From positions 4,280,735 to 4,344,734 of the forward strand of contig OZ241969.1 of NCBI GenBank assembly GCA_965204165.1: 64,000 nt of DNA, given 5' to 3'. The notes beneath the pieces were generated by a model. The model was given only the letters and a program-made list of their open reading frames with translations. It was not told the DNA's origin and searched no databases. Positions 1-64,000 of this stretch are shown here, piece by piece; within the stretch, counting starts at the first letter, position 1; each line of letters starts with the position of its first letter. Both the position numbers and the translations under genes were made by a program. This DNA is from Candidatus Poriferihabitaceae bacterium (lineage in GTDB: Bacteria; Pseudomonadota; Gammaproteobacteria; Arenicellales; Poriferihabitantaceae).

Positions 1-611
1 GGTGCTTCTCCGACAGTCGTCCGGTCCGGTCCTCGATGGCCGGGAAAATTTCGTCTTGAAAAAGGTAGCGGAGGTTGGATATAGTCGTCGCAAGGGGCAT
101 CGGGTTGTTCGGCGGCGCAGTGTGTGTTTCAAGACTTCACTATACCACCGTCCGACCCCTTGGCCCTGCTTTGAAAATCGCCTGTTGGGGTGAAAAACTC
201 GCTCAATCAGGCAATTTTGCAAGTCCTTCGAGTGGTTACAACAACCCGGCCTACCGGTTCCTCATGGTCAATCCACGATTGCCGGAAAGCCGGGACGGTT
301 CCGGAGTATTCTCCGGAATCGTTCGGGTGCCGATCTGGCCTTCCTTGTAGGCCGAAGCGGCGATATTCTCTTGCAGGTTCGGGCAAGCCCCTGCATGGCT
401 GCCGGTTTCAGTCCCGGTCCCCAAAGGCCATTCATGGCCGTCTTTGGTTCTCCGCTCTGCCGCAGGGAGGCGGCAGACAGCAACCGAGCGGAGAGCGAGG
501 GCGGTAGTGTCCGGTTGTGGATGGACCTGTCGGACTTGCCTCGGCTCTTTGCAGCGAGGGACTCCGCGCCACACGGCATTCGCCCGTATCTGTGCATTGT
601 CGGATGCATCC

Positions 612-1029
612 TCACGCTCCCACGGCCTGAATGCCGGCAACCCGGGATTCCGGTCCGCGGTAATCCTCTCCCTTCATCATCAATGCCCACATGGTCCTTG
701 CCATCTTGTTGGCCACGGCAATGGCCGCCTTGATTGTCGGCTTGCGGTCGAGCAGTCGCTTCAGCCAGCGTTCCGGCTCTTTCCCCCACCGGGTCGTTTT
801 CTGTATCACCGTCATCGCGCCGGTGATCAGCAATCGGCGCAGGTCCCGCTGACCCATCTTCGAAACCTTCCCGAGCCTTGCCTTCCCCCCGGATGATTTC
901 TGAAGGGGCACGAGTCCGAGCCAGGCTGCGAAATCCCTGCCGCACCTGAAGTCCTCCATGTCCGGCGCAAAGGCCAGGAACGCCAGCCCGATGACCGGCC
1001 CCACTCCAGGGATGGTCCGAAGGCGCCGG
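612..1029 (-). pseudogene. IS110-family transposase, C-terminal fragment; the 5' part is cut off by the IS66-family insertion at 1030
   Basis: ORF 612..1004 plus in-frame upstream codons read RRLRTIPGVGPVIGLAFLAF...GLVPLQKSSGGKARLGKVSKMGQRDLRRLL. This is the conserved C-terminal region of IS110/IS116/IS902 transposases. The frame runs directly into the terminal repeat at 1030. Confidence 0.75.
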
Positions 1030-1137
1030 GTAACTACTCACCCCTTATTTGCCCCATTATCCCCATCTGTAGGTTGACAGTATAGAATATTTTCCCTATC
1101 GTTCGGGTTTCGGACCACGAGACGAACCCGCACACAG

Positions 1138-1827
1138 ATGGGGAACCGCTATTTCGGCTCCAAGGGAGCTTCGGGGCTGTGCCAGCCTCTGATCGCCCTG
1201 ATGCCGCCGCACTCGGTGTATATCGAAACCCACCTTGGCGGTGGGGCGATCATGAAGCGCAAGCCGGGGGCCCTGCGGAACATCGGCATAGACTGCAACG
1301 CCAGGGCGCTGGAAGGATTCCAGTGCGACTATCCGGTGGAACTGGTGCATGGCTGCTGTCACCGGTATCTCCGGACGTTTCCGTTTGACGGCACGGAACT
1401 GGTCTACTGCGACCCGCCGTATCTGCAAAGTACGCGCAAGTCGGGCCGCCGCTACCGGCACGACTACAGGAACAGCGACCACGAGGGCTTGCTGGCGCTG
1501 ATCCGCGGCCTTCCCTGCTCGGTGATGATCTCGGGGTATCCTTCGCGGATGTACGACGACTGGCTGGGGGATTGGGGCAGCGTGTCGCTTCAGGTGATGA
1601 ACCAGGCGGGTGTGGTGACGGAGAAGGTGTGGTTCAACTTCACGCCGGACCGGGTTCACTGGCCGCGTTATGCGGGCCGGAACTTCACCCATCGCCAGGC
1701 GGTGAAGCGCAAGGCCCAGAGTTGGGGCCGGCGCTACCGGGGGATGCCGCATGGGGAACGCCTGGCGGTGCTGTCGGCGATGATGGCGGTGGAGGCGGAG
1801 GAGGCCGTGGAGGCGAGGGAGGAGTGA
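1138..1827 (+). CDS. compact D12-class (Dam-like) N6-adenine DNA methyltransferase, 229 aa, inside the IS66-family element
   Basis: Motifs occur in Dam order: RYFGSKG (cf. WAGGK), YIETHLGGGAIM (FxGxG-type SAM loop), IDCN, VYCDPPYL (DPPY catalytic motif), VMISGY. The stop lies 4 nt before the transposase ATG. Confidence 0.75.
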   Translation: MGNRYFGSKGASGLCQPLIALMPPHSVYIETHLGGGAIMKRKPGALRNIGIDCNARALEGFQCDYPVELVHGCCHRYLRTFPFDGTELVYCDPPYLQSTRKSGRRYRHDYRNSDHEGLLALIRGLPCSVMISGYPSRMYDDWLGDWGSVSLQVMNQAGVVTEKVWFNFTPDRVHWPRYAGRNFTHRQAVKRKAQSWGRRYRGMPHGERLAVLSAMMAVEAEEAVEAREE

Positions 1828-1831
1828 ATCC

Positions 1832-2552
1832 ATGGGGACGGTGAACCGGGTTGCGCTGCGCGAGGAGTTCGATGCGCACCGGGAGAGTTTCCGGTCACTG
1901 TGCAGGGAGGGCAAGGTCAGCGCGGAATGCGAGGTGCTGTTCAACGCCCTGTTGATGCTGATGGAGTTGATGATGGCGGTGTTCATGGAAAAGACCACCC
2001 GCAAGACGCCGGTGAACGCGAGCCTGCCGCCGTCCCGTGAGGGGAAGGATGAGACCGCGGCACGCCCCGGGAGCCGTGGCAGGGGACCGGAGCAGCCGCA
2101 CTGGGAAACGGGCCATACCCGTCTGGTGAGTGAAACCGGGGTATCCCCGGTGACGGAATGTTCGGCCTGCGGCAGGAACCTGGTGCGGGTACGGTGCGAG
2201 GGCCATGAGCGTCGCACCCTGGTGGACATCGTGTTCGAGACCCGGGAATACCACGTGGATGCCGAGATCAAGACCTGTCCGCGCTGCCATGCCGAGAACC
2301 GGGGCGCCTTTCCGGACGGCCTGCCGGGTCCGCTGCAGTACGGACACGGCATCATCGCGTTCGCCGCCCACCTGATGGTGGCGCAGATGGTGCCGCTGAA
2401 GCGTGTGGTCCAGACCATGAAGGCGATGACGGGACGGGCCATTGCCGAGGCGACCCTGCTGGCCTGGCTGCTGCGCCTGCACGATGCCCTGGCGGACTGG
2501 GAGGCTGCCGCCGTCGAGTGCCTGCTGGCCGCGCCGGCGCTGCATGTGGACG
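1832..2552 (+). pseudogene. IS66-family transposase, N-terminal 240 codons, truncated by the IS4-like insertion
   Basis: Identical to residues 1-240 of the 485-aa ORF 25496..26953 up to ...APALHVD. It then diverges exactly where the IS4-like inverted repeat begins. Confidence 0.85.
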
Positions 2553-4172
2553 CAGCAATTCCCGCCATCATCTGTAGTCCAATAAAGACGTGGGTTTGAG
2601 GCGGTGCTGGGGGAAGGCGGTTCGCAGACTTTTCCTGAAAAGGCGGTATGATCCGTCTGATTTCACGATATCGGATGATCTGTCATGTCGAAAGCCGTGT
2701 TTCGCAAGACCCTGAGCGTTCCGGGTCTGCTTCGGGTGGTGCGTGGGCATTTTGATCGCATTGAGGATCCCATCGTGAGCCGGGGCCTGGCACTGACGGA
2801 CTGCCTGATGTCGGGGCTGGCGGTATTCGCGCTGAAGTACCCGTCGCTGCTGAGTTTCGAGCAGGACGCACGGGACGGGGGCCGGATCCGGTCGAACCTC
2901 AGGGAACTGTACGGGGTTGGCCGCGCGCCGTCGGACACGGCGATGCGCGAGCGCCTGGACCTGGTGGACCCGCGTGCGCTGCGGGGTGCCTTCAAGGGTG
3001 TGTTCGCGGCCCTTCAGCGTGGCAAGGGTCTGGAGGGTTTCACCTGGCTGGGCCATCATCTGCTGTCGGTGGACGGGACGGGGTACTTCTCGTCGAAGAG
3101 TGTGCATTGCGACCATTGCTGCGAGAAACATCACCGTGACGGCAGCACCACCTGGTACCACCAGATGCTGGGGGCGGTACTGGTCCACCCGGAGCACCGG
3201 GAGGTGTTCCCGCTGGCGCCGGAACCGATCATGCGTTCGGACGGTTCGCGGAAGAACGACTGCGAGCGCAACGCGGCGAAGCGTCTGCTGCGTGACGTCC
3301 GTCGCGAGCATCCGCACCTGAAGCTGCTGGTGGTGGAGGATGCGCTGGCGTCGAACGGGCCGCACATCCGGCTGCTGGGGGAACTGGACATGCGGTATGT
3401 CCTGGGCGTGAAGCCGGGGGACCATGGGGAACTGTTCCGCCGTGTCGAGGCCTCGGCGGCGACCCGTACCGTGGAGAGGTCGGAAGGGGGCGGCAGCCGT
3501 TTCCGGCTCCGGTTTCTGAACGGCGTACCGCTGAACCAGGCGAACCCCGATCTGGCAGTGAACTTCCTGGCGTGCCGGGAGACCCGCCCCGATGGCCGGG
3601 AACTGCACTTCTCCTGGGTCACGGACATGGAGGTCACGGAATCGAACGCGCATGACCTGATGCGGGCCGGACGCGCCCGTTGGCGCATCGAGAACGAGAC
3701 GTTCAACACCCTGAAGAACCAAGGCTACGGCTTCGAGCACAACTTTGGTCACGGCAAGCGGCATCTGGCGACGGTGTTCGCCCACCTGACGATGCTGGCG
3801 TTCCTCATCGACCAGGTGCAGCAGCGGTGCTGTGCGCTGTTCCGGGCGGCCCGGGAGAAGGCGGGCGGTTCGAAATACCTGTGGGTGCGGTTGCGCGGGC
3901 TGTTCACGGAGTTCTACATTCCGGACTGGGAGACCCTGTACCGGGCGATCGCGTTCGGGCACCGGAAGACGGAGTTGGTGCCCTTCGACACTTCCTGACC
4001 CGGCGGCCGTGTCCGAATATGCAACGGGCCGGTTCTTCGGAGAATCATGTGGCCAGCAGACAATCCGGCACACCGCCCGGAGGGGGTTCCCTCCCCGCGT
4101 AGTCGGGGAACAGGGGCTCAAACCATGAAATCCGCCGAATCCAATCCGTGATAGGATTAGCGGGAATTGCTG
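2553..4172 (+). mobile_element. IS4/ISAs1-superfamily insertion sequence (1,620 bp)
   Basis: 13-bp terminal inverted repeats: CAGCAATTCCCGC at 2553-2565 and its reverse complement at 4160-4172. It contains a single transposase ORF. No matching target duplication is present (left flank GTGGACG, right flank GGCATGG). Confidence 0.75.
2685..3998 (+). CDS. DDE transposase (IS4 superfamily, DDE_Tnp_1-type)
   Basis: 437 aa. The N-terminus HFDRIEDP...LTDCLMSGLAVFAL resembles the ISAs1/IS4 N-terminal domain. Other motifs are LSVDGTG, VVEDALASN and the C-terminal RARWRIENETFNTLKNQGY (YREK-type motif). Confidence 0.8.
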   Translation: MSKAVFRKTLSVPGLLRVVRGHFDRIEDPIVSRGLALTDCLMSGLAVFALKYPSLLSFEQDARDGGRIRSNLRELYGVGRAPSDTAMRERLDLVDPRALRGAFKGVFAALQRGKGLEGFTWLGHHLLSVDGTGYFSSKSVHCDHCCEKHHRDGSTTWYHQMLGAVLVHPEHREVFPLAPEPIMRSDGSRKNDCERNAAKRLLRDVRREHPHLKLLVVEDALASNGPHIRLLGELDMRYVLGVKPGDHGELFRRVEASAATRTVERSEGGGSRFRLRFLNGVPLNQANPDLAVNFLACRETRPDGRELHFSWVTDMEVTESNAHDLMRAGRARWRIENETFNTLKNQGYGFEHNFGHGKRHLATVFAHLTMLAFLIDQVQQRCCALFRAAREKAGGSKYLWVRLRGLFTEFYIPDWETLYRAIAFGHRKTELVPFDTS

Positions 4173-4175
4173 GGC

Positions 4176-5276
4176 ATGGGCGCGCGTGCTGAGAATTACA
4201 TCCGGCATACGACGATCGGAGACCCCGTGCTCGACCCGGTCATGGAGGAGCTATCCGCCATGCCTCCCGTCGACCTGCACCGATTCATCGGGGCGGGCGT
4301 CGAGCAGCAGCCCGACATTCTTCGCAGGGCGCCGCAGGTGCTGCGGGATTTCTTCGATCATCTGGAAGATCCTCCGTGGCTTGACCGCGAGGCGTTCAAG
4401 CCCGGGATCCGCGCGTTCAGCACCAACGCGGACCTGATGCTCGTGGCCTTCGTTGCGGGCGTGCTGGTGGAAGGGTTTTCGACGCTGATCGCAAAATCGT
4501 TCAACACCACCAAGCGGGTGGCGGCCACCAAGCGACGGCTGCAGCAGAACAACCGGCAGTTGGTGGAAATTTTCTTCCCCGGCGGATTGGACCGGGACGG
4601 CGACGGCTGGAAGCTGTCCACGCGCGTGCGGTTCGTGCATTGCCGCATCAGGACGCTCCTGGCGCAGTCGGACGTATGGGACGAGGACGCCTGGGGCACG
4701 CCGGTCAGCGCGGCGCACCTGGGGCTGGCGATCGCGGTTTTCTCCAAGCGCCTGCTGGATTACTCGATGAAGGTGGGCGCGACATACACGCCCGAGGAAA
4801 AGGCGGGCGTGCTCGCCGTGTGGCGCTACGCCGGCCACCTGATGGGGATACCGGATTCGATCCTGTATGCCGACGGGGAGGAAGCCGAATCCATCTACAC
4901 GGTCGGCTTCCTGTGCGAACCGCCGCCCGACCGGGATTCCGTGGAAGTGGCGAATGCGCTGATCAAGTCCATTCCGTCGGTGGCGGGCATCACGGACCCG
5001 ACCGAAAAAAGGAAAACGACGGCATTGGCCTTCAAGCTTTCGCGCGCACTCATTGGAAACAGGCTTGCCAATCAGTACCAGTATCCATGGAGCCCGACGA
5101 TCGGAACGCTGTTTCTGTTTCGGCTGAAACAGTACCTGCAACGCAGGGCCAAGAATACCCAGTTGCTCCGATTCGGAAATTTCTCTCAGCTTCTGGACAT
5201 TTCCGTGTATGACGAGGGAGGCCTCAGCTACAGGATGCCAAACCACGTCCATGCCTCGAAGTCGGCCGACTGGTGA
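4176..5276 (+). CDS. DUF2236 / MpaB-like oxygenase family protein
   Basis: VRFVHCRIRTLLAQSDVWDEDAWGTPVSAAHLGLAIAVFS matches the family core (vRlvHaavR...G.Pi...l..T). The ATG lies 4 nt after the IS4-like right end, so the start or promoter may have been remodelled by the IS. Confidence 0.55.
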   Translation: MGARAENYIRHTTIGDPVLDPVMEELSAMPPVDLHRFIGAGVEQQPDILRRAPQVLRDFFDHLEDPPWLDREAFKPGIRAFSTNADLMLVAFVAGVLVEGFSTLIAKSFNTTKRVAATKRRLQQNNRQLVEIFFPGGLDRDGDGWKLSTRVRFVHCRIRTLLAQSDVWDEDAWGTPVSAAHLGLAIAVFSKRLLDYSMKVGATYTPEEKAGVLAVWRYAGHLMGIPDSILYADGEEAESIYTVGFLCEPPPDRDSVEVANALIKSIPSVAGITDPTEKRKTTALAFKLSRALIGNRLANQYQYPWSPTIGTLFLFRLKQYLQRRAKNTQLLRFGNFSQLLDISVYDEGGLSYRMPNHVHASKSADW

Positions 5277-5469
5277 ACGATTGATGCGCGACGTTTCAAC
5301 CCGGCGGCGCGCTGCGTCGCACGATGTACACGGCCGGGAAGGTCCTTGCCGATGACGCCCGCTCAACTCGACCGCGCCTTCGACCTGACCCTCCGGCGGC
5401 CCTGGGTGACGGTGGCGCTGGCGTCGTTCTTCCTGCGGTCTGCCCCGCGATCCGGCCGGAACTGAGACC

Positions 5470-6228
5470 GTGATTCGTCCGGGTCATGCGATCGGCTTCC
5501 TGGTCTGCTGCTGCATGGCTTTGGAAAACTCCTTGGCGTCGGCCGACACCCGGTCCATCGACGAGGTCCGGGCGGCCTACGCGGCGGGGCGGTTCGCCGA
5601 GGCGGCCGGGATTGCCGAAGCGCTCCAGACCGCCGAAGGGTATGCATTGGCCGCGGAGTCGCTGACCATCCATGCCCACCACATCGCGGCGGATGGCGAG
5701 CGGGAGGCGCTGCTTGAGCGGGCTATCGGACTGGCGGAGAAGGCGGTGGACTCCGATCCCGGCAATGCGGACGCCTATCTGCAGATGGCCCGCGCGATGG
5801 GTCGGCACGCACAGTCGATCGGCGCGGTCAGGTCGACTGGCCGGGGCTATGGGAAGCGGATTCGTGAGGCGGCCGAGACAGCCCTGGGGCTCGAACCCGA
5901 AATGGCCGCGGCACATCTCAGCCTGGGTCTGTGGAATGCGGAAGTGGTCGCTGCGTTGGGTCCTCTCATGGCGCGCCTGGCCTACGGCGCCCGCAAAAGG
6001 AATGCCCTCGCCGCCTTCGAACGCGCCCTCAAGCTTGCTCCCCACGCGAAAGCCGTACCTCTGGAATATGCGTTCGGTCTGCTGGCCATGGGTGGCGGAG
6101 ATTACCGCAAAAGGGCGGCAGGGCTTCTGGAGCGCACTATCCGGATGCCGGTGAAGGATGCTTATGATCGCCTGCTCCACGAACGGGCGGTCGAGCGGCT
6201 CAAGGCCCTGGAATCATCCGGCGGCTGA
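5470..6228 (+). CDS. hypothetical exported helical-repeat (TPR-like) protein
   Basis: GTG start, a hydrophobic N-terminus (GFLVCCCMALENSLASA), then an Ala/Leu-rich helical pattern. No recognisable catalytic motif. Confidence 0.45.
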   Translation: MIRPGHAIGFLVCCCMALENSLASADTRSIDEVRAAYAAGRFAEAAGIAEALQTAEGYALAAESLTIHAHHIAADGEREALLERAIGLAEKAVDSDPGNADAYLQMARAMGRHAQSIGAVRSTGRGYGKRIREAAETALGLEPEMAAAHLSLGLWNAEVVAALGPLMARLAYGARKRNALAAFERALKLAPHAKAVPLEYAFGLLAMGGGDYRKRAAGLLERTIRMPVKDAYDRLLHERAVERLKALESSGG

Positions 6229-6423
6229 GAACCGTGCGGCCCCTGCCCCATTCGGTGGTGCCGACTCGCACCGCTTCGGTACCGGGAGTTGAAAAGCGGT
6301 TCCGTGCCCGTTTCCCGTCCAGGGTGCGGCAGGAAGATCTTCACCCAACAGAAGACGAACCGGAATAATCCACACCATCACTGCGCAGACATCCCCCAAT
6401 ACCGGGGTTGGCCGGAAACGACA

Positions 6424-6891
6424 ATGACTCCTGCCACCGACATCCCGACGGTAACAGAAGAAATACCGGTCCTTCTGCTGGATGACGAACGTGGAGTCCC
6501 GGCGCCGGTTCCGCGCAGCCACATGGCCTGCGTGTTCGCCGGGGCCGTCCTGATGGACCTGGCGTTGGTCAACCGGATTGATGCGGACCTCGAGAGCCTG
6601 ATGGTCATCGACCGGACGCCGACCGGAATTTTCATGCTCGATCACGCACGGGAGAAGATCGCCGCACGGAAGGAAACCGCCGACGCGCGCGCCTGGGTCC
6701 GGGTGCTCTCGTCGGAAGATGCCGCCATGATCTTCGAACAGGCGCATATCAGGCTTGTCGAGCATCGGATACTGACGCTTCGGGAGGGTGGTTTTCGTGC
6801 GGCCTTCTGGCGCCCGCACCGTGTTCCGGCCCGGCTTGAGTCGGTCATGGGAATGCGTTTTCTGTCTTGGGATGCTTGCCCGAGAACATAG
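6424..6891 (+). CDS. GPP34/GOLPH3-family protein
   Basis: Internal ATG of ORF 6289..6891. IPVLLLDDERGVP...ACVFAGAVLMDLALVNRI...IDRTPTG follows the bacterial GPP34 pattern. Confidence 0.5.
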   Translation: MTPATDIPTVTEEIPVLLLDDERGVPAPVPRSHMACVFAGAVLMDLALVNRIDADLESLMVIDRTPTGIFMLDHAREKIAARKETADARAWVRVLSSEDAAMIFEQAHIRLVEHRILTLREGGFRAAFWRPHRVPARLESVMGMRFLSWDACPRT

Positions 6892-6981
6892 AAAAACCAC
6901 AGTCAGGCGGGAACCGGCAGGAGCAATACATGTGATGTCCAACAAGGCTGGCATCGCCGTCTATATCAGGTCAGGGATCAC

Positions 6982-7170
6982 TGATTTGTCTCTACTTTGG
7001 CAACACGCGGTTCCGGTAAAAATCCATGAGCATGCGCAGCCTTGCCCCGCCTCTCCTTGAACGCCCGCAAAAGCCGTAATCGAAATGGCGCTGTCGCACC
7101 TCCAACCCCAGGCGGCCGGGGCGCATGCCAGTCCGGTTTCACCGAGGCCGGCCGGCCCGCAAGTACTTCA
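6982..7170. repeat. imperfect direct repeat, copy A (degenerate gene-end fragment)
   Basis: Shares blocks TGATTTG, CCGGTAAAAATCCATGAGCATGCG, CAACCCCAGGC..CC..GGCGCATGC, TTCACCGAGG and AAG(G)TACTTCA with 15032..15197, in the same order and orientation. Confidence 0.6.
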
Positions 7171-7252
7171 GCATCAGCCTGACACCCGCCCCCGGGATTC
7201 CGGTGGAATCCGCACCCGCCCCGGCCAGGACAGCACCGGCCCTTTCCGCCCC

Positions 7253-7720
7253 CTATCCGGATATCTCTATTCCGACCGTATTCCAGCGCGCCCGGGGTTC
7301 ATCTCCCGATTTCCAGCCATCCGGCATTCCTGACCGGAGTCCGGCGGCATTCAGGCGCATGTTTTCTTCCCTGGTGATGACCGCGACAGCATAGGCGTCG
7401 ACGACGGCCTGCATGTCGCCGGCGGTTTCCGCCCTCCAGAAGAGATCGAACAGGACATTGACCGGGATCGCATGATCGACCGTCACGGTCTGTCCGCACC
7501 GGTTCCACCGGCCGATTCGCATGGCGTCCCTGCTTGCCGGATGGCGTGGGTTTTTCCTGGCCCTGGAGATTGACCGGACACCCCCGAACTTCGCCGCGCC
7601 AATCCGGCTGTCCCGGCTGTTCCTGAATGCCCTTCGAAGGACGCTCTTTTCGACGTGGCGGTCCGAGGCATGCCAGGCTTTCAGCCCGGCCTGCAATTGA
7701 AGGGCGTTTCCCGGCATCAC
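7253..7720 (-). CDS. hypothetical protein (possible HNH-like VDHAIPV motif)
   Basis: 155-aa ORF with no strong family signature. The only hint is CGQTVTVDHAIPVN. Confidence 0.35.
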   Translation of the reverse strand: MMPGNALQLQAGLKAWHASDRHVEKSVLRRAFRNSRDSRIGAAKFGGVRSISRARKNPRHPASRDAMRIGRWNRCGQTVTVDHAIPVNVLFDLFWRAETAGDMQAVVDAYAVAVITREENMRLNAAGLRSGMPDGWKSGDEPRARWNTVGIEISG

Positions 7721-7830
7721 GCGCAGTCCTTATGAAACCGGGCCGGCATGCAGGAGAATGATCCACCCCGCAGGGACGCTTCCCGGCCGGCAGACGATCC
7801 CGCGGCATGCGCAAACGGTCGTCCGACGAT

Positions 7831-7866
7831 GCGGACAAGGCGGACAAGGCGGACAAGGCGGACAAG
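7831..7866. repeat. 9-bp tandem repeat GCGGACAAG x4
   Basis: Four perfect consecutive units counted directly in the sequence. Confidence 0.9.
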
Positions 7867-7991
7867 CCGTCCAGATCCACCAACCCGGTCGGCAACAGCG
7901 AAACCCGGCTGTCGCCGTCAATCGGGCAGGTTGCACCGTGAAACCCGGGACTTCAGGCTCGACGGGCCGGGCCGGACCGTGCGGCGGCGCC

Positions 7992-8762
7992 TCACTGCGA
8001 GGATGCCGGCTGTCGCCGGTCAGTGCTCTGCTTGCCGGCAGGGCATGCGCCGACCTGCAGCGCCCCGTCGCATTCGTAGATGTTCTTGATATCCGACGCC
8101 TTGACCTGGATCGACGACTTCAGGTCGTTGGTCACCCTGCCGGCTCCGGCGAACTCAAGCCATGTGCGGCAGGTCGCGGTGACCTTGCACAGGCGCCCCT
8201 CGAACAGTTCCTGGATGGTCACATTGACCTTGTGCTGGATGTCGATGTCCCAGCAGTTGCGCCAGGTGACGAAGGGCGCCGTGTGCCAACTCGTGCCGAC
8301 GAGGCACGTGGCGTTGGCGGTCTGGTAGTTGTATTCCGTCAGCTTCGTGGTGACGTCGACGCTGTCGCGGGGGTGGGGCGGTTCCGGCGGCGGCGGAGGG
8401 GGCGGACATGCGTTGCGCACGAGATCCCCGTCGCAGTTCACGAGGGTACGCAGCTCGGCGGCCGTTCCCCGGTGGTGCGTGCTCTTCGTGCCCCCGTCGT
8501 CGGTCGTGCAGTCGGCGTTCACCGTGCACTTGCGGGTGAAGTCAACGCGCACGGTTCCCCGGGTCGTGCAGGTGCTGTACGCACCGCTGTTTTTCCATCC
8601 CGAGCGGCAATCGCTGGCCCAGGAGGAGTAGTAGGGATCGTCGGTCACGTCGGAAGAGTCACGGTCTTCTGGAAGTTCCGGATCCGCCGGCACGGACCCG
8701 GCCATGAGGCCCAGGACAAGCAGGGACGCCGCCTGTGCGAGGATGAACTTGACTGTCTTCAT
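7992..8762 (-). CDS. secreted cysteine-rich two-domain protein with poly-proline linker
   Basis: Internal ATG preceded by GGAGGG. Signal-peptide-like MKTVKFILAQAASLLVLGLMAGSVPA. 12 Cys arranged 6+6 around PPPPPPPEPP. Both halves end CDGxLxxxACP. Confidence 0.6.
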   Translation of the reverse strand: MKTVKFILAQAASLLVLGLMAGSVPADPELPEDRDSSDVTDDPYYSSWASDCRSGWKNSGAYSTCTTRGTVRVDFTRKCTVNADCTTDDGGTKSTHHRGTAAELRTLVNCDGDLVRNACPPPPPPPEPPHPRDSVDVTTKLTEYNYQTANATCLVGTSWHTAPFVTWRNCWDIDIQHKVNVTIQELFEGRLCKVTATCRTWLEFAGAGRVTNDLKSSIQVKASDIKNIYECDGALQVGACPAGKQSTDRRQPASSQ

Positions 8763-8967
8763 TGGATTGCCCTCCGGATTGTTAAACGAATCGTGTGCGC
8801 GTCTTGAGATCGGGCGCCGCCGCAGCGCGCTGTGTGCGAACGGCCCCGCCATCCCGCCCGCGGCGGGATTGCCCCGGGACGCCGCAGGCACAATTCCTGT
8901 CTCGCGACCGGGCCGGAGCGAAGCGCCGGTGAATGCCTGGCGGCCCATCGCGTGATTTCCGGTCCGG

Positions 8968-10155
8968 TCATCTCCCGCGCAGCGCGGCGACGGGATCGAG
9001 CCTCGCCGCCTGGTAGGCGGGGGAGAACCCGAACAGCACCCCGGCGGCGCCGGCAACGCCGACGCCGAGGCCCATGGCCCGGGTCGAGACCCCGAACGTC
9101 CAGCCGGTGAACTGGCAAATGCCCCAGGTCGCCGCGACCCCGGCCCCGATCCCGATGATTCCGCCGGCCGTCGACAGCATGACCGATTCGATCAGGAACT
9201 GGCTCTGGATGTCGGCGCGCCGCGCGCCGAGCGCGCGCCGGATGCCGATCTCAAGCCGCCGCTCGGTCACCGAGACCAGCATCACGTTCATCACCCCGAT
9301 CCCGCCGACGAAAAGCGAGATGCTGCCCACCGATCCCAGCAGCAGCGCGAACAGCCGGACCTGCTCGTACATGCGTTCGATCAACTCCTCGGCACTCTCC
9401 ACGCGGACGACGGGGCCGTCCGCCCCGCGCCGGAAGTAGGCGCCGATTTCCCTGGCCGCCGCGGCGTGGTGGGCGCCCTCGCTCATCCGCGCCGTGATGT
9501 CGCTGATGTCCGGCCAGGCGAATACCCGCTGCGCCGTCGTGATCGGGATGATGACGGCGCGGTCCGCATCGAAGCGCCGCATCCCCCGCGGGGTCCGCCG
9601 CAGCACGCCCACGACGGTGTAGACGGCGCCGTCGACCGTCACGGATTCGCCGACGGGGCGCTCCATGCCCGCCGCGCGCGCGGCCTGGGCAACCTCCGAG
9701 CCGATCACGCAGAAATACCGGCGGCGGTCGAGGTCCGATATGTGCCTGCCGGTTTCGAGCTGCAGCTTGTTGAGGTCCGCCAGGGCGGAGGTGGCGCCGA
9801 TGACGGACACCTCCACGGCCGCCTTGCCGGCCAGGGACGCCTGCCCGTGGGAGATCGCGTAAGGCGCCGCCCGGGCGATGCCCGGAAGCGCCGCCAGCCC
9901 CAGGGCGTCGTCCAGGGAGACGACGGAGCGGTCGCCCGCCCCGTCGCGCTGGCGCAGGGTCACGCTCAGGATGTCCGTGCCCAGTTCCCGGAACTTCGTC
10001 AGGGACTCGTCCCTGACGATGATCCCCACCGACATCATGGCGACCACCGAGCCGACGCCGACCGCGATGCCGATCAATGCGAGCAGGCTGCGCTGCCGGC
10101 CGGCGAGCAGGCTGCCCGCCGCCTCCTTCAGGTTCGCCCTGGCCAGCGCCGTCAT
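8968..10155 (-). CDS. MacB/LolC-type ABC transporter permease (FtsX fold)
   Basis: 395 aa. The N-terminal TM segment (LLALIGIAVGVGSVVAMMSVG), a large periplasmic segment and a C-terminal 3-TM FtsX-like region (RRLEIGIRRALGARRADI) are typical of the family. It overlaps the ATPase gene by 4 nt. Confidence 0.85.
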   Translation of the reverse strand: MTALARANLKEAAGSLLAGRQRSLLALIGIAVGVGSVVAMMSVGIIVRDESLTKFRELGTDILSVTLRQRDGAGDRSVVSLDDALGLAALPGIARAAPYAISHGQASLAGKAAVEVSVIGATSALADLNKLQLETGRHISDLDRRRYFCVIGSEVAQAARAAGMERPVGESVTVDGAVYTVVGVLRRTPRGMRRFDADRAVIIPITTAQRVFAWPDISDITARMSEGAHHAAAAREIGAYFRRGADGPVVRVESAEELIERMYEQVRLFALLLGSVGSISLFVGGIGVMNVMLVSVTERRLEIGIRRALGARRADIQSQFLIESVMLSTAGGIIGIGAGVAATWGICQFTGWTFGVSTRAMGLGVGVAGAAGVLFGFSPAYQAARLDPVAALRGR

Positions 10156-10886
10156 CCCGTCTCCGGCCGTCCCGTTTCCGGGGCGCCCGCCGCCTCGTCC
10201 AGCACGCCGTCGGCCATGCGGACATGCCGCGCGAACTGCCGCGCGACCTCCCGGTCGTGGGTGACGACGACGGCGGTCAGCCCCTCGGCCTCGTTCAGCC
10301 GGACGAACAGGTCCATGATCTCCCGGCCGGTTTCTGCGTCGAGCGCGCCGGTGGGCTCGTCGGCCAGCAGGATGTCCGGCTCCCCGACGAGCGCGCGGGC
10401 GATGGCGACGCGCTGCTGCTGGCCCCCCGACAGCTCGGCGGGGCGGTGATCCGCCCGGTCCCCCATGCCCAGCCTGTCCAGCATGTCCCGGGCCCGGCGG
10501 CGCATGCCCGCCGCTCCGGCGCCCCGGTATATCAGCGGAACGGCGACGTTTTCCCAGGCGGTCAGGCGCGGCAGAAGATTGAACGACTGGAATACGAAGC
10601 CGATGCTCGAATTGCGCAGGGACGACAGCTCGCTGTCGCTCATCCCGCCGGTGGCGCGCCCGTTCAGGAAGTAGGAGCCCGACGTCGGCCGGTCGAGAAG
10701 GCCGACGATGTTCATCAGCGTGGACTTGCCGCTGCCGGACGGCCCCATGATCGACACGAGATCGCCCCTGCGAACGTTGAGCCGGACCCCCCTGAGGATC
10801 TCCGTGGTAACCGGCCCGGTGACATAGCTCTTGCCGACATCCACAAGACCGAGCATGGCCGGCGCCGTTCCCGCTTCCCCGCCCAC
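10152..10886 (-). CDS. ABC transporter ATP-binding protein (MacB/LolD type)
   Basis: Walker A GPSGSGKST, signature LSGGQQQRVAIARAL, Walker B ILLADEPTGALD. The alternative start MLGLVDV lies 10 codons in. Confidence 0.9.
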   Translation of the reverse strand: MGGEAGTAPAMLGLVDVGKSYVTGPVTTEILRGVRLNVRRGDLVSIMGPSGSGKSTLMNIVGLLDRPTSGSYFLNGRATGGMSDSELSSLRNSSIGFVFQSFNLLPRLTAWENVAVPLIYRGAGAAGMRRRARDMLDRLGMGDRADHRPAELSGGQQQRVAIARALVGEPDILLADEPTGALDAETGREIMDLFVRLNEAEGLTAVVVTHDREVARQFARHVRMADGVLDEAAGAPETGRPETG

Positions 10887-10889
10887 GGC

Positions 10890-12734
10890 CTATCTCCTCG
10901 CCACCAGCACAATGTCACCGGCGGAGATTCCCTCGACGATCTCCACCGAATCCAGCGTGGTCATGCCGGCCACCACCTCGACCAGCCTGGTCTCGCCCGA
11001 TTCCCGATCCCTGACCAGGAGCCGGGGCCGCGGACCGGAAATGTCCACCGCCTCGACGGGAACCAGCAGCGCATCCGCCTTCTCGTAGACCACGACCTCG
11101 ATCCGGGCGGACATCCCGAGACGCAGCAGGCCCCGCTGCCGTTCCGTCAGGCGCTCCACCGCGGCCTCGACCTCGAAAGACGGCAGCCTGCGCTGGTCCG
11201 CGCGGGCGACGGCCTCCGAGGAAACGCGGACGACCCTGCCGTCCAGGGAAACGCCGGGAAAGGCGTCGCCGGTGATCCGCGACGGCTGGCCCGGGCGGAT
11301 GCGCGCGACGTCCACCTCGTCCACGTAACCCACCACCGTCAGCCCGTCGAGGTCGCCGATGGTCAGCAGGCGCCCTCCCTGCTCCACGGACGAACCCTTC
11401 GCCAGCCGGACGTCCCCTCCGCCCGGCCCGGCCCCTTCGCCGCGCGCCCGCTTCGGGTGCATCACCACCCCGGCGGCGGGCGCGGTCACCTCCGCCTGGC
11501 CCAGGGTCCGCTCGAGGCGCTCCAGACGGGCGCGCGCGTTGTCGAGCTCCAGCTCCGCCACCTCGCGCTCCTCCTCGCCCCTGGCCAGCACGGCCCGGAG
11601 GGTCTGTTCCGCCGACTCGTGATCGAGAAGCTGGCTGTCATATTCCCTCCTCGCGGCTTCGTGCTCCGATGCCGGGATGATGCCGCGCTCCAGGAGAAAG
11701 GCGGTTTCCGAGAGCCGGTTCTTTCGCGCCTCCAGGTGGATCCGGCTCCTGCTCACGGCCCGGCGCGCCCGCGACACCTCCACATTGCCGGACCAGCCCA
11801 CGGTCTCGTCGACCCGGTCGCGCGCCCTGATGTGGGCGACCCGCGCGTTGCGGTGGTCGATCCGGAGTTGCGCAACGTCCATCTCGACCAGCCGCTGACC
11901 CCTGACGACCCGTTCGCCGGGCTGGACAAGCACCTCCGCCACCTTCGCGGTGATCGGGCTGGTCACCTCGATTTCCCGCCTGGGCGCGATGCGTCCGATC
12001 ATCGATACCCGGACCGAAATCGGCTCCGGCTCGACCACCTGCGTGAAGAAATTCGACGGCCCGGACGGGGCCGGGCGGGAAACCGCGTCCCCGGGTCCGG
12101 TGTTCCAGAAATACAGCCCGAAGTACAGCCCGACCGAGACGAACACCACAACCGCCGCGACCGCCGCGATGGCACGGACGGTGCGGAATCTCCTCGAGGC
12201 CGTGCCCAGCCTGAGGTTCGTCTCTTCCAGGTGGCGGTAGGCTTCCCGAAGTTCGGCGTGCTTCGCCTCCATCTCCCTGGCCATGCGGAGCTCGCCCTCG
12301 CGCAGTTCCTTGACTTCCGTGATGTCGCTGAAGACCGCGACGACGCCGATCCTGACAATCTCGCCGCCGCGCCGCTCGGTCAGATACCTGGTCGCGAGGG
12401 ACAGCGACCGCTTGGCGCCCCCCGAACCCGCTTCGACCACCCGCTGATGGACCGCGGAGAAGTCGTGGACGGCATCGAGGATCGCATCGCTGAACTCGTC
12501 CATGTCCTCGTTCCGGGCGAGGACATCGGCGAACGTGCGCCCCACGACCGCCTCGCTGGACAGGCCCAGAATCTCCGCCGCCGCCGGGTTCAGACTCGTG
12601 ATGACCCCGCCGGTGTCAAGGGACAGCACCCCGCTCGCCACGGTGTCCAGCACGTTCCGGTAGATCGGATCGAACCCGGCCGGCAACTCCGCCCCGGGCA
12701 TGATCCGCTTCAGTTTCGTCCGCTCCTCGCTCAT
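10890..12734 (-). CDS. PAS-domain-fused HlyD/MacA-type periplasmic adaptor (membrane fusion protein)
   Basis: N-terminal PAS pattern: VLSLDTGGVITSLNPAAAEILGL...VGRTFADVL...VAVFSDITEVKELRE. This is followed by one TM segment (AIAAVAAVVVFVSVGLYFGLYFW), then a HlyD-like lipoyl/coiled-coil/beta-barrel sequence. Confidence 0.8.
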   Translation of the reverse strand: MSEERTKLKRIMPGAELPAGFDPIYRNVLDTVASGVLSLDTGGVITSLNPAAAEILGLSSEAVVGRTFADVLARNEDMDEFSDAILDAVHDFSAVHQRVVEAGSGGAKRSLSLATRYLTERRGGEIVRIGVVAVFSDITEVKELREGELRMAREMEAKHAELREAYRHLEETNLRLGTASRRFRTVRAIAAVAAVVVFVSVGLYFGLYFWNTGPGDAVSRPAPSGPSNFFTQVVEPEPISVRVSMIGRIAPRREIEVTSPITAKVAEVLVQPGERVVRGQRLVEMDVAQLRIDHRNARVAHIRARDRVDETVGWSGNVEVSRARRAVSRSRIHLEARKNRLSETAFLLERGIIPASEHEAARREYDSQLLDHESAEQTLRAVLARGEEEREVAELELDNARARLERLERTLGQAEVTAPAAGVVMHPKRARGEGAGPGGGDVRLAKGSSVEQGGRLLTIGDLDGLTVVGYVDEVDVARIRPGQPSRITGDAFPGVSLDGRVVRVSSEAVARADQRRLPSFEVEAAVERLTERQRGLLRLGMSARIEVVVYEKADALLVPVEAVDISGPRPRLLVRDRESGETRLVEVVAGMTTLDSVEIVEGISAGDIVLVARR

Positions 12735-14329
12735 CGGCCGGTCCCGCTTTCCGCCTCGACGATCCGGATGCCCCGGCTCTCCAGGGTCGTGCCCAGGACC
12801 CGGTCCAGCGATGCCAGTGCGCCGAGGTGGGAAATCGCCGCGTCCAGCTCCCCGTTCTCCGCCGCCACCAGGTCGTCCTCGAACTCCGCCAGGCGGAAAT
12901 TCGACGACAGCCCCACGCGAAGCTTCTCGCGCTCGATCTCCGTTTTCTCCTCCGCCAGCTCCCGGACCGAGCGCGCCAGCTCGATCTGCCGCTCCGACCG
13001 TTCCACTTCCCGAACCGCGCCGCTCACCTCGATGTCGACCCGCTGGCGCAGGTCCATGAGATCGTTGTGCGCCTTCCTCAGGCCGATCGCCGCCTCGAGA
13101 TGCTTCTTCTCCCCGGGATCCACCGCCGCGGGCCCCAGCGGAACCTTGAGTTCCAGCCTCACGCCGTAGTCGGTGTTCCGGAATCGCCCCGCCGCCGCGA
13201 AAACGTCATCGCCGGCATGGCCGAAGCTTGCCGTCACGGACGCGGACAGATCCCAGAGACGCTCGTTCCCGGCCACCATGACGCGGCTTTCCGCGTTCCG
13301 CACGCCAAGCAGCGCCCGCAGGTAATCCGGGCGGTTCCGCAGGGCCGCCCCGACCCCGCCGGCCGCGTCAGGCCGTTTCGATTCCGGCCTGTCCAGGAGG
13401 TCGGCAAGCCTGTCGGCGGGGCGAAACCGGGTTCCTTCGTCGATGTCGAGGATGTCGGCCATCGCAAGGCGCGCGGCGTCAAGGGCGTTGCGCGTCGCGA
13501 TCAGCTCCAGCTCCCGCTTCGCGATGTCGGCCTCGGTCTGCACGATGTCGCGTCTCGCCATGCGGCCCGTCCGCACCAGTTCCTCATTCACCGCAAGGAG
13601 GTCCCGGGCGCGGCGCAGCGACTCGGCATGGATCTCCACCCGGCGCGCCGCCTGCATGTGGGCAAGGTATCTCCCGATCACCGAGGAGACGATGTCGATC
13701 ATCGCCTGCTTCAGCGCGAGAACGTTGGATTCCTCCGTGCGGCGGGCGATCTCTACCGGCGCACTGTTGACCCCGATGCCCGCCCCGCGCAGCAGCGGCT
13801 GCCTGAACGTGAACCGCAACTCGCCGGAATAGCGTTCGGACGACGGGACGCCGTCACCGGCGCCCCCGACGCTCCACCGCACGCCGAACGCTCCACCGGT
13901 GCGCACGGGCAGCGTGACCGACGTCGACACGCCGGCCCTGGTGACGTCGGCGCCCGGATCGATGCCGGTCCGCTCGGCATACGGGCCGACCGTGACATGC
14001 GGGCGGAACCGGTTTTCGGAAACCCGGAGGGAAAACCGCTGGACCTCGCGGTCCAGCCGCGCATTGACCAGCCGGCGGTTGTTCTTCAGGGCGAATGAAA
14101 TGGCCCCCTCGAGAGTGAGGCGAAGATCCCCGCGCGCCCCGGGCCCGTTCCCGAGCGCCTGGCCGGACACCGTGAGCGCGACTGCGAATATCGCCAGGCC
14201 GGCGGCGGAAAGGGATCGGGCGGTCCATCGCCGAGGGGCTCCGGCCGGGCCGGCCGGGCCGGCCGGGCCTCCCGCGCCAGCGTGCCCGGCATTGGCGCCT
14301 TGCGGGCGCGCCGCGCCGGCGGCGTTCAT
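12731..14329 (-). CDS. TolC-family outer-membrane efflux protein; start uncertain, since the ORF stays open through the 8-bp repeat up to ATG 14593
   Basis: OEP-type sequence: LTLEGAISFALKNNRRLVNARLD... with two repeat halves. The signal-like segment SLSAAGLAIFAVALTVSGQALG lies about 40 aa after ATG 14329. Confidence 0.8.
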   Translation of the reverse strand: MNAAGAARPQGANAGHAGAGGPAGPAGPAGAPRRWTARSLSAAGLAIFAVALTVSGQALGNGPGARGDLRLTLEGAISFALKNNRRLVNARLDREVQRFSLRVSENRFRPHVTVGPYAERTGIDPGADVTRAGVSTSVTLPVRTGGAFGVRWSVGGAGDGVPSSERYSGELRFTFRQPLLRGAGIGVNSAPVEIARRTEESNVLALKQAMIDIVSSVIGRYLAHMQAARRVEIHAESLRRARDLLAVNEELVRTGRMARRDIVQTEADIAKRELELIATRNALDAARLAMADILDIDEGTRFRPADRLADLLDRPESKRPDAAGGVGAALRNRPDYLRALLGVRNAESRVMVAGNERLWDLSASVTASFGHAGDDVFAAAGRFRNTDYGVRLELKVPLGPAAVDPGEKKHLEAAIGLRKAHNDLMDLRQRVDIEVSGAVREVERSERQIELARSVRELAEEKTEIEREKLRVGLSSNFRLAEFEDDLVAAENGELDAAISHLGALASLDRVLGTTLESRGIRIVEAESGTGR

Positions 14330-14351
14330 CCGGGGGCGCACACGCGCGATT

Positions 14352-14560
14352 CCGCTGGGCCGCTGGGCCGCTGGGCCGCTGGGCCGCTGGGCCGCTGGGC
14401 CGCTGGGCCGCTGGGCCGCTGGGCCGCTGGGCCGCTGGGCCGCTGGGCCGCTGGGCCGCTGGGCCGCTGGGCCGCTGGGCCGCTGGGCCGCTGGGCCGCT
14501 GGGCCGCTGGGCCGCTGGGCCGCTGGGCCGCTGGGCCGCTGGGCCGCTGGGCCGCTGGGC
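14352..14560. repeat. 8-bp microsatellite CCGCTGGG x26
   Basis: Perfect tandem units counted directly (209 nt). All three minus-strand frames read (AAQRPSGP)n without stops, as shown by ORFs 12731..14593, 13854..14792 and 14326..14562. Confidence 0.95.
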
Positions 14561-15031
14561 AAGGCATTCTATCGGCTCCGTCCGACCTGTCAACTCCCTC
14601 CCGTGACCTTATTCTTCCCTTATCCGGGACGGCGGAATCCACCGGCATGACCAGGGCATTACCGGCCATCGAAGCCGGGTATCGTGCGCCTTCCACTTCC
14701 ATTCCCGGGCTTTTGCCTGGTGCAGTGTGGCTCGACATTTCCGATTCTCCGGGTTGGTGGATCCAGGCGTCTCCGCGGACATCGGCACCCACGTTCGCAT
14801 CCCCGTAACCGCCTTATGCAGCCGGACGCCGGAAGCGCCGCTCCCGCGAACCCATGGCGGCGACGGGACGGCACTGTCCGTCATGCCGGAACATAACCGA
14901 ATGATTGTGAGTTAATTGTGTTTGTTCTGACCCGGATAGTGAGGATTTGGGGCGGCGAAAACCGGCGGCAGCAATCCAGCCGATGGTCTGCAGGGCCGGC
15001 GCCGGCGTCAATGTCGGGCCGGGGGAATCGG

Positions 15032-15197
15032 TGATTTGACTCACATGATCCCGGTAAAAATCCATGAGCATGCGTATCCTTGCCGAGCCAGTCCTCGAAC
15101 TCCCGCATGACCCTAATCCGTGTCTGTGGAACTTACAACCCCAGGCAGCCAGGGCGCATGCTACACTCGATTCACCGAGGTCAGCCAAGGTACTTCA
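15032..15197. repeat. imperfect direct repeat, copy B (degenerate gene-end fragment with stops)
   Basis: Same conserved blocks as 6982..7170. Minus-strand frames give ...IRVMREFEDWLGKDTHAHGFLP here, against ...LRLLRAFKERRGKAAHAHGFLP in copy A. Confidence 0.6.
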
Positions 15198-15208
15198 TGA
15201 ATTTGGAG

Positions 15209-15245
15209 CCCCCCCGCCGGTGAACACCACGGGGGGATTTTTTTC
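15209..15245 (+). terminator. intrinsic-terminator-like hairpin plus T-tract
   Basis: CCCCCCGCCGGTGAACACCACGGGGGG followed by ATTTTTTT. Confidence 0.5.
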
Positions 15246-15284
15246 CGGGATTCCTTCTTTATCCCGAACGCTCTGCCCTTCCGG

Positions 15285-15303
15285 TATAATCGCGCCCGCC
15301 CCG
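15285..15303 (+). promoter_or_regulatory. conserved box 1: TATAAT followed by CGCGCCCGCCCC
   Basis: One of four same-strand copies of a -10-like hexamer followed by a CGCCCGCCC-type G+C-rich block. Confidence 0.3.
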
Positions 15304-15327
15304 GATCGTCTCCCGGGGTGGTTTTTA
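15299..15327 (+). terminator. hairpin CCCCGG-N8-CCGGGG plus TGGTTTTT
   Basis: 6-bp G/C stem and a T5 run, read directly. It overlaps the G+C block of box 1. Confidence 0.4.
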
Positions 15328-15345
15328 TCCTGATTCAAATTACCG

Positions 15346-15380
15346 CCCCGCAGGCAACCTCGCTTCGCGGGGTGTTTTTG
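15346..15380 (+). terminator. hairpin CCCCGC-N15-GCGGGG plus TGTTTTT
   Basis: Read directly from the sequence. Confidence 0.5.
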
Positions 15381-15440
15381 TGTTCCCTCTCGCCGTTCGT
15401 TTTTCCGTTTTTCCGGCCGCGGCAGGAACTGCCGGGGTTC

Positions 15441-15461
15441 TGGTAGAATCCGCCCGCGCCC
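15441..15461 (+). promoter_or_regulatory. conserved box 2: TGGTAGAAT (extended -10-like) followed by CCGCCCGCGCCC
   Basis: TGnTAnAAT followed by a G+C-rich block, 159 bp downstream of box 1. Confidence 0.3.
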
Positions 15462-15590
15462 GGCCTGCCGTCAGCCCTTTCTCCGAGGGACCACGGGGCG
15501 GCAGTGTCCGGGCGCACGGCGGCAGTGTGCAGGCCGTGCGCACAGGAAATCACCGGCCCGGCTGTTCTCCATCATCTCCATCGGCCCTCG

Positions 15591-15612
15591 TGATAGACTC
15601 CGCCCGCCCTCC
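15591..15612 (+). promoter_or_regulatory. conserved box 3: TGATAGACT followed by CCGCCCGCCCTCC
   Basis: Same motif, 150 bp downstream of box 2. Confidence 0.3.
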
Positions 15613-15675
15613 AGAGGGCGATACCTGAAATGAGATTTGGATATACCCGCCGGGCAACCCCGGCGGGGCTTTTTC
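15606..15675 (+). ncRNA. candidate ~70-nt small RNA (box 3 to terminator)
   Basis: Bounded by promoter-like box 3 and the hairpin CCCGCCGGG-CAA-CCCGGCGGG plus GCTTTTT. No ORF. Purely structural inference. Confidence 0.2.
15646..15675 (+). terminator. 9-bp G/C hairpin plus T-tract
   Basis: CCCGCCGGGCAACCCGGCGGGGCTTTTT, read directly. Confidence 0.55.
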
Positions 15676-15712
15676 CAGTCTTTTTCCGGCCTTTTTCCGG
15701 CCTTTTTCCGTG
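15669..15712. repeat. 11-bp tandem repeat CTTTTTCCGGC x4 (outer units variant)
   Basis: CTTTTTCCAGT CTTTTTCCGGC CTTTTTCCGGC CTTTTTCCGTG, giving T5 tracts phased at 11 bp. Confidence 0.85.
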
Positions 15713-15806
15713 CATGTTCCGATCCGCGCCGCACGGGCCAGAATCGCGGGCATCCATCCCATCGTCCGATACCGGGGCAAACCAAGCCCCATGGTGGCCA
15801 TGGGCG

Positions 15807-15828
15807 TGTTACACTCGGCCCGCCCCGG
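15807..15828 (+). promoter_or_regulatory. conserved box 4: TGTTACACT followed by CGGCCCGCCCC
   Basis: Same motif class as boxes 1-3. Confidence 0.3.
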
Positions 15829-15916
15829 TCATCGGCCAGGGTACGATTTCATTGGTATGCGGAATTGGTATGCGGAATTGAAGACCTCCGTCGGAAGGCC
15901 GTCGGGGGTCTTTTCT
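15822..15916 (+). ncRNA. candidate ~95-nt small RNA (box 4 to terminator), containing a 13-bp tandem repeat
   Basis: Bounded by box 4 and the hairpin at 15883-15910 plus TTTTCT. It contains ATTGGTATGCGGA x2.3 (15851-15880). Inference only. Confidence 0.2.
15883..15916 (+). terminator. 12-bp imperfect hairpin plus T-tract
   Basis: GACCTCCGTCGG-AAGG-CCGTCGGGGGTC followed by TTTTCT. Confidence 0.55.
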
Positions 15917-16579
15917 GCTGTATCGGCCGGATCCTCCCGGCGATACCGGTGGAATCCACCGCGCCGGAGCGGGACATTCCCGGCCGTACGCCATACCGTT
16001 TTCAGGGACCCTCCATGGAAATTCTCTTCGCCGTTCCCTTCGCCCTGCTCTGGGGGATTCTCCAGGAAGCCAGGCACCTGTTGCTGACCCATTATCCCGG
16101 CGACGTCCCGCCGCCTCCCCTCGACCATGTCACCCAGGACGACGTCTGGGCCTGGGAAGTGGCGATCTTCGACCGGATGCTGGCACGGCCCGCGGCGGAA
16201 CACATCATCTTCTCCCTGAGGTAGTGCGCCGCGGGCGGGAGGCCCGTCTCCGGCGATCGCGGCGGACTCCGCCAGCCCCTCGGGGGCTGCCCTTGCGGGG
16301 CATCATGGAACAGTGGGCCGGGCCCGGATGGTGAGCGGACGCGGCATGATGTCCCGCGGCGCTGCCGGCCCATGCTCCGCGGCCATGTCCATGGCAATGC
16401 CCGCCTGAATTTCCCACCTGCGCCATCAAGCACGGCCCGGTCATGAACCAAAAAAAGTTCGTGGATCGGCCGGAAGCGGGTTGGCGCGCGGGGGACCGGA
16501 GAGAGAATCCTCCGGTCTTCTCTCCATCCCGTGCGCTTCCCGCTTCCGATTTTCCATCCCCAGCAGGAGGTTCATCACC

Positions 16580-16903
16580 ATGCACGACTCCATCAGGGCG
16601 CCCGGCCAGGGCGCGCAGACATTCCTCGTCCACCTACTCGGCGGCGGCCTCGCCGACATCCGCTACGCGGTCACCCATTTCCGTTCCCGGGCCGACGGCG
16701 ACATCGTCCCCGTCCATCCCGAGGGCTCCACCGGCAAGGGCAGGCCCCGGCCCTCGATCATGACCCTGGACAAGGTCCGGGAACTCTGCCCGGGACGGGA
16801 CGAGATCATCATCGCGACCGGGATCGAGCGGCGCGACTGCGGCATGCAGGCCTGGGGCATCCGCGCCAGCGGCATCGGCTACGACCGCCGCCTCAAGGGC
16901 TGA
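16580..16903 (+). CDS. hypothetical protein (107 aa)
   Basis: ATG preceded by AGGAGG. It lies immediately upstream of the zinc-ribbon repeat gene. No recognisable motif. Confidence 0.4.
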   Translation: MHDSIRAPGQGAQTFLVHLLGGGLADIRYAVTHFRSRADGDIVPVHPEGSTGKGRPRPSIMTLDKVRELCPGRDEIIIATGIERRDCGMQAWGIRASGIGYDRRLKG

Positions 16904-16912
16904 GCGGGGACC

Positions 16913-17935
16913 GTGGCATACCGTGACATCGAGCAGGGACGCAAAAAGAACAGGGAACGGTTCCAGCAACGCATGGCGGAGAGGAAAGCCGCCGGATTGT
17001 GTTTGATGTGCGGCGTCGTCCCCCCGGTGCCCGGCCGCACGAACTGCGAGCCCTGTTCTGAGAAGCGACGCGCGCGCGAGAAGGAGCGGAGCGCCAGGCT
17101 AAAGGCCGAGGGAAAACCCCGGCGCGATCCGGTCAAGGCCCGCGAAGCCGGACGGCGGCACTACCGCAAGAAGGTCGAAACACGGATCGCCGCCGGACTT
17201 TGTCCTCGCTGCGGCACCGCCACACCCGCTTCCGGCCGGAGGCTCTGCGACGGCTGCAACGAACAGACCCGGGAACTTTCCCGGGCGAGATACGCCAGGG
17301 GCAAGGCGCTGGGGAAGCCATACGGCGGTCGGCCGGCCGAGTCACGCCGGCGGTCCGCCAGGGTCCGCAGCGAGCGCAAGCGGTTCGCCTGGGTCGCTGC
17401 CGGCAAGTGCTCGCGCTGTGGCAAGGCCGAACCCGCCGAAGGCGGGTCCACGTGCACCCCATGCAGGACCAGGAGGCAGGAGCGTGAACGGGCGAAATAC
17501 GCCAAAAGGCGGTCTACGGGATGTTGTGTCCGTTGCGGTGCCGCCTCGACCTTCGACGGCGCCGCCCTTTGCTTCACCTGCGCCGCCGTGGAGGCGGACA
17601 GCGGGCGGCAGGAACGGAAGAACGCCGCTTCCAGACGGCGCTACATGGAAAGGCGCCGGGCCGGGATTTGTACCGATTGCGGAGCTCCCAGCAATGGAGC
17701 ATCGCGCTGTGTTCCCTGCGCAGAAAGAAGTTACACCCGCTCCGCCCACTTCCGCGGGATGCCCGCCTGGGAACCCGAATACACCGTGGTGGACCTGGAC
17801 ACCGGGGAAGAGCACGGGCCTTTCGACAGCCGGGCCGACGCGGACGCCGGCGCCGCGTTTCTCAAGCTCCGGCAGGGACGGTTCGAGGTCGTCGCCGAGA
17901 ACCACCCGCTGGCGGGGTCGGTCGGATGGGCGTGA
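16913..17935 (+). CDS. basic protein with five tandem CxxC-x(8-11)-CxxC zinc-ribbon modules
   Basis: The five repeats are GLCLMCG..NCEPC, GLCPRCG..LCDGC, GKCSRCG..TCTPC, GCCVRCG..LCFTC and GICTDCG..RCVPC. Each is followed by an Arg/Lys-rich segment ending in RY or KY. GTG start. Confidence 0.6.
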   Translation: MAYRDIEQGRKKNRERFQQRMAERKAAGLCLMCGVVPPVPGRTNCEPCSEKRRAREKERSARLKAEGKPRRDPVKAREAGRRHYRKKVETRIAAGLCPRCGTATPASGRRLCDGCNEQTRELSRARYARGKALGKPYGGRPAESRRRSARVRSERKRFAWVAAGKCSRCGKAEPAEGGSTCTPCRTRRQERERAKYAKRRSTGCCVRCGAASTFDGAALCFTCAAVEADSGRQERKNAASRRRYMERRRAGICTDCGAPSNGASRCVPCAERSYTRSAHFRGMPAWEPEYTVVDLDTGEEHGPFDSRADADAGAAFLKLRQGRFEVVAENHPLAGSVGWA

Positions 17936-18457
17936 TTGCCCTCCACCGCACTCCGTAGCCGGCCGGGGGGCGGGGGCCGCACATGCCGACGGCCCGGTGA
18001 AGCCGGGTCCGGAATCGGGGTTGGCGACCGCTCCCGGCCCGGGGTCGTATTCCCTGCGGCGGAAGCGCCCACTGTGCGCGGACGCCCTCTTCACCCACCC
18101 GAACGGGATTCGGACGCGGGAGCGGTCGGCGCCGAGCATACCACGCCTGCCACGGGATGGTGCGGTGCCTTTCCGCCTCGCTGCGCAGCCGGCCGGCCGG
18201 CAGCCGTTCGGCTGGGCGAACAGGCCGGACTGGTCGGCCACGCCCGCGCCGGCATGCCTCGCGAAGGAGTCCGGGACAGCGCATTGGCCGACACCGCCCG
18301 CCTGCCCCGCCGGGTCCGGACACGGGAATGGCCGGCCCGGAGCATGGCACGCGTTCCGGGATCGCGGCGGCGCCCCCGCTGCGCAGCCGGCCGCCGGCCC
18401 GACGACGCCTGCCGATGAAAGCCGGCGCGGGGGGATCGGCCGCCGACGGCACCGGCA

Positions 18458-18490
18458 GAACCCGGAAGAACCCGGAAGAACCCGGAAGAA
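18458..18490. repeat. 10-bp tandem repeat GAACCCGGAA x3.3
   Basis: Counted directly in the sequence. Confidence 0.85.
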
Positions 18491-18931
18491 GCACGCGCTC
18501 CCTATCGGGCAATGCCGGACGGCATGTCACCCGGTGAGGAGGCTGGGGAGCGCGTGCCGGGCCAGTATACACCGACGCTGTCACGGAAGATGGTCAAGCC
18601 GTCCCGGGCGGCAGCCGGGCGGGGGCCATGGAACCGGCGGCGACCACGGCTCGTCGGACGCGATGCCCCGGAGACGGAGCCGGCGCCGGTCTGCGCCGGG
18701 ACGAAAACCCACCCGCATCCGTCGGCAGCAGCCCCTGACGGCCCCGCAGCGGCTTTTTCCGGCCCGGTCCCCACCCTGGCTCCCCACGCCCCTGTCCGCC
18801 CTTCCAGGCCGTTCGAGAGCCGAAGGAAGGAGCGGAAAGAGTGAACCCGGGTAGGCGGGAGGGAGTTCGGCTCCGGCCGCCTCCCCGGGGTTCATCGAAC
18901 TTTCCATCCAACCCGAAACGGGAGAACCATC

Positions 18932-19099
18932 ATGCAGATCCGCGACATCGGGGGCAATTCCGAAATGCCCGCAACATCCGAAATCCCCACCAGCCCCGAC
19001 CAGCTGCTCGGTGAGCTTGGCCTGGGAACCGAGACCATCAGGGAGATCCTCGACGACGTTTCCTCTGAGCCGGCCCTCGACCTTCGTCCCGAAGGTTGA
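18932..19099 (+). CDS. possible small acidic protein (55 aa)
   Basis: ATG preceded by GGAGA at the usual spacing. Translation MQIRDIGGNSEMPATSEIPTSPDQLLGELGLGTETIREILDDVSSEPALDLRPEG. Below the ORF-track length cut-off and unsupported otherwise. Confidence 0.25.
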   Translation: MQIRDIGGNSEMPATSEIPTSPDQLLGELGLGTETIREILDDVSSEPALDLRPEG

Positions 19100-19233
19100 C
19101 GGAGGGAAAGGAGGTCTGGAGAAGGTGAACCGAAGGGGGCCGGGAGAAAGAAGAACCCGGACCCCCGGGGGTTCGTTCCATCGTTTTTCCGTTTTTTCCG
19201 TTTTATCAACCAACGTTACCTCAGGAGGTACAT

Positions 19234-19683
19234 ATGCCTTTCGGACTCAACAAGGCCTCATTGATCGGCCGCATCGGACAGGACGTCACCGTCAACCACC
19301 TCGCGTCCGGCGGACGCGTCGCCAACCTCAGCATCGCCACCGACGAGTCCTACATCCGGGACGGCGAGCGGGTCGACCGCACGGAATGGCACCGCCTGGT
19401 CACCTTCCAGGACGGCCTCATCACCATGCTGGAGAAGCACGCGAAGAAGGGCCGCCTGGTCTACGTCGACGGCAAGCTCCAGACCCGCCGCTGGCGCAAG
19501 GACGGCGAGGACGCCGACCGGTTCTCCACGGAGATCATGCTCGTGCCCGGTTCCAGGATTCAGTTCCTGGACAGGCCCGGCGCCAAGGCGCAGCCCGCCG
19601 AGGCCCCGGCGGACGCACCGGCCGCTCCCCAGGGCGGCGTTCGGGAGAACATGACGGATTTCGATGAGCCGATCCCGTTTTAA
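19234..19683 (+). CDS. ssb: single-stranded DNA-binding protein
   Basis: OB-fold pattern: NKASLIGRIGQDV...TEWHRLVTF...GRLVYVDGKLQTRRWRKDGED. It has a Gly/Pro/Ala-rich tail and an acidic tip DFDEPIPF. AGGAGG RBS. Confidence 0.9.
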   Translation: MPFGLNKASLIGRIGQDVTVNHLASGGRVANLSIATDESYIRDGERVDRTEWHRLVTFQDGLITMLEKHAKKGRLVYVDGKLQTRRWRKDGEDADRFSTEIMLVPGSRIQFLDRPGAKAQPAEAPADAPAAPQGGVRENMTDFDEPIPF

Positions 19684-19712
19684 GCGATCCGCCTCGCCAT
19701 CCCCTCCCCTTC

Positions 19713-19745
19713 AGCCGCAGTCCCCAGGGGCTGCGGCTTTTTTCT
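19713..19745 (+). terminator. intrinsic terminator after ssb
   Basis: GCCGCAGTCCCCAGGGGCTGCGGC followed by TTTTTT. Confidence 0.6.
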
Positions 19746-19889
19746 TGCAGCCAACCCAACGGCCGGCTTCGCCGCGCCTGCTCGCATGATCATCGAGTGA
19801 AGGTCAGGGGGGCGGGTGGTGAACCGCGCGGCGGCCGGAGAGAGGGCCTTCGCGCGTCACGTCAACCAGCACACCGACCGGAGAGAACC

Positions 19890-20123
19890 ATGCCCCGAAT
19901 CACCTTCCAGAAAACCGGCGACGACGAAGCCATCATCCGTTACGACGGCGAGGCCGTCGGCGACCTGTACCGCCATGAGGATCCGATCACGGGGAAGCCG
20001 TTCTATCTGATACTTCTCAGCGAGGACGGCCGGGGTTGGCTGCGCTGCGATGATCGCAGCAAGGTCCACCAGTCCATCAGGCACCGGCTCCGCTCGCACC
20101 CGCTACAGGGGTGGCGATTCTGA
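19890..20123 (+). CDS. hypothetical protein (77 aa)
   Basis: Internal ATG preceded by GGAGAG. No family assignment possible. Confidence 0.4.
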   Translation: MPRITFQKTGDDEAIIRYDGEAVGDLYRHEDPITGKPFYLILLSEDGRGWLRCDDRSKVHQSIRHRLRSHPLQGWRF

Positions 20124-20641
20124 TGGCCATGGCCAGCACCGCCATGCCAGTCCCCTTCCCACCGCTTTCCCCATTCACCCACCGCCCGGTGGGCGTCCTG
20201 CCCACAATGAGCGCCTGCGGCGCGGCTTGTTGGTCGCTGGTGCTGTCCATGCACCCACGGCGTTTCACTCGGCTCTCCTCGTTGTACGCCTGACGCGACC
20301 CGATTGGGGGGACAGTACTACTCCCTGCCTATTCCCATGATATCCCCGTGCTCGTTTGCCAACCCCTCCGGGGTCCTCCACTGCGCTCCGCTCCGTTCCG
20401 GCCGCGCCTCCAGGGACAACGGCGCTGGCGCGCCTAGCGCCGGCGCGCCACGCGACCGTGGCTCATTCCTCCCTGCGGTCGTCACTGCGCCCGCACCATC
20501 GCGCGGCACGCCGACCCATGTCCCTGGGGCCCGGTGGCGGCTCTGCGCGCGGCGATGAGGGATGAATACGCAGGAAGTTCCCTTCCAGCTCATGCGGGGC
20601 TTCCGCCCCTTCAACTTCTATTGTTCATTCGGAGAATTCAC

Positions 20642-21592
20642 ATGTACGACAACAGCAACTCCATCGACAACATCGATCACCTCGACAGCATCGATACCGG
20701 CGGACAATCCGTCACCGCCATGATCTGCGAGCAGGCGAAGCTCCACGGGGCGACGCCCGAGCGCGGCGAGTTCGATCCCAGGGAGGTCTGGGAGCGGGAC
20801 ACCGCCATCGGCGCCGTGGCCGAGGCGTTCTCGGTACTCGCCGACTCCATCGGCATGACCGGGTTCCAGATCGCCGACGAGGCCGGCTCCCTCCTCTGGG
20901 GGTTCGTCAACACCTTCGACGCGCAGATCCGGAGGCTGGACCGGAGCATCGACCGGATCGCGCCCGAGCTGCGCGACCTGCGGAAGGAACAGGACGGTTC
21001 GGAAATAAAATCGCGGGAGCTGGAACTGCTCACGGACCGGGCGAAGAACCTGGGGGCTCGGCGCGACGCCTTCGAGGAGATGCGGGACGCGGCGGCGGCC
21101 CAGTACCAGGCGCAGACCGGCGAGATGTGGCGGCCGCGCTCCGGTTCCCACACCAGCCGCACCGGGGTTCTCACCTCCGCCGCCATCGACGCCCGGGACT
21201 TCCTCCGGGCGAGGGACAGCGCCGCCGTCAGGGAGAACCTCCCGGACGGAACCCTGATCGCCGTCGCGGGCGGGAAGGACGGCGACCCCGACGCGGTGTT
21301 CCGCAAGCTGGACGCCGCCCACCGCAAGTACGCGGACATGGTCCTCGTCCACGGCGGCGGGCCCGGCGTCGAGAAGTTCGCCGCCCGCTGGGCCGAGGCC
21401 CGCGGCGTGCACCAGGTGGTCTGCCGGCCCGACTGGAACACACACGGCAAGGCCGCGCCGTTCCGGCGGAACGACGAACTGCTGAACCTGATGCCGAAGG
21501 GCATCATCCTCTTCCCGAGCGAATCCGGCATCACCGCCAACCTGGCCGACAAGGCGACCGCCTCGGGCATACCGGTTCTGAGAGTCAACTGA
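20642..21592 (+). CDS. DUF2493 (SLOG-fold) domain protein with ~190-aa N-terminal helical extension
   Basis: The C-terminal DMVLVHGGGPGVEKFAARWAEARGVHQVVCRPDW...FRRNDELL is the DUF2493 core common on plasmids and ICEs. ATG preceded by GGAGAA. Confidence 0.7.
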   Translation: MYDNSNSIDNIDHLDSIDTGGQSVTAMICEQAKLHGATPERGEFDPREVWERDTAIGAVAEAFSVLADSIGMTGFQIADEAGSLLWGFVNTFDAQIRRLDRSIDRIAPELRDLRKEQDGSEIKSRELELLTDRAKNLGARRDAFEEMRDAAAAQYQAQTGEMWRPRSGSHTSRTGVLTSAAIDARDFLRARDSAAVRENLPDGTLIAVAGGKDGDPDAVFRKLDAAHRKYADMVLVHGGGPGVEKFAARWAEARGVHQVVCRPDWNTHGKAAPFRRNDELLNLMPKGIILFPSESGITANLADKATASGIPVLRVN

Positions 21593-22766
21593 GACACCGG
21601 CACCGGGCCGCGTCGTTCCCACGGCGCGGTCCTTCTTCCCTTCCGGCGCGGCGGCCGTGCCGCGCCATCGCCGCTGCGCGGCGCCCGGCGCTTTTTCCAT
21701 TCCCCGTCCGCGGCGGCGGCGGCAACCGCATCCGCTTCGACGCCTGCTGCTGGCTCGATGCTCCGCATCCTCGCCGGGCACGCGGACCGGACCGCCTACC
21801 GTCGCCGACGCCCTCCGCTTCGCGGGCCGGTCGCGACGATTTTTCCGATCTCCAGCTTCCACAGCGAACCGGTCCGTGCTCCGCGACGGTCCCGGTGGCG
21901 AACCCGTGCCGGGTCTCCGCCGTCGGCTTTCGCCGCACGGCGCTGCCGACTCCAGCTCCGTCTCTCTCCCGTTCCGGTCGCGACAGTTTTTTCGTCGGCA
22001 TCCTCATCCCCCGCTCCGAACGTGCCGGTCTCCGTCACGCGCGCCGCGTCCGGCATCTCCACCTGTTCCACAACGAGCCGAAAAAAAATTCACGGTGATG
22101 GTCGCAGTAGTCAACCGGTTCCCCGTCCGCAGCGTCAGCCGCTCCGGACTCCGCCACCGGCGCAAGTTTCTTCTCGTGCCTCTGCCCGTTGGCGCGTCGG
22201 TCGCGCTTCCCCTTCGGGAACTCCATCGGGTCGCGTGCCGCTCCCCATCGCGGGTCGCTTCCGCTGCCCCGCTCAAACGCCGCCGGGCTCCATCCTTTCG
22301 CTCTGCCGGAGTCCAGAATCGTTCGTGGTGTGCTCCTCGATCTTCTCTCATTTCTACGCCCGGCGGCGTTTTCTCTCACACCCCACGCACCTATGGTGCA
22401 GTGTGCTTCATGCGTACGATTGCCCGGCCCTGTCCCAGCCTGCCATGACATCGACCGCCCCCATGTTGTTGGGGCGAGTGTATGTTCTTGCTACCGGCGC
22501 GGTATACCCCCGGAACCCTTTGTTTTCAAACGTCATTTCCAAATTTCGTATTTCAGCGTAACACGGTGCCGATATAGTAAATTTGCTAAATTCCATGATG
22601 AGCATACAGCTCGTATGCCATGAGAACACGCTCGGGATTGTTACAATCGGCTATTCGGAAGCGGTTCCCACCCTACGGCGAAAACACCTAAGATGGTTTC
22701 CATCCGGATTCATGAAGTAAATTTCGAAGACCGTCCACCCAATCAGTGAGCCGAAGCAGGAATAAC

Positions 22767-23180
22767 ATGGCAGAAAAAATTCAAACCGAATCCGCAAAAA
22801 CCGTATCCGGCGAATCCAATGATGGAAATGCCGACGTGAATACGTCCGAACGGCGCTTGCCACGCTCCATCCGTTTTTCCGATTCCGAATGGAAACTGAT
22901 CGAGAGAACGGCCAAGGAGCGTGGTATGGCAGCCGCCGAACTGGTTCGACATGCCGCAGTTGGCTTTGCGAAAGGAAAATTTTCCGCATCCACTTCCAGG
23001 AGTTTGCCTACATCCCATCCCGAGATTGCAGCACAGATCGAACGAATCTATAACGGCGTCTACCTACTCACAACATTAAAGCGGGATGAAATGCTCGCGA
23101 GAGGGCAAGAGGAGGAAGTGGAAAGAATCATTGAAGACGCCCGAAAGTCACGCAAACTGATACAGGAATCCTCTGTCTGA
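22767..23180 (+). CDS. ribbon-helix-helix (CopG/MobC-like) DNA-binding protein
   Basis: RSIRFSDSEWKLIERTAKERGMAAAELVRHAAV shows a beta-strand plus two-helix RHH pattern. The C-terminal half is helical. First gene of the AT-rich block. Confidence 0.6.
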   Translation: MAEKIQTESAKTVSGESNDGNADVNTSERRLPRSIRFSDSEWKLIERTAKERGMAAAELVRHAAVGFAKGKFSASTSRSLPTSHPEIAAQIERIYNGVYLLTTLKRDEMLARGQEEEVERIIEDARKSRKLIQESSV

Positions 23181-23417
23181 TCGAATATCAATTATCACCA
23201 ACTTTGAAGTCTCCTGGTCCTTACTTAACCGATCCTTTCGAAAAGTATCAGAATAAAATTTCACTTTCCGTGCCGGATTCCTGATGAAAGAAAACGGATC
23301 TCGTTTTGATTACAGTGCCCATCGATATTCAGCCAGCACCAAATTTTGCCACCTTAGGGAATTCAGGGTGGATTGAATATTTAGTGAAGAAAAATATAAC
23401 CGCATCAGATTGGAGAT

Positions 23418-25462
23418 TTGAAATTGGCAGCTGACGATTTTCGCGTCGATTTCCGAGGTGCACGCGGATCAAACACCGGAGACGAATTCCACGAACTGTG
23501 GGCGATTCGACATGCTCTTTCCATGTTGGATCCACATAGTAGCCTATCCTCCATCATGCTGGAAGGTGTTAAATCGGGCAATGAAGATGGGAATTTCTGG
23601 GACGGCGTGGATTGTACATTGCTGTACTGTGGAGATTCTTTGGCCGAAGCAAAACACGTAGAAATTCAACAACTAAAGTATTCAGCCGCAAATCCAACGA
23701 AGAAATGGACAGTTGCTCGGGCCTGTGCCGGTAGAGGGGGTACAGGTTCAGCTTCGTTGATTCATAGACTAGGTCAAGCGTTTCACGCCCTGCGTCAAAT
23801 ACGCAAAGACAAAAAACTTGAGTCAATCAAGGTAAAACTCGTGACCAACCAACCGATTTCTCCAGAATTGTTGCGGGTCATTTTCGAAGCCAGGGAAGAT
23901 GTGCCTGAAACATACGCGGTGCCTTGGAAAACCGGTGATTCTAAATTGCACCGTCTCGTCTCCGCCAGTGGTCTTTCTCCTAGTGAATTTCGGTCCTTCG
24001 CATTTGTTTTCGATTGTGTAACAAGTGCTAATGTGGGTTCCCGTTTTTCGATGGAAGATGGAATTCTCACCACTATAGCTACGTTTCAAGATGTAGAGTT
24101 TCAGACAACATTTCTCCAACTCAGGAATTTTGTTCGCAAGCGTATGCTACCGGAAGCTGCAGGAGAACAAATTACGAAACAGAATATTCTTATTCAGTTT
24201 GGAGTATCTGATGAGAGCGCATTGTTTCCGTGCCCACCGGCGATGAAACCAGTATCCGGTTTAGTATCCAGAGATGAATCAGAGAGAATCGTAGAAACCA
24301 TGAAGCAAGGAACGCAAAGGATTTGCTTCCATGGTGGTGCCGGAGTGGGAAAGACTACAGCATTGCAAGAGATCAATTCATCATTGCCGGCAAATTCTCA
24401 CATGATCGTTTTTGATTGCTATGGAGCAGGATCATATTTGGATGCCAGCAAATTACGCCACCGGCCAAGAGATGCTTTTACCCAGCTATCCAACGAATTG
24501 GCCGAACGATTACGGATACCTCTCTTTCTTCAACGGAGTGAATCCATAGATTATGCAAGAGCTTTCTGTCGAAGACTGGAAATAGCTGCAGAAACTCTTA
24601 AGTTAGTCTCCCCAGATGCCTTTCTGGTTATTGCCGTGGATGCAGCGGACAACTCAATCTCAGCAGCAAATGCATTCTATGGAAATGATACTTGTTTTGT
24701 TCCTGAACTCATGTCATTTCATCAGCTGCCAGAAAATGTACGAATTATAGTAAGTGCAAGAACAGGGCGACTCGATGAGTTGAGCCCCCCATCTGCATAT
24801 GTACGTATCGAACTATCTGGCTTTACGAAAGATGAAACAACACAAAATGTCAACAGATTTTGGAATGCTCCAGCAAATTGGATAGACGTCTTTCATGAAT
24901 TATCCAATGGTATTCCTCGCGTTCAAGATTACGCATTTGAATGGGCGAGAGAAAAATACGAAAAAGCAATGGATGTATTGCTACCTGAAGGAAAGGATCT
25001 TGATCAGATATTCGATGAAAGTTTTGCGTTCGCACTGAAGAAATCTGGTAACTCTGACCTTGTTCAAAATGTTTGTGCCGCTTTAATCGTGTTGCCAAGG
25101 CCGATTCCAATAACCGAATTGGCATATTTACTTCAGCTGCCAGTTTCGCAGGTTTTAGACATCTGTGCTGATTTGGCACCAGGAATACGCATGCAGGGGA
25201 ATAATATTAGTTTCTCAGATGAAGATTTTGAAGATTTTGTTAGAAGAAAGGGAATAGATGAAGAACAAAACCTTCAAGTGCTAGCGGCAGAACGATGCCT
25301 TTCGCAAGCCGAATGCAATACATACGCCGCCAGAAATGTCGCACATCTCTTGTTTGTTTCGGGAAGACATCAAGAACTACTGGAGTTTGTGGAAAAGGAG
25401 CCGGAGCCAAACTCTGAGGCTGTTCCTGATCCTGTTCAAAGACGTGAGATCAACGATGAAAG
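23418..25462 (+). pseudogene. giant nuclease-like / P-loop NTPase gene, 5' part (codons 1-681 plus 2 nt), interrupted by the IS66-family element
   Basis: TTG start after GGAG. Walker A GGAGVGKTT at nt 24333-24359, Walker B FLVIAVDAADN at nt 24621-24653, and N-terminal GDEFHELW...VDCTLLY...VEIQQLKYS. The reading frame terminates 4 nt inside the IS. Confidence 0.8.
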
Positions 25463-25495
25463 GTAACTACTAGCCCCCTGTGGAGCACCTGAAGG

Positions 25496-26953
25496 TCATT
25501 CAGGTGTCTTGAGCATGTGGGCGGCCTTTCCCTTGAGAGCGATCTCGATGGCGGCAAGAGGATTGTAACCCTGATAGGACATGGACAGCAGATAGCTTGA
25601 GACCCGGCACCATGCGACGGCGTATTTGTATGTACGGAAACAGCCGGACACTTTCTGCTTGACCTTGGCCATCCGGAGGTTCCTTTCGGACAGGTTGTTG
25701 GTGAAGCTGACCGCGGGGTCCCTGGCGAACCGCAGGACTTCGGTTTCATGCTTTCCCATGGCCTCCCACAGGTTCTCCGCGTCGGATTTCGCGATGCGCC
25801 CGCGCTTTTTCCCGCCGGTGCGCACAGGGGTTGCCGGGAGTTCCTTCTTCCCCTGGGTCAGGATGGTCCGGTAGCGCTTTTGCAGGGCGGCGCATTCTTT
25901 TGCGGACAGCACCTTGTCCGGGCTTTCCCTGACCTTGCGGGCGGCGTCCCGGAGCAGTTTCTTCATCCGCCTCGCCCAGGCCGGATCATGGGCGTCGATG
26001 AGGAACTGCAGATCCCGCAGGAGGTGGCCGCCGCACAGGGCGTGGTCGCAGTGGTCACAGGCAAGATAGCTGGCCCAGCGGTCATGGACCAGGACGCCGC
26101 CGTACCGGGGGATGATGCCGATGTCCCGGATCGCCTCGCCGCCCCGCTTGGGGTGGCAGAACTTCAGGGTGAGGTCTCCGGCGCTGCAGTCGTGCAGCCA
26201 GTGGTTCTTGCGGTCGATGCGGATCGAGGTCTCGTCCACATGCAGCGCCGGCGCGGCCAGCAGGCACTCGACGGCGGCAGCCTCCCAGTCCGCCAGGGCA
26301 TCGTGCAGGCGCAGCAGCCAGGCCAGCAGGGTCGCCTCGGCAATGGCCCGTCCCGTCATCGCCTTCATGGTCTGGACCACACGCTTCAGCGGCACCATCT
26401 GCGCCACCATCAGGTGGGCGGCGAACGCGATGATGCCGTGTCCGTACTGCAGCGGACCCGGCAGGCCGTCCGGAAAGGCGCCCCGGTTCTCGGCATGGCA
26501 GCGCGGACAGGTCTTGATCTCGGCATCCACGTGGTATTCCCGGGTCTCGAACACGATGTCCACCAGGGTGCGACGCTCATGGCCCTCGCACCGTACCCGC
26601 ACCAGGTTCCTGCCGCAGGCCGAACATTCCGTCACCGGGGATACCCCGGTTTCACTCACCAGACGGGTATGGCCCGTTTCCCAGTGCGGCTGCTCCGGTC
26701 CCCTGCCACGGCTCCCGGGGCGTGCCGCGGTCTCATCCTTCCCCTCACGGGACGGCGGCAGGCTCGCGTTCACCGGCGTCTTGCGGGTGGTCTTTTCCAT
26801 GAACACCGCCATCATCAACTCCATCAGCATCAACAGGGCGTTGAACAGCACCTCGCATTCCGCGCTGACCTTGCCCTCCCTGCACAGTGACCGGAAACTC
26901 TCCCGGTGCGCATCGAACTCCTCGCGCAGCGCAACCCGGTTCACCGTCCCCAT
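25496..26953 (-). CDS. IS66-family transposase (TnpC-type), 485 aa
   Basis: Zinc-finger CSACG...CPRCH, then DDE-region motifs ALHVDETSI, VLVHDRWASY and NNLSERNLR. Length and layout are typical of IS66 TnpC. Confidence 0.9.
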   Translation of the reverse strand: MGTVNRVALREEFDAHRESFRSLCREGKVSAECEVLFNALLMLMELMMAVFMEKTTRKTPVNASLPPSREGKDETAARPGSRGRGPEQPHWETGHTRLVSETGVSPVTECSACGRNLVRVRCEGHERRTLVDIVFETREYHVDAEIKTCPRCHAENRGAFPDGLPGPLQYGHGIIAFAAHLMVAQMVPLKRVVQTMKAMTGRAIAEATLLAWLLRLHDALADWEAAAVECLLAAPALHVDETSIRIDRKNHWLHDCSAGDLTLKFCHPKRGGEAIRDIGIIPRYGGVLVHDRWASYLACDHCDHALCGGHLLRDLQFLIDAHDPAWARRMKKLLRDAARKVRESPDKVLSAKECAALQKRYRTILTQGKKELPATPVRTGGKKRGRIAKSDAENLWEAMGKHETEVLRFARDPAVSFTNNLSERNLRMAKVKQKVSGCFRTYKYAVAWCRVSSYLLSMSYQGYNPLAAIEIALKGKAAHMLKTPE

Positions 26954-26957
26954 GGAT

Positions 26958-27647
26958 TCACTCCTCCCTCGCCTCCACGGCCTCCTCCGCCTCCACCGCC
27001 ATCATCGCCGACAGCACCGCCAGGCGTTCCCCATGCGGCATCCCCCGGTAGCGCCGGCCCCAACTCTGGGCCTTGCGCTTCACCGCCTGGCGATGGGTGA
27101 AGTTCCGGCCCGCATAACGCGGCCAGTGAACCCGGTCCGGCGTGAAGTTGAACCACACCTTCTCCGTCACCACACCCGCCTGGTTCATCACCTGAAGCGA
27201 CACGCTGCCCCAATCCCCCAGCCAGTCGTCGTACATCCGCGAAGGATACCCCGAGATCATCACCGAGCAGGGAAGGCCGCGGATCAGCGCCAGCAAGCCC
27301 TCGTGGTCGCTGTTCCTGTAGTCGTGCCGGTAGCGGCGGCCCGACTTGCGCGTACTTTGCAGATACGGCGGGTCGCAGTAGACCAGTTCCGTGCCGTCAA
27401 ACGGAAACGTCCGGAGATACCGGTGACAGCAGCCATGCACCAGTTCCACCGGATAGTCGCACTGGAATCCTTCCAGCGCCCTGGCGTTGCAGTCTATGCC
27501 GATGTTCCGCAGGGCCCCCGGCTTGCGCTTCATGATCGCCCCACCGCCAAGGTGGGTTTCGATATACACCGAGTGCGGCGGCATCAGGGCGATCAGAGGC
27601 TGGCACAGCCCCGAAGCTCCCTTGGAGCCGAAATAGCGGTTCCCCAT
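26958..27647 (-). CDS. compact Dam-like N6-adenine DNA methyltransferase (identical to 1138..1827)
   Basis: Same 229-aa translation as copy 1, with the DPPY and FxGxG-type motifs. Confidence 0.75.
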   Translation of the reverse strand: MGNRYFGSKGASGLCQPLIALMPPHSVYIETHLGGGAIMKRKPGALRNIGIDCNARALEGFQCDYPVELVHGCCHRYLRTFPFDGTELVYCDPPYLQSTRKSGRRYRHDYRNSDHEGLLALIRGLPCSVMISGYPSRMYDDWLGDWGSVSLQVMNQAGVVTEKVWFNFTPDRVHWPRYAGRNFTHRQAVKRKAQSWGRRYRGMPHGERLAVLSAMMAVEAEEAVEAREE

Positions 27648-27763
27648 CTGTGTGCGGGTTCGTCTCGTGGTCCGAAACCCGAACGATAGGGAAAATATTC
27701 TATACTGTCAACCTACAGATGGGGATAATGGGGCAAATAAGGGGTGAGTAGTTACGATGAAAG

Positions 27764-30700
27764 ATTGTTAATAGCGATTCGGGTATGTCGAAAAGCAGAG
27801 AATACTGCGCGTGCTTTACGCTTCGTACTTATTGGCGCGGAAGCACGCCGTACCAGTGAATCGACTCGATCACTGTTGGCATCATACCCAAAACTAACGG
27901 CCAGGTACGCAAAGGAGACAGCAAGTCGTCTTATATTAAGTGATCCAAAAGAAATAGAACATCATGGCCCTCTTATTTTTCATTCTATCGCTGAGGATGC
28001 CAGAAAAGGAGATAAGGTCGGATATAGAGTGGGATGGCGGCTTCTTCAAGCGTGGTGGGTAGCGCGTAGGGATGTTTATAAGTCAGAATTTGAAAAACAT
28101 GGATATGAAGATCCTTGGCCAATAAAGCTTGACGACTTTGCATCGATTGTCTACGGGTCTGCGGTATTAATGGGTCCAGATGCCGCGATTACGGAACTCA
28201 AGAGATTTCGGCAAATGAAATTTGCCATTAATGTAGGTAAGAAATTCGTAACCAGATTACTTACCGAAGGTCGCTTTGAATTAGCTGAAGAAATTGCAAT
28301 GAGGTTCCATCCGTGGAAGGCAGTTTTTCTTCTGGTGCCTCTTGCCCTTGCTGGTCGGAACATTGACTTGCATCGATTAGGAAGAGGGCTATCTGCATTA
28401 AAGAGACGATTTCGGTTAGATATCGAATTAGCAAATTATGATGATGAATACAGAACAGGAGAATATGTTCTAGATACAGTTCTTACTGCATCTGAAATCC
28501 TAATTGGAAATGGCGTTTGTACAGATGTCGGAAAAAATATTCTTTCGTCGTTCACTGACCCCAGTTTGCGTAATTTAGAACAGCGACATGAATTCGAGAT
28601 TTCGTTGATTGATGCAATTTTTAGGTCATACTCATTAACTGAGTTGATGCTGGACAAGGACATAACATCGTCAGATATATTTCAATTTGAACCACAATCA
28701 AGTGGAATCGAAAACTATACAGACAGACATAGTATCCATCATGACAGAGATTTCGGTGAATTTATAAATACGATTTCTCCCTTTTATATCCTTCGGGCGA
28801 AAACCATTCTTTCAGCTCAGTGTAATAAGAGTTTCGATCTATGTATTGATGAATTCAAGAAAGGATTTGACACTGATTTCTGGCGTTTGAGCCACAGACG
28901 TCGGGGCAAGGAATACCGTGCAGTACTGTGTGACCGTTTGACAACCCTTATTGCCTTTGGGGCCAGTTCTCAGGAGATTTATTCGTACGCAATAATGTAT
29001 CTCGAGAAGGGAGAATATCCTACCAATAATTTCTATGAACGATTCGCTGTTTTTCGTGAACTTCATAGCAATATAGTTGATAGTATTCTTTCCACTGCAA
29101 ATGCCACCATTTCTGAGCGATGTGGATCCGAAGAAAAAGCTCATAATCTTTCCGAGTTAGCTGAATTGTTGACGTCGTTCAGTCCAAGGGATGCTGATGC
29201 GTTATTCCAAGAAGCCATAATTATTGCAAGTCAACTTGACAAAGAATCAATAGATCAAATTCGACTTTTTCACAGTTTGATTGGCCATTGCAAAACTGTA
29301 ATTCCTAAAGAAAAACATCGTTTCTATGCATCCAGGCTATCTGAAATAATTTTTGATGCGGGTATACGTCTAAAAGATTTGGAGGACTTTCCATGGTGCA
29401 ATGCGATGGAATCCATTTCTCTACTGGACATTCCTACAGCACTGGCAAGTACCGCAAGATGGAATGATTTTAATCTGCAGGGTATAGACACAATTTTACC
29501 TCCTGTCATTTCAGAGGGGTTAAGGACAAATGATCTAGACAGTACACAAGCTTCGGCACTGTTGTGCTTGCTTCGTTATGCACGTTTGGAAACTTTAGAG
29601 GGAATATTTAAGAAAGCTCTGGATGAAGGTAAATCAGTAGCTTCCAACTTGGCAGAGGAATTCGCACAAGACTGTCTCGTTGGACGTATCAGATTTTTTG
29701 AGGATTTCGCTTCCCTCATATCCAAGCATGGTACTGGAGAATGGATAAATAAATTAGACAAGCAAAATGAATTCATTGTCCGAATTTCACAGGATGAAGA
29801 AGAATCCAGTAACACGACCGAAGTAACTCTGAAAAATTCTGAAATCATTGAAAAGCATGTTTGGGAACATGCAACCTTGACTGACAGCGATCGTTTGTTG
29901 GCTGAAGCTGAACACCTAATTTCGAAGTCCAGGTCTGAAGGAGAACACATATCATTGCGAGATGTGTTTTTCTACGCATCACAGAAAGTGCCTGTTGGGA
30001 ATCTGTGTGAGTATCTTGATGCACTTGTTGGAATATTAGAAAAAAATCGTGATTATCAAATACTGGACGCTATTTTGGGATCTGCTCAATGCTGGAAATC
30101 AAAATGGTCCGTTCAGAATTGGAGTAAAAATAATATTCCGAAGTTGATTTCTGATTTCTTGCCGCTATTCACGCGGCACATTCCTTGGGAAGACAGACTC
30201 AACCCAGCAATTGAATTGGCTCAGATGGATGGAGAAAAAACGCAAATTTCATTGTTAAAAGGTATTGAGTCTTCCGCATTGGAATTGAGCGTACTTGAAA
30301 TACTCACTATTGCAAATCTCATTTCAATAAATTCTGATCCTGGAGAATCCGCTAATTTATTTGAATGGTATCTTGAAAGACTTTTCAATCGTATCCCTGA
30401 AAACGAACGTGAGGATGTCGATGATGTTGATATACCAGTCGACGTTACTAGTTCTGTTGCAAGATTTCTTTATGCACATCTCAGCGATGTCGATTTGCGT
30501 ACTAGATGGCGTGCAGCACATGCAATGCGGAGATTAGCTCGACTTGGTGATAGCAATACACTAACTGAAATAGTTAATCAGTATGAACGTATCGAAGAAA
30601 AAGGATTCAGAGCTGTAGGGACACCATTTTATTGGCTTGCTGCACGGCTTTGGTTGATGATCTCCCTGGACAGAATTTCACATGAAACGCCTGAATTATC

Positions 30701-32144
30701 GAAACCTTTTATCGAAAAGTTACTAAATATAGCTCTTTCTGATGATTTTCCTCACATGCTGATACGTGCTTATGCAACTGACGCATGTTTGAAACTCAGT
30801 GAAAATGGATACGTGCAACTTGACTCAACAAACATTGGCGCACTACAAAGAATTAATTCACCATCGAATATTGATAAATCAAGTCGTGTGGGTCGTACTG
30901 AATCTTTTGAGTCGTGCGGAATTAGCGATGATTCACGGAGGTTTGAATTTGATTGGATGGATACGCTTAGATATTGGTATGAGCCATGGCTAAATATTTT
31001 TCCGGAATTGACTACAAGGAGATTTCTTGAATTATCAGAAGCATGGATAGTTGATCGTTGGGGGATTACAGAACAATCGAAACGAACCAGGTATGATCCA
31101 CGTTCTTGGAGATTCCAAGACAGTACATATGGTTCCTGGAGCAATAGCCATGGGAGCCTTCCCACACTTGAACGATTCCAGAATCACCTAGAGTGGCATT
31201 CCATGTGGTGTACTGCTGGAGAATTGGCCAAGTCATATTCAGTCAGAAAAGAGGAATACGAAGAAGTCGATGAACTGGCCATGAAAATAGCCCAGGGAAA
31301 ATTATCGATTGATTCATTATGGCTCAGTGATCTGATTGGAGCAGTTCCTTTACAGCAGCATCGCTGGATTCCAGAAGCAGATGAATTAAGCTCATGGATG
31401 AATACAATCACTGACGATGCTTTTTTTCGCGAACTATTTCCCGAGGATCGATGGGATTGGATCGTGGCTAATGCTGAATTGAATTCTGTATATCGCGACC
31501 GAGAAGAAAGAGTTCAGATAAACACAGGGCTTGTTTCCCCAGAGACAGCTCATGCGCTTGTCCGCGCATTGCAAACCACAAAAAGTCAATACCTCTATTT
31601 TATCCCGCCGGAAAATTCTGAGTCAGAAATTAATGAGGCTGATTATAGTCTCTCTGGATGGTTGTCTAACATTGACGGTGACACTCGATTTGATAGTAAA
31701 GATCCTTATTGCCACAACATCAATCTCCCTAGAGGCTTACCTGGGGAGGGAATTGTCAGCTGCTTGGATCTGCAACAACGGACATCCCTTCCATCAATTA
31801 ATTGGTTTCGTGAAGATTCGGAAATGCCATCTGTAATATATGAAACATGGGGGGATTCGGATAGAAATGGTACCTATCAATATCGCCCAAAAAATGCAGT
31901 TGAATACTTTGGGTACAGGACACTCATCAGAAAAGATGAGATGGTTAAATTCATGCGGATTAAAGAAGAAGATTTGATTGTTCAAGTTGGAGTAACACGA
32001 TATGACAAACCGAGAGAAGAACCGAGATATGATACGGAAGGTAGAAATAGGGCTATCTTCGACAGAGTGTTTGTCCTCAGACGAGAAGGAGATATCGAAT
32101 CTGCCGAGCGAAGTTTTGAAGCTTGGTTCCAGAATCGTCAATGA
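27764..32144 (+). pseudogene. giant nuclease-like / NTPase gene, 3' part (completes codon 682, runs to codon ~2141)
   Basis: After removing the IS and one TSD copy, the frame continues ...EINDE-RLLIAIRVCRKAEN... The ~1,460 aa are helical-repeat-like, with one HEAT-like stretch RWRAAHAMRRLARLGD and no catalytic motif recognised. Confidence 0.8.
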
Positions 32145-32775
32145 ACTCAATATCCACCAGAATTCCGATACTCTCAGCCGATGGATGGCACATCATTTAG
32201 CTGAAGTCATCAAGGAAGCAGAAACAGCAGAAGGAACTGAACGAGAATCTCTACAGGAAAAAGCCGTTCGTTTAATTTTAGAATTATGGAGTAACAGGAA
32301 AAACCTTCCAGGAAATGCCTACCCACTAAACCACCTGAAAGATATTATTTCCATACTCATACTATTGAGAAAGAGTTCATCACCATTTTCTGAACACGGC
32401 CATGGAAAAATTGAAAAATTATTATTCAGTATATTTTCTTCTCTTCAGGTGATCGTAATTCATGGTATTGTTCTTACAGCTAAAGCTGGAGAATTACCCG
32501 AAGATATCGATTCGGAAAAGAATTTCCTTGATGCGGACGAAAAGCGTGTTCTAAATGCAGTGAAAGAATGGGAGAATTTTATTGATGATAGACATCCAAT
32601 GCCGCAAGTACTTATTCAGACTGAGCAAAGCACTTCAGATTTTGGCCAGATTCAGTCCAATATTGCTAAATTGGAAGCAATGGATCCAGTAGAACGATCA
32701 AAATTTGTCTTGCATGCGGAGATAGAGGGAATAATGAAAACCCTTACGGAGTTGAAAGAGATTCTGGAAGATTGA
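32002..32775 (+). CDS. hypothetical helical protein (257 aa); start uncertain; may be a frameshifted continuation of the giant gene
   Basis: ATG preceded by GGAG at 9-nt spacing. It overlaps the upstream ORF by 143 nt in the +1 frame. AT-rich codon usage matches the giant gene. Confidence 0.45.
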   Translation: MTNREKNRDMIRKVEIGLSSTECLSSDEKEISNLPSEVLKLGSRIVNELNIHQNSDTLSRWMAHHLAEVIKEAETAEGTERESLQEKAVRLILELWSNRKNLPGNAYPLNHLKDIISILILLRKSSSPFSEHGHGKIEKLLFSIFSSLQVIVIHGIVLTAKAGELPEDIDSEKNFLDADEKRVLNAVKEWENFIDDRHPMPQVLIQTEQSTSDFGQIQSNIAKLEAMDPVERSKFVLHAEIEGIMKTLTELKEILED

Positions 32776-33062
32776 TTTTCAAAGCGGTTTACTACAGCCC
32801 AATGATGCCTGAAGTATTCCGATGGTCAATTTCGATAATATCGAGACATTCTTTACCACATCACCTCGCAAGGGATGGTGAGGAATTTGGGATCGAAACT
32901 GGTATCAGCTACAACGCCAGGCCGGAGAACTTTTCCACCATAACTGCGAAGAAGTCCCACATCAGGCTACAATGTGAGTCCCCGGACGCAGACAGGCTAC
33001 AGGTACGCAGAGTATGGTTCCATCCTAGAGACATGCCAACGCTCCTCCCGGCGTCGGATCAA

Positions 33063-36032
33063 TCACAAACCAAGTTCACGGTCCACAACCTTGGGCCTGC
33101 GGGGCGGTTCCATCCCCGATTCCCGGCCCTGATCCCTCGACCTGGACGTCCTTTCGCCGCCCTTTTCCGGTACCGACTTCCCCGTTATCTCCGAATCTTT
33201 CGTGATGCCTTCCAACGCGGAGAGCCGTTCCCCGGTGGCCGCTTCCAGTTGCTCCTTCAGTCCCGCCCTGTCGTCCGTGACCAGTTCCGCCCGATCCCTG
33301 GCACGGCTGATCTCCACATAGAATGACTTCTGGGTCGTCAGGTTCGGATGCCCCGCCTCCATGGCGGCGATCACGTTGTCCACGGTCCTGCCCTGGAACG
33401 CGTGCACCGTCGATGCCCAAGCATGGTCCAGATGCCGCATCTGCGGATCGTTTTTTTCAAGTTCCAGTCTGCGGCCATCCTCCAGCTGGAAGGATACGCG
33501 GCCATTGCCGACTTTCGTCACTTCCGCGGTGCGACTGTTGAACAGTCCCAGCCCGCGGTCGTTGCGGGTCCAGCGGATTCGGTCACCGGCCCGAAGCTCG
33601 ATCCCCTCGGCCTTGTAGACCTCGGCCCCGCCGGTTTTCCCGCCGATTTTCTCGGGTTCCCACCCCACAATCTGCCCTGCGTTCCCGTTCGGGCCCTCCA
33701 ACATTACCTTGCCAGTCTTGCCGTCCACGCCCAGGACCTGGCGTTCGTCGCCCTTCTCGATGCCGATCCGCCTGTACGTCCGGTGAAATGCCACCACATC
33801 CCCCGGCGCATAGTTGGCGGGGAGGGCCTTCTCGGCGTTGGTGAATCCCTGCGACACCAGCCGCTGGCCCTGGAAGGCGGGGCCGTGGATCCGGCCCTCG
33901 CGCTCCAGGCGCTCCCGTATATGGCCGTTGATGTCCTTTCTCAGTTCATGGCTCGGCGCCATCACCCCGGTTCTTTCGCGCTTCTCCGGGGTCAGGCGGA
34001 GCCAACGGGCGGCGACCGCCCCGGCGATGTTGTCCGCCTTCACCTCGGCGATATTGGCCCCGAGCTTCCCGAACGCCTTTTCCACGTTCCCGGCCAGACT
34101 CGCCTCGACGGCGGCCTTCAGGTCCGGATCCCGCTGGCGCAGGATCTCGTCCATCACCGCCGTCTTCATGCCTCCCTCCTGAAGCTGGGCGAAGGGCTTG
34201 CCCGCGTCCACGGCTTCGAGCTGCTTGCTGTCCCCCACCAGTACCACCCGGGGAATCCGCAATGCCTTCGCGATCCGAAGGAGGTTCCGGGCCTGTACGG
34301 TGGAAGCGAGGGACCCCTCGTCCACTACCAGCACGGTCCTTTTGAACATGTCACGGAGTTCCCGTTCGCCTTTCCTCGTCAATCTTCCCTCGGCCACGCC
34401 TTCATTGCGTGCGAGAAACATCTGCAGGGTCTCTGATTCGATCCCCGCCTCCATAGATAACGTGCCCGCCGCCGAGGCCGAGGGGGCGAGGCCCGCCATG
34501 CGGTAGCCCTGCTGCTCCGCCAGCGCCCGGGCTCGGTTCAGCATCGTGGTCTTGCCGGTGCCGGCGTATCCCTGCACTCCCACCACCCGGTCCCTGGCGG
34601 ACAGGATCAGCTTCACGGCCTCCTTCTGACCCTCTGTAAGCGGCCCCTTGTGGAGGCGGGCGCTCACCGCCCAGCTCCGCATCACCGGACGGCCACGGCC
34701 CTGGCCCTCGCGCATGAGGCCGATGGTCTCGCGCTCGTCCGCCAGCGCCCGGTCGGTGGTCAGGCCGTCCCCCGTGTGGAAAGCGGGGGCGACGTACAGG
34801 CCGTTCTCCTTCCTCAGGCCCTCCACCGCCCGCTCCGCCGCCTCCACGGACACCATCCCGGGCTTCCAGGAAAGCGCGGCGGCCAGAAGCTCCGTCCGGC
34901 TGAACACCGCTTCCCGTTCCCCCAGATGCGCCACCGCCCATTTTATTGCCTCAGTAGCGAGGTCCTTCGATTCGCTTGCCGGTATGGGAATATCCGCCAT
35001 CGACGGCTCCACGACCCTGCCGGTCTTCCCGGCTTTCTCGGGTGCCGCATCCGAAGCGGAAAAATCCTTGTCGGATTCCCCGTAAGCCACACCTGAAGCA
35101 TGAATTGAACCGGCGGTGAGTGCATTGGCATCGAAGCCCATGGTCTTCGCCTGTTCCCGCCAGTGCGCCCGGAGCGCATCCTTGTCCACGTCCCGTTTCG
35201 ACGCCCGCGTCATCAGCGCCGCCCGCTCGGCCAGGCGCTGGTTGCCGGCGGTGCCGCCCCCGTCCGCCGTCCTCTCCGCCACCGCGGCCTCGATCTCCGC
35301 CCTCCGGGTGGAGAACACTTCAATTACCCTGCGGGATATCCCCGCGATCTCGAACCTTCCGTCCGCATGGGTTTTCTCGATCCCGTAACCGAGCTTCATC
35401 AGGCTCCTGGCGAGTTCGCTCCGGTAGATCATGCCGACCAGTTTCTGGTTGCGGTACAGCCCCTCGTTGGCCATGGTCCGCCATTTCCCGTCTTCTCCCC
35501 GCACCATGTTGGCGAGGACGGCATGGGTGTGCAGCTGGGGATCGAGATTGCGTGACGTGTCGTGCAGGAAGGTGGCAACCACCGTCTTCTGATTTCCCGC
35601 GCGGACCAGCCGACCGGTCGCGGGGTCCCGCAGACGGGTTTCCGCGGCGTTTTTCTCGACCCAGGCCAGCGACTTCGCAACCGCCTGCCGATGTGCTTCC
35701 ACAACGCGCTTTTCATCTCCCCCCACCAGTGCGGCCAGGGAAACGGACTTGGGGGCGGAGAAGGTCAGGTCCCGGCCCGGGCGGTGAATGACATTCCCTT
35801 CCCTGTCCATCCGGCCGAGCCGCTGCCCGCTGCCGTCCGGCACCTCGCCCCGGAGGACCGCCTTGAACATCTCCGGGTCCACATGGCCCTCGAGGCCGAG
35901 TTCGGCCGCACCCCGCCCCGCCCAGGCGCTCATCCGAAGGTGTTCGGGATCGTCCTTCGCGTAATACCCGTCCCGTTCGTAGTAGGAGGCGCCCTGGGCG
36001 GCCGAAGCCACGGAGCCGACCGACACTACCAC
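33063..36032 (-). CDS. traI: MOBF-type conjugative relaxase/helicase (TrwC/TraI-like)
   Basis: Relaxase motifs: N-terminal AASYYE..DGYYAKDD, LTFSAPKSVS and HDTSRNLDPQLHTHAVLANM (3-His). The helicase part has GYAGTGKTT and VLVVDEGS. Confidence 0.9.
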   Translation of the reverse strand: MVVSVGSVASAAQGASYYERDGYYAKDDPEHLRMSAWAGRGAAELGLEGHVDPEMFKAVLRGEVPDGSGQRLGRMDREGNVIHRPGRDLTFSAPKSVSLAALVGGDEKRVVEAHRQAVAKSLAWVEKNAAETRLRDPATGRLVRAGNQKTVVATFLHDTSRNLDPQLHTHAVLANMVRGEDGKWRTMANEGLYRNQKLVGMIYRSELARSLMKLGYGIEKTHADGRFEIAGISRRVIEVFSTRRAEIEAAVAERTADGGGTAGNQRLAERAALMTRASKRDVDKDALRAHWREQAKTMGFDANALTAGSIHASGVAYGESDKDFSASDAAPEKAGKTGRVVEPSMADIPIPASESKDLATEAIKWAVAHLGEREAVFSRTELLAAALSWKPGMVSVEAAERAVEGLRKENGLYVAPAFHTGDGLTTDRALADERETIGLMREGQGRGRPVMRSWAVSARLHKGPLTEGQKEAVKLILSARDRVVGVQGYAGTGKTTMLNRARALAEQQGYRMAGLAPSASAAGTLSMEAGIESETLQMFLARNEGVAEGRLTRKGERELRDMFKRTVLVVDEGSLASTVQARNLLRIAKALRIPRVVLVGDSKQLEAVDAGKPFAQLQEGGMKTAVMDEILRQRDPDLKAAVEASLAGNVEKAFGKLGANIAEVKADNIAGAVAARWLRLTPEKRERTGVMAPSHELRKDINGHIRERLEREGRIHGPAFQGQRLVSQGFTNAEKALPANYAPGDVVAFHRTYRRIGIEKGDERQVLGVDGKTGKVMLEGPNGNAGQIVGWEPEKIGGKTGGAEVYKAEGIELRAGDRIRWTRNDRGLGLFNSRTAEVTKVGNGRVSFQLEDGRRLELEKNDPQMRHLDHAWASTVHAFQGRTVDNVIAAMEAGHPNLTTQKSFYVEISRARDRAELVTDDRAGLKEQLEAATGERLSALEGITKDSEITGKSVPEKGGERTSRSRDQGRESGMEPPRRPKVVDRELGL

Positions 36033-38065
36033 GCCATCCAGTCCAGATTATCCTTTTGACTTCCGGAGCTGGTTTTTTCTGTTTTTTCTGTTTTTTCTGT
36101 AGCCTTGGGTGCCGGCCGGTCCGTGGTTTCGTCCATTGGTTCCTGCACCGGTGGACAGTCGGATGATTCCGTTTCCTGTGCTTCAGCAGCAACCGGAATG
36201 TCATCGGCGGGGATTTCATCGGTTTTGGGTTTCGGTACCGATCTAACCGGATCCTCAGGCTCTTCCTCCTTGCGCATGCAAGGAACGAAACGTTCGGCAA
36301 TCCTGGGGCGGTTCGAGTATTCCAGCCTGATCCTCGCCACAGGGAGCGGGCCGGGAAACCGGAGATATCCGTTCAGGTTCTGAAGACGCATGATCTCCGA
36401 GGCAAGGGCCAGCGCACGGAGTTCTCTTTTCGGTGTAAGTGATACCCCGTCGCGTATTGTATTGGCCCCGTAGGAAAGGCCCTCGTTCATCCCCTCCACC
36501 TCGCTCCTGCCGAGACAGTCCGCCGACCACTGCGCGGTGTCCCGGTCCGGGGCCGCCAGCACCACCCGGGTGCCGCACAGCCCCGAGATGGTCTCCGCAC
36601 CGTTTCTTCCATACAGGTCTCGGAGTGCGGAGATCACCTGTACCCCCAGCACGAAACATCCCCCGAACTGGCGGGACTCCGCCAGTCCCGGCTGCAGGCT
36701 CGGCACCTGGTGGAGGGTGGGCAGTTCGTCCAGTATGATCCAGATCCTTCTCCCGTCCGACTGCTCCAGCGAGAGCATGGCGTTGACCGCGATCTCGAGC
36801 CATGTCGATATCAGGCCTCTCAGACTCGCATGCTGGTCCCCTCTTGATGTCAGAAAGAGGCATCCTGTCTCGTCTTCTCTTTCAACCCAGTCCCGGATGG
36901 AGAAGGGAGAACCGGAAAGATCATCGGGGAGGAGTTCCAGTGCCCCGATGTTGGCCGTGAGCATGGCCCGGACGCTGAGCGCGGTCTTGGGGTTCTCCGG
37001 GTCCACGATGGACTGTGCCACGGTCCCTTCCATGGCTTCCGCCAGTTCCGTCAGTTCCGTCTTCAGCAGGTGATTGACCAGCACCTGATTCCTCTTCACC
37101 CCCTTCTCCCAGAGCACCCCGGCTCCGTTCGAGAACAGCTGCCTGGCCGCGGTGACCCAGAAGGGGTCCACGGTGTCCTTCTGCTGGGGGATCAGGGCCG
37201 CCGCCATCATGTCGAAGTCCCTCGGCCCCCTGGCCTCGAAGAACGGGGACCAGCGGGGGGCGCGGGCATCGAGGGGGTTCAGGAGCACGTCCCGTTCAGG
37301 GTCATAGAAGGAACGGGTGTAGGTTCCCATCTTGTCGTAGATCACGCAGCGTTCTCCACAGTCCCGGATCTGGGCGACGAGGTCGGAGATGAGAACGGTC
37401 TTGCCCGAACCGGTGGTGCCCGACACGATGGTGTGCTGGGTCTCCGCCCATTCGGGGTACGGCACATCCGCGATGCGGTACGGCCTTGCATCCACGGCCA
37501 TGGAAAACGCATGACGGACACGGGCGCCTACAGGATAAGTTGAAAAGACCTGGCGGCGGAGTTGGCGGGCGGTGGCCAGTTCCGCCCCCCGTATCCTCTT
37601 CTCCCGGTTCAGCTGCCGACCCTGGAACCAGAAGACGGCGAGGAGTATGACGATGGCGAGAACGCCGAACTTCAGTCCCTGGAACGCGCTTTCGTAGATC
37701 CCGTCCTTCAGGCGCTCCCGGGCAACAAGGGCACGGGGCGAGGAGGCGATCTCCGTGATGGTCAGCACGACGGTTCTTCCATCGTGCATGCGGACCTCCT
37801 GACGCGAGTCCTTCTGGTAGCCGATTCCCAGCTTCATCTCCGCCACGGTCAAGATGGCGGCGGCGTACCATTCGTATCCCGTGGTGTTCCGCCAGGTGTG
37901 CCAGGCCGGGACCGCAACCACCGAGATGGCTGCCAGGAACATGCCGGCACGCAGGAGTTGGCCCCACATGCGGATGCCGTGGAAGACCGTCTGGCCGCCC
38001 CGGAGGGTGCTGTTTCCGATTCTTGGGTTCATCAATGGATAGCTGGAAGCCCGGGCCGGCAGCAT
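36026..38065 (-). CDS. traD: type IV coupling protein (TraD/TrwB, FtsK/VirD4 superfamily); start 38065 or 38032
   Basis: N-terminal TM segments, Walker A SGTTGSGKT, Walker B-like WIILDELPTL, and an acidic C-terminal tail with TEKTEKTEKT. The stop overlaps the traI start. Confidence 0.85.
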   Translation of the reverse strand: MLPARASSYPLMNPRIGNSTLRGGQTVFHGIRMWGQLLRAGMFLAAISVVAVPAWHTWRNTTGYEWYAAAILTVAEMKLGIGYQKDSRQEVRMHDGRTVVLTITEIASSPRALVARERLKDGIYESAFQGLKFGVLAIVILLAVFWFQGRQLNREKRIRGAELATARQLRRQVFSTYPVGARVRHAFSMAVDARPYRIADVPYPEWAETQHTIVSGTTGSGKTVLISDLVAQIRDCGERCVIYDKMGTYTRSFYDPERDVLLNPLDARAPRWSPFFEARGPRDFDMMAAALIPQQKDTVDPFWVTAARQLFSNGAGVLWEKGVKRNQVLVNHLLKTELTELAEAMEGTVAQSIVDPENPKTALSVRAMLTANIGALELLPDDLSGSPFSIRDWVEREDETGCLFLTSRGDQHASLRGLISTWLEIAVNAMLSLEQSDGRRIWIILDELPTLHQVPSLQPGLAESRQFGGCFVLGVQVISALRDLYGRNGAETISGLCGTRVVLAAPDRDTAQWSADCLGRSEVEGMNEGLSYGANTIRDGVSLTPKRELRALALASEIMRLQNLNGYLRFPGPLPVARIRLEYSNRPRIAERFVPCMRKEEEPEDPVRSVPKPKTDEIPADDIPVAAEAQETESSDCPPVQEPMDETTDRPAPKATEKTEKTEKTSSGSQKDNLDWMAW

Positions 38066-38883
38066 CCAGCGATCCACCTTGCCAGCCCGGCTGTTGTCGT
38101 TCACCGCGATCGTCCATTCCCTGCATCCCTGATCCGGCCGCGGCAACCATATACAGCCCTGTCCGCACAGTCGGCAAGGGTCCCGTTTAGTGAATAACAT
38201 ACCTTCGGATCGACACCGTATCGCTCGGCTGCGATGAGGCGCGAACGGGTACGGGAATAAATTTTGGAATTCTTTTAAGCGCAGCAGGAGTATGTGCGAG
38301 ATCATCCTGGTTACGAGATGCGCACGGCGGCGCATATGGTCCGAACAACTCCAGTTGTGTATGCACTTTGCCAACAACCACTTCCGGATCGACTGTTTGT
38401 ACCATGCCATGGTCAGACTGGAAGCACCGTCTCCTTTCCATCCCCGGGCTCCTTCCTGTGCGACTGCACCCAGAATCGGCCTGAATCGATCACGGATTGA
38501 CGAACGCTACCCAGCGTCAAGGATTCACTCGTCGATGCCATCGAATCCAGCTTTCCCGGGAGGGCGAAAAGTAGAGTTAGAGCGGGATGGAATATGCATT
38601 GATCATGCTCTTCCGGTGGCTTGCGCCAACCTTAAGGCACTGCCGGTTCATTCATACCGGAATCAGCGGGAGGAAATTCTCTTTCGTGATCCTTATCAGG
38701 AGATTGGAAATAGCATGGGATTTTCCGAATACTACTTGGTATTCTATAGATTGATGAAGTCAATACACCATCTCCACCAGTATCGGAAACCTGACGAACT
38801 CTGAAGTGCTTCTTCTATGCTGACAAGGGACGCTGCTTCAGGTTCTGACCGAACTCTTTCAGACTTACCATGGAGATTCCAAG

Positions 38884-39546
38884 ATGACAAACAACCCTGG
38901 TTACATCACTCCCATCTCCGATCTTTTCAGGCACGCAGCCCCTTATGCCATATACAAATGGGCGGAAAGCGAGAAGAATTCATTAGATCTGGTTAAGGGT
39001 CGACTTGATGAAGAATCAATAACCCGTTGGCTCACTCAGTGGAAATTGCATCGGGCCAATCCAAAAGGCACGCGGACGAAACTGGTGAAGTGCCTTATAA
39101 AACTTCGACCACGTATCATCGAGGCGCATAAGCATGAATTACCACAGATAGTCGATGATGGGGTGAACATGTTGGATCGTGCCACAAATAAAAGGCAAAT
39201 GAGCCTGATGTCCAAGTTTGCATTCTCCCTGCGACCCAGTGTTGGCGTGCCCTACGATAAATTTGCTCTTGCAGGACTTCGCAAGATATCCGGACGCTCA
39301 ATCGCTAATCAGGACTACAAGACGTATTTCAAGGAATTCAATCGATTTGCAACTGAATGTGGCAAAGTATTGGAAGAAATGGGGGAGACGGAAGCGCTGA
39401 TGCCACTCTGGCAACCCTTCATGGGCAAGATACTCTTCAAGCGTCGAACCGCGGACAAGTCGCTCATGATCATGGGGGATTTTGTCCCAGATGGAAAGCT
39501 CGATTTCTGGTGCAAATTCCAAGCAAACTACCGTCGCTGCCCATAG
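38884..39546 (+). CDS. hypothetical protein (220 aa), AT-rich cargo
   Basis: ATG start in the AT-richer block. No motif recognised. Confidence 0.45.
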   Translation: MTNNPGYITPISDLFRHAAPYAIYKWAESEKNSLDLVKGRLDEESITRWLTQWKLHRANPKGTRTKLVKCLIKLRPRIIEAHKHELPQIVDDGVNMLDRATNKRQMSLMSKFAFSLRPSVGVPYDKFALAGLRKISGRSIANQDYKTYFKEFNRFATECGKVLEEMGETEALMPLWQPFMGKILFKRRTADKSLMIMGDFVPDGKLDFWCKFQANYRRCP

Positions 39547-39804
39547 CCGCCCACATCCAGCCTCGAGTGATTTGTTTGCTCCTGTGATTTTCCTGTTAAC
39601 TGGTTAAAACCACGGGATTCCTGCCCACCTTGTTTACTTCCCGCCATCAAACTACAGGTAGGCAGCATACAAACCAAGTCCCGATCGGGGCAGGCTTTGA
39701 TATTCGTCAATAAATAGACAATCCAGAAAGTTACGCCTGATGATGGCTCCGGTAGGCAAAGTAATTACTTGAAACGCTAAATCGGCAACCTGATCAAAGC
39801 TCAT

Positions 39805-40584
39805 TCAACGATTCTGGGCATCCAAAACAGATTTGACTACTTGATCAAGAAGTCCTCTCTCTTGAATCAGGGGGTGGTCGTCTGACAGCGGCATACCGGT
39901 TCTAATGTGTTCACATAGAATGTCGAAATCCTGCATCGCATTGATAAGCCAGCAGCAAGAATATAAACAGTTGTATATGGCGGTGAATAATATCTTTTCA
40001 TTGGACTCAGTATCAGGCGGATCGAATCGTCCTTCCCGTAGGACTCCGCCATAGAACATCAATTTCTCTCCATTCGGATGTGCCACCTCACAAATTTGAT
40101 CCCAAAATTTCTCACACCCAGGCTGTGAATCTGTAATAAATGTTCTTACCGAATGGCTGATGCGAGGCGGGGTATCCTGCTCAGGTTTTCTCTTGCCCCT
40201 AGAAACTGGATATTTTGAAAACGCATAACTATCAACCAACATCCCTATAGCCTTCCAATTTCCATTATCCGCTTCTACCTGTGCACGATTAAGCAGAGAA
40301 TGGAACATCGCTAACGTTTCTAACAGGGCCCTGGCGCAGACAACGGATCCGATAATATGACCTGCGTTCCAGGATGCAACGACTGATTGAGCGAGATCGA
40401 GTGTGCGAATCAATATCGCCTTACGATATGCGTTGAGGCAACCTGTAATCGTGATCCCTTCGTTTCCTTCGCTCAGATCCAGAGATCCAGTGAGAGAATC
40501 TTCAAGACGACTTAATCCGTTGAACGTAGTCTTCAGAAATGGCCATTTTCCAGAAGGAACACGCTGATCGTCAAACCACAACAT
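39805..40584 (-). CDS. hypothetical protein (259 aa), AT-rich cargo
   Basis: Clean ORF, convergent with 38884..39546, helical and Cys/His-containing. No family recognised. Confidence 0.5.
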   Translation of the reverse strand: MLWFDDQRVPSGKWPFLKTTFNGLSRLEDSLTGSLDLSEGNEGITITGCLNAYRKAILIRTLDLAQSVVASWNAGHIIGSVVCARALLETLAMFHSLLNRAQVEADNGNWKAIGMLVDSYAFSKYPVSRGKRKPEQDTPPRISHSVRTFITDSQPGCEKFWDQICEVAHPNGEKLMFYGGVLREGRFDPPDTESNEKILFTAIYNCLYSCCWLINAMQDFDILCEHIRTGMPLSDDHPLIQERGLLDQVVKSVLDAQNR

Positions 40585-41062
40585 CTGTCCGAATTCCTTG
40601 ATTCATGGTGATCATTTTATATACGGATGTGGTTATCGGCGCATTGGTTCCAGTTTATTCCGGTCGGATACGGCTTCTTGAAGTTGCAATAAAATTGCAA
40701 TCTTTCACGCTCTCGAGGAATGAATCATGACCATCGCAAAGGATAGTATGTTTACCCCAAATACCGTTCCGCCTGCTGCGGCTGCTTTTCCCGGCGGTTT
40801 CCGGCGGTCGGACTTACAGCGTTTTCCAGCCAAGGGCAAAGCAAACAGCAATTCGCACAGCATGCAATCCCATCCCGATCCGACGGTGTCGTCCCATCGT
40901 TTCATGCAGCGACCACTCATGACCTCGCCGAGGCCGCATAGAGGAATCCGAGGACAACAACGACCTGCAGGAAAACCCGTACGAAACTGCACCGAATCCT
41001 GATTCCATGACGGGTCGCCACCGGTCAGAGAATCGTGCACAGAATCAGGGTCAGAACAAAAG

Positions 41063-41206
41063 TCACCCCTGAAGACCGCCCGGAATGCCCAGAATGGCAG
41101 TCATGCATGCGGCCACAACAAAGACGGCAAGGATTACGCGTGTTTGGTGATCGGCCATTTGCGCCCGTATCCGGTCAAGCACGAATTCATGCCCGGTCCG
41201 GGTCAT
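41063..41206 (-). CDS. possible small membrane protein (47 aa)
   Basis: The ATG lies 3 nt after the stop of the upstream lipoprotein gene. Translation MTRTGHEFVLDRIRAQMADHQTRVILAVFVVAACMTAILGIPGGLQG has one TM-like segment. Below the ORF-track cut-off. Confidence 0.3.
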   Translation of the reverse strand: MTRTGHEFVLDRIRAQMADHQTRVILAVFVVAACMTAILGIPGGLQG

Positions 41207-41209
41207 TTC

Positions 41210-41500
41210 TCAATCTGCGTTTTCGGGTTCAATACAAGCGTACAGGTGCTCATACTCATAGCCTGACAGACGGTTCAGGTTTGTGCTCGTGATGGTGCTT
41301 ATGGGCACTGCTATCCTCCCATGCAATGAGCAGCCTTCTTGGGCCAACCGGTCGAGGTCCTCGGGAAGTGAACGCACCATGTCGTTGGTCTCCACCACAA
41401 TCACCTTGTCCTGTTCCAGATCCTTGATTGCCTGCGTCGGGGTACAACCGGTTGTGGTCATCGTTGCAGCGAGTGCAACAACAAGATACTGGATTTTCAT
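41210..41500 (-). CDS. small lipoprotein (96 aa)
   Basis: Signal plus lipobox-like MKIQYLVVALAATMTTTGC. Confidence 0.55.
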   Translation of the reverse strand: MKIQYLVVALAATMTTTGCTPTQAIKDLEQDKVIVVETNDMVRSLPEDLDRLAQEGCSLHGRIAVPISTITSTNLNRLSGYEYEHLYACIEPENAD

Positions 41501-41567
41501 GCTATTGGTCGAAAACGATTAATGGTCAATGGTGCGAACCGGACGGATTATAACCAATGCGTCCACC

Positions 41568-42695
41568 TCAATCCCTGACCGCGCCGAAGGCGCCGACGAT
41601 GGCGCCGTACTCGAACACGCCACCTGCCTCCTGATGCCGGTCGCCGTGGAACCTGCCATCGACCCGGCTTCCCGGAACAACTGATGAGAATGAGCCCTGA
41701 CTGACAGGCAGGTTCTCCCACTCCATGCCTGGGACCGGCGTACCCGATGCGATCATACGGACCCCGGTGAAGGAAACGTCGACCTCCGGATCCGAAAAAT
41801 CGGCCAGCGTGATCAGGACCCGGCCGGACATGGCACCGCCGTCCCCCGTGTCCACCCCCGCCATCAGCCCGGACCACGAAGCCCCGCCATCGGCCTCCTT
41901 CGGGTCCGTGCCCGGAAAGTGCGGCGCCCAGGCAAGGCCCAGAAGCTCCCCGCCGTCGTGCACGACCGCAAAGGCGCTCCTGTTGATCCAACCTCCCCAG
42001 GCCGTGGCATCCATGAGGCCTGTCGGATCATACTGCACGACCTTACCCGGACTATCCTCCGGCGGCAGGATATCCCGGATCCCGATATCCGCATCACGCG
42101 AAAGAAGATATCCCGGAACCGCGTCTCCCAGACGGTCTCCGGTACGCCAGTCCCAAGGGGCCAGGTACCGTCCCTCATGTATTCCCGCTCCCCGGTCCCT
42201 CGCCTCCCGTTCCTCGGCGGAATAATCCGGGGCGTACCGGGGTTCATCGACCGCAAGGCCAGCCCTCACCAGGGCCGCGCCGAACTCGACGCCACCGGCG
42301 GAGCATGACCCCACAATTCGGCCATAACTCCTCTGGCCGGAATCCTCGCAGCCCACGGTTCCCGCTGAAACCAGATTTTCCAGTGCCGCGGTGGCTGCCC
42401 GGCCGCAGGCCCATGGCACGTCATCGGCATCCCGGCACATCTGGTGCCTTTCCGGCGCATCGAAGCCCTGAAGGCGGTAACGCTGGCCATCGACATCGAT
42501 GGTGTCGCCATCGACCACATGGACGGTCTGTTGTGCGACAGGGTCCGGCCCGGGATTCGTTGGCGTGGTTTCCGTTCTCGGGGGCGCCTGACCGTTTCCG
42601 CCGTGATTGATGCCGGAACCTCCGCCGCCACCGCAACCAGCAAGCACCACGGACAATGTGGTGGCTGCCACGGCGCTCTTGATCAATGCCTTCAT
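41568..42695 (-). CDS. lipoprotein with staphylococcal-nuclease (SNase) domain and C-terminal TbpB/surface-lipoprotein-like beta-barrel
   Basis: Internal ATG. Lipobox in MKALIKSAVAATTLSVVLAGCGGGGG. SNase core VDGDTIDVDGQRYRLQGFDAPE...YGRIVG. C-terminal GRFHGDRHQEAGGVFEYGAIVGAFGAVR resembles the TbpB-type barrel ending. Confidence 0.7.
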   Translation of the reverse strand: MKALIKSAVAATTLSVVLAGCGGGGGSGINHGGNGQAPPRTETTPTNPGPDPVAQQTVHVVDGDTIDVDGQRYRLQGFDAPERHQMCRDADDVPWACGRAATAALENLVSAGTVGCEDSGQRSYGRIVGSCSAGGVEFGAALVRAGLAVDEPRYAPDYSAEEREARDRGAGIHEGRYLAPWDWRTGDRLGDAVPGYLLSRDADIGIRDILPPEDSPGKVVQYDPTGLMDATAWGGWINRSAFAVVHDGGELLGLAWAPHFPGTDPKEADGGASWSGLMAGVDTGDGGAMSGRVLITLADFSDPEVDVSFTGVRMIASGTPVPGMEWENLPVSQGSFSSVVPGSRVDGRFHGDRHQEAGGVFEYGAIVGAFGAVRD

Positions 42696-43165
42696 GGGTT
42701 CTGTCTCTGTAACTGGAAACGGCATCCGGTCCTTATACCCGAAAGTACCGGGAGCATGAGATCGGGTATATTCATATCGATTATGCATCATCCACATCCA
42801 TGGTAACCATGCTTGGGAAATGCCTGCAAAACCATTGCCCGGTTCGGGGTGTAATCCTTCGGTTGTCTGGTGGCGAAGATGAAATCAACACTGGCTAATT
42901 ACAATCATTACCAAGCTGAATTCGGAATCACCACCATTAACCGCAGCAAAATCACCCGACGACCGAAGGATTACCCTGGAAAAATCCGGCGGGGATGCGT
43001 ATTGATACGCCTGAATTGAATCAAATTCGCTTGCGTTATGCTTACGGAAAGAAAATTCTGGAAGATAGAAATTTCCGATAAAATTACTTTTATTTCTTAT
43101 TTATTATTATATATTAATAAGATATGCAATCTAAAATAAATCACAAGATTGATTTAAGTGCTAAA

Positions 43166-44449
43166 TCAGGGCATTTCCGATGCCCCGGGAGCGGCGTCGG
43201 AATAGAGTGGAAACCGGCTGCACAGTGCAATGACTTCCCCACGTACCCGATCCACCACGGACTCGTCATCCATGTTGTCCAGAATATCGCAAATCCAGCC
43301 GGTGATCTGCTTCGCCTCTTCCACGCCGAAGCCGCGTGTGGTCATGGCCGGGGTGCCGATCCGAAGGCCGCTGGTCACGAACGGTGAGCGCGGGTCGTTG
43401 GGCACGGCGTTCTTGTTCACCGTGATGTTGGCCCGGCCGAGCGCCGCGTCCGCATCCTTTCCGGTGATGTCCTTACTGATCAGGTCGAGCAGGAACAGGT
43501 GATTGTCGGTGCCTCCAGAGACGATATCGAATCCCCGTGACTGGAAAACCTCCACCATGGCGTCGGCATTGTCCAGAACCTGCTGCTGGTAGTCCCGGAA
43601 CCCGGGCTCCATGGCCTCCTTGAAGGCCACCGCCTTGGCGGCGATCACATGCATCAACGGTCCGCCCTGGGTGCCCGGAAACACCAGGGAGTTCAGTTTC
43701 TTGGTGATCTCATCGTTGGCCCTGGCGAGGATCATGCCGCCCCGGGGACCCCGCAGGGTCTTGTGGGTGGTTGTGGTCACCACGTCGGCGATGGGTACCG
43801 GGTTGGGATAGTGGCCGGTGGCAACCAGCCCGGCGACGTGGGCCATGTCCACGAACAGGTACGCTCCCACGCCGTCGGCAATGTCCCGGAACCGCTGCCA
43901 GTCCATGATGCGCGAGTAGGCGGAGAAGCCGGCCACGATCATTTTCGGTCTGTGTTCCGCCGCCAGCCGTTCGACCTCGGCGTAATCCACCTCGCCCGTG
44001 GCGGTATCGAGCCCGTACTGGACCGCATTGTAGATCTTGCCGGAGAAATTCACGCTGGCGCCATGGGTCAGGTGCCCGCCATGGGCCAGGCTCATGCCGA
44101 GCACGGTCTCGCCGGGATCCATCAGCGCCATGTAGACTGCCGCATTGGCCTGGGAGCCCGAATGCGGTTGCACGTTGGCGTAATCCGCATCGAACAGCTG
44201 GCAGGCCCGGTCAATGGCAAGCACTTCCGCCTGGTCGACGAATTCACAGCCGCCGTAATAGCGTTTTCCGGGATAGCCCTCGGCGTACTTGTTGGTCATC
44301 TGGCACCCCTGCGCCGTCATGACCCGCGGGCTGGTGAAATTTTCCGAGGCGATGAGTTCAATGTGGTGCTCCTGGCGGCCGGCCTCGTCCCGGATGGCCG
44401 CGGCGAGTTCCGGATCGAATTCCTCGATGGATTGCTGCTTGTCAAACAT
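43166..44449 (-). CDS. glyA: serine hydroxymethyltransferase
   Basis: ELIASENF, the PLP region [14 protein letters not shown], and full-length collinearity with GlyA. Start at [16 protein letters not shown]. Confidence 0.95.
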
Positions 44450-44637
44450 TTCAGTGATTCTCTGGTATCGAATGGGAAAGCTGATAACTGTACGATTCAG
44501 TCTGTTGTGCCCGGTCAAATAGGGTAAGCGCCCGATTCTATCCGCCCCTGAGCGGCTTGAATAGTAAAGAATATTTTATGTGAGCCAAAGGCGGCCCCTT
44601 GGGCGGGACTGGCCGGGCCCGGGTTCTCCTCCCGGCG

Positions 44638-46278
44638 TCATTTCACGGTGATCCGTCCTTCGAGTTTCGGCGTGTATGGGCTGCGGGCAGCGAGGTACTC
44701 GGCCACGACATCCGCCATGTCCGGGCCGAAATCATAGGCATCCATGGCATTCCTGGCGAAGATCTCGTAACCGTCTCCGCCACCGCGCAGGAAGTTGTTC
44801 GAGACAACGCTGTATATCCTGCCCGGGTCGATCGGAACCCACTGTCCGTTCTGCATGACCTCGACTTCAAGAATACGCCCCTCGCCCGGCGCTCTTGAAA
44901 GGGTGTAGCTGTAGCGGAGCCCCGCGACCTGCGGGAAGCGGCCTTTGCCCTCCTCAATCCTGCTGACCCCGGCTTCGAGCGTCGCCACGATGTCGGCGCC
45001 AGCGAGCTTGAATCTCGATAGCAGGTTCTGGAACGGAAGCACGGTGAGCACCTCTCCCATGGTGATCCGGCCCTGGTCGATCGAGGCGCGCAGGCCACCG
45101 CCGTTGGTGATCGCGATTTCGGCTCCGGACTTTTTCATGTGCGCCAGCAGAGCATCGGCGACGAGATTGCCGATCTCGCATTCCCGGCTGCGGCAATGCT
45201 CGGGCCTGCCGTCGATCGGGGCACTCGCCTCGGCAATGACCCGGTTGCGGATTTCGACGAGGGGCGCCGCCAGGGCGGCGATTCGCGCCTTCAGCGCGTT
45301 GTCCTCGGGCACCGTGCGGTCCATCAGGAGCGGCTCACCCGCCGCCTCTGAAATGGCGCCGTGATCGTCGAAGCTGACGTCGAGCCGCCCGAGATACTTT
45401 CCGTAGGCATAGGCCTGAACGATGGCCGTGCGCCCGCCATCCGGGCCGGTGACCCAGGTCGGATAGGGGCCGATTGCCCGGTCCGAGGTGTTCGACAGGA
45501 AGGTGTTCGTATGGCCGCCGACGATCACGTCAATGCCCCCCACCATCGCGGCAATTCTCCGGTCCACCTGGTAGCCGGAATGCGAAAGGACGATGATGCG
45601 GTCAATGCCCTGTCCGGCGAACCGCTCGATCTCCCGGCGAACTGCCCCTGCCGGCTCGGTGAATCTGATCTTCGGGCCCGGCACGGAGATTTCCGGCGTA
45701 TCCACGGGCGTCAGGCCAATGAGCCCGTAGCGGTAGCCCCCCCGCCGGATAACCGTCGAGGGCATCATGACGTCCGCGAGCGCGGGTTCGGAAGTCACAT
45801 CGGCGTTGGACATCAGCACCGGGAACCGGACCGCATCCATGAAGCCGCGGAGCACTTCCGGACCGTCATCGAATTCATGGTTGCCCACGGTCATGGCATC
45901 GTAGCCGAGTGTGTTCATCATCTCGGCTGCGACCTTTCCCTTGTACCGGGTGTAGAAAAGGGACCCCTGGAACTGATCCCCCGCGTCGACAAGCAGTGCG
46001 TTCGGCGCATCAGCCCGCACCGCCCGGATGGCCGTGGCCAGGCGGGCATACCCGCCAAAGCATTTTCCGGCCGCGTCGTCCTTGGCCGAACAGTTGCTGT
46101 CATACTTGTTGATCGGCTCGACCCGGGAATGGAGATCGTTCGTGTGCAGGATTGTCAATGTCTCGGCGTGGGCACCGGCGGCAAGGAACAGCGCAACAAC
46201 GGCGGACAGGCAGCGTTTTGAGTTCACGGAAGTTCTCTGTTGGGCGGATGGAACAAGGCGGATTCCCGTTGCCGGCAC
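44638..46278 (-). CDS. bifunctional metallophosphatase / 5'-nucleotidase (UshA family)
   Basis: Signal peptide, LHTNDLHSR, DAGDQFQGS, GNHEFD and the C-terminal 5'-nucleotidase domain. Confidence 0.85.
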   Translation of the reverse strand: MPATGIRLVPSAQQRTSVNSKRCLSAVVALFLAAGAHAETLTILHTNDLHSRVEPINKYDSNCSAKDDAAGKCFGGYARLATAIRAVRADAPNALLVDAGDQFQGSLFYTRYKGKVAAEMMNTLGYDAMTVGNHEFDDGPEVLRGFMDAVRFPVLMSNADVTSEPALADVMMPSTVIRRGGYRYGLIGLTPVDTPEISVPGPKIRFTEPAGAVRREIERFAGQGIDRIIVLSHSGYQVDRRIAAMVGGIDVIVGGHTNTFLSNTSDRAIGPYPTWVTGPDGGRTAIVQAYAYGKYLGRLDVSFDDHGAISEAAGEPLLMDRTVPEDNALKARIAALAAPLVEIRNRVIAEASAPIDGRPEHCRSRECEIGNLVADALLAHMKKSGAEIAITNGGGLRASIDQGRITMGEVLTVLPFQNLLSRFKLAGADIVATLEAGVSRIEEGKGRFPQVAGLRYSYTLSRAPGEGRILEVEVMQNGQWVPIDPGRIYSVVSNNFLRGGGDGYEIFARNAMDAYDFGPDMADVVAEYLAARSPYTPKLEGRITVK

Positions 46279-46284
46279 CGGCTT

Positions 46285-48401
<2,117 letters not shown>

Positions 48402-48532
48402 GGCGAGGGTGGAATCCGCGGATTCTAGCGTCCGCACCGGCGATGGCAACCTTTCCGGGCGCTCCCAGGGTCCCATCGCGAGCCCCGGGTTCTGTGGAAT
48501 CCGCTCTGCAAACTGTATATTATCGGCCCCGT

Positions 48533-48619
48533 GCCGAGGTGGCGAAACTGGTAGACGCGTCAGACTCAAAATCTGATTGGGGCAACTCAGTGTCGGTTCG
48601 AGTCCGACCCTCGGCACCA
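48533..48619 (+). tRNA. tRNA-Leu (anticodon CAA), long variable arm, encoded CCA
   Basis: Acceptor GCCGAGG/CCTCGGC, D-arm GGCGAAACTGGTAGACGC, anticodon loop CTCAAAA, T-arm GGTTCGAGTCC, 3' ACCA. Confidence 0.9.
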
Positions 48620-48660
48620 AGATCCCGGCGGCATCCCGAAGGAGCGAAGGAGAAATCTGA

Positions 48661-48684
48661 AAAAGCCGCCCGGGGGCGGCTTTT
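48661..48684. terminator. bidirectional intrinsic terminator between tRNA-Leu and the aminotransferase gene
   Basis: AAAAGCCGCCCGGGGGCGGCTTTT: a perfect G/C hairpin flanked by A- and T-tracts. Confidence 0.6.
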
Positions 48685-48707
48685 CCTGTGCCTGAATTCC
48701 GGGTCGC

Positions 48708-50093
48708 TCAGGCCGCCTGTGCCGTCAGCGCACGGTCGATGGCGCCGACGATCTCGTCCAGGTCGCCCCGGCTGCAGACCAGTGCGGGGCTGAGGCAGAG
48801 GGTGTTGTTGTACCGGGGGAAGCTGCGCGTGGTGCGCCCGATCATGACCGCGCTCTCACGCAGGCAATGCGTCACCACCGCCGCGGCCACCGCCTCGTCA
48901 ACGGGCTCCTTCGTCACCCGGTCCTGCACCAGTTCCGCGCCCACGAACAGGCCCTTTCCACGCACGTCGCCGACCATGGGGTGCTTGTCCTTCAGTTCAT
49001 GGAGGAGACCCATAAGGTACTCGCCCATCTCGTTGACGTTGTCGAGCAGGTTCTCCTGCTCGATGATGCGCATGTTCTCAAGCGCCGCCGCAGGGCCCGC
49101 GGTGCAGCCGCCGAAAGTACTGATGTCCCGGAAGTAATGCATCGTGTCGGACACATCGGCGAGGAATTCGCCGAACAGCTCCTCCGTCGTCACGGTCACC
49201 GAGATCGCGGCATACCCGCTGGCAACGCCCTTGGCCATGGTCACGATGTCCGGCTCGACACCGTAATGCTGGTAGCCGAACCACTTGCCGGTCCGGCCCA
49301 TGCCGCAGACCACCTCGTCAATATGGAGGAGCACACCGTATTTCCTGCAGATCTCCTGCACAGTCTCGAAGTAGCCTTCAGGCGGCGTGATCACCCCGCC
49401 CCCGGCGGTGACGGGCTCGAGGATCAGCGACCCCACCGTGTCGGGACCTTCCCGCAGGATGACCTTCTCGATCTCTCGCGCCGCCTGCACACCGTAGTCC
49501 GGATCGTCGCCATTCGGTGCCCGGTAGGCGAGACAGTGGGGAACCTCCACAAACCCCGGTGTGAACGGCCCGTACTGGTCCTTGCGCTGGAGCTGCCCAC
49601 CGCTCGACAGCGCGGTGATGGTGGTGCCGTGATAATCACGGTCGCGATAGAGAATCTTGTGCTTCTTGCCGCCGTTCTTCAGCGCGGCGAGCTGGCGCAC
49701 CAGCTTGTAGCCCTTTTCATTGGCCTCGGAGCCCGAGTTGCTGTAGTAAACCCGGCTGAGCCCCGGCATCTTTTCGGTCAGCTTTTCCGCGAACATCGCC
49801 CCCGGCACGGAACCGGCGGTATTGGCGAAATAGCACATCTTCACCAACTGCTCGCGAACGGCATCGGCGATGGACTCCCGCCCATAGCCCACGTTCACGG
49901 TCCAGACACCGCCGGACACCGCATCCAGGTATTCCCGGCCGTTGATGTCCTTCACCCTGAGGCCCTTGCCTTCCACAATTACCAGGGGATCGGCGTTTTC
50001 CAGGGGCTTGTGCTGGATCATGTGATGCCAGACGTGCGCCCTGTCGTCGTCGACGATTCTGGCGCTTTCGAGGCCGGCTACTGCTTTGTTCAT
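48708..50093 (-). CDS. class-III (omega-type) PLP aminotransferase
   Basis: 461 aa from MNKAVAGL. Contains DAVSGGVWTVNVGYGR, SGSEANE, DEVVCGMGRTGKWF and TMAKGV (PLP lysine). Confidence 0.85.
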   Translation of the reverse strand: MNKAVAGLESARIVDDDRAHVWHHMIQHKPLENADPLVIVEGKGLRVKDINGREYLDAVSGGVWTVNVGYGRESIADAVREQLVKMCYFANTAGSVPGAMFAEKLTEKMPGLSRVYYSNSGSEANEKGYKLVRQLAALKNGGKKHKILYRDRDYHGTTITALSSGGQLQRKDQYGPFTPGFVEVPHCLAYRAPNGDDPDYGVQAAREIEKVILREGPDTVGSLILEPVTAGGGVITPPEGYFETVQEICRKYGVLLHIDEVVCGMGRTGKWFGYQHYGVEPDIVTMAKGVASGYAAISVTVTTEELFGEFLADVSDTMHYFRDISTFGGCTAGPAAALENMRIIEQENLLDNVNEMGEYLMGLLHELKDKHPMVGDVRGKGLFVGAELVQDRVTKEPVDEAVAAAVVTHCLRESAVMIGRTTRSFPRYNNTLCLSPALVCSRGDLDEIVGAIDRALTAQAA

Positions 50094-50489
50094 GAAATCT
50101 ACCTCCAGTCGTACCGCCGGCACGCCGACGGATTGGATTCGCTCGCGTACTCTCAGGGTAACATAGCTGCTGGGAGAAGGTGCATATAGGGCCAGATCGG
50201 ATCGCTGCACGGTGCCAGCCCGGTGGACAGGCGCCACCCCGGACGCGGGCTCCAGAGTTCCGGAGACCTGACCCAATGCATAATTTCTGGCTGGCCCCCA
50301 GGGATCGGGGCGTGGATATCACCGTGCGGGGGCGGAAGGTGGCGGTGGTCCTCCTTGTACCCGCTGAAAAGCTGAATACACTGTATCAGCCGTTCTGTGC
50401 ATACGGCTGATTCGGTCAATCTACCCGTTCTTTGAACCCTGAGACCCTCTCTTCATTCGTCCTTGCATATCGAGAATACCTTGGCGCGA

Positions 50490-50924
50490 TCAATCTGCAG
50501 TGCAACCCGCCAACCACGGATTGATTGTGTTTACACCGGCAAAATCAAAGTCGGACAGATTTCTGGTAACGACCGTCATGCCATGCACCATGGCAGTTGC
50601 AGCAATCAGCGCATCCCTTTCAGATCGCGGATCAGGTACATGCAGCCTGGCGCATTTCAGGGCAATGGCAGGATCAACCGGCAGTATGCGCTCCAGGAAC
50701 TCGGGCAATACATGCCGGTCCATCCATTCCCGCAAACGATCTCCCTGCTCCGCATCACGCCGCTCGATGCGCAGAATTCCGATCTCAAGTTCCAACAGGG
50801 TAAGAACGGATAAATAGAAACTCCCCCCATTTTGCTTCGCCACCCAGGTTTTGACATTCACATCTGCCCGTGCATCTCCGATCTTGCGTAATTCGGAGAT
50901 GACATTCGTGTCCAGAAGGAACAT
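50490..50924 (-). CDS. vapC: PIN-domain toxin (VapC/FitB type)
   Basis: MFLLDTNVISE..., conserved acidic residues, C-terminal TRNxxDF. It overlaps the antitoxin stop by 1 nt. Confidence 0.85.
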   Translation of the reverse strand: MFLLDTNVISELRKIGDARADVNVKTWVAKQNGGSFYLSVLTLLELEIGILRIERRDAEQGDRLREWMDRHVLPEFLERILPVDPAIALKCARLHVPDPRSERDALIAATAMVHGMTVVTRNLSDFDFAGVNTINPWLAGCTAD

Positions 50925-51178
50925 CAGGACAGTTCAACCGATGAGATGTCCGGACCGATGCGCGGCGGGTCGAAATCTATCTCGGAGAGTCCTTTCATTG
51001 AGATTGCATCCAGAAGGCTACGGCGCTCTCCAGAAAGCTCCCGATAGGCTTCAATGCTGAGCAGGACATGCGCGGGCCTTCCGCGATCGGTGATGACCAC
51101 GGGACCGGAAGCCGCAGCCCTTTTTGCCTGGGCAAGATCCTGGTTGAATTCACGACTGGTAAGGGTTGTGACGGTCAT
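50924..51178 (-). CDS. Phd/YefM-type antitoxin
   Basis: 84 aa. TSREFNQDLAQAKRAA..GPVVITDRGRPAHVLLSIEAYREL is the typical antitoxin N-terminal fold sequence. Confidence 0.8.
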   Translation of the reverse strand: MTVTTLTSREFNQDLAQAKRAAASGPVVITDRGRPAHVLLSIEAYRELSGERRSLLDAISMKGLSEIDFDPPRIGPDISSVELS

Positions 51179-51582
51179 TGCGAATCTACGGCATGGAATG
51201 TGACTATGTTACTACATTTTTTGGTTCACATTCATCGCGGAGCATGACTTTCGCGGAAAACCACAAGAACTTTCATGCAATGGGCAAGTCCGGGGGCAGA
51301 CAAGTCAAACGGGTCTATGGCATCGTGCTTCGGAACCTTCACCTGGCTGTACTGACGCAAGTTGAGTCATGAATTGGCAAACCGCCCGGTGTCCATACAC
51401 CGGAAGTTCCGAATGACTTTGCACTATTTCCTGTTCCCGGGTTTTGGATTGCAAACACCCCCCTGACCAAAATCTCCATCTGCGAAATCAGACTGGCCGA
51501 TAAGGTCATGCAGAATGCGCCCTAACATGCCCGTCTGCGCCTTGACGACTCATCGCCACCTAATGAGTACAATACCACCCCC

Positions 51583-53742
51583 ATGGACGTTTCCCATATT
51601 CTCGACCCGCTCAACGACGCCCAGCGCGAAGCGGTCACCCTGCCCCCCGGACCCGCCCTCGTGCTTGCCGGCGCCGGCAGCGGCAAGACCCGGGTCCTGA
51701 CCCACCGGATCAGCTGGCTGGTGCGGGCGGAGGAACTATCTCCACTCAACATACTCGCGGTCACCTTCACCAACAAGGCAGCCCGGGAAATGCGCGGGCG
51801 CATCGAGGAGCTGCTGCAGTTTCCCAGCGGCGGCATGTGGATGGGTACCTTCCACGGACTCTGCCACCGCCTGCTCAGGATGCACTGGCAGGAGGCCGGA
51901 CTGCCGGAGACCTTCGAGATCATCGACAGCGAGGACCAGCTTCGCATTGTGCGCCGGGTACTGGCGAACCTGGACCTGGACGAGGCCCGCTGGGTGCCCC
52001 GGCAACTGCAGTGGAACATCAACTGGCACAAGGACGAGGCGAGGCGCTCCCGCCATGTGCCAGAGAGCCCCGATTTCCACCAACAGACCCTGCTGCGCAT
52101 CTATACCGCCTACGAGGAAACCTGCCAGCGCCTGGGGCTGGTGGACTTCGCCGAGATCCTGCTGCGGACACTGGAACTGTTCAGGAACAACCAGACCATC
52201 CGTGAAACCTGGCAGCGCCGGTTCCGGCATGTGCTGGTGGACGAGTTCCAGGACACCAACACCATCCAGTACCAGTGGCTCAGGCTGCTTGCCGATACCA
52301 GCAAGAACCTGTTCGCCGTTGGGGATGACGATCAGTCGATCTACAGCTGGCGCGGAGCCAGGGTCGAGAACATGCTGTCCTTCGAGAAGGACTTTCCCGG
52401 CACCCGGATCATCCGCCTGGAGCAGAACTACCGTTCCAGCGGCCACATCCTCGCCGCCGCCAACGCGGTGATCGCCAACAACGCCGGCCGCATGGGCAAG
52501 AATCTCTGGACCGAGGCCGGCCAGGGCAACCCGATCCGGCTCTACGGCGCCAGCAACGAGATTGACGAGGCCCGGTTCGTGGTCAACACAATCGAATCCT
52601 GGGTCCGGGAAGGCAACCGGCGGGACAGCGTGGCCATCCTGTACCGCTCCAACGCACAGTCCAGGGTGTTTGAGGAACTGCTGCTGTCGACCTCCACTCC
52701 CTACCGTGTCTACGGCGGGCTACGGTTCTTCGAGCGGGCGGAAGTCAAGGACGCCCTGGCCTACATGCGGCTGGTGAGCAACCGGGATTCCGATCCCTCG
52801 TTCGAGCGCGTGGTCAACCTGCCCCCCCGGGGAATCGGGGCGCGCACCCTGGAGGTGATCCGGGAGCATGCACGGGCGGGGGCAATCTCGATGTGGCAGG
52901 CGGCAATTCAGGTCCTGGAAAAGGGGGTTCTGCCCACCCGGTCCGGTGAAGCGGTCGGGGGCTTTCTCAAGGGGATCGACGCCATGGCCGACGATTCCCT
53001 GGACCGGCCCCTGGCCGAACTGACCGAACGGATTCTCGACCAGAGCGGTCTCATGGCCCACCATGCCAAGGACAAGTCGGAACGGGCCCAGGGCCGGGTG
53101 GAAAACCTGCAGGAACTGGTGACTGCGGCCAGGAACTTCATGCCGTCGGAGACGGACGACGAGACCCCGGACATGCTGTCAATGTTCCTCACCAGCGCCG
53201 CCCTCGAGGCGGGGGAAGGCCAGTCAGAGGAATGGGAAGACTGCGTTCAACTCATGACCATGCATTCCGCCAAGGGCCTCGAATTTCCGCTGGTCTTCCT
53301 CTGCGGCATGGAGGAAGGCCTGTTCCCCCACCAGCGGTCGCTGGAGGAACCGGGACGCATGGAGGAGGAGCGGCGCCTGTTCTACGTCGGCATGACCCGG
53401 GCCATGGAACAGCTGTACCTGTGCCACGCGGAAATACGCCGGCTGTACGGCAGGGACAATTACACCCAGGGATCGCGCTTTCTGGGCGAGGTGCCCCCCG
53501 GGCACCTCGAGGAAATCCGCTCGCGGGCGTTCAGCAGGCCGCTTCAGAGGGCCTACGGCTCCACCGGGACGCCGACCTACAACGGCCTTCGGCCGGGCAG
53601 CCATGTCCGGCATGAGAAATTCGGCGAGGGCACGGTGGTGACCCTGGAGGGACAGGGGGAGCATGTCCGGATCCAGATCAACTTCAGCGAAGTGGGGACC
53701 AAGTGGATACTGCCAGCCTATGCCCGGCTGGAAATGGTCTGA
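51583..53742 (+). CDS. uvrD: DNA helicase II
   Basis: LNDAQREAV, AGAGSGKTRVLTHRI, VDEFQDTN and YRS are SF1 motifs. The length of 719 aa is typical of UvrD. Confidence 0.9.
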   Translation: MDVSHILDPLNDAQREAVTLPPGPALVLAGAGSGKTRVLTHRISWLVRAEELSPLNILAVTFTNKAAREMRGRIEELLQFPSGGMWMGTFHGLCHRLLRMHWQEAGLPETFEIIDSEDQLRIVRRVLANLDLDEARWVPRQLQWNINWHKDEARRSRHVPESPDFHQQTLLRIYTAYEETCQRLGLVDFAEILLRTLELFRNNQTIRETWQRRFRHVLVDEFQDTNTIQYQWLRLLADTSKNLFAVGDDDQSIYSWRGARVENMLSFEKDFPGTRIIRLEQNYRSSGHILAAANAVIANNAGRMGKNLWTEAGQGNPIRLYGASNEIDEARFVVNTIESWVREGNRRDSVAILYRSNAQSRVFEELLLSTSTPYRVYGGLRFFERAEVKDALAYMRLVSNRDSDPSFERVVNLPPRGIGARTLEVIREHARAGAISMWQAAIQVLEKGVLPTRSGEAVGGFLKGIDAMADDSLDRPLAELTERILDQSGLMAHHAKDKSERAQGRVENLQELVTAARNFMPSETDDETPDMLSMFLTSAALEAGEGQSEEWEDCVQLMTMHSAKGLEFPLVFLCGMEEGLFPHQRSLEEPGRMEEERRLFYVGMTRAMEQLYLCHAEIRRLYGRDNYTQGSRFLGEVPPGHLEEIRSRAFSRPLQRAYGSTGTPTYNGLRPGSHVRHEKFGEGTVVTLEGQGEHVRIQINFSEVGTKWILPAYARLEMV

Positions 53743-53813
53743 GGCCTGCCGCATTCCCGGTCAGCCGTGAATGCGAATGATCGCCGCCGGGGCCCGGCGG
53801 GGCTTGCCGGGAT

Positions 53814-54041
53814 TCAGGCCGCGTCCTTTTGCTTTTGTTCGAAGCGGTGTCCTTCGGGCTGCTGCTCGAGCATGTGGGGCTCCGCCGGTTCGATCTCCAC
53901 CGCCAGCCAGTGGAAACAGGGTTCGCTCACCCTGTACGGCCTCAGCGGCGCGGTGATCAGCTCTGGATGCTCATACAGCATTTCGTCGGTCACCGGGATG
54001 AACACCTTGTGCGAAGGCAATGCTTCGGAAACGAGAGGCAT
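53814..54041 (-). CDS. hypothetical small protein (75 aa)
   Basis: ORF only, with no supporting motif. Confidence 0.3.
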   Translation of the reverse strand: MPLVSEALPSHKVFIPVTDEMLYEHPELITAPLRPYRVSEPCFHWLAVEIEPAEPHMLEQQPEGHRFEQKQKDAA

Positions 54042-54493
54042 GTGCTTGCTACCAGTTGCTACCTTATTTCTAGACCAGCGTGAATTACACTCCCGCGCGG
54101 TGGTGCGGAATAAGGAGAAATCATGGTATTTTGGTGGCAGTTACGGGTTTCGTAGCCCCATGCGGGACCCGGCCAGGGCAATCCCGCCGGAAACGTCCGT
54201 GACGCCGGGCCGCGAATCCTAAACCGTACCGCCGGCCCGACCCCCACCCTCCCCGACAGGAAGACCCGCGGCGCCCCATTGCCAACCTGAAACAGCGTCC
54301 GTGGACTGAGGGCCGCCCCACGGTGAGATGCCGGGGCAGGAGGCGGTCTGATCCCCTCGGACGTCCTCCCTGCACCCGGGGCGCAATTCATGGCAATCCG
54401 GTGACAGTTTGCGGGGTTTCCGGGAATGCCTGTCGATGGGGGAAAGGCATCCGGTATACTTTCAGTCCGAAACCACGGGTTCAGTCATACCGA

Positions 54494-55189
54494 ATGTCCA
54501 GAACCATCGCCATCGTCGAGGATGACGTCGACCAGCGGGAAAACTACGCCGACGCGCTGAAATCCCAGGGCTACGCAATCCAGGTGTACGGGAACCGCGC
54601 CGACGCCAGCGCGGGATTCCGCCGCTCGCTGCCGGACCTCGCCATTCTCGATATCATGCTCGAGAACGACATGGACGGCGGTTTCGATCTCTGCCGGGAA
54701 CTCAGGCAGCAGTCCCCCAAGCTTCCGATCATTTTTCTGACTGCCAGGGACAGCGACATCGACCGGATTTCCGGGCTCCGGCTGGATGCCTGGGACTACA
54801 TCACCAAGCCGGTGAACCTCCAGTTCCTGGCGGTGCGGGTCTCTTCCCTCTTCCGGATGGCATCCACGATCCAGAACTCCTCGCAGCTGCCCGCCGCGAT
54901 GGTGCTGGGGGACCTGGAGCTGGACCAGAACAGCATGTCGGTGAGCTGGAAGGGCCAGTTGCTCAGTTTCACCCTGACGGAGTTCTGGCTGACCGACGCC
55001 CTCGCCCGACACCCGGGACATGTCAAGACCTACGAGGCGCTGATGCAGACCACGCGCCAGAGCTACGTGGAGAAGAACACCATCAACGGCTACGTCCGGC
55101 GCGTGCGCAAGAAATTCAAGGAAGTGGACCCAGCCTTCAACAAGATCCAGACCGTGTTCGGTGTCGGATACCGCTGGCAGGCCGATTGA
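54494..55189 (+). CDS. OmpR-family response regulator
   Basis: Receiver domain: IAIVEDD, DLAILDIMLE (phospho-Asp context), DYITKP. A winged-helix output domain ends VFGVGYRW. No kinase gene is adjacent. Confidence 0.85.
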   Translation: MSRTIAIVEDDVDQRENYADALKSQGYAIQVYGNRADASAGFRRSLPDLAILDIMLENDMDGGFDLCRELRQQSPKLPIIFLTARDSDIDRISGLRLDAWDYITKPVNLQFLAVRVSSLFRMASTIQNSSQLPAAMVLGDLELDQNSMSVSWKGQLLSFTLTEFWLTDALARHPGHVKTYEALMQTTRQSYVEKNTINGYVRRVRKKFKEVDPAFNKIQTVFGVGYRWQAD

Positions 55190-55251
55190 GCCCGAACCGT
55201 ATCGGGTCGCGCCTCCCTGACCATCCGGGCCCAGCGCAACGATAGCCTCAG

Positions 55252-57357
55252 ATGGACGTACAAGGACCCGGGAACTGGATCAACGGGACCTGTCCCCACG
55301 ACTGTCCGGATGCCTGCGGCATCCGTACCCGGGTGGAACAGGGTCGCGCCGTCGCCTTCGAGGCCCAGCCGGAACATCCTGTCGCCGACGGATGGCTCTG
55401 CGCCAAGGTGAACCCCTATCTTGAACGTGTCTACCATGCCGACCGGCTGACCACGCCTCTGCGCCGGACGGGCCGCCGGGGGTCGGGACAGTGGCAGGCT
55501 GTCAGCTGGAAGGAAGCCATCGGGGAAATCGCCGAACGCTGGCAGGGCCTGATCGCGTCCCATGGACCGGAAAGTATCCTGCCCTACAGCTACAGCGGCA
55601 CGCTGGGGCTGGTGCAGATGACCGTCGCCGGCAGCCGGTTCTGGAATCGCCTGGGGGCCAGCCGCCTGGAGCGGACCATCTGCATGGCGGGCAGCCGGCA
55701 CGCCGTGCGCGCCACACTGGGCAAACGCATGAGCCCCCCGTATCACCACGTGCTCGACTCGCGTTTGCTGATTTTCTGGGGGCACAACCCGGTCAGCACC
55801 GCGCCCCATCTCATGCCCTTTGTCCGCCGTGCGCGTCGCCAGGGATGCCGGATCGTGGTGATCGATCCCGTCAGGAGCCGGAGCGCGCGGGGGTCGGACA
55901 TGCACCTGCGCCCCCGCCCGGGCACGGACGGATTGCTGGCGCTGGGCATCGCGAAGATCCTGGCCGAAGACAACCTGGTGGATGAGGAATGGCTCGCCGG
56001 CCACGCCCATGGCTGGCCCGCATTCCGGCGCAGGATTGCGTCCCTGGACCTGGCGTCCGTGATCGCCGAAACCGGCATCTCCGGCAAACAACTGCGCCGC
56101 CTCGCGCACTGGCTGGGTTCCGCGCATCCCGCCATGATCCGGCTGGGCGACGCCATCAACCGTCACACCAACGCGGGCCAGACTGTCCGCGCCATTGCCT
56201 GCCTGCCGGCACTGGTCGGGCAATACGGTGTCCGCGGCGGCGGCCTTGGAAGTTCTACCGGGGACTGGTTCACCTGGAATGACGAGGCCATCAACCGCTG
56301 GTCCGAATGCCCGCCTCCCGGCAGGATGGTGAACATGAACCGCCTGGGTGCCGCGTTGTGCGGCGAAGTCGGGGATCCCCCCATTCGTTCCCTGTTCGTA
56401 TTCGGTGCCAACCCCATGGTTTCCGCACCCAACAGCGCCCTGGTGGAAAAGGGGCTGCTAAGAGAGGATCTGTTCACGGTGGTGCATGACCTGTTCATGA
56501 CGGATACGGCCGAATTGGCGGACCTGGTACTTCCCGCCACATCGCAGCTGGAGCAGGAGGACCTGCACCGGGGCTATGGCCATACGCTGTTGGGTTACAA
56601 CCACCCGGCGATACGCCCGGTGGGCGAATCCAGGAGCAACTGGGAGACGATGCAGCTGCTTTCCCGGGCCATGGGATTCGGTGAGTCGTGGCTGTACGAA
56701 TCCCCGGCAGAAGTCGTCGACGGAATACTCCGGGCGACGGCAGCCACCGAGCCGCCCCTTCGGGGGATCACGCTGCATAAGCTACGGCAGAACGGGTTTG
56801 TCGCCTACGCCGACGGGGATGAAGTGCCATTCGCCGGCGGGGAATTCTCGACGCCCAGCGGCCGCGTCGAGCTGGATTCATCCGCCTACTCCGATTGCGG
56901 CCTTAACGGTGTGCCGGACGGCAGCACCGCCACGCCCCGGGAAGAGACTCCCCCGGGCTGCAACCCTGCCGACGGGCTGCACCTGCTGTCACCCGCCGCC
57001 CACCATTTCGTGAATTCCAGCATGGCCAACCAGGCCGCACTTGTCCGCCGGGAACGGGAAGCGTCGGTCATGCTGCATCCGGCGGACGCGGCAGCCCGCA
57101 GCCTGGAAGCGGGCGGCCGGGTGAAAGTTTTCAATACCCGGGGCCATTGTTATCGTACCGTCACTGTCAGCGAGGACACATTGCCCGGTGTGGCGGTGGC
57201 GACCAACGGATTCTGGCAGGGCGAGGACGGCATGCAATCGATCAACCGGACCACGTCGGACCGCTTGGCGGATGTCGCCGGACAAAGCACGTTTCACAGT
57301 AACCGGGTCTGGGTGGTCCGAGACTGCATGGGAACCGGGGAAGAATCGGTAACCTGA
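55252..57357 (+). CDS. molybdopterin (bis-MGD) oxidoreductase, cytoplasmic type
   Basis: N-terminal 4Fe-4S motif CPHDCPDACG. No twin-arginine signal. The ~700 aa are collinear with DMSO-reductase-family enzymes. Confidence 0.85.
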   Translation: MDVQGPGNWINGTCPHDCPDACGIRTRVEQGRAVAFEAQPEHPVADGWLCAKVNPYLERVYHADRLTTPLRRTGRRGSGQWQAVSWKEAIGEIAERWQGLIASHGPESILPYSYSGTLGLVQMTVAGSRFWNRLGASRLERTICMAGSRHAVRATLGKRMSPPYHHVLDSRLLIFWGHNPVSTAPHLMPFVRRARRQGCRIVVIDPVRSRSARGSDMHLRPRPGTDGLLALGIAKILAEDNLVDEEWLAGHAHGWPAFRRRIASLDLASVIAETGISGKQLRRLAHWLGSAHPAMIRLGDAINRHTNAGQTVRAIACLPALVGQYGVRGGGLGSSTGDWFTWNDEAINRWSECPPPGRMVNMNRLGAALCGEVGDPPIRSLFVFGANPMVSAPNSALVEKGLLREDLFTVVHDLFMTDTAELADLVLPATSQLEQEDLHRGYGHTLLGYNHPAIRPVGESRSNWETMQLLSRAMGFGESWLYESPAEVVDGILRATAATEPPLRGITLHKLRQNGFVAYADGDEVPFAGGEFSTPSGRVELDSSAYSDCGLNGVPDGSTATPREETPPGCNPADGLHLLSPAAHHFVNSSMANQAALVRREREASVMLHPADAAARSLEAGGRVKVFNTRGHCYRTVTVSEDTLPGVAVATNGFWQGEDGMQSINRTTSDRLADVAGQSTFHSNRVWVVRDCMGTGEESVT

Positions 57358-57405
57358 ATCCGGCAGCCCCACGACGCAGACGGGCCGGGATGCCCGTTCA
57401 TGGCA

Positions 57406-58311
57406 TCAGGCAAGGCGCGCCCTGCTCTTTTCCTGACGCTGGTTGACCAGGCTGAATCCGAGCAGAATGAGGACAACCGCCAACCAGAAGACCGCTCCGT
57501 GGGTTTCACCGAATATCAGCCAGCCCCAGGCGACCCCGGTCAGTGCGATCACGTAATGGCTCATGCTGTAGAACACGGCGCCGGCGAGTTCCATGATACG
57601 GAAAAACAGTGAATAGGAGATGCCCGCCATGACTCCGTGCACGATCATCATGGCTTCAGGGGGGCCGAAGTCGTGCCAGATGGGATGGAATTGACCGCTT
57701 GACAGCGATACCGGAAGGAGAAAGGCGACCGCGACCAGATGCGTTCCCGCCGCCAGGTGAAATGGATGCACCCCTGTCAATGGAAATCGGCCGACGTACA
57801 CACCCATGATGGCGTAGCCCAGCGGACAGAGCATGGCAAACAGAACGTGGCCGTCCAGCGTCAGAGATCCGTCCACCCGCTGCAGCGCGATCATCAGGGC
57901 GCCCGCGAATCCCAGGAGAATTCCGCCCATCCGCAGAAAATCGACCTTTTCCTGACGAATCAGCACAACCAGCAGATAGATGAAGATCGGCACGAACGTC
58001 AACAGCACCGCCATGGCGCCGGCGGCGATATGACGTACCGACTCGAAAAACACCGCGTTGGGCAGCGCCGTTCCCACCAATCCGCACATGAGGTAGAACT
58101 TCGCGTCCTGCATCCGGATGGACGGCAGGTTTCCGGTTTGCCGCAGGCCCGTCAGGGTCAGAACCAGCGCCGCCACCAGTGATTGCCAGAACGCGTATCC
58201 GAACGGCTCGATATGATTGGTCGAAACGAATTTGGAGATGCTGGTGGCTCCACCCCGAATGGTGCCGAGCAGCAGCAGAAGCGCCAATGCCAGGGAGAAG
58301 AACCGGTTCAC
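57406..58311 (-). CDS. DMT-superfamily (EamA-type) transporter
   Basis: 10-TM-like hydrophobic pattern with two EamA-like halves. Confidence 0.8.
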   Translation of the reverse strand: MNRFFSLALALLLLLGTIRGGATSISKFVSTNHIEPFGYAFWQSLVAALVLTLTGLRQTGNLPSIRMQDAKFYLMCGLVGTALPNAVFFESVRHIAAGAMAVLLTFVPIFIYLLVVLIRQEKVDFLRMGGILLGFAGALMIALQRVDGSLTLDGHVLFAMLCPLGYAIMGVYVGRFPLTGVHPFHLAAGTHLVAVAFLLPVSLSSGQFHPIWHDFGPPEAMMIVHGVMAGISYSLFFRIMELAGAVFYSMSHYVIALTGVAWGWLIFGETHGAVFWLAVVLILLGFSLVNQRQEKSRARLA

Positions 58312-58318
58312 TGCAGGC

Positions 58319-59680
58319 TCAGTAGAACTTCAGGTAGCGCTGGCGTTCCCAGTCCGACACATGATTCAGGTAGCTGAGCCATTCATCGCGCTTGAATGCA
58401 ACATAGGTATCCTTCATGAGCTTGCCCATCACCTGCTCCGTCAACGGGTCCGCATCCAGCGCATCGACGGCTTCCTCCAGGGTCCGCGGCAGCATCCGGA
58501 TCCCGAGGGCGTCCAGTTCCGCCTGGCTCTTCAGGTACATGTTGTCCGTGTGGGGTTCGCCGGGGTCCAGGCCTTCACGGACACCTTCCAGGCCGGCGGC
58601 CAGCACCATGGCGCCGCCCAGGTAGGGATTGTTGGCAATATCCGCCGAACGCAGCTCAACCCGGCCTCCTCCCAGGGGGATGCGCACGGTGTCCGTGCGG
58701 TTGTTGTTGCCATAGCACTGGAACACGGGCGCCCAGGTAAAGCCCGACATGCTGCCCTCCTTGATCAACCGCTTGTAGCTGTTGACGGTCGGGGATACCA
58801 CCGCGCTCAGCGCCGGCAGATGACGCAGGATCCCGGCGATGAACTGGTACCCCAACTCACTGATTCCGCAGCCCCGGGGGTCATCGTCCGACTCGAACAG
58901 GTTGACGCCGGTTTCGATGTCGGCGAGAGACATGTTGTAGTGGGCGCCGCTCCCGGCTCGGTCACTGAACGGTTTGGGCATGAAGGATGCGAAGTAGCCC
59001 CTGCGGTTGGCGAGCTCCTGGATCAGCAGGCGGAAGAAAACGAACCGGTCCGCCATGCGGAGACCTTCCGTGTACATGAAGTCGATCTCAAACTGCCCGT
59101 TGCCATCCTCATGATCAAAGGAGTAGACATCGTAGCCAAGTCCATTGAGCTCGCTGACGATTTCCTCCAGCATCTCGAAACTGTCCAGCGTGGAGCGGAC
59201 ATCGTAGGCCGGTTTGGGCATGTCGTCCCGGGGGCCGATGGGCGCGTAACCGCCGTTCCCGTCCTCCCTGAGCAGAAAGAACTCGGGCTCGATTCCGAAA
59301 TTGAATCGATACCCCATGGATTCCGCCTGGGCCAAGATCTTCCTGAAAATCGTCCGGTTGCAGGGTTCGAACGGTTTCCCCTCGCAGTACAGGTCGCTGG
59401 CGAACCACGCCACATCCGGCTGCCAGGGCATGACCATCACGGATTCGGGATCCGGATGGGGAGAGACCTCCTCGTCGCTGATGTCCTGGGGAACCCCATC
59501 CAGGGCGGCGCCGGTACACAATTCCGACCCGCCCATCATGCGGTCCAGGTGTCCGATCGGCACGACCTTGGATTTGGACACCCCATGCATGTCCGAATAG
59601 GAAGCCAGGGCATAGCGGACCCCCCGGGCCTCCAGGGACTGCTGCAGCGCCTTGATGTCGGCGGAACCGGATTCGTTCAT
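58319..59680 (-). CDS. glutamine-synthetase-family ligase (type III GS / gamma-glutamyl-amine synthetase-like)
   Basis: 453 aa. Beta-grasp N-domain (YSDMHGVSKSKVVP) and catalytic domain motifs (EPEFFLL, FMPKPF..AGSGAH, NNRT..VRIP). Confidence 0.85.
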   Translation of the reverse strand: MNESGSADIKALQQSLEARGVRYALASYSDMHGVSKSKVVPIGHLDRMMGGSELCTGAALDGVPQDISDEEVSPHPDPESVMVMPWQPDVAWFASDLYCEGKPFEPCNRTIFRKILAQAESMGYRFNFGIEPEFFLLREDGNGGYAPIGPRDDMPKPAYDVRSTLDSFEMLEEIVSELNGLGYDVYSFDHEDGNGQFEIDFMYTEGLRMADRFVFFRLLIQELANRRGYFASFMPKPFSDRAGSGAHYNMSLADIETGVNLFESDDDPRGCGISELGYQFIAGILRHLPALSAVVSPTVNSYKRLIKEGSMSGFTWAPVFQCYGNNNRTDTVRIPLGGGRVELRSADIANNPYLGGAMVLAAGLEGVREGLDPGEPHTDNMYLKSQAELDALGIRMLPRTLEEAVDALDADPLTEQVMGKLMKDTYVAFKRDEWLSYLNHVSDWERQRYLKFY

Positions 59681-60756
59681 GGTAGATCCTCCACGATAAG
59701 ATGTTGATGACGTTTGATTTCGGAATCGAGCACGCCCGCCAGGCGGTCATGATCGGGCATCAGGTCGTACTCCGCGCACCGGGCAATATCTTCCGCCAGG
59801 GAATCCCATTGGATGGCGTCGAGTTCCGCGCGGGTGAACCGTTCCATCACGGCCGGATTGCCCATCTGGAGCACCGGGTTCAGCGTCCTGGGCGCGGTGG
59901 CTGCCCGGTGCGCGGCGTCTTCTGAAAGCATCCATTCAAGGAACCTGTCCGCCAGCGGGTGGGGATCCGGATTCGACAGCAGACCGGTCACCTCGGTGAA
60001 CACGATCCCGCCCAGGCCGTCCACCGGACCGCTTCGGGGGGTTGCCGCCCGGATCTGTCCGTGGCCCGCCAGGCGGGCCGGCGAGGCGGTATAGGTGCCG
60101 CCGGACAGGTAGAAATCGATTTCCCCTTCAATGAGCTTCCGGTTCAGAACGAAGTGGTCCTCGCTCAGCAGCCCGGCGCTTTCGAACCAGTGTGCGGCCA
60201 TGGCCTCGAACTTCGCGAACGCCTCCTCCCCGAATGGCCTGAACGGATTCAACCCGGCCGCGATGGCCAGGTGAAACAGGTTGAAGTCCCGGTAGAGCAG
60301 GATCCCGTAGCGCCGCTTCATCGACGGGTCCCGCGCCAGCGAAAAGCCTTCGGCCTCCGCCGTTACAAGGGATATCCTGCGGGTATTGACCACCAGGTTG
60401 AAGGCGCCGAAGCGCTGGGCAATGCCGAGGCGCCTGTCACCATCCACGGAACGCGTCCACGCGGCCAGGCGCGCGAAGTCCGGGTGAATGTCCCCGTCCA
60501 TGCCACTGAACTGGCCATCCTGCAGCGGCCGGATCGCACCAAGCGGGTCCAGGTATCCCCGAATCCAGGCATTGTTGATATTGAGGATATCGGGACGTTC
60601 GGATTCTGCCGCGGCGCAGTTCCGGGCGGCCTCGTAGTCCGTCACCAGCGCCTGCACCGAGACGTCCGTACCGTACCTGTCCCGGAACGGCGCCAGAAAA
60701 CCGGCCCGATCGTAACCCTCCCAGCAATGCAGCCTGAGCGGCCTGTGGTCCGCCAT
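59677..60756 (-). CDS. PotD/PotF-like solute-binding-fold protein without signal peptide
   Basis: LHCWEGYD...FRDRYGTDVSVQ...PDILNINNAW follows the polyamine-binding-protein N-lobe pattern. There is no hydrophobic leader. Confidence 0.5.
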   Translation of the reverse strand: MADHRPLRLHCWEGYDRAGFLAPFRDRYGTDVSVQALVTDYEAARNCAAAESERPDILNINNAWIRGYLDPLGAIRPLQDGQFSGMDGDIHPDFARLAAWTRSVDGDRRLGIAQRFGAFNLVVNTRRISLVTAEAEGFSLARDPSMKRRYGILLYRDFNLFHLAIAAGLNPFRPFGEEAFAKFEAMAAHWFESAGLLSEDHFVLNRKLIEGEIDFYLSGGTYTASPARLAGHGQIRAATPRSGPVDGLGGIVFTEVTGLLSNPDPHPLADRFLEWMLSEDAAHRAATAPRTLNPVLQMGNPAVMERFTRAELDAIQWDSLAEDIARCAEYDLMPDHDRLAGVLDSEIKRHQHLIVEDLP

Positions 60757-60759
60757 GAT

Positions 60760-61638
60760 TCAGGCGCGGAACAGCGGCGACTTGGGGCGGTCCGGAACCG
60801 CCACCAGCAGCGCGCCGATGAAGATCACCAGACCGCCGATCCAGGTCCAGACATCCGGTAACTCGAAAAAGAACAGATAGCCAAAAAGTGCCATCCACAC
60901 CAGGCGGAGGAAATCCAGTGGCATGATGATGCTGGTCGCCGCCTCCCGCATTGCCTGGGTGAACAGGATCAGCGACGTGATATTGATGATGCCCATAATG
61001 GCCAGCAGCACCAGCTGCCCGGTATCCGGCCAGACCCAGACGCTGATCGCCATGGGCAGGGACAGCGGTATCAGCAGAACCGTGATGTAGGCGGTGATCA
61101 CCGTACTGGAGTCTTCCCGCCCCAGCACCTTGATGACCGTCAGGTTGATGGAAAAGAGTATGGTCGACAGGATCATGAGTACCGTTCCCACGTCGAGGGG
61201 AATGGTTCCCGGCCGCAGAACCAGCAGCATGCCGGCCACGCCCATGGCCAGGGACAGCCAGTTGACCAGCCTGGACCGCTCCTTGAAAAACACCACAGCC
61301 ATCAGGCTGACCACCACCGGGGCGAAAAAGCCGATGGCGGTCGCCTTGGCCAGGGGAATGGCCGTCAGGGCATAGTAGAAGCAGGTCAGCGAGGAGACCG
61401 AGAACACCGCACGGACGACGTGCAGCCGCAGCTGCCTGGTCCGAAACAGCGCCTTTCCCTGGCGCATGAACAGCGGAAGGAGAACAAAGAGGCCGAAGAA
61501 CCCCCGGAAGAAGACCGATTGGGAGCTGTGTATTTCGGGGGAAACGTAACGCACGATCAGGTGTGAGATGGAAAACCCGACCGTGGACAGCAGCATCCAG
61601 AGCAGTCCGCGACCGGTACCGGGACGTAACAGGTTCAA
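60760..61638 (-). CDS. DMT-superfamily (EamA-type) transporter
   Basis: 292 aa with a 10-TM-like pattern. Confidence 0.8.
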   Translation of the reverse strand: MNLLRPGTGRGLLWMLLSTVGFSISHLIVRYVSPEIHSSQSVFFRGFFGLFVLLPLFMRQGKALFRTRQLRLHVVRAVFSVSSLTCFYYALTAIPLAKATAIGFFAPVVVSLMAVVFFKERSRLVNWLSLAMGVAGMLLVLRPGTIPLDVGTVLMILSTILFSINLTVIKVLGREDSSTVITAYITVLLIPLSLPMAISVWVWPDTGQLVLLAIMGIINITSLILFTQAMREAATSIIMPLDFLRLVWMALFGYLFFFELPDVWTWIGGLVIFIGALLVAVPDRPKSPLFRA

Positions 61639-61690
61639 GCGTCCCCCTCAGCAATGCCGGCCGGCGGCGCCTGGCCGACCGGGCGCATTC

Positions 61691-62653
61691 CTATCCGGCC
61701 AACGCATGCTTGAGGTCCGTGAAATACTCCAGGTTGATGCCGCAGCAGCCGCCGACTACCTGTACGCCGCCGGCAAACCATCGCCGCGCGATCCCGGGGA
61801 ATTCCGCCGGCGTCACATTGCTCTCCACTTCATCATCCCTATGCGGCAGGGTGTAATCGGACCGGTCGGCCTCGGGATAGACCGCCAGCGGTCCGGACCA
61901 GATGGAACGTGCCACGGGAATGGCCGCGTCGGTGGCGTCGATGGTGCTGTGGAAGATGGCGACACCGGAAAGGCCCTTGTCCGTGAACTCGCCGAGGCCG
62001 TCGGCGAGGGACGTGGTGGAGCTGTAGCCGATTCTCGGGGTGTCGTCTCCCTCATCCAGCCGGCAGCGGAACCCAAGCCAGAGGGGCAGTCCGGTCCCGG
62101 CGCATTCGTCCACCATCCAGTGACGGTGCTCGATGCTGCCGGTTCCCTCCAGCAGGAGTAAATCGACCCCGGCCTCGGCCAGGATTTCCGCCTGTTCACG
62201 CAGGTTCCAACGGGCCTGCCGCTCGGTGATTTCAGCCCGGGGGCGTGCATGTCGATGGAGACTGCGAACGGATTCCCCGCCCACTGTCAGGCCAAAGGCG
62301 GAAATCGAGCCGGCCAGCGTGACGTTCCGGTCGGGTGCGGACCGTTCCCGGGCTTCCATGGCCAGGTTCACCGCGCGGTAGTTGAGTTCCCGGGTCAGGT
62401 CGCCGAGACCCAGCGGCTCCAGGTTGTGTCGCGCCGAGGAGAACGTGTTGGTCGTGATGATGTCCACCCCGCAGTCAAGGTACCGCCTGTGCATCAGGCG
62501 AATGGTGTCCGGGTGGGTATGGAGCGCCTTCGCCGCCCAGGCCGTGTTGTCCATCGGCACGGACATGGCCTGGAGCTGCGTCCCGATCGCGCCGTCGAGG
62601 AGCGCGGTGCCATCCTGTTCCAGGATTTCTGCGAGTTGCTGATACATAACCAA
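61691..62653 (-). CDS. homocysteine S-methyltransferase family protein
   Basis: LLDGAIGT, DIITTNTF and the C-terminal zinc motif GGCCGI. Confidence 0.8.
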   Translation of the reverse strand: MVMYQQLAEILEQDGTALLDGAIGTQLQAMSVPMDNTAWAAKALHTHPDTIRLMHRRYLDCGVDIITTNTFSSARHNLEPLGLGDLTRELNYRAVNLAMEARERSAPDRNVTLAGSISAFGLTVGGESVRSLHRHARPRAEITERQARWNLREQAEILAEAGVDLLLLEGTGSIEHRHWMVDECAGTGLPLWLGFRCRLDEGDDTPRIGYSSTTSLADGLGEFTDKGLSGVAIFHSTIDATDAAIPVARSIWSGPLAVYPEADRSDYTLPHRDDEVESNVTPAEFPGIARRWFAGGVQVVGGCCGINLEYFTDLKHALAG

Positions 62654-62753
62654 ATGTGATGCTTATATTGTTTGAAAACAGCTATTTATCGATTCCGGTC
62701 CTAGTATAAGAGACCTGCTTGTGAAAGACACCTTTCCGGTTTATGCTGGCACC

Positions 62754-63776
62754 ATGAATACCACCACACGCATTCGTAGCGACATCGACTACGACCGGCC
62801 GGGCAAGCAGACTACCGTCTTGCGGCTCGTGCATTCCGATAACGAAACTCCCTGGGGATTCATTCCCGTTCCCGTGGCGGTGATCGCCGGCGGGCGCTTC
62901 GGCCGGGAAAACACGGTGCTGCTGTCGGCCGGCAACCACGGCAACGAGTACGAAGGGCAGGTCATTGTCCGCCGGCTGATCCGCGAACTGGACCCGGAGG
63001 CGATGAATGGCCGGGTCATCGTCCTGCCGGCGCTCAATTATCCCGCGGTGATGGAGAACAGCCGCGTGTCACGCATCGACGGCGTCAACATGAACCGGGC
63101 GTATCCCGGCGACCCGGACGGGACGCCCACGCCCGCCATGGCACACTACGTGGAGACCGTCGTGCTGCCGCAGTGCGCCGCCGCCGCGGACCTGCATTCC
63201 GGCGGCGCGGTTTCCGACTTCCTGCCCTGCGCCTACATGCGTCACGCCGGCGAGGCGGAATTCATGGCGCGCAAGCTGGCCGCCTGCGATGCGTTCTCCG
63301 CACCGTGGACCGTGGTGGTATCCGGCACCGCGGACAACCGGTCGCTGTCCGCGTCCTGTGACCGCAACGGGGTTGTCATGGTGGCCACCGAACTCGCCGG
63401 ATCCGCCGGCATGGACCTGGATGCGCTGGAGATCGGCTATGACGCCACCCTCCGCTACCTGGCCCATTTCGGCATCATCGGCGACAGCCCTCCCGCCGAC
63501 GCGGCCACCCGCTACATCCAGACACCGGAAGCGAGCTGGTTCGTCTGGGCCACCGCGGACGGCATCTTCGAACCGGCCGTCCGGCTGGGGGACACGGTCG
63601 ATGCCGGACAGCAGGCAGGACTGATCCACCCGTTGAACGACCCGTTCCGGGAGCCGGACGTCATTCATTTCGCCCATGGCGGCATCATCGCCGCCATCCA
63701 CACGCCCGCCATTGTCCACCGTGGACAGTATGTCTTCCAGGTGGCGGAGGAGATCGACGCCGCCCGGCTTACATGA
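62754..63776 (+). CDS. succinylglutamate desuccinylase / aspartoacylase (AstE/AspA) family zinc deacylase
   Basis: LSAGNHGNEYEG (zinc His/Glu), NRAYPG and DLHSGG are family motifs. Confidence 0.75.
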   Translation: MNTTTRIRSDIDYDRPGKQTTVLRLVHSDNETPWGFIPVPVAVIAGGRFGRENTVLLSAGNHGNEYEGQVIVRRLIRELDPEAMNGRVIVLPALNYPAVMENSRVSRIDGVNMNRAYPGDPDGTPTPAMAHYVETVVLPQCAAAADLHSGGAVSDFLPCAYMRHAGEAEFMARKLAACDAFSAPWTVVVSGTADNRSLSASCDRNGVVMVATELAGSAGMDLDALEIGYDATLRYLAHFGIIGDSPPADAATRYIQTPEASWFVWATADGIFEPAVRLGDTVDAGQQAGLIHPLNDPFREPDVIHFAHGGIIAAIHTPAIVHRGQYVFQVAEEIDAARLT

Positions 63777-64000
63777 ATCTGTCCCCCGCCAAGCGGCGTA
63801 TCGTCGATATCCGGGCCCACATGACAGCGTTGCCCGAGGGGTTTTCGGGCGACACCATCAAGCTGTGTTCCAATGAAAGCTCTTTCGGTCCGGCCCCGGG
63901 CGTCATCGATGCCGCGGAAAAGGCGGTGGGCCGGATGCAGTTCTACGCCGAGCAGGGAACCTGGGATCTGCAGCAGGCCATTGCGCAGCGGGAGGGCATC
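63773..64000 (+). CDS. class I/II aminotransferase (HisC-like), 5' partial at window edge
   Basis: The ATG overlaps the upstream stop. The frame is open to the window end, and LCSNESSFGP matches the HisC-type N-terminal motif. Confidence 0.6.
   Translation, partial: MNLSPAKRRIVDIRAHMTALPEGFSGDTIKLCSNESSFGPAPGVIDAAEKAVGRMQFYAEQGTWDLQQAIAQREGI

What the first reader, a model, noticed from the sequence alone, without database searches (positions are those of the whole stretch)
14330..14593. 26-copy 8-bp microsatellite at the 5' end of the TolC-exporter operon: candidate phase-variation switch
CCGCTGGG is repeated 26 times without interruption (14352-14560), immediately upstream of the first plausible TolC start (ATG 14329). 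The unit is 8 bp, so each gain or loss shifts the frame. All three sense frames through the tract are stop-free and encode the same cyclic peptide (AAQRPSGP)n. With 26 units, an upstream ATG (14593) is in frame and would add an ~88-aa repeat extension in front of the signal-like segment. With 25 or 27 units it would not. The tract also sets the distance between any upstream promoter and the operon. This is the classic configuration of slipped-strand contingency loci. It is unusual for a G+C-rich octamer, and unusual for controlling a four-gene efflux operon.
Basis: partly seen in the sequence, partly recalled or inferred. Interest (0 to 1): 0.65.

Follow-up and report, generated by a model that had tools for sequence, protein, structure and literature searches.

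The report
Promoter-linked octamer repeat before exporter operon
A perfect 26-copy 8-bp repeat lies between a near-consensus promoter and the start codon of a TolC-type exporter operon, and the same promoter-plus-repeat unit precedes secreted adhesin-like genes in sponge-associated bacteria of several phyla, so it looks like a shared, length-variable expression leader rather than a frame-shift switch.

Summary
The repeat is real: (CCGCTGGG)26, perfect, at window 14352-14559, 22 nt upstream of the TolC-family start codon (ATG 14329, minus strand).

It is the first three bases of TTGACA-N16-TAGAAT, the only sigma-70 match of at least 11/12 on either strand of the 64 kb window. That promoter ends 6 nt before the tract. 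The tract is therefore predicted to be the transcribed 5' leader. It is neither coding nor a -35/-10 spacer.

The same arrangement (TTGACA/TATAAT, then 2-6 nt, then (CCCAGCGG)n with n = 2-46, then ATG) recurs in more than 40 loci from MAGs and sponge metagenomes. Mb-scale contigs carrying it are labelled Binatia, Alphaproteobacteria and Gammaproteobacteria. The genes behind it encode secreted fn3, Calx-beta, cadherin-like or RTX proteins, mostly with one conserved signal leader.

Copy number differs between 97-99% identical paralogs (32 vs 44, 19 vs 8, 20 vs 9). TolC orthologs at 71-74% identity have no tract.

Best reading: a horizontally shared promoter-repeat cassette whose slippage-prone leader tunes expression, like hmw1A in Haemophilus. 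Switching itself is untested. The short-read copy numbers at this locus (7, 10) appear to be assembly collapses.

The parts
14588..14593 (-). -35 hexamer TTGACA.
   Evidence: Promoter scan, 11/12 match. It is the only match of at least 11/12 on either strand of the whole window. It is identical in strain contig L124.
14566..14571 (-). -10 hexamer TAGAAT. A 16-nt spacer lies upstream of it and 6 nt (gccttg) separate it from the first repeat unit.
   Evidence: In related module loci the -10 (TATAAT, CATAAT or TACAAT) ends 2-6 nt before the array.
14352..14560 (-). Simple-sequence repeat. The sense (mRNA-like) strand reads (CCCAGCGG)26 and the template strand reads (CCGCTGGG)26. It is the predicted transcribed 5' leader, with the inferred transcription start near 14559.
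   Evidence: The transcription start is inferred from the -10 position and has not been mapped.
14330..14351 (-). 22-nt spacer between tract and start codon (AATCGCGCGTGTGCGCCCCCGG). It has no Shine-Dalgarno motif and is polymorphic among 99%-identical strains. It resembles the ACGTGCGCCCGG motif that follows the ATG in adhesin-type module loci.
   Evidence: three sequence variants among four strains.
12731..14329 (-). TolC-family outer-membrane channel gene (532 aa), starting at ATG 14329.
   Evidence: Pfam OEP, E = 2.8e-29. An identical 532-aa protein, P0123, is on record. The GTG at 14341 is not conserved.
14241..14269 (-). In-frame 9-bp repeat CCGGCCGGG (codes PAG) in the N-terminal region of the TolC-family protein. 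The window has 3.2 copies.
   Evidence: There is one copy fewer in 99%-identical strains (P0001, P0121, L144).
10890..12734 (-). Membrane-fusion protein (HlyD family) with an N-terminal PAS domain.
10152..10886 (-). ABC ATPase.
8968..10155 (-). MacB-type permease (MacB_PCD plus FtsX domains).
7992..8762 (-). Possible fifth gene: a 256-aa cysteine-rich protein with a signal peptide and no Pfam match.
   Evidence: It is called as a gene downstream of the permease in L124.

Best explanation
The tract is the transcribed 5' leader of the exporter operon and part of a horizontally shared expression cassette: a sigma-70-type promoter followed by (CCCAGCGG)n.

Proposed mechanism:
1. RNA polymerase starts at or within the first repeat unit (inferred from the -10 position).
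2. The mRNA therefore carries about 208 nt of pure repeat, then 22 nt, then the start codon, with no Shine-Dalgarno sequence.
3. Slipped-strand mispairing adds or removes 8-bp units. This changes leader length, not reading frame or -35/-10 spacing.
4. Expression of the TolC / PAS-HlyD / ABC / MacB-type operon is thereby tuned in steps or switched low and high, as in the H. influenzae hmw1A/hmw2A heptamer leader.

What is shown: the tract, the promoter match and its position, the recurrence of the cassette, copy-number differences between paralogs, and the absence of the tract from more distant orthologs.

What is inferred: the transcription start, the effect of length on expression, and the rate and reversibility of length change.
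For: - Perfect 26-unit array.
- The promoter TTGACA-N16-TAGAAT ends 6 nt upstream of the tract, points toward the operon, and is the only match of at least 11/12 in 128 kb of scanned strand.
- The same anatomy occurs in more than 40 loci. The -10 box ends 2-6 nt before the array, and a conserved ATG (TTG or CTG in two loci) follows 1-9 nt after it.
- n mod 3 is unconstrained.
- Downstream genes encode secreted or surface proteins with fn3, Calx-beta, cadherin-like, autotransporter or RTX domains.
- One Binatia MAG carries at least 14 arrays.
- Paralog pairs that are 97-99% identical differ in copy number: 32 vs 44, 19 vs 8, and 20 vs 9.
- Every array is perfect or nearly so and uses the identical unit, whereas the promoter spacers differ. 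This points to ongoing turnover or homogenisation.
- Orthologous operons at 71-74% protein identity lack any tract.
- The operon lies in a region rich in IS elements and conjugation genes.
- A documented precedent exists for a transcribed simple-sequence-repeat leader acting as an expression rheostat (PMC12721329).
Against: - There is no transcription-start or expression data.
- No valid copy-number polymorphism is available at this locus. The 7 and 10 copies in short-read contigs L124 and L001 equal the minimal collapse lengths for k = 55 and k = 77. A third contig, L144, breaks with exactly 54 nt of tract.
- Short arrays are identical in different metagenomes (n = 6/6 and 3/3).
- Duplicates that are 99-99.9% identical share the same copy number (n = 9/9 and 12/12). 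Instability is therefore not extreme, at least for short arrays.
- The exact unit is conserved across phyla, which hints at a sequence-specific role beyond length.
- Promoter spacing varies between loci (15-16 nt or 20-21 nt), so some of these promoters may not behave as canonical sigma-70 sites.
Confidence: 0.5

Rival explanations
1. The array has a fixed, sequence-specific cis role and copy-number change is incidental. Possible roles are a platform bound by a conserved protein or RNA, a comparatively unstructured GC-rich leader that allows translation without a Shine-Dalgarno sequence, or a template-strand G-quadruplex that impedes RNA polymerase.
For: - The exact octamer is conserved across phyla while the promoter spacers and leader peptides diverge.
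- The sense-strand repeat is less structured than shuffles of the same composition (RNA z = +4.5; DNA z = +3.2).
- The unit ranks third least structured of the 35 octamer necklaces with the same composition.
- The template strand matches the G3-N5 quadruplex pattern 23 times.
Against: - No binding factor is known.
- The G4Hunter score is only 0.62, below the commonly used threshold of about 1.2 (the threshold is from my own knowledge).
- Copy numbers from 2 to 46 are tolerated in front of intact genes, so no particular length or dose appears to be required.
- A rank of 3 out of 35 is weak evidence.
Confidence: 0.2
2. The tract is a neutral by-product: a slippage-prone sequence that travels with a mobile promoter and leader cassette and expands without any regulatory consequence.
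For: - The longest arrays (44 and 32 units) lie upstream of degenerate leaders with no intact adhesin ORF.
- The tract was acquired recently at this locus.
- The surrounding region is rich in mobile-element genes.
Against: - Placement is strict, between the -10 box and the ATG, in dozens of loci across phyla.
- Long perfect arrays (n = 26-38; 46 units in three blocks in L073) persist in front of intact, long genes.
- A GC-rich insertion of more than 200 nt between promoter and start codon is unlikely to leave expression unchanged (inference).
Confidence: 0.2
3. One reading: a translational frame-shift switch. With 26 units an upstream start at 14593 is in frame and adds an ~88-aa (AAQRPSGP)n extension; with 25 or 27 units it is out of frame.
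For: The ORF 12731-14593 is open and in frame, and no sense frame through the tract contains a stop. Gene callers elsewhere have extended ORFs through such arrays (P0118, P0119).
Against: - 14593 is TTG and forms part of the -35 hexamer, so the promoter would lie inside the proposed coding region.
- In the wider family there is no conserved start upstream of the array, n mod 3 is unconstrained, and a conserved ATG follows the array directly.
- In GC-rich DNA, stop-free frames are expected by chance.
Confidence: 0.03
4. The tract is an assembly artefact.
For: Long perfect repeats are error-prone in assemblies, and copy numbers differ between assemblies (26, 10, 7).
Against: Three independent metagenome assemblies of 99%-identical strains contain the array at the same site with the same flanks. 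Dozens of other loci, including ones on Mb-scale contigs, carry the same array type.
Confidence: 0.01

Closest known systems
Haemophilus influenzae hmw1A/hmw2A heptamer repeat (ATCTTTC)n in the 5' UTR (PMC12721329; PMC8262952)
   Same: A tandem repeat of unit length not divisible by 3 lies between promoter and start codon, is transcribed as part of the leader, and controls a secreted adhesin operon. Expression falls as copy number rises (rheostat). It occurs at paralogous loci.
   Different: - The unit here is a GC-rich octamer rather than an AT-rich heptamer.
- Here the array begins essentially at the predicted transcription start and, in adhesin-type loci, abuts the ATG.
- No downstream complementary arm comparable to the hmw hairpin was found. 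The tract RNA mainly pairs weakly with itself.
- RNase III dependence is unknown.
- The cassette is shared across phyla rather than confined to one species.
Moraxella catarrhalis uspA2 (AGAT)n repeat in the 5' UTR (own knowledge, not checked here)
   Same: A repeat between the transcription start and the start codon of an outer-membrane protein gene, whose number modulates expression level.
   Different: A tetranucleotide, in a single species, with far fewer units.
Classical intragenic or promoter-spacer contingency loci: Neisseria opa CTCTT in the leader-peptide coding region; poly-G/C between -35 and -10 of porA, opc and fetA (own knowledge; general reviews PMC11868660, PMC11475388)
   Same: Perfect simple-sequence repeats at the 5' ends of surface-protein genes, many loci per genome sharing one unit, in host-associated bacteria.
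   Different: The array here is neither inside the ORF nor between the -35 and -10 boxes, so neither the frame-shift mechanism nor the spacing mechanism applies.
Mycoplasma variable surface lipoprotein families (vlp, vsp, vsa) with a conserved 5' cassette (own knowledge)
   Same: A conserved promoter plus signal-peptide leader is fused to divergent mature domains in a multigene family, and a repeat in the 5' region provides variation.
   Different: Those cassettes are confined to one genus, use homopolymer tracts or site-specific inversion, and encode lipoproteins.
GC-rich variable-number tandem repeats in Mycobacterium tuberculosis and Burkholderia pseudomallei (PMC12817950; PMC1853098)
   Same: Tandem repeats with units longer than 6 bp in high-GC genomes that vary in copy number.
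   Different: Those are locus-specific units, not one unit coupled to a promoter and reused at many loci and across phyla.

Membership tests
Simple-sequence-repeat contingency (phase-variable) locus, general | Long, perfect tandem repeat of a short unit | tested here: met
   26.1 copies, 100% identity; 25 matches against 0.23 expected.
Simple-sequence-repeat contingency (phase-variable) locus, general | The repeat lies where a length change can alter expression (ORF, promoter or 5' UTR) | tested here: met
   It lies between the predicted -10 box and the start codon. The effect on expression was not measured.
Simple-sequence-repeat contingency (phase-variable) locus, general | Copy number varies within populations or between close strains | tested here: inconclusive
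   The window has 26 copies. 99%-identical short-read contigs show 7 and 10 copies, and one breaks after 54 nt of tract; these values fit k-mer collapse. Paralogs in a long-contig (2.4 Mb) Binatia MAG differ (32/44, 19/8, 20/9), but 99-99.9% identical duplicates do not.
Simple-sequence-repeat contingency (phase-variable) locus, general | High-frequency, reversible ON/OFF or graded switching of the phenotype | not testable with these tools
   This needs reads, reporters or culture.
Simple-sequence-repeat contingency (phase-variable) locus, general | The controlled gene encodes a surface, secreted or host-interaction function, and several loci share the unit | tested here: met
   TolC-type exporter here; fn3, Calx-beta, cadherin-like, autotransporter or RTX proteins elsewhere; at least 14 arrays in one MAG.
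Translational (frame-shift) repeat switch | The repeat lies inside the ORF, downstream of the functional start codon | tested here: not met
   The proposed start is TTG inside the -35 hexamer. A conserved ATG lies downstream of the array, and n mod 3 is free in the family.
Promoter-spacer repeat switch | The repeat lies between the -35 and -10 hexamers (or between a promoter and an upstream activator site) | tested here: not met
   The array is downstream of the -10 box, and the 16-nt spacer contains no repeat.
hmw-type transcribed 5' UTR repeat rheostat | The repeat is transcribed as part of the 5' UTR | tested here: inconclusive
   Predicted from the promoter position. No transcription-start data.
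hmw-type transcribed 5' UTR repeat rheostat | The repeat arm pairs with a downstream complementary region into a long hairpin processed by RNase III | tested here: not met
   The minimum-free-energy fold pairs the tract with itself, with many alternative registers, and is less stable than shuffles (z = +4.5). The hairpin over the start codon is no more stable than shuffles (z = 0.05). RNase III involvement was not tested.
Rfam RNA families | Match to a curated covariance model | tested here: not met
   The only match in the window is a tRNA at 48533-48616.

The most novel reading that the evidence does not exclude
The promoter-(CCCAGCGG)n unit, usually joined to a conserved secretion leader (MTCARR...LLLPVLALLLGALGLFAAAPAQAQ), is an expression cassette exchanged between phyla of sponge-associated bacteria. 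It places surface adhesin-like proteins, and here a TolC-type exporter on a mobile-element-rich region, under a common hypermutable or otherwise repeat-dependent control. That would amount to a community-level shared contingency system. The exact conservation of the octamer across phyla would then reflect a sequence-specific function, not only length.
Probability: 0.35. Interest if true: 0.85.

Novelty: new variant of a known kind. Interest (0 to 1): 0.72.

Why it matters
Repeat-based expression switching is known almost only from small-genome pathogens, within single species, and mostly with units of 1-7 bp.

Here a GC-rich octamer array is fused to a near-consensus promoter. It recurs in front of secreted, eukaryote-like adhesin genes in Alphaproteobacteria, Gammaproteobacteria and Binatia on Mb-scale contigs. 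It also appears on short contigs binned as Chloroflexota and Gemmatimonadota, where the binning is less certain. Many of these genomes and metagenomes come from sponges.

If functional, it would be the first candidate for stochastic surface variation in sponge symbionts, and an example of a regulatory cassette spread by horizontal transfer across phyla. It also gives a concrete sequence handle for testing how symbionts vary their host-facing proteins.

There is a practical consequence too. Gene callers run ORFs through these arrays and create false AAQRPSGP-repeat N-termini, and short-read assemblers collapse the arrays or break at them.

Tried and rejected
- **Exact-protein look-ups** of the window's PAS-HlyD protein, its ABC ATPase and P0123 found nothing.
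- **Copy number from strain contigs** L001, L124 and L144 was rejected as evidence. The values 56 and 80 nt, and a 54-nt contig edge, fit de Bruijn collapse at k = 55 and k = 77.
- **A protein search with (AAQRPSGP)12** returned only 13 weak, mostly unrelated hits.
- **A viral-contig scan** gave two 3-copy background hits, so there is no evidence for a phage vector.
- **A metagenome scan anchored on the window's flank** gave no hits.
- **Start-codon hairpin in the window:** no more stable than shuffles (z = 0.05).
- **Conserved palindrome after the ATG in adhesin loci:** conserved, but without covariation (covariation term 0.06).
- **Template-strand G-quadruplex:** matches the pattern, but G4Hunter is 0.62.
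- **Adhesin-type leader in the window:** none found by tblastn.
- **Literature:** no paper in the library contains the octamer dimer or the leader peptide motifs.

Full report
**1. Observation**

The window holds a perfect tandem array of the octamer CCGCTGGG at 14352-14560. Tandem Repeats Finder reports period 8, 26.1 copies, 100% matches and no indels. A two-unit probe found 25 matches against 0.23 expected by chance, all within the tract.

The genes lie on the minus strand, where the unit reads CCCAGCGG. Pfam identifies four consecutive genes:
- 12731-14329: outer-membrane efflux protein of the TolC family (OEP).
- 10890-12734: HlyD-type membrane-fusion protein with an N-terminal PAS domain.
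- 10152-10886: ABC ATPase.
- 8968-10155: MacB_PCD/FtsX permease.

A possible fifth gene (7992-8762) encodes a 256-aa cysteine-rich protein with a signal peptide. ATG 14329 lies 22 nt beyond the tract. All three sense frames through the tract are open and give the same cyclic peptide, AAQRPSGP.

One stated detail is wrong. The codon at 14593 is TTG, not ATG.

**2. What lies upstream**

The consensus scan found one sigma-70-type site in 13800-16000, on the minus strand at 14593-14566: TTGACA, a 16-nt spacer, then TAGAAT, an 11/12 match. My own scan of both strands of the whole window found no other site with at least 11/12 matches at spacers of 16-18 nt.

This site points toward the operon and ends 6 nt before the first repeat unit. 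By the usual spacing, transcription should start about 7 nt after the -10 box, at or in the first repeat unit near 14559. That step is inference.

On this reading the tract is a 5' leader. It is not coding sequence and not a -35/-10 spacer. An in-frame GTG at 14341 is mutated to GCG in 99%-identical strains, which leaves ATG 14329 as the start. No Shine-Dalgarno motif precedes that ATG.

**3. Related sequences: the same locus**

Three ENA metagenome contigs from one study (NGUY21-1) carry the operon at 99.1% nucleotide identity.
- L124 has the identical promoter and seven units, spanned by unique sequence on both sides.
- L001 starts 3 nt upstream of ten units.
- L144 starts with exactly 54 nt of tract.

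The values 54, 56 and 80 nt are what de Bruijn assembly gives for an unresolvable period-8 repeat: k-1 at a contig break, and the smallest multiple of 8 that is at least k-1 at a collapse, for k = 55 and k = 77. I therefore do not treat them as true copy numbers. There is no valid length comparison for this locus.

Two real differences between these strains are:
- One unit fewer of an in-frame 9-bp repeat (14241-14269, PAG) in the TolC N-terminal region.
- Three variants of the 22-nt spacer among four strains.

Orthologous four-gene operons at 71-74% protein identity have no octamer array anywhere in the fetched DNA (L127, L128-L131, L132-L133). Their N-termini also differ upstream of the PRRW motif. 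The promoter, the tract and the remodelled 5' end of the gene are therefore recent acquisitions in this lineage.

**4. Related sequences: the same cassette elsewhere**

The homology search turned up two unrelated proteins whose called N-termini are (AAQRPSGP)n (P0118, P0119). In their DNA, TTGACA and a -10-like box lie directly before 29 and 21 units. The array abuts an ATG, as ...CCCAGCGG C ATG.

They fall into two classes:
- **Background:** short, imperfect arrays in Actinomycetota and others, with no promoter match.
- **Module loci:** TTGACA, then 15-16 or 20-21 nt, then TATAAT, CATAAT or TACAAT, then 2-6 nt, then the array. The longest perfect run is 44 units; L073 carries 46 units in three blocks.

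A second scan, of metagenomes, added nine more module loci.

Where the module occurs:
- On Mb-scale contigs labelled Binatia (CBDBFB01, at least 14 arrays; OZ241976), Gammaproteobacteria (CBDBDW01, CBDBDH01, Arenicellales OZ241837) and Alphaproteobacteria (OZ219866).
- On short contigs binned as Chloroflexota, Dehalococcoidia, Gemmatimonadota, Rhodospirillales, Defluviicoccus and Paracoccaceae/Boseongicola. Binning of the 1.6-2.2 kb contigs (the Chloroflexota, Dehalococcoidia and Gemmatimonadota ones) is less certain.
- The APA_, IRC_ and SB06xx bins and the MKWU01 contigs come from the sponges Aplysina aerophoba and Ircinia ramosa (PMC11706023, PMC5649159).
- The origin of the UUID-named MAGs was not verified here.

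The window's own GlyA protein is closest to proteins labelled Arenicellales and Candidatus Spongiihabitans.

**5. What the cassette drives**

In most module loci the ATG after the array opens a long ORF. It begins with a conserved leader, M-(T/N/R/K)-CARR...RxGRxRARLS-LLLPVLALLLGALGLFAAAPAQAQ. Divergent mature parts follow, with fn3, Calx-beta, cadherin-like, SWM-repeat or autotransporter domains. One locus drives an RTX-type protein with GGxGxD repeats.

Across these loci n mod 3 takes the values 0, 1 and 2. No start codon is conserved upstream of the array. This excludes a frame-dependent role for the array.

The window is the unusual case. The cassette precedes an exporter operon, and only a remnant (GTGTGCGCCCCCGG) resembles the ACGTGCGCCCGG motif that follows the ATG elsewhere. 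No adhesin-type leader is present in the window.

**6. Is the array unstable?**

For instability:
- Every array is perfect or nearly so, with the identical unit, while the promoter spacers differ.
- In the Binatia MAG (a 2.4-Mb contig), paralogous segments 97-99% identical differ in copy number: 32 vs 44, 19 vs 8, and 20 vs 9.

Against very fast change:
- Duplicates 99-99.9% identical share the same n (9/9 and 12/12).
- The same locus in different metagenomes shares the same n (6/6 and 3/3).

Copy number is evolutionarily labile. Its rate of change, and whether change is reversible, are unknown.

**7. Structure**

- The tract RNA folds only into a weak hairpin with many alternative registers. 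It is less stable than shuffles (z = +4.5).
- The sense DNA strand behaves the same way (z = +3.2). The G-rich strand is ordinary (z = 0.5).
- The unit ranks third least structured of the 35 octamer necklaces with the same composition. This is suggestive only.
- The hairpin over the window's start codon is no more stable than shuffles (z = 0.05).
- The palindrome after the ATG in adhesin loci is conserved but shows no covariation.
- The template strand fits the G3-N5 quadruplex pattern, but its G4Hunter score is 0.62.
- Rfam matches nothing in this region.

**8. Context**

- Two 100%-identical inverted IS66 copies (1030-2552 and 26233-27755) flank 23.7 kb that includes the operon.
- IS110-family and DDE transposase genes, an SSB gene, a TrwC relaxase gene (33063-36032) and a type IV coupling protein gene (36026-38410) lie nearby, together with low-GC islands.
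- A ~250-bp direct repeat, 69% identical, brackets the operon at 6906-7153 and 14954-15186.

This setting fits horizontal acquisition of the operon region.

**9. Interpretation**

The best-supported reading is a transcribed, slippage-prone repeat leader inside a horizontally shared promoter cassette, which tunes expression by its length. The closest documented system is the hmw1A/hmw2A heptamer leader of H. influenzae (PMC12721329).

It is not a member of that system in the strict sense. No complementary downstream arm or long hairpin was found. It also fails the defining features of frame-shift switches and of promoter-spacer switches.

Two rivals remain open: a sequence-specific fixed role, suggested by the exact unit conservation across phyla, and a neutral hitch-hiking repeat.

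No paper in the searchable library contains the repeat or the leader motifs.

**10. Verdict**

- "Phase-variation switch" is partly supported as a concept, but the specific frame-shift mechanism is rejected.
- The unexpected result is the cassette shared across phyla. I rate it a new variant of a known kind, with interest 0.72.

Noticed in passing
window 14241-14269: An in-frame 9-bp repeat, CCGGCCGGG (PAG), in the N-terminal region of the TolC-family protein. The window has 3.2 copies, and 99%-identical strains (P0001, P0121, L144) have one fewer. This is a genuine small repeat-number difference next to the octamer tract.
   Followed up: partly
window 14330-14351: The 22-nt spacer between tract and ATG has three sequence variants among four strains that are 99.1% identical overall. 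This is locally elevated divergence in a CG/GT-rich stretch.
   Followed up: partly
window 1030-2552 and 26233-27755: Two 1523-nt inverted copies of an IS66-family element, 100% identical, flank a 23.7-kb segment that contains the exporter operon. The left copy's transposase is cut short next to another DDE transposase gene (2685-3998). The arrangement could form a composite transposon or an invertible segment.
   Followed up: partly
window 33063-38410; 19234-19683; 612-1004: A TrwC relaxase, a TrwB-type coupling protein, an SSB and an IS110-family transposase fragment. The region looks like an integrated conjugative element or a plasmid remnant. Low-GC islands (39-47% against about 65%) lie at roughly 22.5-25.5, 28-33 and 38-41 kb.
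   Followed up: partly
window 6906-7153 and 14954-15186: A direct repeat of about 250 bp (69% identical, with a 66-nt core at 82%) brackets the promoter, tract, operon and fifth ORF. It has no obvious coding role and may mark cassette boundaries.
   Followed up: no
window 7992-8762 (minus strand): A 256-aa cysteine-rich protein with a signal peptide, a poly-proline stretch and no Pfam match lies directly downstream of the MacB-type permease. It is conserved in strain contig L124 and may be cargo of the pump or an accessory protein.
   Followed up: no
window 10890-12734 (minus strand): The membrane-fusion protein carries an N-terminal PAS domain. The same architecture is present in all orthologous operons fetched (L124, L127-L133). 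This seems unusual for a tripartite pump adaptor (own impression, not checked).
   Followed up: no
window 15398-15880, 18452-18490, 7831-7866, 36072-36100: Several other short perfect tandem repeats lie in the island: 11-bp x3.8, 13-bp x2.3, 10-bp x3.9, 9-bp x4 and 9-bp x3.2. Some sit in the apparently non-coding stretch upstream of the promoter.
   Followed up: no
L050 2020-2067; L002, L027, L046, L047, L073, L092: Promoter geometry varies between module loci. The TTGACA-to-TATAAT spacing is 15-16 nt in some and 20-21 nt in others. L050 shows a 15-bp tandem duplication inside the spacer that creates a second -10 box.
   Followed up: partly
L115 (n=44), L088 (n=32), L057 (n=26), L065, L067, L092, L140/L143: Some module loci lack the ATG after the array (CTG, or nothing, in its place) or have a degenerate leader. 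The two longest perfect arrays lie before such degenerate leaders. L057 drives an RTX-type protein 269 nt downstream of the array.
   Followed up: partly
P0118, P0119 (L002, L003): Public gene calls run through the arrays and yield false N-terminal (AAQRPSGP)n extensions. In L002 the called start is the ATG contained in TATAATG of the -10 box.
   Followed up: yes
window 16913-17935: A 340-aa ORF rich in CxxC pairs, with a weak double zinc-ribbon match below the Pfam cut-off. It lies upstream of and divergent from the operon. Its function is unknown.
   Followed up: no

What the first reader, a model, noticed from the sequence alone, without database searches (positions are those of the whole stretch)
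22767..32775. IS-split ~2,141-codon nuclease-like / STAND-type NTPase gene on AT-rich cargo: candidate uncharacterised single-protein defence (Avs/NLR-like) system
Deleting the IS66-family element (25463-27755) and one copy of its 8-bp target duplication joins ORF 23418..25466 in frame to ORF 27744..32144 (...EINDE|RLLIAIRV...). This restores a single 6,426-nt gene of ~2,141 aa. Several features are read directly from the translation. Residues ~20-90 have restriction-endonuclease-like spacing (GDEFHELW, D65 in VDCTLLY, E82-I-Q-Q85-L-K87), reminiscent of Cap4/DUF4297-type PD-(D/E)xK domains. Residues 306-314 are a Walker A loop (GGAGVGKTT). Residues 402-412 are a Walker B strand (FLVIAVDAADN), followed by IIVSARTGR. 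The remaining ~1,600 aa look helical-repeat-like, and I can name only one HEAT-like stretch in them. An effector, a STAND/AAA-type NTPase and a giant repeat sensor is the layout of antiviral STAND (Avs/NLR-like) proteins. However, the size and C-terminal region match nothing I recognise. The gene sits in a sharply AT-richer block wedged between conjugative-element genes. It is preceded by an RHH regulator-like gene and followed by an overlapping 257-aa ORF. It is currently knocked out by the IS.
Basis: partly seen in the sequence, partly recalled or inferred. Interest (0 to 1): 0.85.

Follow-up and report, generated by a model that had tools for sequence, protein, structure and literature searches.

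The report
IS-disrupted Avs3 anti-phage gene pair
The giant split gene is a divergent copy of Avs3, an already characterised bacterial immune sensor that detects the phage terminase and then shreds DNA; it sits with its usual small partner gene avs3b on a conjugative element and has been knocked out by a jumping gene, so it is an ordinary member of a known family.

Summary
A 2,293-bp IS66-family element (25463-27755) has 15-nt terminal inverted repeats and a perfect 8-bp duplication (GATGAAAG). Removing it restores one 2,141-codon ORF (23418..32144).

The claim that it is "uncharacterised" does not hold.
- The repaired protein aligns end to end with PADLOC Avs3a (E 6e-201, profile positions 8-2088 of 2090).
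- It aligns end to end with the cryo-EM-solved SeAvs3 (PDB 8DGC, E 1.8e-121, residues 7-2080 of 2092).
- The overlapping 257-aa ORF is Avs3b.
- Conserved residues are the Cap4-like nuclease motif D65...Q85-x-K87, Walker A K312 and Walker B D408. The equivalents of SeAvs3 Y1714 and H1770, which contact terminase-bound ATP, are Y1752 and H1811.
- An AlphaFold model of residues 1-682 (pLDDT 85) has 8DGC as its best structural match (E 2e-34).

Identity to canonical Avs3a is only about 23-25%. The scores fall below NCBI's equivalog cut-offs, which explains why homologues are labelled "hypothetical".

The RHH gene is not a conserved partner. The block lies between SSB/SLOG genes and TrwC/T4CP genes.

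Verdict: a new, inactivated member of a known kind; low interest. The function of Avs3b is still unknown.

The parts
22500..33000 (.). AT-rich cargo block. It is 42% GC without the IS, against 64-68% GC in the flanks. It carries avs3a and avs3b.
   Evidence: Composition profiles
23418..25462 (+). avs3a 5' part, codons 1-682 (the last codon is completed at 27764). It holds the Cap4-like nuclease (about residues 20-290) and the STAND NTPase with its helical and winged-helix modules (about residues 290-680). As it stands, the ORF ends ...INDER* at 25466, inside the IS end.
   Evidence: NCBIfam Avs3a, residues 16-678 against profile 2-652, E 3.1e-94. AF2 model pLDDT 84.9, with 8DGC chains A/B as top fold hits at E 2.4e-34 and 1.4e-33.
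23610..23678 (+). Nuclease catalytic motif: D65 (23610-23612), Q85 (23670-23672), K87 (23676-23678).
   Evidence: D65 and Q85 are invariant and K87 at least 90% conserved in 32 sequences. They align to D/Q/K of K. variicola Avs3a and of SeAvs3.
24333..24650 (+). NTPase motifs: Walker A GGAGVGKTT (K312 at 24351-24353) and Walker B FLVIAVDAADN (D408 at 24639-24641, D411 at 24648-24650).
   Evidence: K312, D408 and D411 are invariant. Weak NACHT, AAA_16 and NB-ARC Pfam hits. STAND fold neighbours CED-4, Apaf-1, MalT and Avs4.
25455..25462 (.). Left copy of the 8-bp target-site duplication GATGAAAG.
25463..27755 (-). IS66-family insertion sequence, 2,293 bp, with 15-nt imperfect terminal inverted repeats that start GTAAC.
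   Evidence: A second, partial copy that is 100% identical lies at 1030-2552.
25496..26953 (-). IS66 DDE transposase, 485 aa.
   Evidence: PF03050 at 1.2e-40. NF033517 at 4.8e-71, 239.9 bits against a cut-off of 180.
26958..27647 (-). 229-aa ORF inside the IS. It resembles the C-terminal third of a type II (Dam-like) adenine methyltransferase, and its GC3 of 0.84 equals that of the transposase.
   Evidence: PADLOC MTase_II at 3.5e-16, residues 87-169 against profile 202-286 of 295. TIGR00571 at 5.9e-5. Composition.
27756..27763 (.). Right copy of the 8-bp target-site duplication GATGAAAG.
27764..32144 (+). avs3a 3' part, codons 682-2141 plus the stop. This is the Avs3-type helical-repeat and C-terminal sensor region.
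   Evidence: NCBIfam Avs3a profile 772-2081 of 2083, E 3.2e-112. The last 747 aa against SeAvs3 1391-2080, E 3e-48.
30972..31151 (+). Y1752 (30972-30974) and H1811 (31149-31151). These are the equivalents of SeAvs3 Y1714 and H1770, which contact the ATP bound to the terminase.
   Evidence: phmmer alignment to the 8DGC sequence. MAFFT columns. The role of these residues is taken from bioRxiv 10.64898/2026.08.25.746987.
32002..32775 (+). avs3b, a 257-aa ORF. Its first 143 nt overlap the 3' end of avs3a in another frame.
   Evidence: PADLOC Avs3b at 1.4e-23. NCBIfam NF041817 at 1.5e-24. 29% identity to RefSeq-annotated Avs3b, E 6e-19. Present downstream of avs3a in all 8 independent homologous loci. 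The overlap is conserved.
22746..23180 (+). Neighbouring 144-aa ORF with a weak RHH signature. It is not part of the Avs3 system.
   Evidence: NikA-like 1.6e-5 and RelB 2.7e-3, both below cut-offs. No homologue lies next to any Avs3a relative.
33063..38410 (-). Flanking conjugation genes: TrwC-type relaxase/helicase (33063-36032) and the type IV coupling protein (36026-38410).
   Evidence: PF08751 at 7e-85 and PF10412 at 1.4e-138.
19234..21592 (+). Flanking genes on the left side, of kinds I recall as typical of transfer regions: SSB (19234-19683) and a YspA/SLOG-domain protein (20534-21592).
   Evidence: PF00436 at 4.6e-22 and PF10686 at 1.7e-21.

Best explanation
The locus is an AVAST type III (Avs3) anti-phage system, avs3a plus avs3b. 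It is carried as AT-rich cargo next to the relaxase and coupling-protein genes of a conjugative element, and an IS66-family insertion at codon 682 has inactivated it.

How the intact gene would work (inferred by homology to SeAvs3):
1. The C-terminal helical-repeat/CTD sensor (about residues 690-2141) clasps the large terminase subunit of an infecting tailed phage. It reads invariant features, including the ATP bound to the terminase (window Y1752 and H1811).
2. The central STAND NTPase (Walker A K312, Walker B D408) then drives tetramerisation.
3. The N-terminal Cap4-like PD-(D/E)xK domains (D65, Q85, K87) are brought together and cut double-stranded DNA indiscriminately.
4. This kills or arrests the cell before the phage matures (abortive infection).

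In this genome the IS separates the nuclease and NTPase from the sensor. The first ORF stops at ...INDER*, so the system is expected to be dead. No other lesion is present, which points to a recent single-hit knock-out.

Shown here: the repair, the end-to-end homology, the conserved catalytic and ligand-contact residues, the fold of residues 1-682, and the conserved avs3b partner.

Inferred: terminase sensing, nuclease activity, abortive infection and loss of function.
For: Homology of the repaired protein:
- PADLOC Avs3a at E 6e-201, residues 16-2127 against profile 8-2088 of 2090.
- phmmer to SeAvs3 (PDB 8DGC) at E 1.8e-121, residues 15-2128 against 7-2080 of 2092, as one collinear stretch.
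- The sensor alone matches at 3e-48.
- NCBIfam NF041816 Avs3a hits both halves collinearly.
- tblastn to RefSeq-annotated avs3a/avs3b on K. variicola pKPN692_2 gives 99% coverage at 24.5% identity.

Conserved residues and fold:
- D65, Q85, K312, D408 and D411 are invariant, and K87 is nearly invariant, across 32 family members.
- Y1752 and H1811 align with SeAvs3 Y1714 and H1770. H1770 is reported as indispensable for Avs3 immunity.
- The AF2 model of residues 1-682 has pLDDT 84.9, and its top fold hits are 8DGC chains A and B.

Partner gene and IS:
- Avs3b is matched by PADLOC, NCBIfam and BLASTP, and lies downstream in 8 of 8 independent loci with a conserved frame overlap.
- IS hallmarks are present.

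Mechanism as published: SeAvs3 tetramerises on terminase binding and degrades dsDNA (PMC13601566; PMC11564622).
Against: - Identity to the characterised protein is only about 23-25%.
- NCBIfam bit scores (316 + 376 for Avs3a, 87 for Avs3b) are far below the equivalog cut-offs of 2800 and 200.
- The profile hits to Avs3b cover only its first 82-91 profile positions, and BLASTP covers residues 16-185.
- The closest full-length relative, P0001 (56% identity), has Q at the H1811 position, so that contact is not invariant in this clade.
- Nothing about specificity or activity was tested, and the primary Avs3 papers could not be read.
Confidence: 0.87

Rival explanations
1. It is an Avs3-fold protein with a different or broader trigger. 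This roughly 2,140-aa proteobacterial clade keeps the Avs3 scaffold and nuclease, but senses a phage protein other than, or in addition to, the large terminase.
For: Identity to SeAvs3 is only about 23%. Avs2 homologues are reported to recognise several unrelated phage proteins (PMC11564622, abstract). P0001 lacks the H1770-equivalent histidine. The avs3a 3' end shows 7 synonymous against 17 non-synonymous differences from a 95%-identical relative, with omega about 0.65. That pattern could reflect diversifying selection on the sensor.
Against: The sensor is collinear with SeAvs3 residues 1391-2080 (E 3e-48), and both reported ATP-contact residues are kept in the window protein. The high omega is equally well explained by decay after the IS hit, and it does not differ from neutrality (p 0.32).
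Confidence: 0.08
2. One reading: a previously undescribed, single-protein Avs/NLR-like defence system with a novel sensor.
For: Pfam alone gives only sub-threshold NACHT and AAA hits and nothing for the last 1,600 aa. RefSeq labels homologues 'hypothetical protein'.
Against: End-to-end matches to the PADLOC Avs3a model, the SeAvs3 sequence and the NCBIfam Avs3a model. The partner gene is Avs3b.
Confidence: 0.02
3. The split locus is still active. The 682-aa nuclease-NTPase fragment, with or without a separately translated sensor fragment starting at GTG 27744 or avs3b, might act as a toxin or as a two-piece sensor.
For: Both fragments keep open frames with no further lesions. avs3b appears to be under purifying selection, with 14 synonymous against 8 non-synonymous differences and omega about 0.16.
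Against: Nearly all of the 120 listed homologues are single polypeptides of about 2,140 aa. No promoter or ribosome-binding evidence supports expression of the 3' fragment, and the promoter scan is at chance level. In published Avs3 work, activation needs sensor-bound terminase to drive oligomerisation. The avs3a 3' end looks relaxed.
Confidence: 0.03

Closest known systems
SeAvs3 (Salmonella enterica Avs3; PDB 8DGC, bound to the phage PhiV-1 terminase)
   Same: Same length class (2,141 against 2,092 aa) and a collinear alignment over 7-2080 of 2092 residues. Shared features are the Cap4-like nuclease with the D...QxK motif, the STAND Walker A and B motifs, and the sensor including the Y1714 and H1770 equivalents. 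It is also the best structural match for the model of residues 1-682.
   Different: Identity is only about 23-27%. The host has a high-GC genome, and the gene sits on a conjugative element. The gene is interrupted by an IS. Specificity and activity are untested.
avs3a/avs3b of Klebsiella variicola plasmid pKPN692_2 (NZ_CP089387.1), annotated by RefSeq
   Same: The same two-gene operon, in which avs3b (257 aa in both) starts inside the 3' end of avs3a. The overlap is 107 nt there and 143 nt here.
   Different: Avs3a is 24.5% identical by tblastn and 23% by global alignment. Avs3b is 29% identical over residues 16-185, and its C-terminal third does not align.
The roughly 2,140-aa proteobacterial Avs3a-like clade (P0001-P0120; for example Acidovorax, Stenotrophomonas indicatrix, Neptunicoccus, Caballeronia, and a Rhizobium plasmid)
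   Same: 36-56% identity over 99-100% of the length. The downstream avs3b is the same, and the genes lie near integrases, transposases and other mobile-element genes.
   Different: Those copies are intact. None is closer than 56% identity, apart from a 2.9-kb metagenome fragment that is 95% identical in DNA but does not reach the IS site.
Avs1, Avs2, Avs4 and Avs7 (other antiviral STAND families)
   Same: The same three-part logic of effector, STAND NTPase and sensor. Avs1 and Avs2 also sense the terminase, and Avs7 also uses a Cap4 nuclease.
   Different: The sensors are not homologous end to end. Avs4 (8DGF) is only a distant fold hit through the NTPase, at E about 1e-6. No PADLOC hit to other Avs models passed the threshold.
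Cap4 / DUF4297 nucleases of CBASS
   Same: The N-terminal domain has the same PD-(D/E)xK-type fold class. There is a weak PADLOC SAVED_PDDEXK hit over residues 19-150, E 0.0039.
   Different: There is no SAVED domain or cyclic-nucleotide sensing. Activation would come from STAND oligomerisation, not from a second messenger.

Membership tests
Avs3 / AVAST type III (Avs3a) | End-to-end collinear homology to the family profile and to the characterised SeAvs3 | tested here: met
   PADLOC PDLC02167 at 6e-201, profile 8-2088 of 2090. 8DGC sequence at 1.8e-121, residues 7-2080 of 2092.
Avs3 / AVAST type III (Avs3a) | N-terminal Cap4-like PD-(D/E)xK nuclease with an intact catalytic motif | tested here: met
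   D65, Q85 and K87 align with D/Q/K of KvAvs3a and SeAvs3 and are invariant or nearly invariant in 32 sequences. The model of residues 1-682 matches 8DGC over 686-688 alignment columns.
Avs3 / AVAST type III (Avs3a) | Central STAND NTPase with Walker A and B motifs | tested here: met
   K312, D408 and D411 are invariant. Weak NACHT, AAA_16 and NB-ARC hits. Fold neighbours are CED-4, Apaf-1, MalT and Avs4.
Avs3 / AVAST type III (Avs3a) | Avs3-type C-terminal sensor, including the residues that contact terminase-bound ATP (SeAvs3 Y1714, H1770) | tested here: met
   The last 747 aa match SeAvs3 1391-2080 at 3e-48, with Y1752 and H1811 aligned. This is sequence-level evidence only.
Avs3 / AVAST type III (Avs3a) | Binds the phage large terminase, tetramerises, degrades dsDNA and protects against phage | not testable with these tools
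   Needs co-expression, biochemistry or phage challenge.
Avs3 / AVAST type III (system) | An adjacent avs3b gene immediately downstream that overlaps the end of avs3a | tested here: met
   PADLOC Avs3b at 1.4e-23 and NF041817 at 1.5e-24. BLASTP at 6e-19 to annotated Avs3b. The overlap is conserved in all loci examined.
NCBIfam equivalogs NF041816 (Avs3a) and NF041817 (Avs3b) | Score at or above the curated equivalog cut-off | tested here: not met
   316.5 + 376.1 bits against 2800, and 87.1 against 200. This is a divergent clade and the gene is also split. It explains the 'hypothetical protein' labels on homologues.
Functional Avs3 locus | An uninterrupted avs3a reading frame | tested here: not met
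   The IS at 25463-27755 truncates the ORF at codon 682.
IS66 family insertion sequence | DDE_Tnp_IS66 transposase, 8-bp target duplication, and terminal inverted repeats beginning GTAA | tested here: met
   PF03050 at 1.2e-40. NF033517 at 239.9 bits, above the cut-off of 180. Target duplication and inverted repeats. The GTAA and 8-bp rules are recalled from my own knowledge of ISfinder descriptions.
IS66 family insertion sequence (canonical three-gene type) | tnpA and tnpB accessory genes upstream of the transposase | tested here: not met
   The only other ORF in the IS is a 229-aa methyltransferase-like ORF. The organisation is therefore non-canonical.

The most novel reading that the evidence does not exclude
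The most novel reading left open has two parts.

First, this roughly 2,140-aa clade is only about 23% identical to SeAvs3 and is invisible to NCBI's equivalog models. It might differ functionally from SeAvs3, for example in trigger range.

Second, Avs3b might be an essential regulator or co-sensor. It is an all-helical protein with no detectable fold relative. Its reading frame starts inside the 3' end of avs3a in every locus examined, from 23% to 96% identity. My two Avs3 searches of the open full-text library returned no paper mentioning Avs3a or Avs3b by name.

The IS knock-out and a 95%-identical relative would then offer a natural comparison.
Probability: 0.12. Interest if true: 0.45.

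Novelty: new member of a known kind. Interest (0 to 1): 0.17.

Why it matters
There is little here for discovery. The family, its trigger (the large terminase), its structure and its effector are published.

The practical value is for annotation. A whole proteobacterial clade of Avs3a/Avs3b pairs is labelled "hypothetical" in RefSeq because it scores below the equivalog cut-offs. IS-split copies like this one probably also escape defence-finder pipelines that work gene by gene.

The locus is also an example of a defence system carried next to the relaxase of a conjugative element and silenced by a recently active IS.

The one open biological question it touches is what the universally linked, frame-overlapping avs3b gene does.

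Tried and rejected
- Megablast of window 12000-36900 against PLSDB plasmids gave no match, so the element and host were not identified.
- I spent the single genome-contig scan on homologue P0001 instead of the window protein. It returned only three loci (a Gammaproteobacteria MAG, Acidovorax and Paraliomyxa) and not the source genome.
- The primary Avs papers (Gao 2020 and Gao 2022) are not held under any identifier. The mechanism is therefore cited from later open papers.
- My two Avs3 literature searches returned no paper that mentions Avs3a or Avs3b.
- The Avs3b AlphaFold model is all-helical with pLDDT 69, and residues 1-32 are disordered. The Foldseek PDB search gave nothing below E 0.1, so no function can be proposed from the fold.
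- RHH gene as a system component: rejected. There is no similarity to the upstream genes of homologous loci, and tblastn finds nothing in 10 loci.
- ORF 32772..33326 (184 aa): no family hits. In the 95%-identical contig it is split across two frames, so it is probably not a gene.
- The promoter and terminator scan of the block is at or below chance level.
- The ORFs I picked at 268-7895 and several at 14.8-18.8 kb gave no Pfam hits. In this high-GC DNA they are probably wrong-strand choices.
- The ORFs of the second AT-rich stretch (38.3-40.6 kb) have no Pfam or PADLOC hits.

Full report
**Observation**

The ORF table shows 23418..25466 (+, 682 aa, TTG start) and 27744..32144 (+, 1466 aa). They are separated by GC-rich DNA whose minus strand encodes a 485-aa ORF.

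The junction sequences read ...ATCAACGATGAAAG|GTAACTACTAGCCCC... and ...GGGGTGAGTAGTTAC|GATGAAAGATTG.... The repeat finder reports both the duplicated target and the 15-nt inverted termini. The insert is therefore 25463..27755 (2,293 bp), with a perfect 8-bp target duplication, GATGAAAG.

Removing the insert and one duplicate gives a single 2,141-codon ORF reading ...REINDERLLIAIRV... with no other stop or frameshift. The 485-aa ORF is an IS66 transposase: PF03050 at 1.2e-40, and NF033517 at 239.9 bits against a cut-off of 180.

The block 22.5-33.0 kb is 42% GC without the IS. The flanks are 64-68% GC.

**What the gene is**

Pfam alone gives only sub-threshold NACHT, AAA_16 and NB-ARC hits around the P-loop. 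This is presumably why the gene looked novel. Other libraries identify it clearly.

- PADLOC matches its Avs3a model at E 6e-201, covering residues 16-2127 and profile positions 8-2088 of 2090. The 257-aa downstream ORF matches Avs3b at 1.4e-23.
- A phmmer search of PDB sequences finds exactly one protein, SeAvs3 (8DGC, 2,092 aa), at E 1.8e-121. It forms one collinear stretch, residues 15-2128 against 7-2080.
- The last 747 residues alone hit SeAvs3 1391-2080 at 3e-48. The "unrecognisable" C-terminal region is therefore the Avs3 sensor.
- NCBIfam's "AVAST type 3 anti-phage nuclease/ATPase Avs3a" model hits both halves collinearly (profile 2-652 and 772-2081). The bit scores are far below the narrow equivalog cut-off, 316 + 376 against 2800. 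Avs3b scores 87 against 200.
- tblastn against plasmids finds a RefSeq-annotated avs3a/avs3b pair on K. variicola pKPN692_2, covering 99% of the query at 24.5% identity. Global MAFFT identity is 23%.

**Family size and conserved residues**

The protein database holds 523 homologues at E<1e-10. The best is 56% identical, and nearly all those listed are 2,130-2,165 aa long. The few that carry names are called "hypothetical protein", "ATP-binding protein" or "NACHT domain".

In a 32-sequence alignment, D65, Q85, K312, D408 and D411 are invariant and K87 is nearly invariant. The nuclease motif is therefore D...QxK.

A 2026 preprint reports that SeAvs3 Y1714 matches the ATP1 recognition residue. 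It also reports that the H1770 loop is essential for binding the terminase-bound ATP and indispensable for immunity. In the direct phmmer alignment to the 8DGC sequence, these residues correspond to Y1752 and H1811 of the repaired protein (confirmed by MAFFT). The closest homologue, P0001, has Q at the histidine position, so the contact is not universal in this clade.

An AlphaFold2 model of residues 1-682, built on the homologue alignment, reaches pLDDT 84.9 and pTM 0.80. Foldseek against the PDB returns 8DGC chains A and B first (E 2.4e-34 and 1.4e-33, 26-27% identity over 686-688 alignment columns). CED-4, Apaf-1, a bacterial STAND-TPR protein, MalT and Avs4 follow.

**The partner gene**

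The 257-aa ORF (32002..32775) has a homologue immediately downstream of avs3a in all eight independent loci I could inspect. These are three metagenome or genome contigs, three GTDB genomes, and the Klebsiella and Rhizobium plasmids.

In seven of these loci (the window plus L001-L006), I extended the avs3b frame upstream. In each it stays open for about 130-170 nt inside the 3' end of avs3a and carries an ATG or GTG near its 5' end. The two plasmid records annotate an overlap directly: 107 nt in the Klebsiella record (avs3a 2474-8752, avs3b 8646-9419) and 41 nt in the Rhizobium record.

The function of Avs3b could not be inferred. The model is all-helical (pLDDT 69, N-terminal 32 residues disordered), and no PDB fold match falls below E 0.1. 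My two Avs3 literature searches returned no paper that mentions Avs3a or Avs3b.

**Neighbours and context**

The upstream 144-aa ORF has only weak RHH hits. It has no counterpart beside any homologue, so it is not part of the system.

To the right lie a TrwC relaxase/helicase (7e-85) and a type IV coupling protein (1.4e-138). To the left lie SSB and a YspA/SLOG protein. From my own knowledge, such left-flank genes are common in transfer regions. The "cargo on a conjugative element" reading is therefore reasonable. Beyond 43 kb the genes look chromosomal: glyA, tgt and uvrD.

A 2.9-kb metagenome contig is 95% identical to window 31123-34004. It spans the 3' end of avs3a, avs3b and the 3' end of trwC, so this junction is shared with a related element.

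Against that contig I counted synonymous and non-synonymous differences:
- The avs3a 3' segment has 7 synonymous and 17 non-synonymous differences. Omega is about 0.65 and does not differ from neutral expectation (p 0.32).
- avs3b has 14 and 8 (omega about 0.16).
- trwC has 56 and 30 (omega about 0.17).
- Fisher tests of the avs3a counts against avs3b and against trwC give p 0.037 and p 0.002.

This is compatible with relaxed constraint after the knock-out, or with diversifying selection on a sensor. The counts are small, and it is unknown whether the relative is intact.

**Mechanism**

By homology with SeAvs3, the intact protein would proceed in these steps:
1. It binds the phage large terminase through its C-terminal sensor.
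2. It tetramerises through the ATP-bound STAND module.
3. It activates the Cap4-like nuclease.
4. It degrades dsDNA non-specifically, which aborts the infection (PMC13601566; PMC11564622).

Here the IS sits at codon 682, at the boundary between the NTPase module and the sensor. The first ORF ends ...INDER*. The system is most likely non-functional.

A second, partial copy of the IS lies at 1030-2552 and is 100% identical. Together with the absence of any other lesion, this indicates recent IS activity.

**Comparison and verdict**

The locus works like, and by every sequence-level test belongs to, Avs3 / AVAST type III. It is a divergent branch of that family, at about 23-25% identity to the characterised protein. 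It fails only NCBI's narrow equivalog thresholds and the requirement for an intact frame.

Novelty: a new (and dead) member of a known kind. Interest is low. The residual interest lies in the unknown role of avs3b and in the annotation gap for this clade.

Noticed in passing
window 1030-2552: A second, partial copy of the same IS in the opposite orientation. It is 100% identical to IS positions 771-2293 (window 26233-27755) and ends abruptly at 2552, inside the transposase gene. The IS has been recently active in this genome, or this copy was truncated by a later event.
   Followed up: partly
window 26958-27647 (minus strand, inside the IS): The IS66-family element has no tnpA/tnpB. Instead it carries a 229-aa ORF whose residues 87-169 match the C-terminal part of type II (Dam-like) adenine methyltransferases (PADLOC MTase_II at 3.5e-16, TIGR00571 at 5.9e-5). 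Its GC3 of 0.84 equals that of the transposase. It could be a passenger fragment or a novel accessory gene.
   Followed up: partly
window 32002-32144; L001 7945-8075; L002 6394-6536; L003-L006; L007 8646-8752: The avs3b frame begins inside the 3' end of avs3a in every locus examined, across Avs3a identities of 23-96%. The overlap is 107-170 nt in eight of them and 41 nt as annotated in the Rhizobium plasmid (L008). This suggests translational coupling or a constraint on both frames.
   Followed up: partly
window 32002-32775: Avs3b is predicted to be all-helical (pLDDT 69) with a disordered N-terminal 32 residues. It has no fold relative in the PDB (best E 0.15). My two Avs3 searches of the open full-text library returned no paper naming Avs3a or Avs3b.
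   Followed up: yes
L009/L010 (ENA ERZ23491266 scaffold_44246; Logan SRR16351687) against window 31123-34004: Metagenome contigs 95% identical to the avs3a 3' end, avs3b and the trwC 3' end. The avs3a part shows omega about 0.65 (7 synonymous, 17 non-synonymous), against about 0.16-0.17 for avs3b and trwC.
   Followed up: partly
Homologues P0047, P0054, P0081, P0111; L008 3980-11129: Intact members of this Avs3a/Avs3b clade in RefSeq genomes (Acidovorax, Stenotrophomonas indicatrix, Noviherbaspirillum, Caballeronia, and the Rhizobium sp. BT03 plasmid) are annotated 'hypothetical protein'. I attribute this to scores below the NCBIfam equivalog cut-offs, as seen for the window protein. It is an annotation gap, not a knowledge gap.
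   Followed up: partly
window 38292-40584: A second AT-richer stretch (47-52% GC) lies just beyond the coupling-protein gene. Its three ORFs (170, 220 and 259 aa) have no Pfam or PADLOC hits. It may be further cargo.
   Followed up: partly
window 41568-42797; 48533-48619; 50490-50924: An SNase-domain ORF, a tRNA-Leu(CAA) gene and a PIN-domain ORF lie between the conjugation genes and clearly housekeeping genes (glyA, tgt, uvrD). The element's right boundary and attachment site might lie in this interval. No integrase was looked for.
   Followed up: no
window 32772-33326: The 184-aa ORF between avs3b and trwC has no family hits. In the 95%-identical contig it is split over two frames, so it is probably not a gene.
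   Followed up: yes

What the first reader, a model, noticed from the sequence alone, without database searches (positions are those of the whole stretch)
25463..27755. IS66-family element that carries a compact Dam-like methyltransferase instead of tnpA/tnpB
The 2,293-bp element has IS66 hallmarks: GTAACTACT... termini, a perfect 8-bp TSD, and a 485-aa TnpC-type transposase with a zinc finger and HVDET / VHDRW / NNLSER motifs. Its only other gene is a 229-aa ORF with D12-class methyltransferase motifs in Dam order (FGSKG, ETHLGGG, CDPPY). That ORF ends 4 nt before the transposase ATG, which suggests co-translation. Canonical IS66 elements encode TnpA and TnpB at this position. Two copies in this window (the second at 1030-2552) have identical translations, so methyltransferase and transposase appear to move as a unit. 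A mobile orphan adenine methylase could reprogramme host methylation, blunt restriction systems, or couple transposition to replication as Dam does for IS10/IS50.
Basis: partly seen in the sequence, partly recalled or inferred. Interest (0 to 1): 0.6.

Follow-up and report, generated by a model that had tools for sequence, protein, structure and literature searches.

The report
Insertion sequence carrying its own methylase
A real, recently inserted jumping gene carries, ahead of its transposase, a compact DNA adenine methylase gene with its own conserved promoter. The same methylase cassette has been taken up by unrelated jumping-gene families that are multi-copy in marine symbiont genomes.

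Summary
Window 25463-27755 is a complete 2,293-bp IS66-family element with GTAACTACT inverted repeats and an 8-bp duplication. Removing it restores a 2,141-aa Avs3 defence gene. It encodes a 229-aa Dam-like methyltransferase and, 4 nt later, a 485-aa TnpC transposase.

- The TnpC belongs to the single-gene (ISBst12-like) branch, so nothing "replaced" tnpA/tnpB.
- The second copy (1030-2552) is truncated inside tnpC by another IS.
- The methylase is not a one-off capture. Thousands of 70-95% identical homologues exist, fused to short IS66 TnpC, canonical IS66 TnpC or an unrelated ISNCY/IS4-like transposase, at up to 14 or more copies per genome.

The enzyme keeps invariant catalytic motifs and a Dam-like fold, lacks the Dam target-recognition domain and is under purifying selection.

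Every copy has the same promoter, TTGACA-NN-ATAG-N10-CTATGGT. This dyad also precedes some 46-52% identical plasmid-borne homologues.

I infer a self-regulated methylase cassette whose promoter also drives the transposase. This could give IS10/Dam-like epigenetic control of transposition, but that is untested. A plain anti-restriction passenger remains a strong rival.

Verdict: new variant of a known kind, moderately interesting.

The parts
25455..25462 (.). Left copy of the 8-bp target-site duplication, GATGAAAG
   Evidence: Empty-site reconstruction restores one ORF.
25463..25477 (+). Transposase-side terminal inverted repeat, GTAACTACTAGCCCC
   Evidence: The same GTAACTACTC[GA]CCCC ends occur in related elements.
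25496..26953 (-). tnpC: 485-aa IS66-family DDE transposase of the short, single-gene (ISBst12-like) type
   Evidence: Nearest annotated relatives are single-gene IS.
26954..26967 (-). Gene junction: GGAGGAG Shine-Dalgarno-like run, methylase TGA stop (26960-26958), then the 4-nt spacer ATCC before the tnpC ATG
   Evidence: Read. Gaps of 4-7 nt are conserved in relatives. The genes overlap by 13 nt in the ISNCY-type elements.
26958..27647 (-). 229-aa compact Dam-like N6-adenine DNA methyltransferase. It has motif I (ETHLGGGA), motif IV (DPPY) and a basic helical C-terminal tail, and no Dam-type TRD.
27683..27711 (-). Sigma-70-type promoter of the methylase-transposase operon: -35 TTGACA, 17-nt spacer, -10 TATCGT
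   Evidence: The design is conserved in all 88 distinct upstream regions examined.
27686..27703 (.). Conserved dyad ATAG-N10-CTAT spanning the promoter spacer and overlapping the -10 hexamer. Candidate operator or methylation target.
   Evidence: The same dyad lies upstream of non-IS homologues.
27741..27755 (-). Methylase-side terminal inverted repeat, GTAACTACTCACCCC
27756..27763 (.). Right copy of the target-site duplication, GATGAAAG
1030..2552 (+). Second, truncated copy. It holds the IR (1030-1044), promoter dyad (1082-1099), complete methylase gene (1138-1827) and about the first 240 codons of tnpC (1832-2552).
2552..4173 (+). ISNCY/IS4-like IS without a methylase (transposase 2685-3998) that cuts the second copy

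Best explanation
SHOWN
- This is an active-looking IS66-family insertion sequence of the single-TnpC (ISBst12-like) branch.
- At its 5' end it carries a complete cassette: a strong sigma-70 promoter plus a compact orphan N6-adenine DNA methyltransferase gene. The transposase gene follows 4 nt after the methylase stop.
- The cassette is a conserved mobile module. It is the first gene in three short-or-canonical IS66 lineages and in an unrelated ISNCY/IS4-like family. It is more conserved than its partner transposases and is under purifying selection.
- Its promoter always holds the dyad ATAG-N10-CTAT overlapping the -10. The dyad also accompanies some 46-52% identical non-IS homologues on plasmids.

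INFERRED
- The enzyme is catalytically active.
- The methylase is the only protein common to all these contexts. I therefore infer that it recognises the dyad, by methylating it, by binding it, or both, and so controls its own promoter.
- That promoter lies between the left IR and the transposase gene, with no other promoter-like site inside the element. Transposase synthesis would therefore be tied to the methylation or occupancy state of the dyad.
- The expected behaviour is a burst of methylase and transposase when the element arrives unmethylated in a new cell or is hemimethylated after replication, then shut-off. This would be a self-contained version of Dam control of IS10/IS50.
- On plasmids and phages the ancestral cassette probably serves as an early, self-limiting anti-restriction methylase.
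For: Anatomy and insertion
- Searches give the ends, the duplication, the ORFs and the restored target gene.
- The transposase is assigned to the IS66 family.

The methylase is a real enzyme
- G7-S8-K9, E30-T-H-L-G34, G36-A37 and D92-P-P-Y95 are invariant in 30-32 sequences.
- The AF2 core has pLDDT of about 90, with motif I after strand 1 and DPPY after strand 4.
- The best PDB matches are E. coli Dam structures, E = 4e-6, TM 0.52.
- PHROG_56 'DNA methyltransferase' scores 2.9e-21 and PADLOC MTase_II scores 3.5e-16.
- dN/dS is 0.17-0.39.

Spread
- 3,360 homologues were found, and the top 120 are 72-95% identical.
- Of 80 genome loci, 22 pair the methylase with short IS66 TnpC, 54 with the ISNCY-like transposase and 2 with canonical-type TnpC. 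The remaining two are a solo gene and a contig end.
- Copies within a genome are identical and bounded by IRs. At least 14 loci occur in OY762279.1 and at least 12 in OY762706.1.

The methylase is more conserved than its partners
- Methylase identity to the window is 72-78%, against 56-64% for TnpC in the same elements.

Promoter and dyad
- All 88 distinct upstream regions have the design. T-A-G and C-T-A-T are invariant while the N10 varies freely.
- The same design precedes non-IS homologues.
- In the window the dyad occurs only at the two IS copies, against 0.16 expected by chance.

Coupled expression
- Gaps of 4-7 nt or a 13-nt overlap are conserved between the two genes.

Precedent
- Dam sites in IS10/IS50/IS903 promoters restrict transposase expression to just after replication, as summarised in PMC9296519.
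Against: - No methylation data exist for any member, so activity, target sequence and any effect on the promoter are all unproven.
- The half-sites are 15 bp apart centre to centre. That is unusual for a simple dimeric repressor.
- No ATAG/CTAT motif occurs in the terminal repeats of either IS family, so any control would act on expression only.
- Many TnpC relatives at 50-56% identity lack both methylase and dyad and look like complete IS. The methylase is therefore not needed for transposition.
- The dyad is absent upstream of several equally distant homologues in P2-like phages and in Acinetobacter, Sphingobium-type and Methylomonas plasmids.
- The protein is below the curated D12/Dam thresholds.
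- The C-terminal tail, the presumed DNA-reading part, is poorly modelled with pLDDT of 40-65.
Confidence: 0.5

Rival explanations
1. Plain passenger gene (a 'transporter IS'). The methylase is an anti-restriction or host-modifying orphan enzyme that benefits the IS only indirectly. For example, it could help the plasmids or conjugative elements that carry the IS to establish in new hosts, or alter host methylation. The dyad merely autoregulates the methylase. The position of the transposase downstream is incidental.
For: - The wider family (40-52% identity, same length) is annotated 'DNA adenine methylase' on plasmids, 128 of 171 of them conjugative. One example lies next to the transfer and stb genes of a MOBF plasmid. 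The family also occurs in P2-like phages.
- Methylase-less relatives of both transposases exist.
- The window element itself sits in a region with a TrwC relaxase and a coupling protein.
- IS with methyltransferase passengers are a recognised category (PMC11891212, citing Siguier et al.).
- Transposable Mu-like prophages carry broad-specificity adenine methylases for anti-restriction (PMC3299994).
Against: - Passenger genes are usually sporadic and dispensable. Here the gene is more conserved than the transposases and was intact in every copy examined. It also sits in a fixed position, with conserved tight coupling to three or four different transposase lineages.
- An IS does not itself cross between cells, so a direct anti-restriction benefit is hard to see.
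- No close relative was found on viral contigs or sequenced plasmids.
Confidence: 0.33
2. Broad or non-specific adenine methylase. Because the Dam-type target-recognition domain is missing, the enzyme methylates most adenines, as Hia5 and Hin1523 of Mu-like prophages do. It would give general protection or genome-wide epigenetic effects.
For: - The segment between motif I and motif IV is 45 aa here against 136 aa in DpnM.
- Hia5-type enzymes show that Dam relatives with aberrant TRDs can be non-specific (PMC3299994).
Against: - Hia5 keeps a TRD-sized region of about 90 aa and is not detectably related beyond the shared fold.
- This family has a conserved basic C-terminal domain with many invariant residues, which could read sequence.
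- A conserved specific dyad accompanies the gene.
- Fourteen or more copies of an unregulated non-specific methylase per genome would probably be costly.
Confidence: 0.1
3. Catalytically dead methylase-fold protein that acts only as a DNA-binding regulator or transposition cofactor.
For: - Scores are below threshold on the curated D12/Dam models.
- The promoter dyad suggests sequence-specific binding.
Against: - All AdoMet-binding and catalytic residues (GSK, ETHLGGGA, D52, DPPY) are invariant or nearly so across the family.
- Association with unrelated transposases argues against a transposase-specific cofactor.
Confidence: 0.05
4. One-off capture or deletion derivative with no further spread.
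For: None found.
Against: - Thousands of homologues exist.
- Multi-copy identical elements occur in many complete genomes across Gammaproteobacteria, Alphaproteobacteria, Chloroflexota and Acidobacteriota.
- Methylase-bearing lineages form deep branches on the TnpC tree.
Confidence: 0.01

Closest known systems
IS66 family, single-ORF ISBst12-type subgroup (ISfinder classification; Gourbeyre et al. 2010, from my own knowledge)
   Same: - TnpC-type DDE transposase, GTAA... inverted repeats, 8-bp duplication and no tnpA/tnpB.
- The nearest annotated relatives are lone IS66 transposase genes in Planococcus, Bacillus, Geobacillus and Deinococcus plasmids.
   Different: - It carries an extra 5' gene with its own promoter.
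- It is 2.29 kb rather than about 1.4-1.9 kb.
- The transposase appears to depend on the methylase promoter.
Transporter IS (tIS) with passenger genes, e.g. IS220 with a methyltransferase (PMC11891212, citing Siguier et al. 2009)
   Same: An IS bounded by its own IRs that carries a non-transposase gene, here a methyltransferase.
   Different: - The same passenger is shared at 70-79% identity by unrelated IS families.
- It is better conserved than the transposases.
- It sits upstream in one operon with them and brings a conserved regulatory dyad.
- I could not check what kind of methyltransferase IS220 carries.
Dam control of IS10/Tn10, IS50/Tn5 and IS903 (Roberts et al. 1985; Kleckner 1990; summarised in PMC9296519)
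   Same: A possible methylation site overlaps the -10 of the promoter that drives the transposase. This would allow coupling to replication or to entry into a new cell.
   Different: - In those elements the methylase is the host's Dam and the site is GATC, also present in an IR.
- Here the IS brings its own enzyme, the site is not GATC and none is seen in the IRs.
- The link is inferred, not shown.
Orphan adenine methylases of mobile elements: plasmid and P2-like phage 'DNA adenine methylase' homologues, and Hia5/Hin1523 of Mu-like transposable prophages (PMC3299994)
   Same: - The plasmid and P2-like phage homologues share the compact family at 40-52% identity over the full length.
- Some of them share the promoter dyad.
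- All lack a restriction partner.
   Different: - The IS-borne clade is one tight cluster of at least 70% identity, welded to a transposase.
- Hia5 is only an analogue: 281 aa, with a TRD-sized region and no detectable specific similarity.
E. coli Dam / DpnM (D12 class, alpha-group m6A methyltransferases)
   Same: - Motif order is the same: N-terminal GxK, motif I, acidic residue after strand 2, DPPY.
- The best structural match is Dam.
- There is weak sequence similarity around motifs IV-VIII.
   Different: - About 90 residues shorter between motif I and motif IV, so no Dam-type TRD.
- An extra conserved basic C-terminal tail.
- Below curated family thresholds.
- Specificity unknown.

Membership tests
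IS66 family | TnpC-type DDE transposase | tested here: met
   Pfam DDE_Tnp_IS66 scores 1.2e-40. NCBIfam transpos_IS66 scores 239.9 bits against a cutoff of 180.
IS66 family | Terminal inverted repeats beginning GTAA | tested here: met
   GTAACTACT... at both ends. Conserved in related elements.
IS66 family | 8-bp target-site duplication | tested here: met
   GATGAAAG on both sides. Excision in silico restores a 2,141-aa ORF.
IS66 family (canonical group) | tnpA and tnpB accessory genes upstream of tnpC | tested here: not met
   The element holds only the methylase and tnpC. The TnpC also lacks the IS66 C-terminal element that is seen in the canonical-type L063 protein.
IS66 family, ISBst12-type subgroup | tnpC is the only gene | tested here: not met
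   A second gene, the methylase, is present. The closest TnpC relatives do fit the subgroup. This element is a derivative of the subgroup with one added gene.
D12-class / Dam family N6-adenine DNA methyltransferase | AdoMet-binding motif I (FxGxG-like) and catalytic motif IV (DPPY), in alpha-group order | tested here: met
   ETHLGGGA (30-37) and DPPY (92-95) are invariant in the family.
D12-class / Dam family N6-adenine DNA methyltransferase | Class-I Rossmann-like methyltransferase fold | tested here: met
   AF2 model with pTM 0.71 and core pLDDT of about 90. Top Foldseek PDB hits are E. coli Dam.
D12-class / Dam family N6-adenine DNA methyltransferase | Score above the curated family threshold | tested here: not met
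   PF02086 scores 20.4 bits against 22. TIGR00571 scores 22.9 against 114.85.
D12-class / Dam family N6-adenine DNA methyltransferase | Target-recognition domain inserted between the AdoMet-binding and catalytic halves | tested here: not met
   Query residues 41-85 (45 aa) correspond to DpnM residues 52-187 (136 aa). The model shows only one strand and one helix there.
D12-class / Dam family N6-adenine DNA methyltransferase | m6A formation at GATC | not testable with these tools
   No methylome or enzymology was available. The supplement with the Thiohalocapsa PB-PSB1 methylase assignments is not held.
Transporter IS (tIS) | Extra gene inside the IRs that is not needed for transposition | tested here: inconclusive
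   The gene lies inside the IRs. Methylase-less relatives exist, so it is not essential. Its conservation and fixed operon position suggest it is more than cargo.
Methylation-regulated IS (IS10/IS50/IS903 type) | Methylase target site in the transposase promoter and/or IR that modulates activity | tested here: inconclusive
   A conserved dyad overlaps the -10. The enzyme's target is unknown, and no such motif lies in the IRs.

The most novel reading that the evidence does not exclude
A portable epigenetic switch. A self-regulated m6A methyltransferase cassette (promoter, dyad and gene) has been recruited by several unrelated IS families as a built-in, host-independent controller of transposase expression. 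This lets these IS regulate themselves in hosts that lack Dam. It may also explain their expansion to many copies in sponge-symbiont genomes.
Probability: 0.3. Interest if true: 0.8.

Novelty: new variant of a known kind. Interest (0 to 1): 0.6.

Why it matters
Methylation control of transposition is a textbook example, but it has always relied on the host's Dam enzyme. An IS that carries its own autoregulated methylase would be a self-contained version of that control. If the same cassette serves unrelated transposases, it would be a general regulatory module rather than cargo.

There are practical consequences too.
- These elements are abundant, at ten or more copies per genome, in long-read assemblies of marine symbionts. 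Each copy adds an orphan methylase gene. They could account for unassigned m6A motifs and confound methylation-based binning.
- The enzyme family is compact, at about 220 aa without a Dam-type recognition domain, and its specificity is unknown. That may interest enzymologists.
- The window copy has knocked out an Avs3 antiviral gene inside a conjugative-element-like region. This is a concrete case of an IS disabling a defence gene.

Tried and rejected
- Near-identical DNA in the plasmid collection: no match.
- Close relatives on IMG/VR viral contigs: only 28-44% partial matches, so the IS-borne clade is not phage-borne there.
- Relationship to the small methylase of Haemophilus phage HP1: none.
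- Hia5/Hin1523 non-specific methylases as family members: rejected. They are 281 aa and retain a TRD-sized region. I kept them as an analogy only.
- Methylome evidence from Thiohalocapsa PB-PSB1, which carries a copy (L077): the main text does not mention the element, and Supplementary Data 5 is not held.
- Exact-sequence look-ups of the window methylase and of the host GlyA: not on record.
- Literature searches for IS66 or IS elements with a DNA methylase, and for a CATAG/CTATG methylation motif: nothing specific.
- A motif shared between the dyad and the terminal repeats of either IS type: none seen.
- ISfinder and REBASE could not be queried, so prior cataloguing there is not excluded.
Full report
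**1. The observation**

The element spans 25463-27755 and its genes read on the minus strand.
- Its ends are GTAACTACTCACCCC and GTAACTACTAGCCCC, matching at 13 of 15 positions. It is flanked by a perfect 8-bp repeat, GATGAAAG.
- Removing 25463-27763 in silico fuses the flanking ORFs (23418-25466 and 27744-32144) into one open 2,141-codon frame. The boundaries and the duplication are therefore correct, and the insertion is recent.
- The element is 58-68% G+C and sits in a 40% G+C island.
- The two ORFs are as described. The 485-aa protein is an IS66-family transposase.
- The methylase stop and the tnpC start are 4 nt apart, with GGAGGAG just upstream.
- The second 'copy' (1030-2552) is 100% identical but is only the left 1,523 bp. 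It ends where an ISNCY-like IS begins (2552-4173), and the rest of tnpC is missing. This copy lies inside an IS110-family transposase gene fragment.

**2. The 229-aa protein**

Curated models give only weak, sub-threshold hits: PF02086 at 20.4 bits against 22, and TIGR00571 at 22.9 against 114.85. Other evidence is clear.
- 3,360 homologues were found. The best 120 are 72-95% identical and 219-232 aa long.
- G7-S8-K9, E30-T-H-L-G, G36-A37, D92-P-P-Y95 and many C-terminal residues are invariant.
- An AlphaFold model (pTM 0.71, core pLDDT about 90) has the alternating strand-helix order of a class-I methyltransferase. Motif I follows strand 1 and DPPY follows strand 4.
- Its best PDB matches are E. 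coli Dam structures.
- PHROGs and PADLOC both call it a DNA or Type II methyltransferase.
- Between diverged elements dN/dS is 0.17-0.39.
- In a profile alignment to DpnM, residues 21-40 match DpnM 31-51 and residues 86-158 match DpnM 188-265. The intervening segment is 45 aa here against 136 aa in DpnM, so the Dam/DpnM target-recognition domain is absent.
- In its place the family has a conserved, basic, helical C-terminal tail (residues about 170-220), which is modelled with low confidence.

I conclude that this is very probably an active m6A DNA methyltransferase of unknown specificity. It should not be assumed to recognise GATC.

**3. How widespread it is, and with which partners**

A scan of one genome per species returned 195 relatives, of which 80 were kept.
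- 22 loci have the methylase followed by a short IS66 TnpC. These elements are 2.24-2.29 kb with GTAACTACTC[GA]CCCC ends.
- 54 loci have it followed by a different DDE transposase. This protein gives weak Pfam DDE_Tnp_1 and DDE_Tnp_1_assoc hits, and PGAP annotates its nearest relatives as 'ISNCY family'. These elements are about 2.14 kb with CAGCAGTTCTCATTTTGG ends.
- L063 and L064 have it followed by a 589-aa canonical-type TnpC (DDE_Tnp_IS66 plus the IS66 C-terminal element) in an element starting GTAAGCG, with no tnpA/tnpB.
- One locus is a solo gene and one is cut by a contig end.

Copies within a genome are 99-100% identical over exactly the element length. At least 14 loci are in OY762279.1, 12 in OY762706.1 and 7 in OZ241359.1. 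These are lower bounds, because only 80 of 195 loci were kept.

Hosts include Pseudomonadales-type sponge symbionts (Ca. Poriferihabitaceae, Rariloculaceae), Chromatiales, Alphaproteobacteria, Caldilineaceae and Acidobacteriota. Metagenomic contigs show the same two-gene units, with 4-7 nt gaps or a 13-nt overlap between the genes.

The methylase is more conserved than its partner. It is 72-78% identical to the window protein where TnpC is 56-64% identical. It is 71-75% identical even in the elements whose transposase is unrelated.

**4. Where the transposase comes from**

The nearest annotated relatives of the window TnpC (33-36% identity) are lone 'IS66 family transposase' genes on Bacillus, Planococcus, Geobacillus, Deinococcus and cyanobacterial plasmids.

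A metagenome scan with TnpC gave 80 relatives at 50-56% identity.
- 8 have the methylase upstream.
- 23 with at least 750 bp of upstream sequence do not.
- Most of the remainder have the GTAAC IR only about 245 bp upstream of tnpC, so they are complete one-gene IS.

On a neighbour-joining tree, the methylase-less elements form one large clade. The methylase-bearing ones form several deep branches. The methylase-less elements lack the dyad.

Likewise, the ISNCY-like transposase has methylase-less relatives. One is in the window itself, at 35% identity. Others are in cyanobacterial plasmids.

The cassette was therefore added to one-gene IS, and there have been few gain or loss events. It is not required for transposition as such.

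**5. The promoter and its dyad**

A sigma-70-type promoter lies inside the left end: TTGACA, a 17-nt spacer, then TATCGT, at 27711-27683. It is the only such site inside the element.

All 88 distinct upstream regions of IS-borne methylase genes align as TTGACA-NN-ATAG-N10-CTAT(GGT).
- The -35 hexamer, T-A-G, and C-T-A-T are invariant.
- The 10 intervening bases vary freely.
- The flanking bases usually extend the dyad to CATAG/CTATG.

This holds for the IS66-type, ISNCY-type and canonical-type elements alike.

The same design recurs upstream of non-IS homologues that are only 46-52% identical.
- Two tandem dyads lie upstream of the gene on a Xanthomonas MOBF plasmid, a Shewanella plasmid and Photobacterium pP9014.
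- An exact TTGACACCATAG-N10-CTATGGT occurs in L118 and L119.

ATAG-N10-CTAT has 8 specified bases, so chance gives about 0.004 per 260-bp region. In the 64-kb window it occurs only at the two IS copies, against 0.16 expected.

The dyad is absent upstream of the P2-like phage, Acinetobacter, Sphingobium-type and Methylomonas homologues.

The methylase is the only protein shared by all these contexts. The simplest reading is that it recognises the dyad. That is an inference.

In the ISNCY-type elements the conserved ATG lies 7 nt after the -10, which suggests a leaderless mRNA. This too is an inference.

**6. Mechanism**

Shown:
- A complete IS.
- A conserved operon-like arrangement.
- A conserved methylase with intact catalytic motifs.
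- A conserved dyad overlapping the -10 of the only promoter-like site upstream of both genes.

Inferred:
- The methylase controls that promoter, by methylation, by occupancy, or both.
- It thereby gates the transposase. The element would be expressed when unmethylated (entry into a new cell) or hemimethylated (after replication) and silenced otherwise.

This would work like Dam control of IS10/IS50/IS903 (summarised in PMC9296519), but with the enzyme supplied by the element. I put about 0.5 on the overall statement and about 0.3 on the specific epigenetic-switch step.

The main rival, at about 0.33, is that the gene is a self-regulated anti-restriction or host-modifying passenger.
- This fits the wider family's home on conjugative plasmids and P2-like phages.
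- It also fits the recognised 'transporter IS' category (PMC11891212).

A non-specific methylase (by analogy with Hia5; PMC3299994) and a dead enzyme are less likely. A one-off capture is refuted.

**7. Comparison and novelty**

The element is an IS66-family member by transposase, ends and duplication. It fails both the canonical definition (no tnpA/B) and the one-gene ISBst12-type definition (it has an extra gene).

The methylase has the D12/Dam motifs and fold. It fails the curated thresholds and lacks the TRD.

IS with methyltransferase passengers are known as a category. I found no paper describing this cassette, its sharing between IS families, or its promoter dyad. ISfinder and REBASE could not be consulted.

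I rate it a new variant of a known kind, with interest 0.6.

**8. Context**

The window comes from a gammaproteobacterium related to sponge symbionts.
- Its GlyA is 100% identical to a protein on a 4.99-Mb contig. The 90% cluster of that protein includes a Ca. Poriferihabitaceae genome.
- The element interrupts an Avs3-type antiviral STAND gene (PADLOC Avs3a, 1e-87 and 1e-109).
- That gene lies next to a TrwC relaxase and a coupling protein. The element therefore sits in a conjugative-element-like island.

Noticed in passing
window 23418-25462 + 27764-32144: The IS interrupts a 2,141-aa Avs3-type antiviral STAND NTPase gene. The two halves match PADLOC Avs3a at 1e-87 and 1e-109, and there is a weak NACHT hit. 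The gene lies in a 40% G+C island (about 23-33 kb) within a 62-72% G+C genome. This is an IS-mediated knockout of a defence gene.
   Followed up: partly
window 2552-4173: A 1.6-kb ISNCY/IS4-like IS without a methylase. Its IRs are GCAGCAATTCC / CCAGCAATTCC and its 437-aa transposase is at 2685-3998. It cuts the second IS copy. The transposase is 35% identical to the transposases that are fused to the methylase cassette in other genomes.
   Followed up: partly
window 612-1029: A C-terminal fragment of an IS110-family transposase gene (Pfam Transposase_20, 3e-20) abuts the left end of the truncated IS copy. This makes a nested pile of three IS types in the first 4.2 kb.
   Followed up: partly
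window 33063-38410: A TrwC-type relaxase (989 aa) and a TrwB/VirD4-type coupling protein (794 aa) lie next to the low-GC defence island. Housekeeping genes follow (glyA, tgt, queA, uvrD, from about 43 kb). This suggests an integrated conjugative element.
   Followed up: partly
window 14352-14560: A perfect tandem array of 26 copies of the octamer CCGCTGGG. A 9-bp x3 array lies nearby at 14241-14269. The octamer array is at or near the start of an ORF with outer-membrane efflux protein (OEP) domains on the opposite strand (12731-14593). An 8-bp unit would shift the frame with each copy change, which could allow phase variation.
   Followed up: no
window 7004-7069 and 15042-15107: Two 66-nt direct repeats, 82% identical and 8 kb apart. 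Their nature is unknown.
   Followed up: no
L026, L037, L065 etc. (ISNCY-type elements), about 36 nt upstream region of the methylase ATG: The conserved methylase ATG lies 7 nt after the -10 hexamer, so the mRNA is probably leaderless. The longer 'MVRAMGN...' ORF start called in these loci falls inside the -10 and is probably wrong.
   Followed up: partly
L084 (metagenome contig, 4,882 bp): Two copies of the 95%-identical element lie in tandem. The methylase genes are at 200-889 and 2511-3200, and the second copy is truncated in tnpC.
   Followed up: no
L098-L100 (P2-like phages SEN5, 3LV2017, SW3) and L082: The phage homologues lack the ATAG/CTAT dyad. They share a different conserved upstream pattern, ...GTGCTGGCCAT...ATCGAG-ACCGTCATTTTTA-CAGTGCTGCAGG. 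Parts of it (TGCTGGCCA, CTGCAGG) also flank the dyads on the Xanthomonas plasmid. Its meaning is unknown.
   Followed up: no
protein P0454 (cluster of P0026): A 603-aa member sits in a 90%-identity cluster of 223-aa methylases. It may be a methylase-transposase fusion or a read-through gene call.
   Followed up: no
MT-less IS66 relatives, e.g. L168, L175, L160, L154: The methylase-less relatives share two features: a cTTGACAGGTTTTT box about 210 nt upstream of tnpC, and a GGTCGAAAAAAGCnATGATATnATA box about 45 nt upstream that resembles an extended -10. Their 5' region is therefore organised differently from that of the methylase-bearing elements.
   Followed up: no
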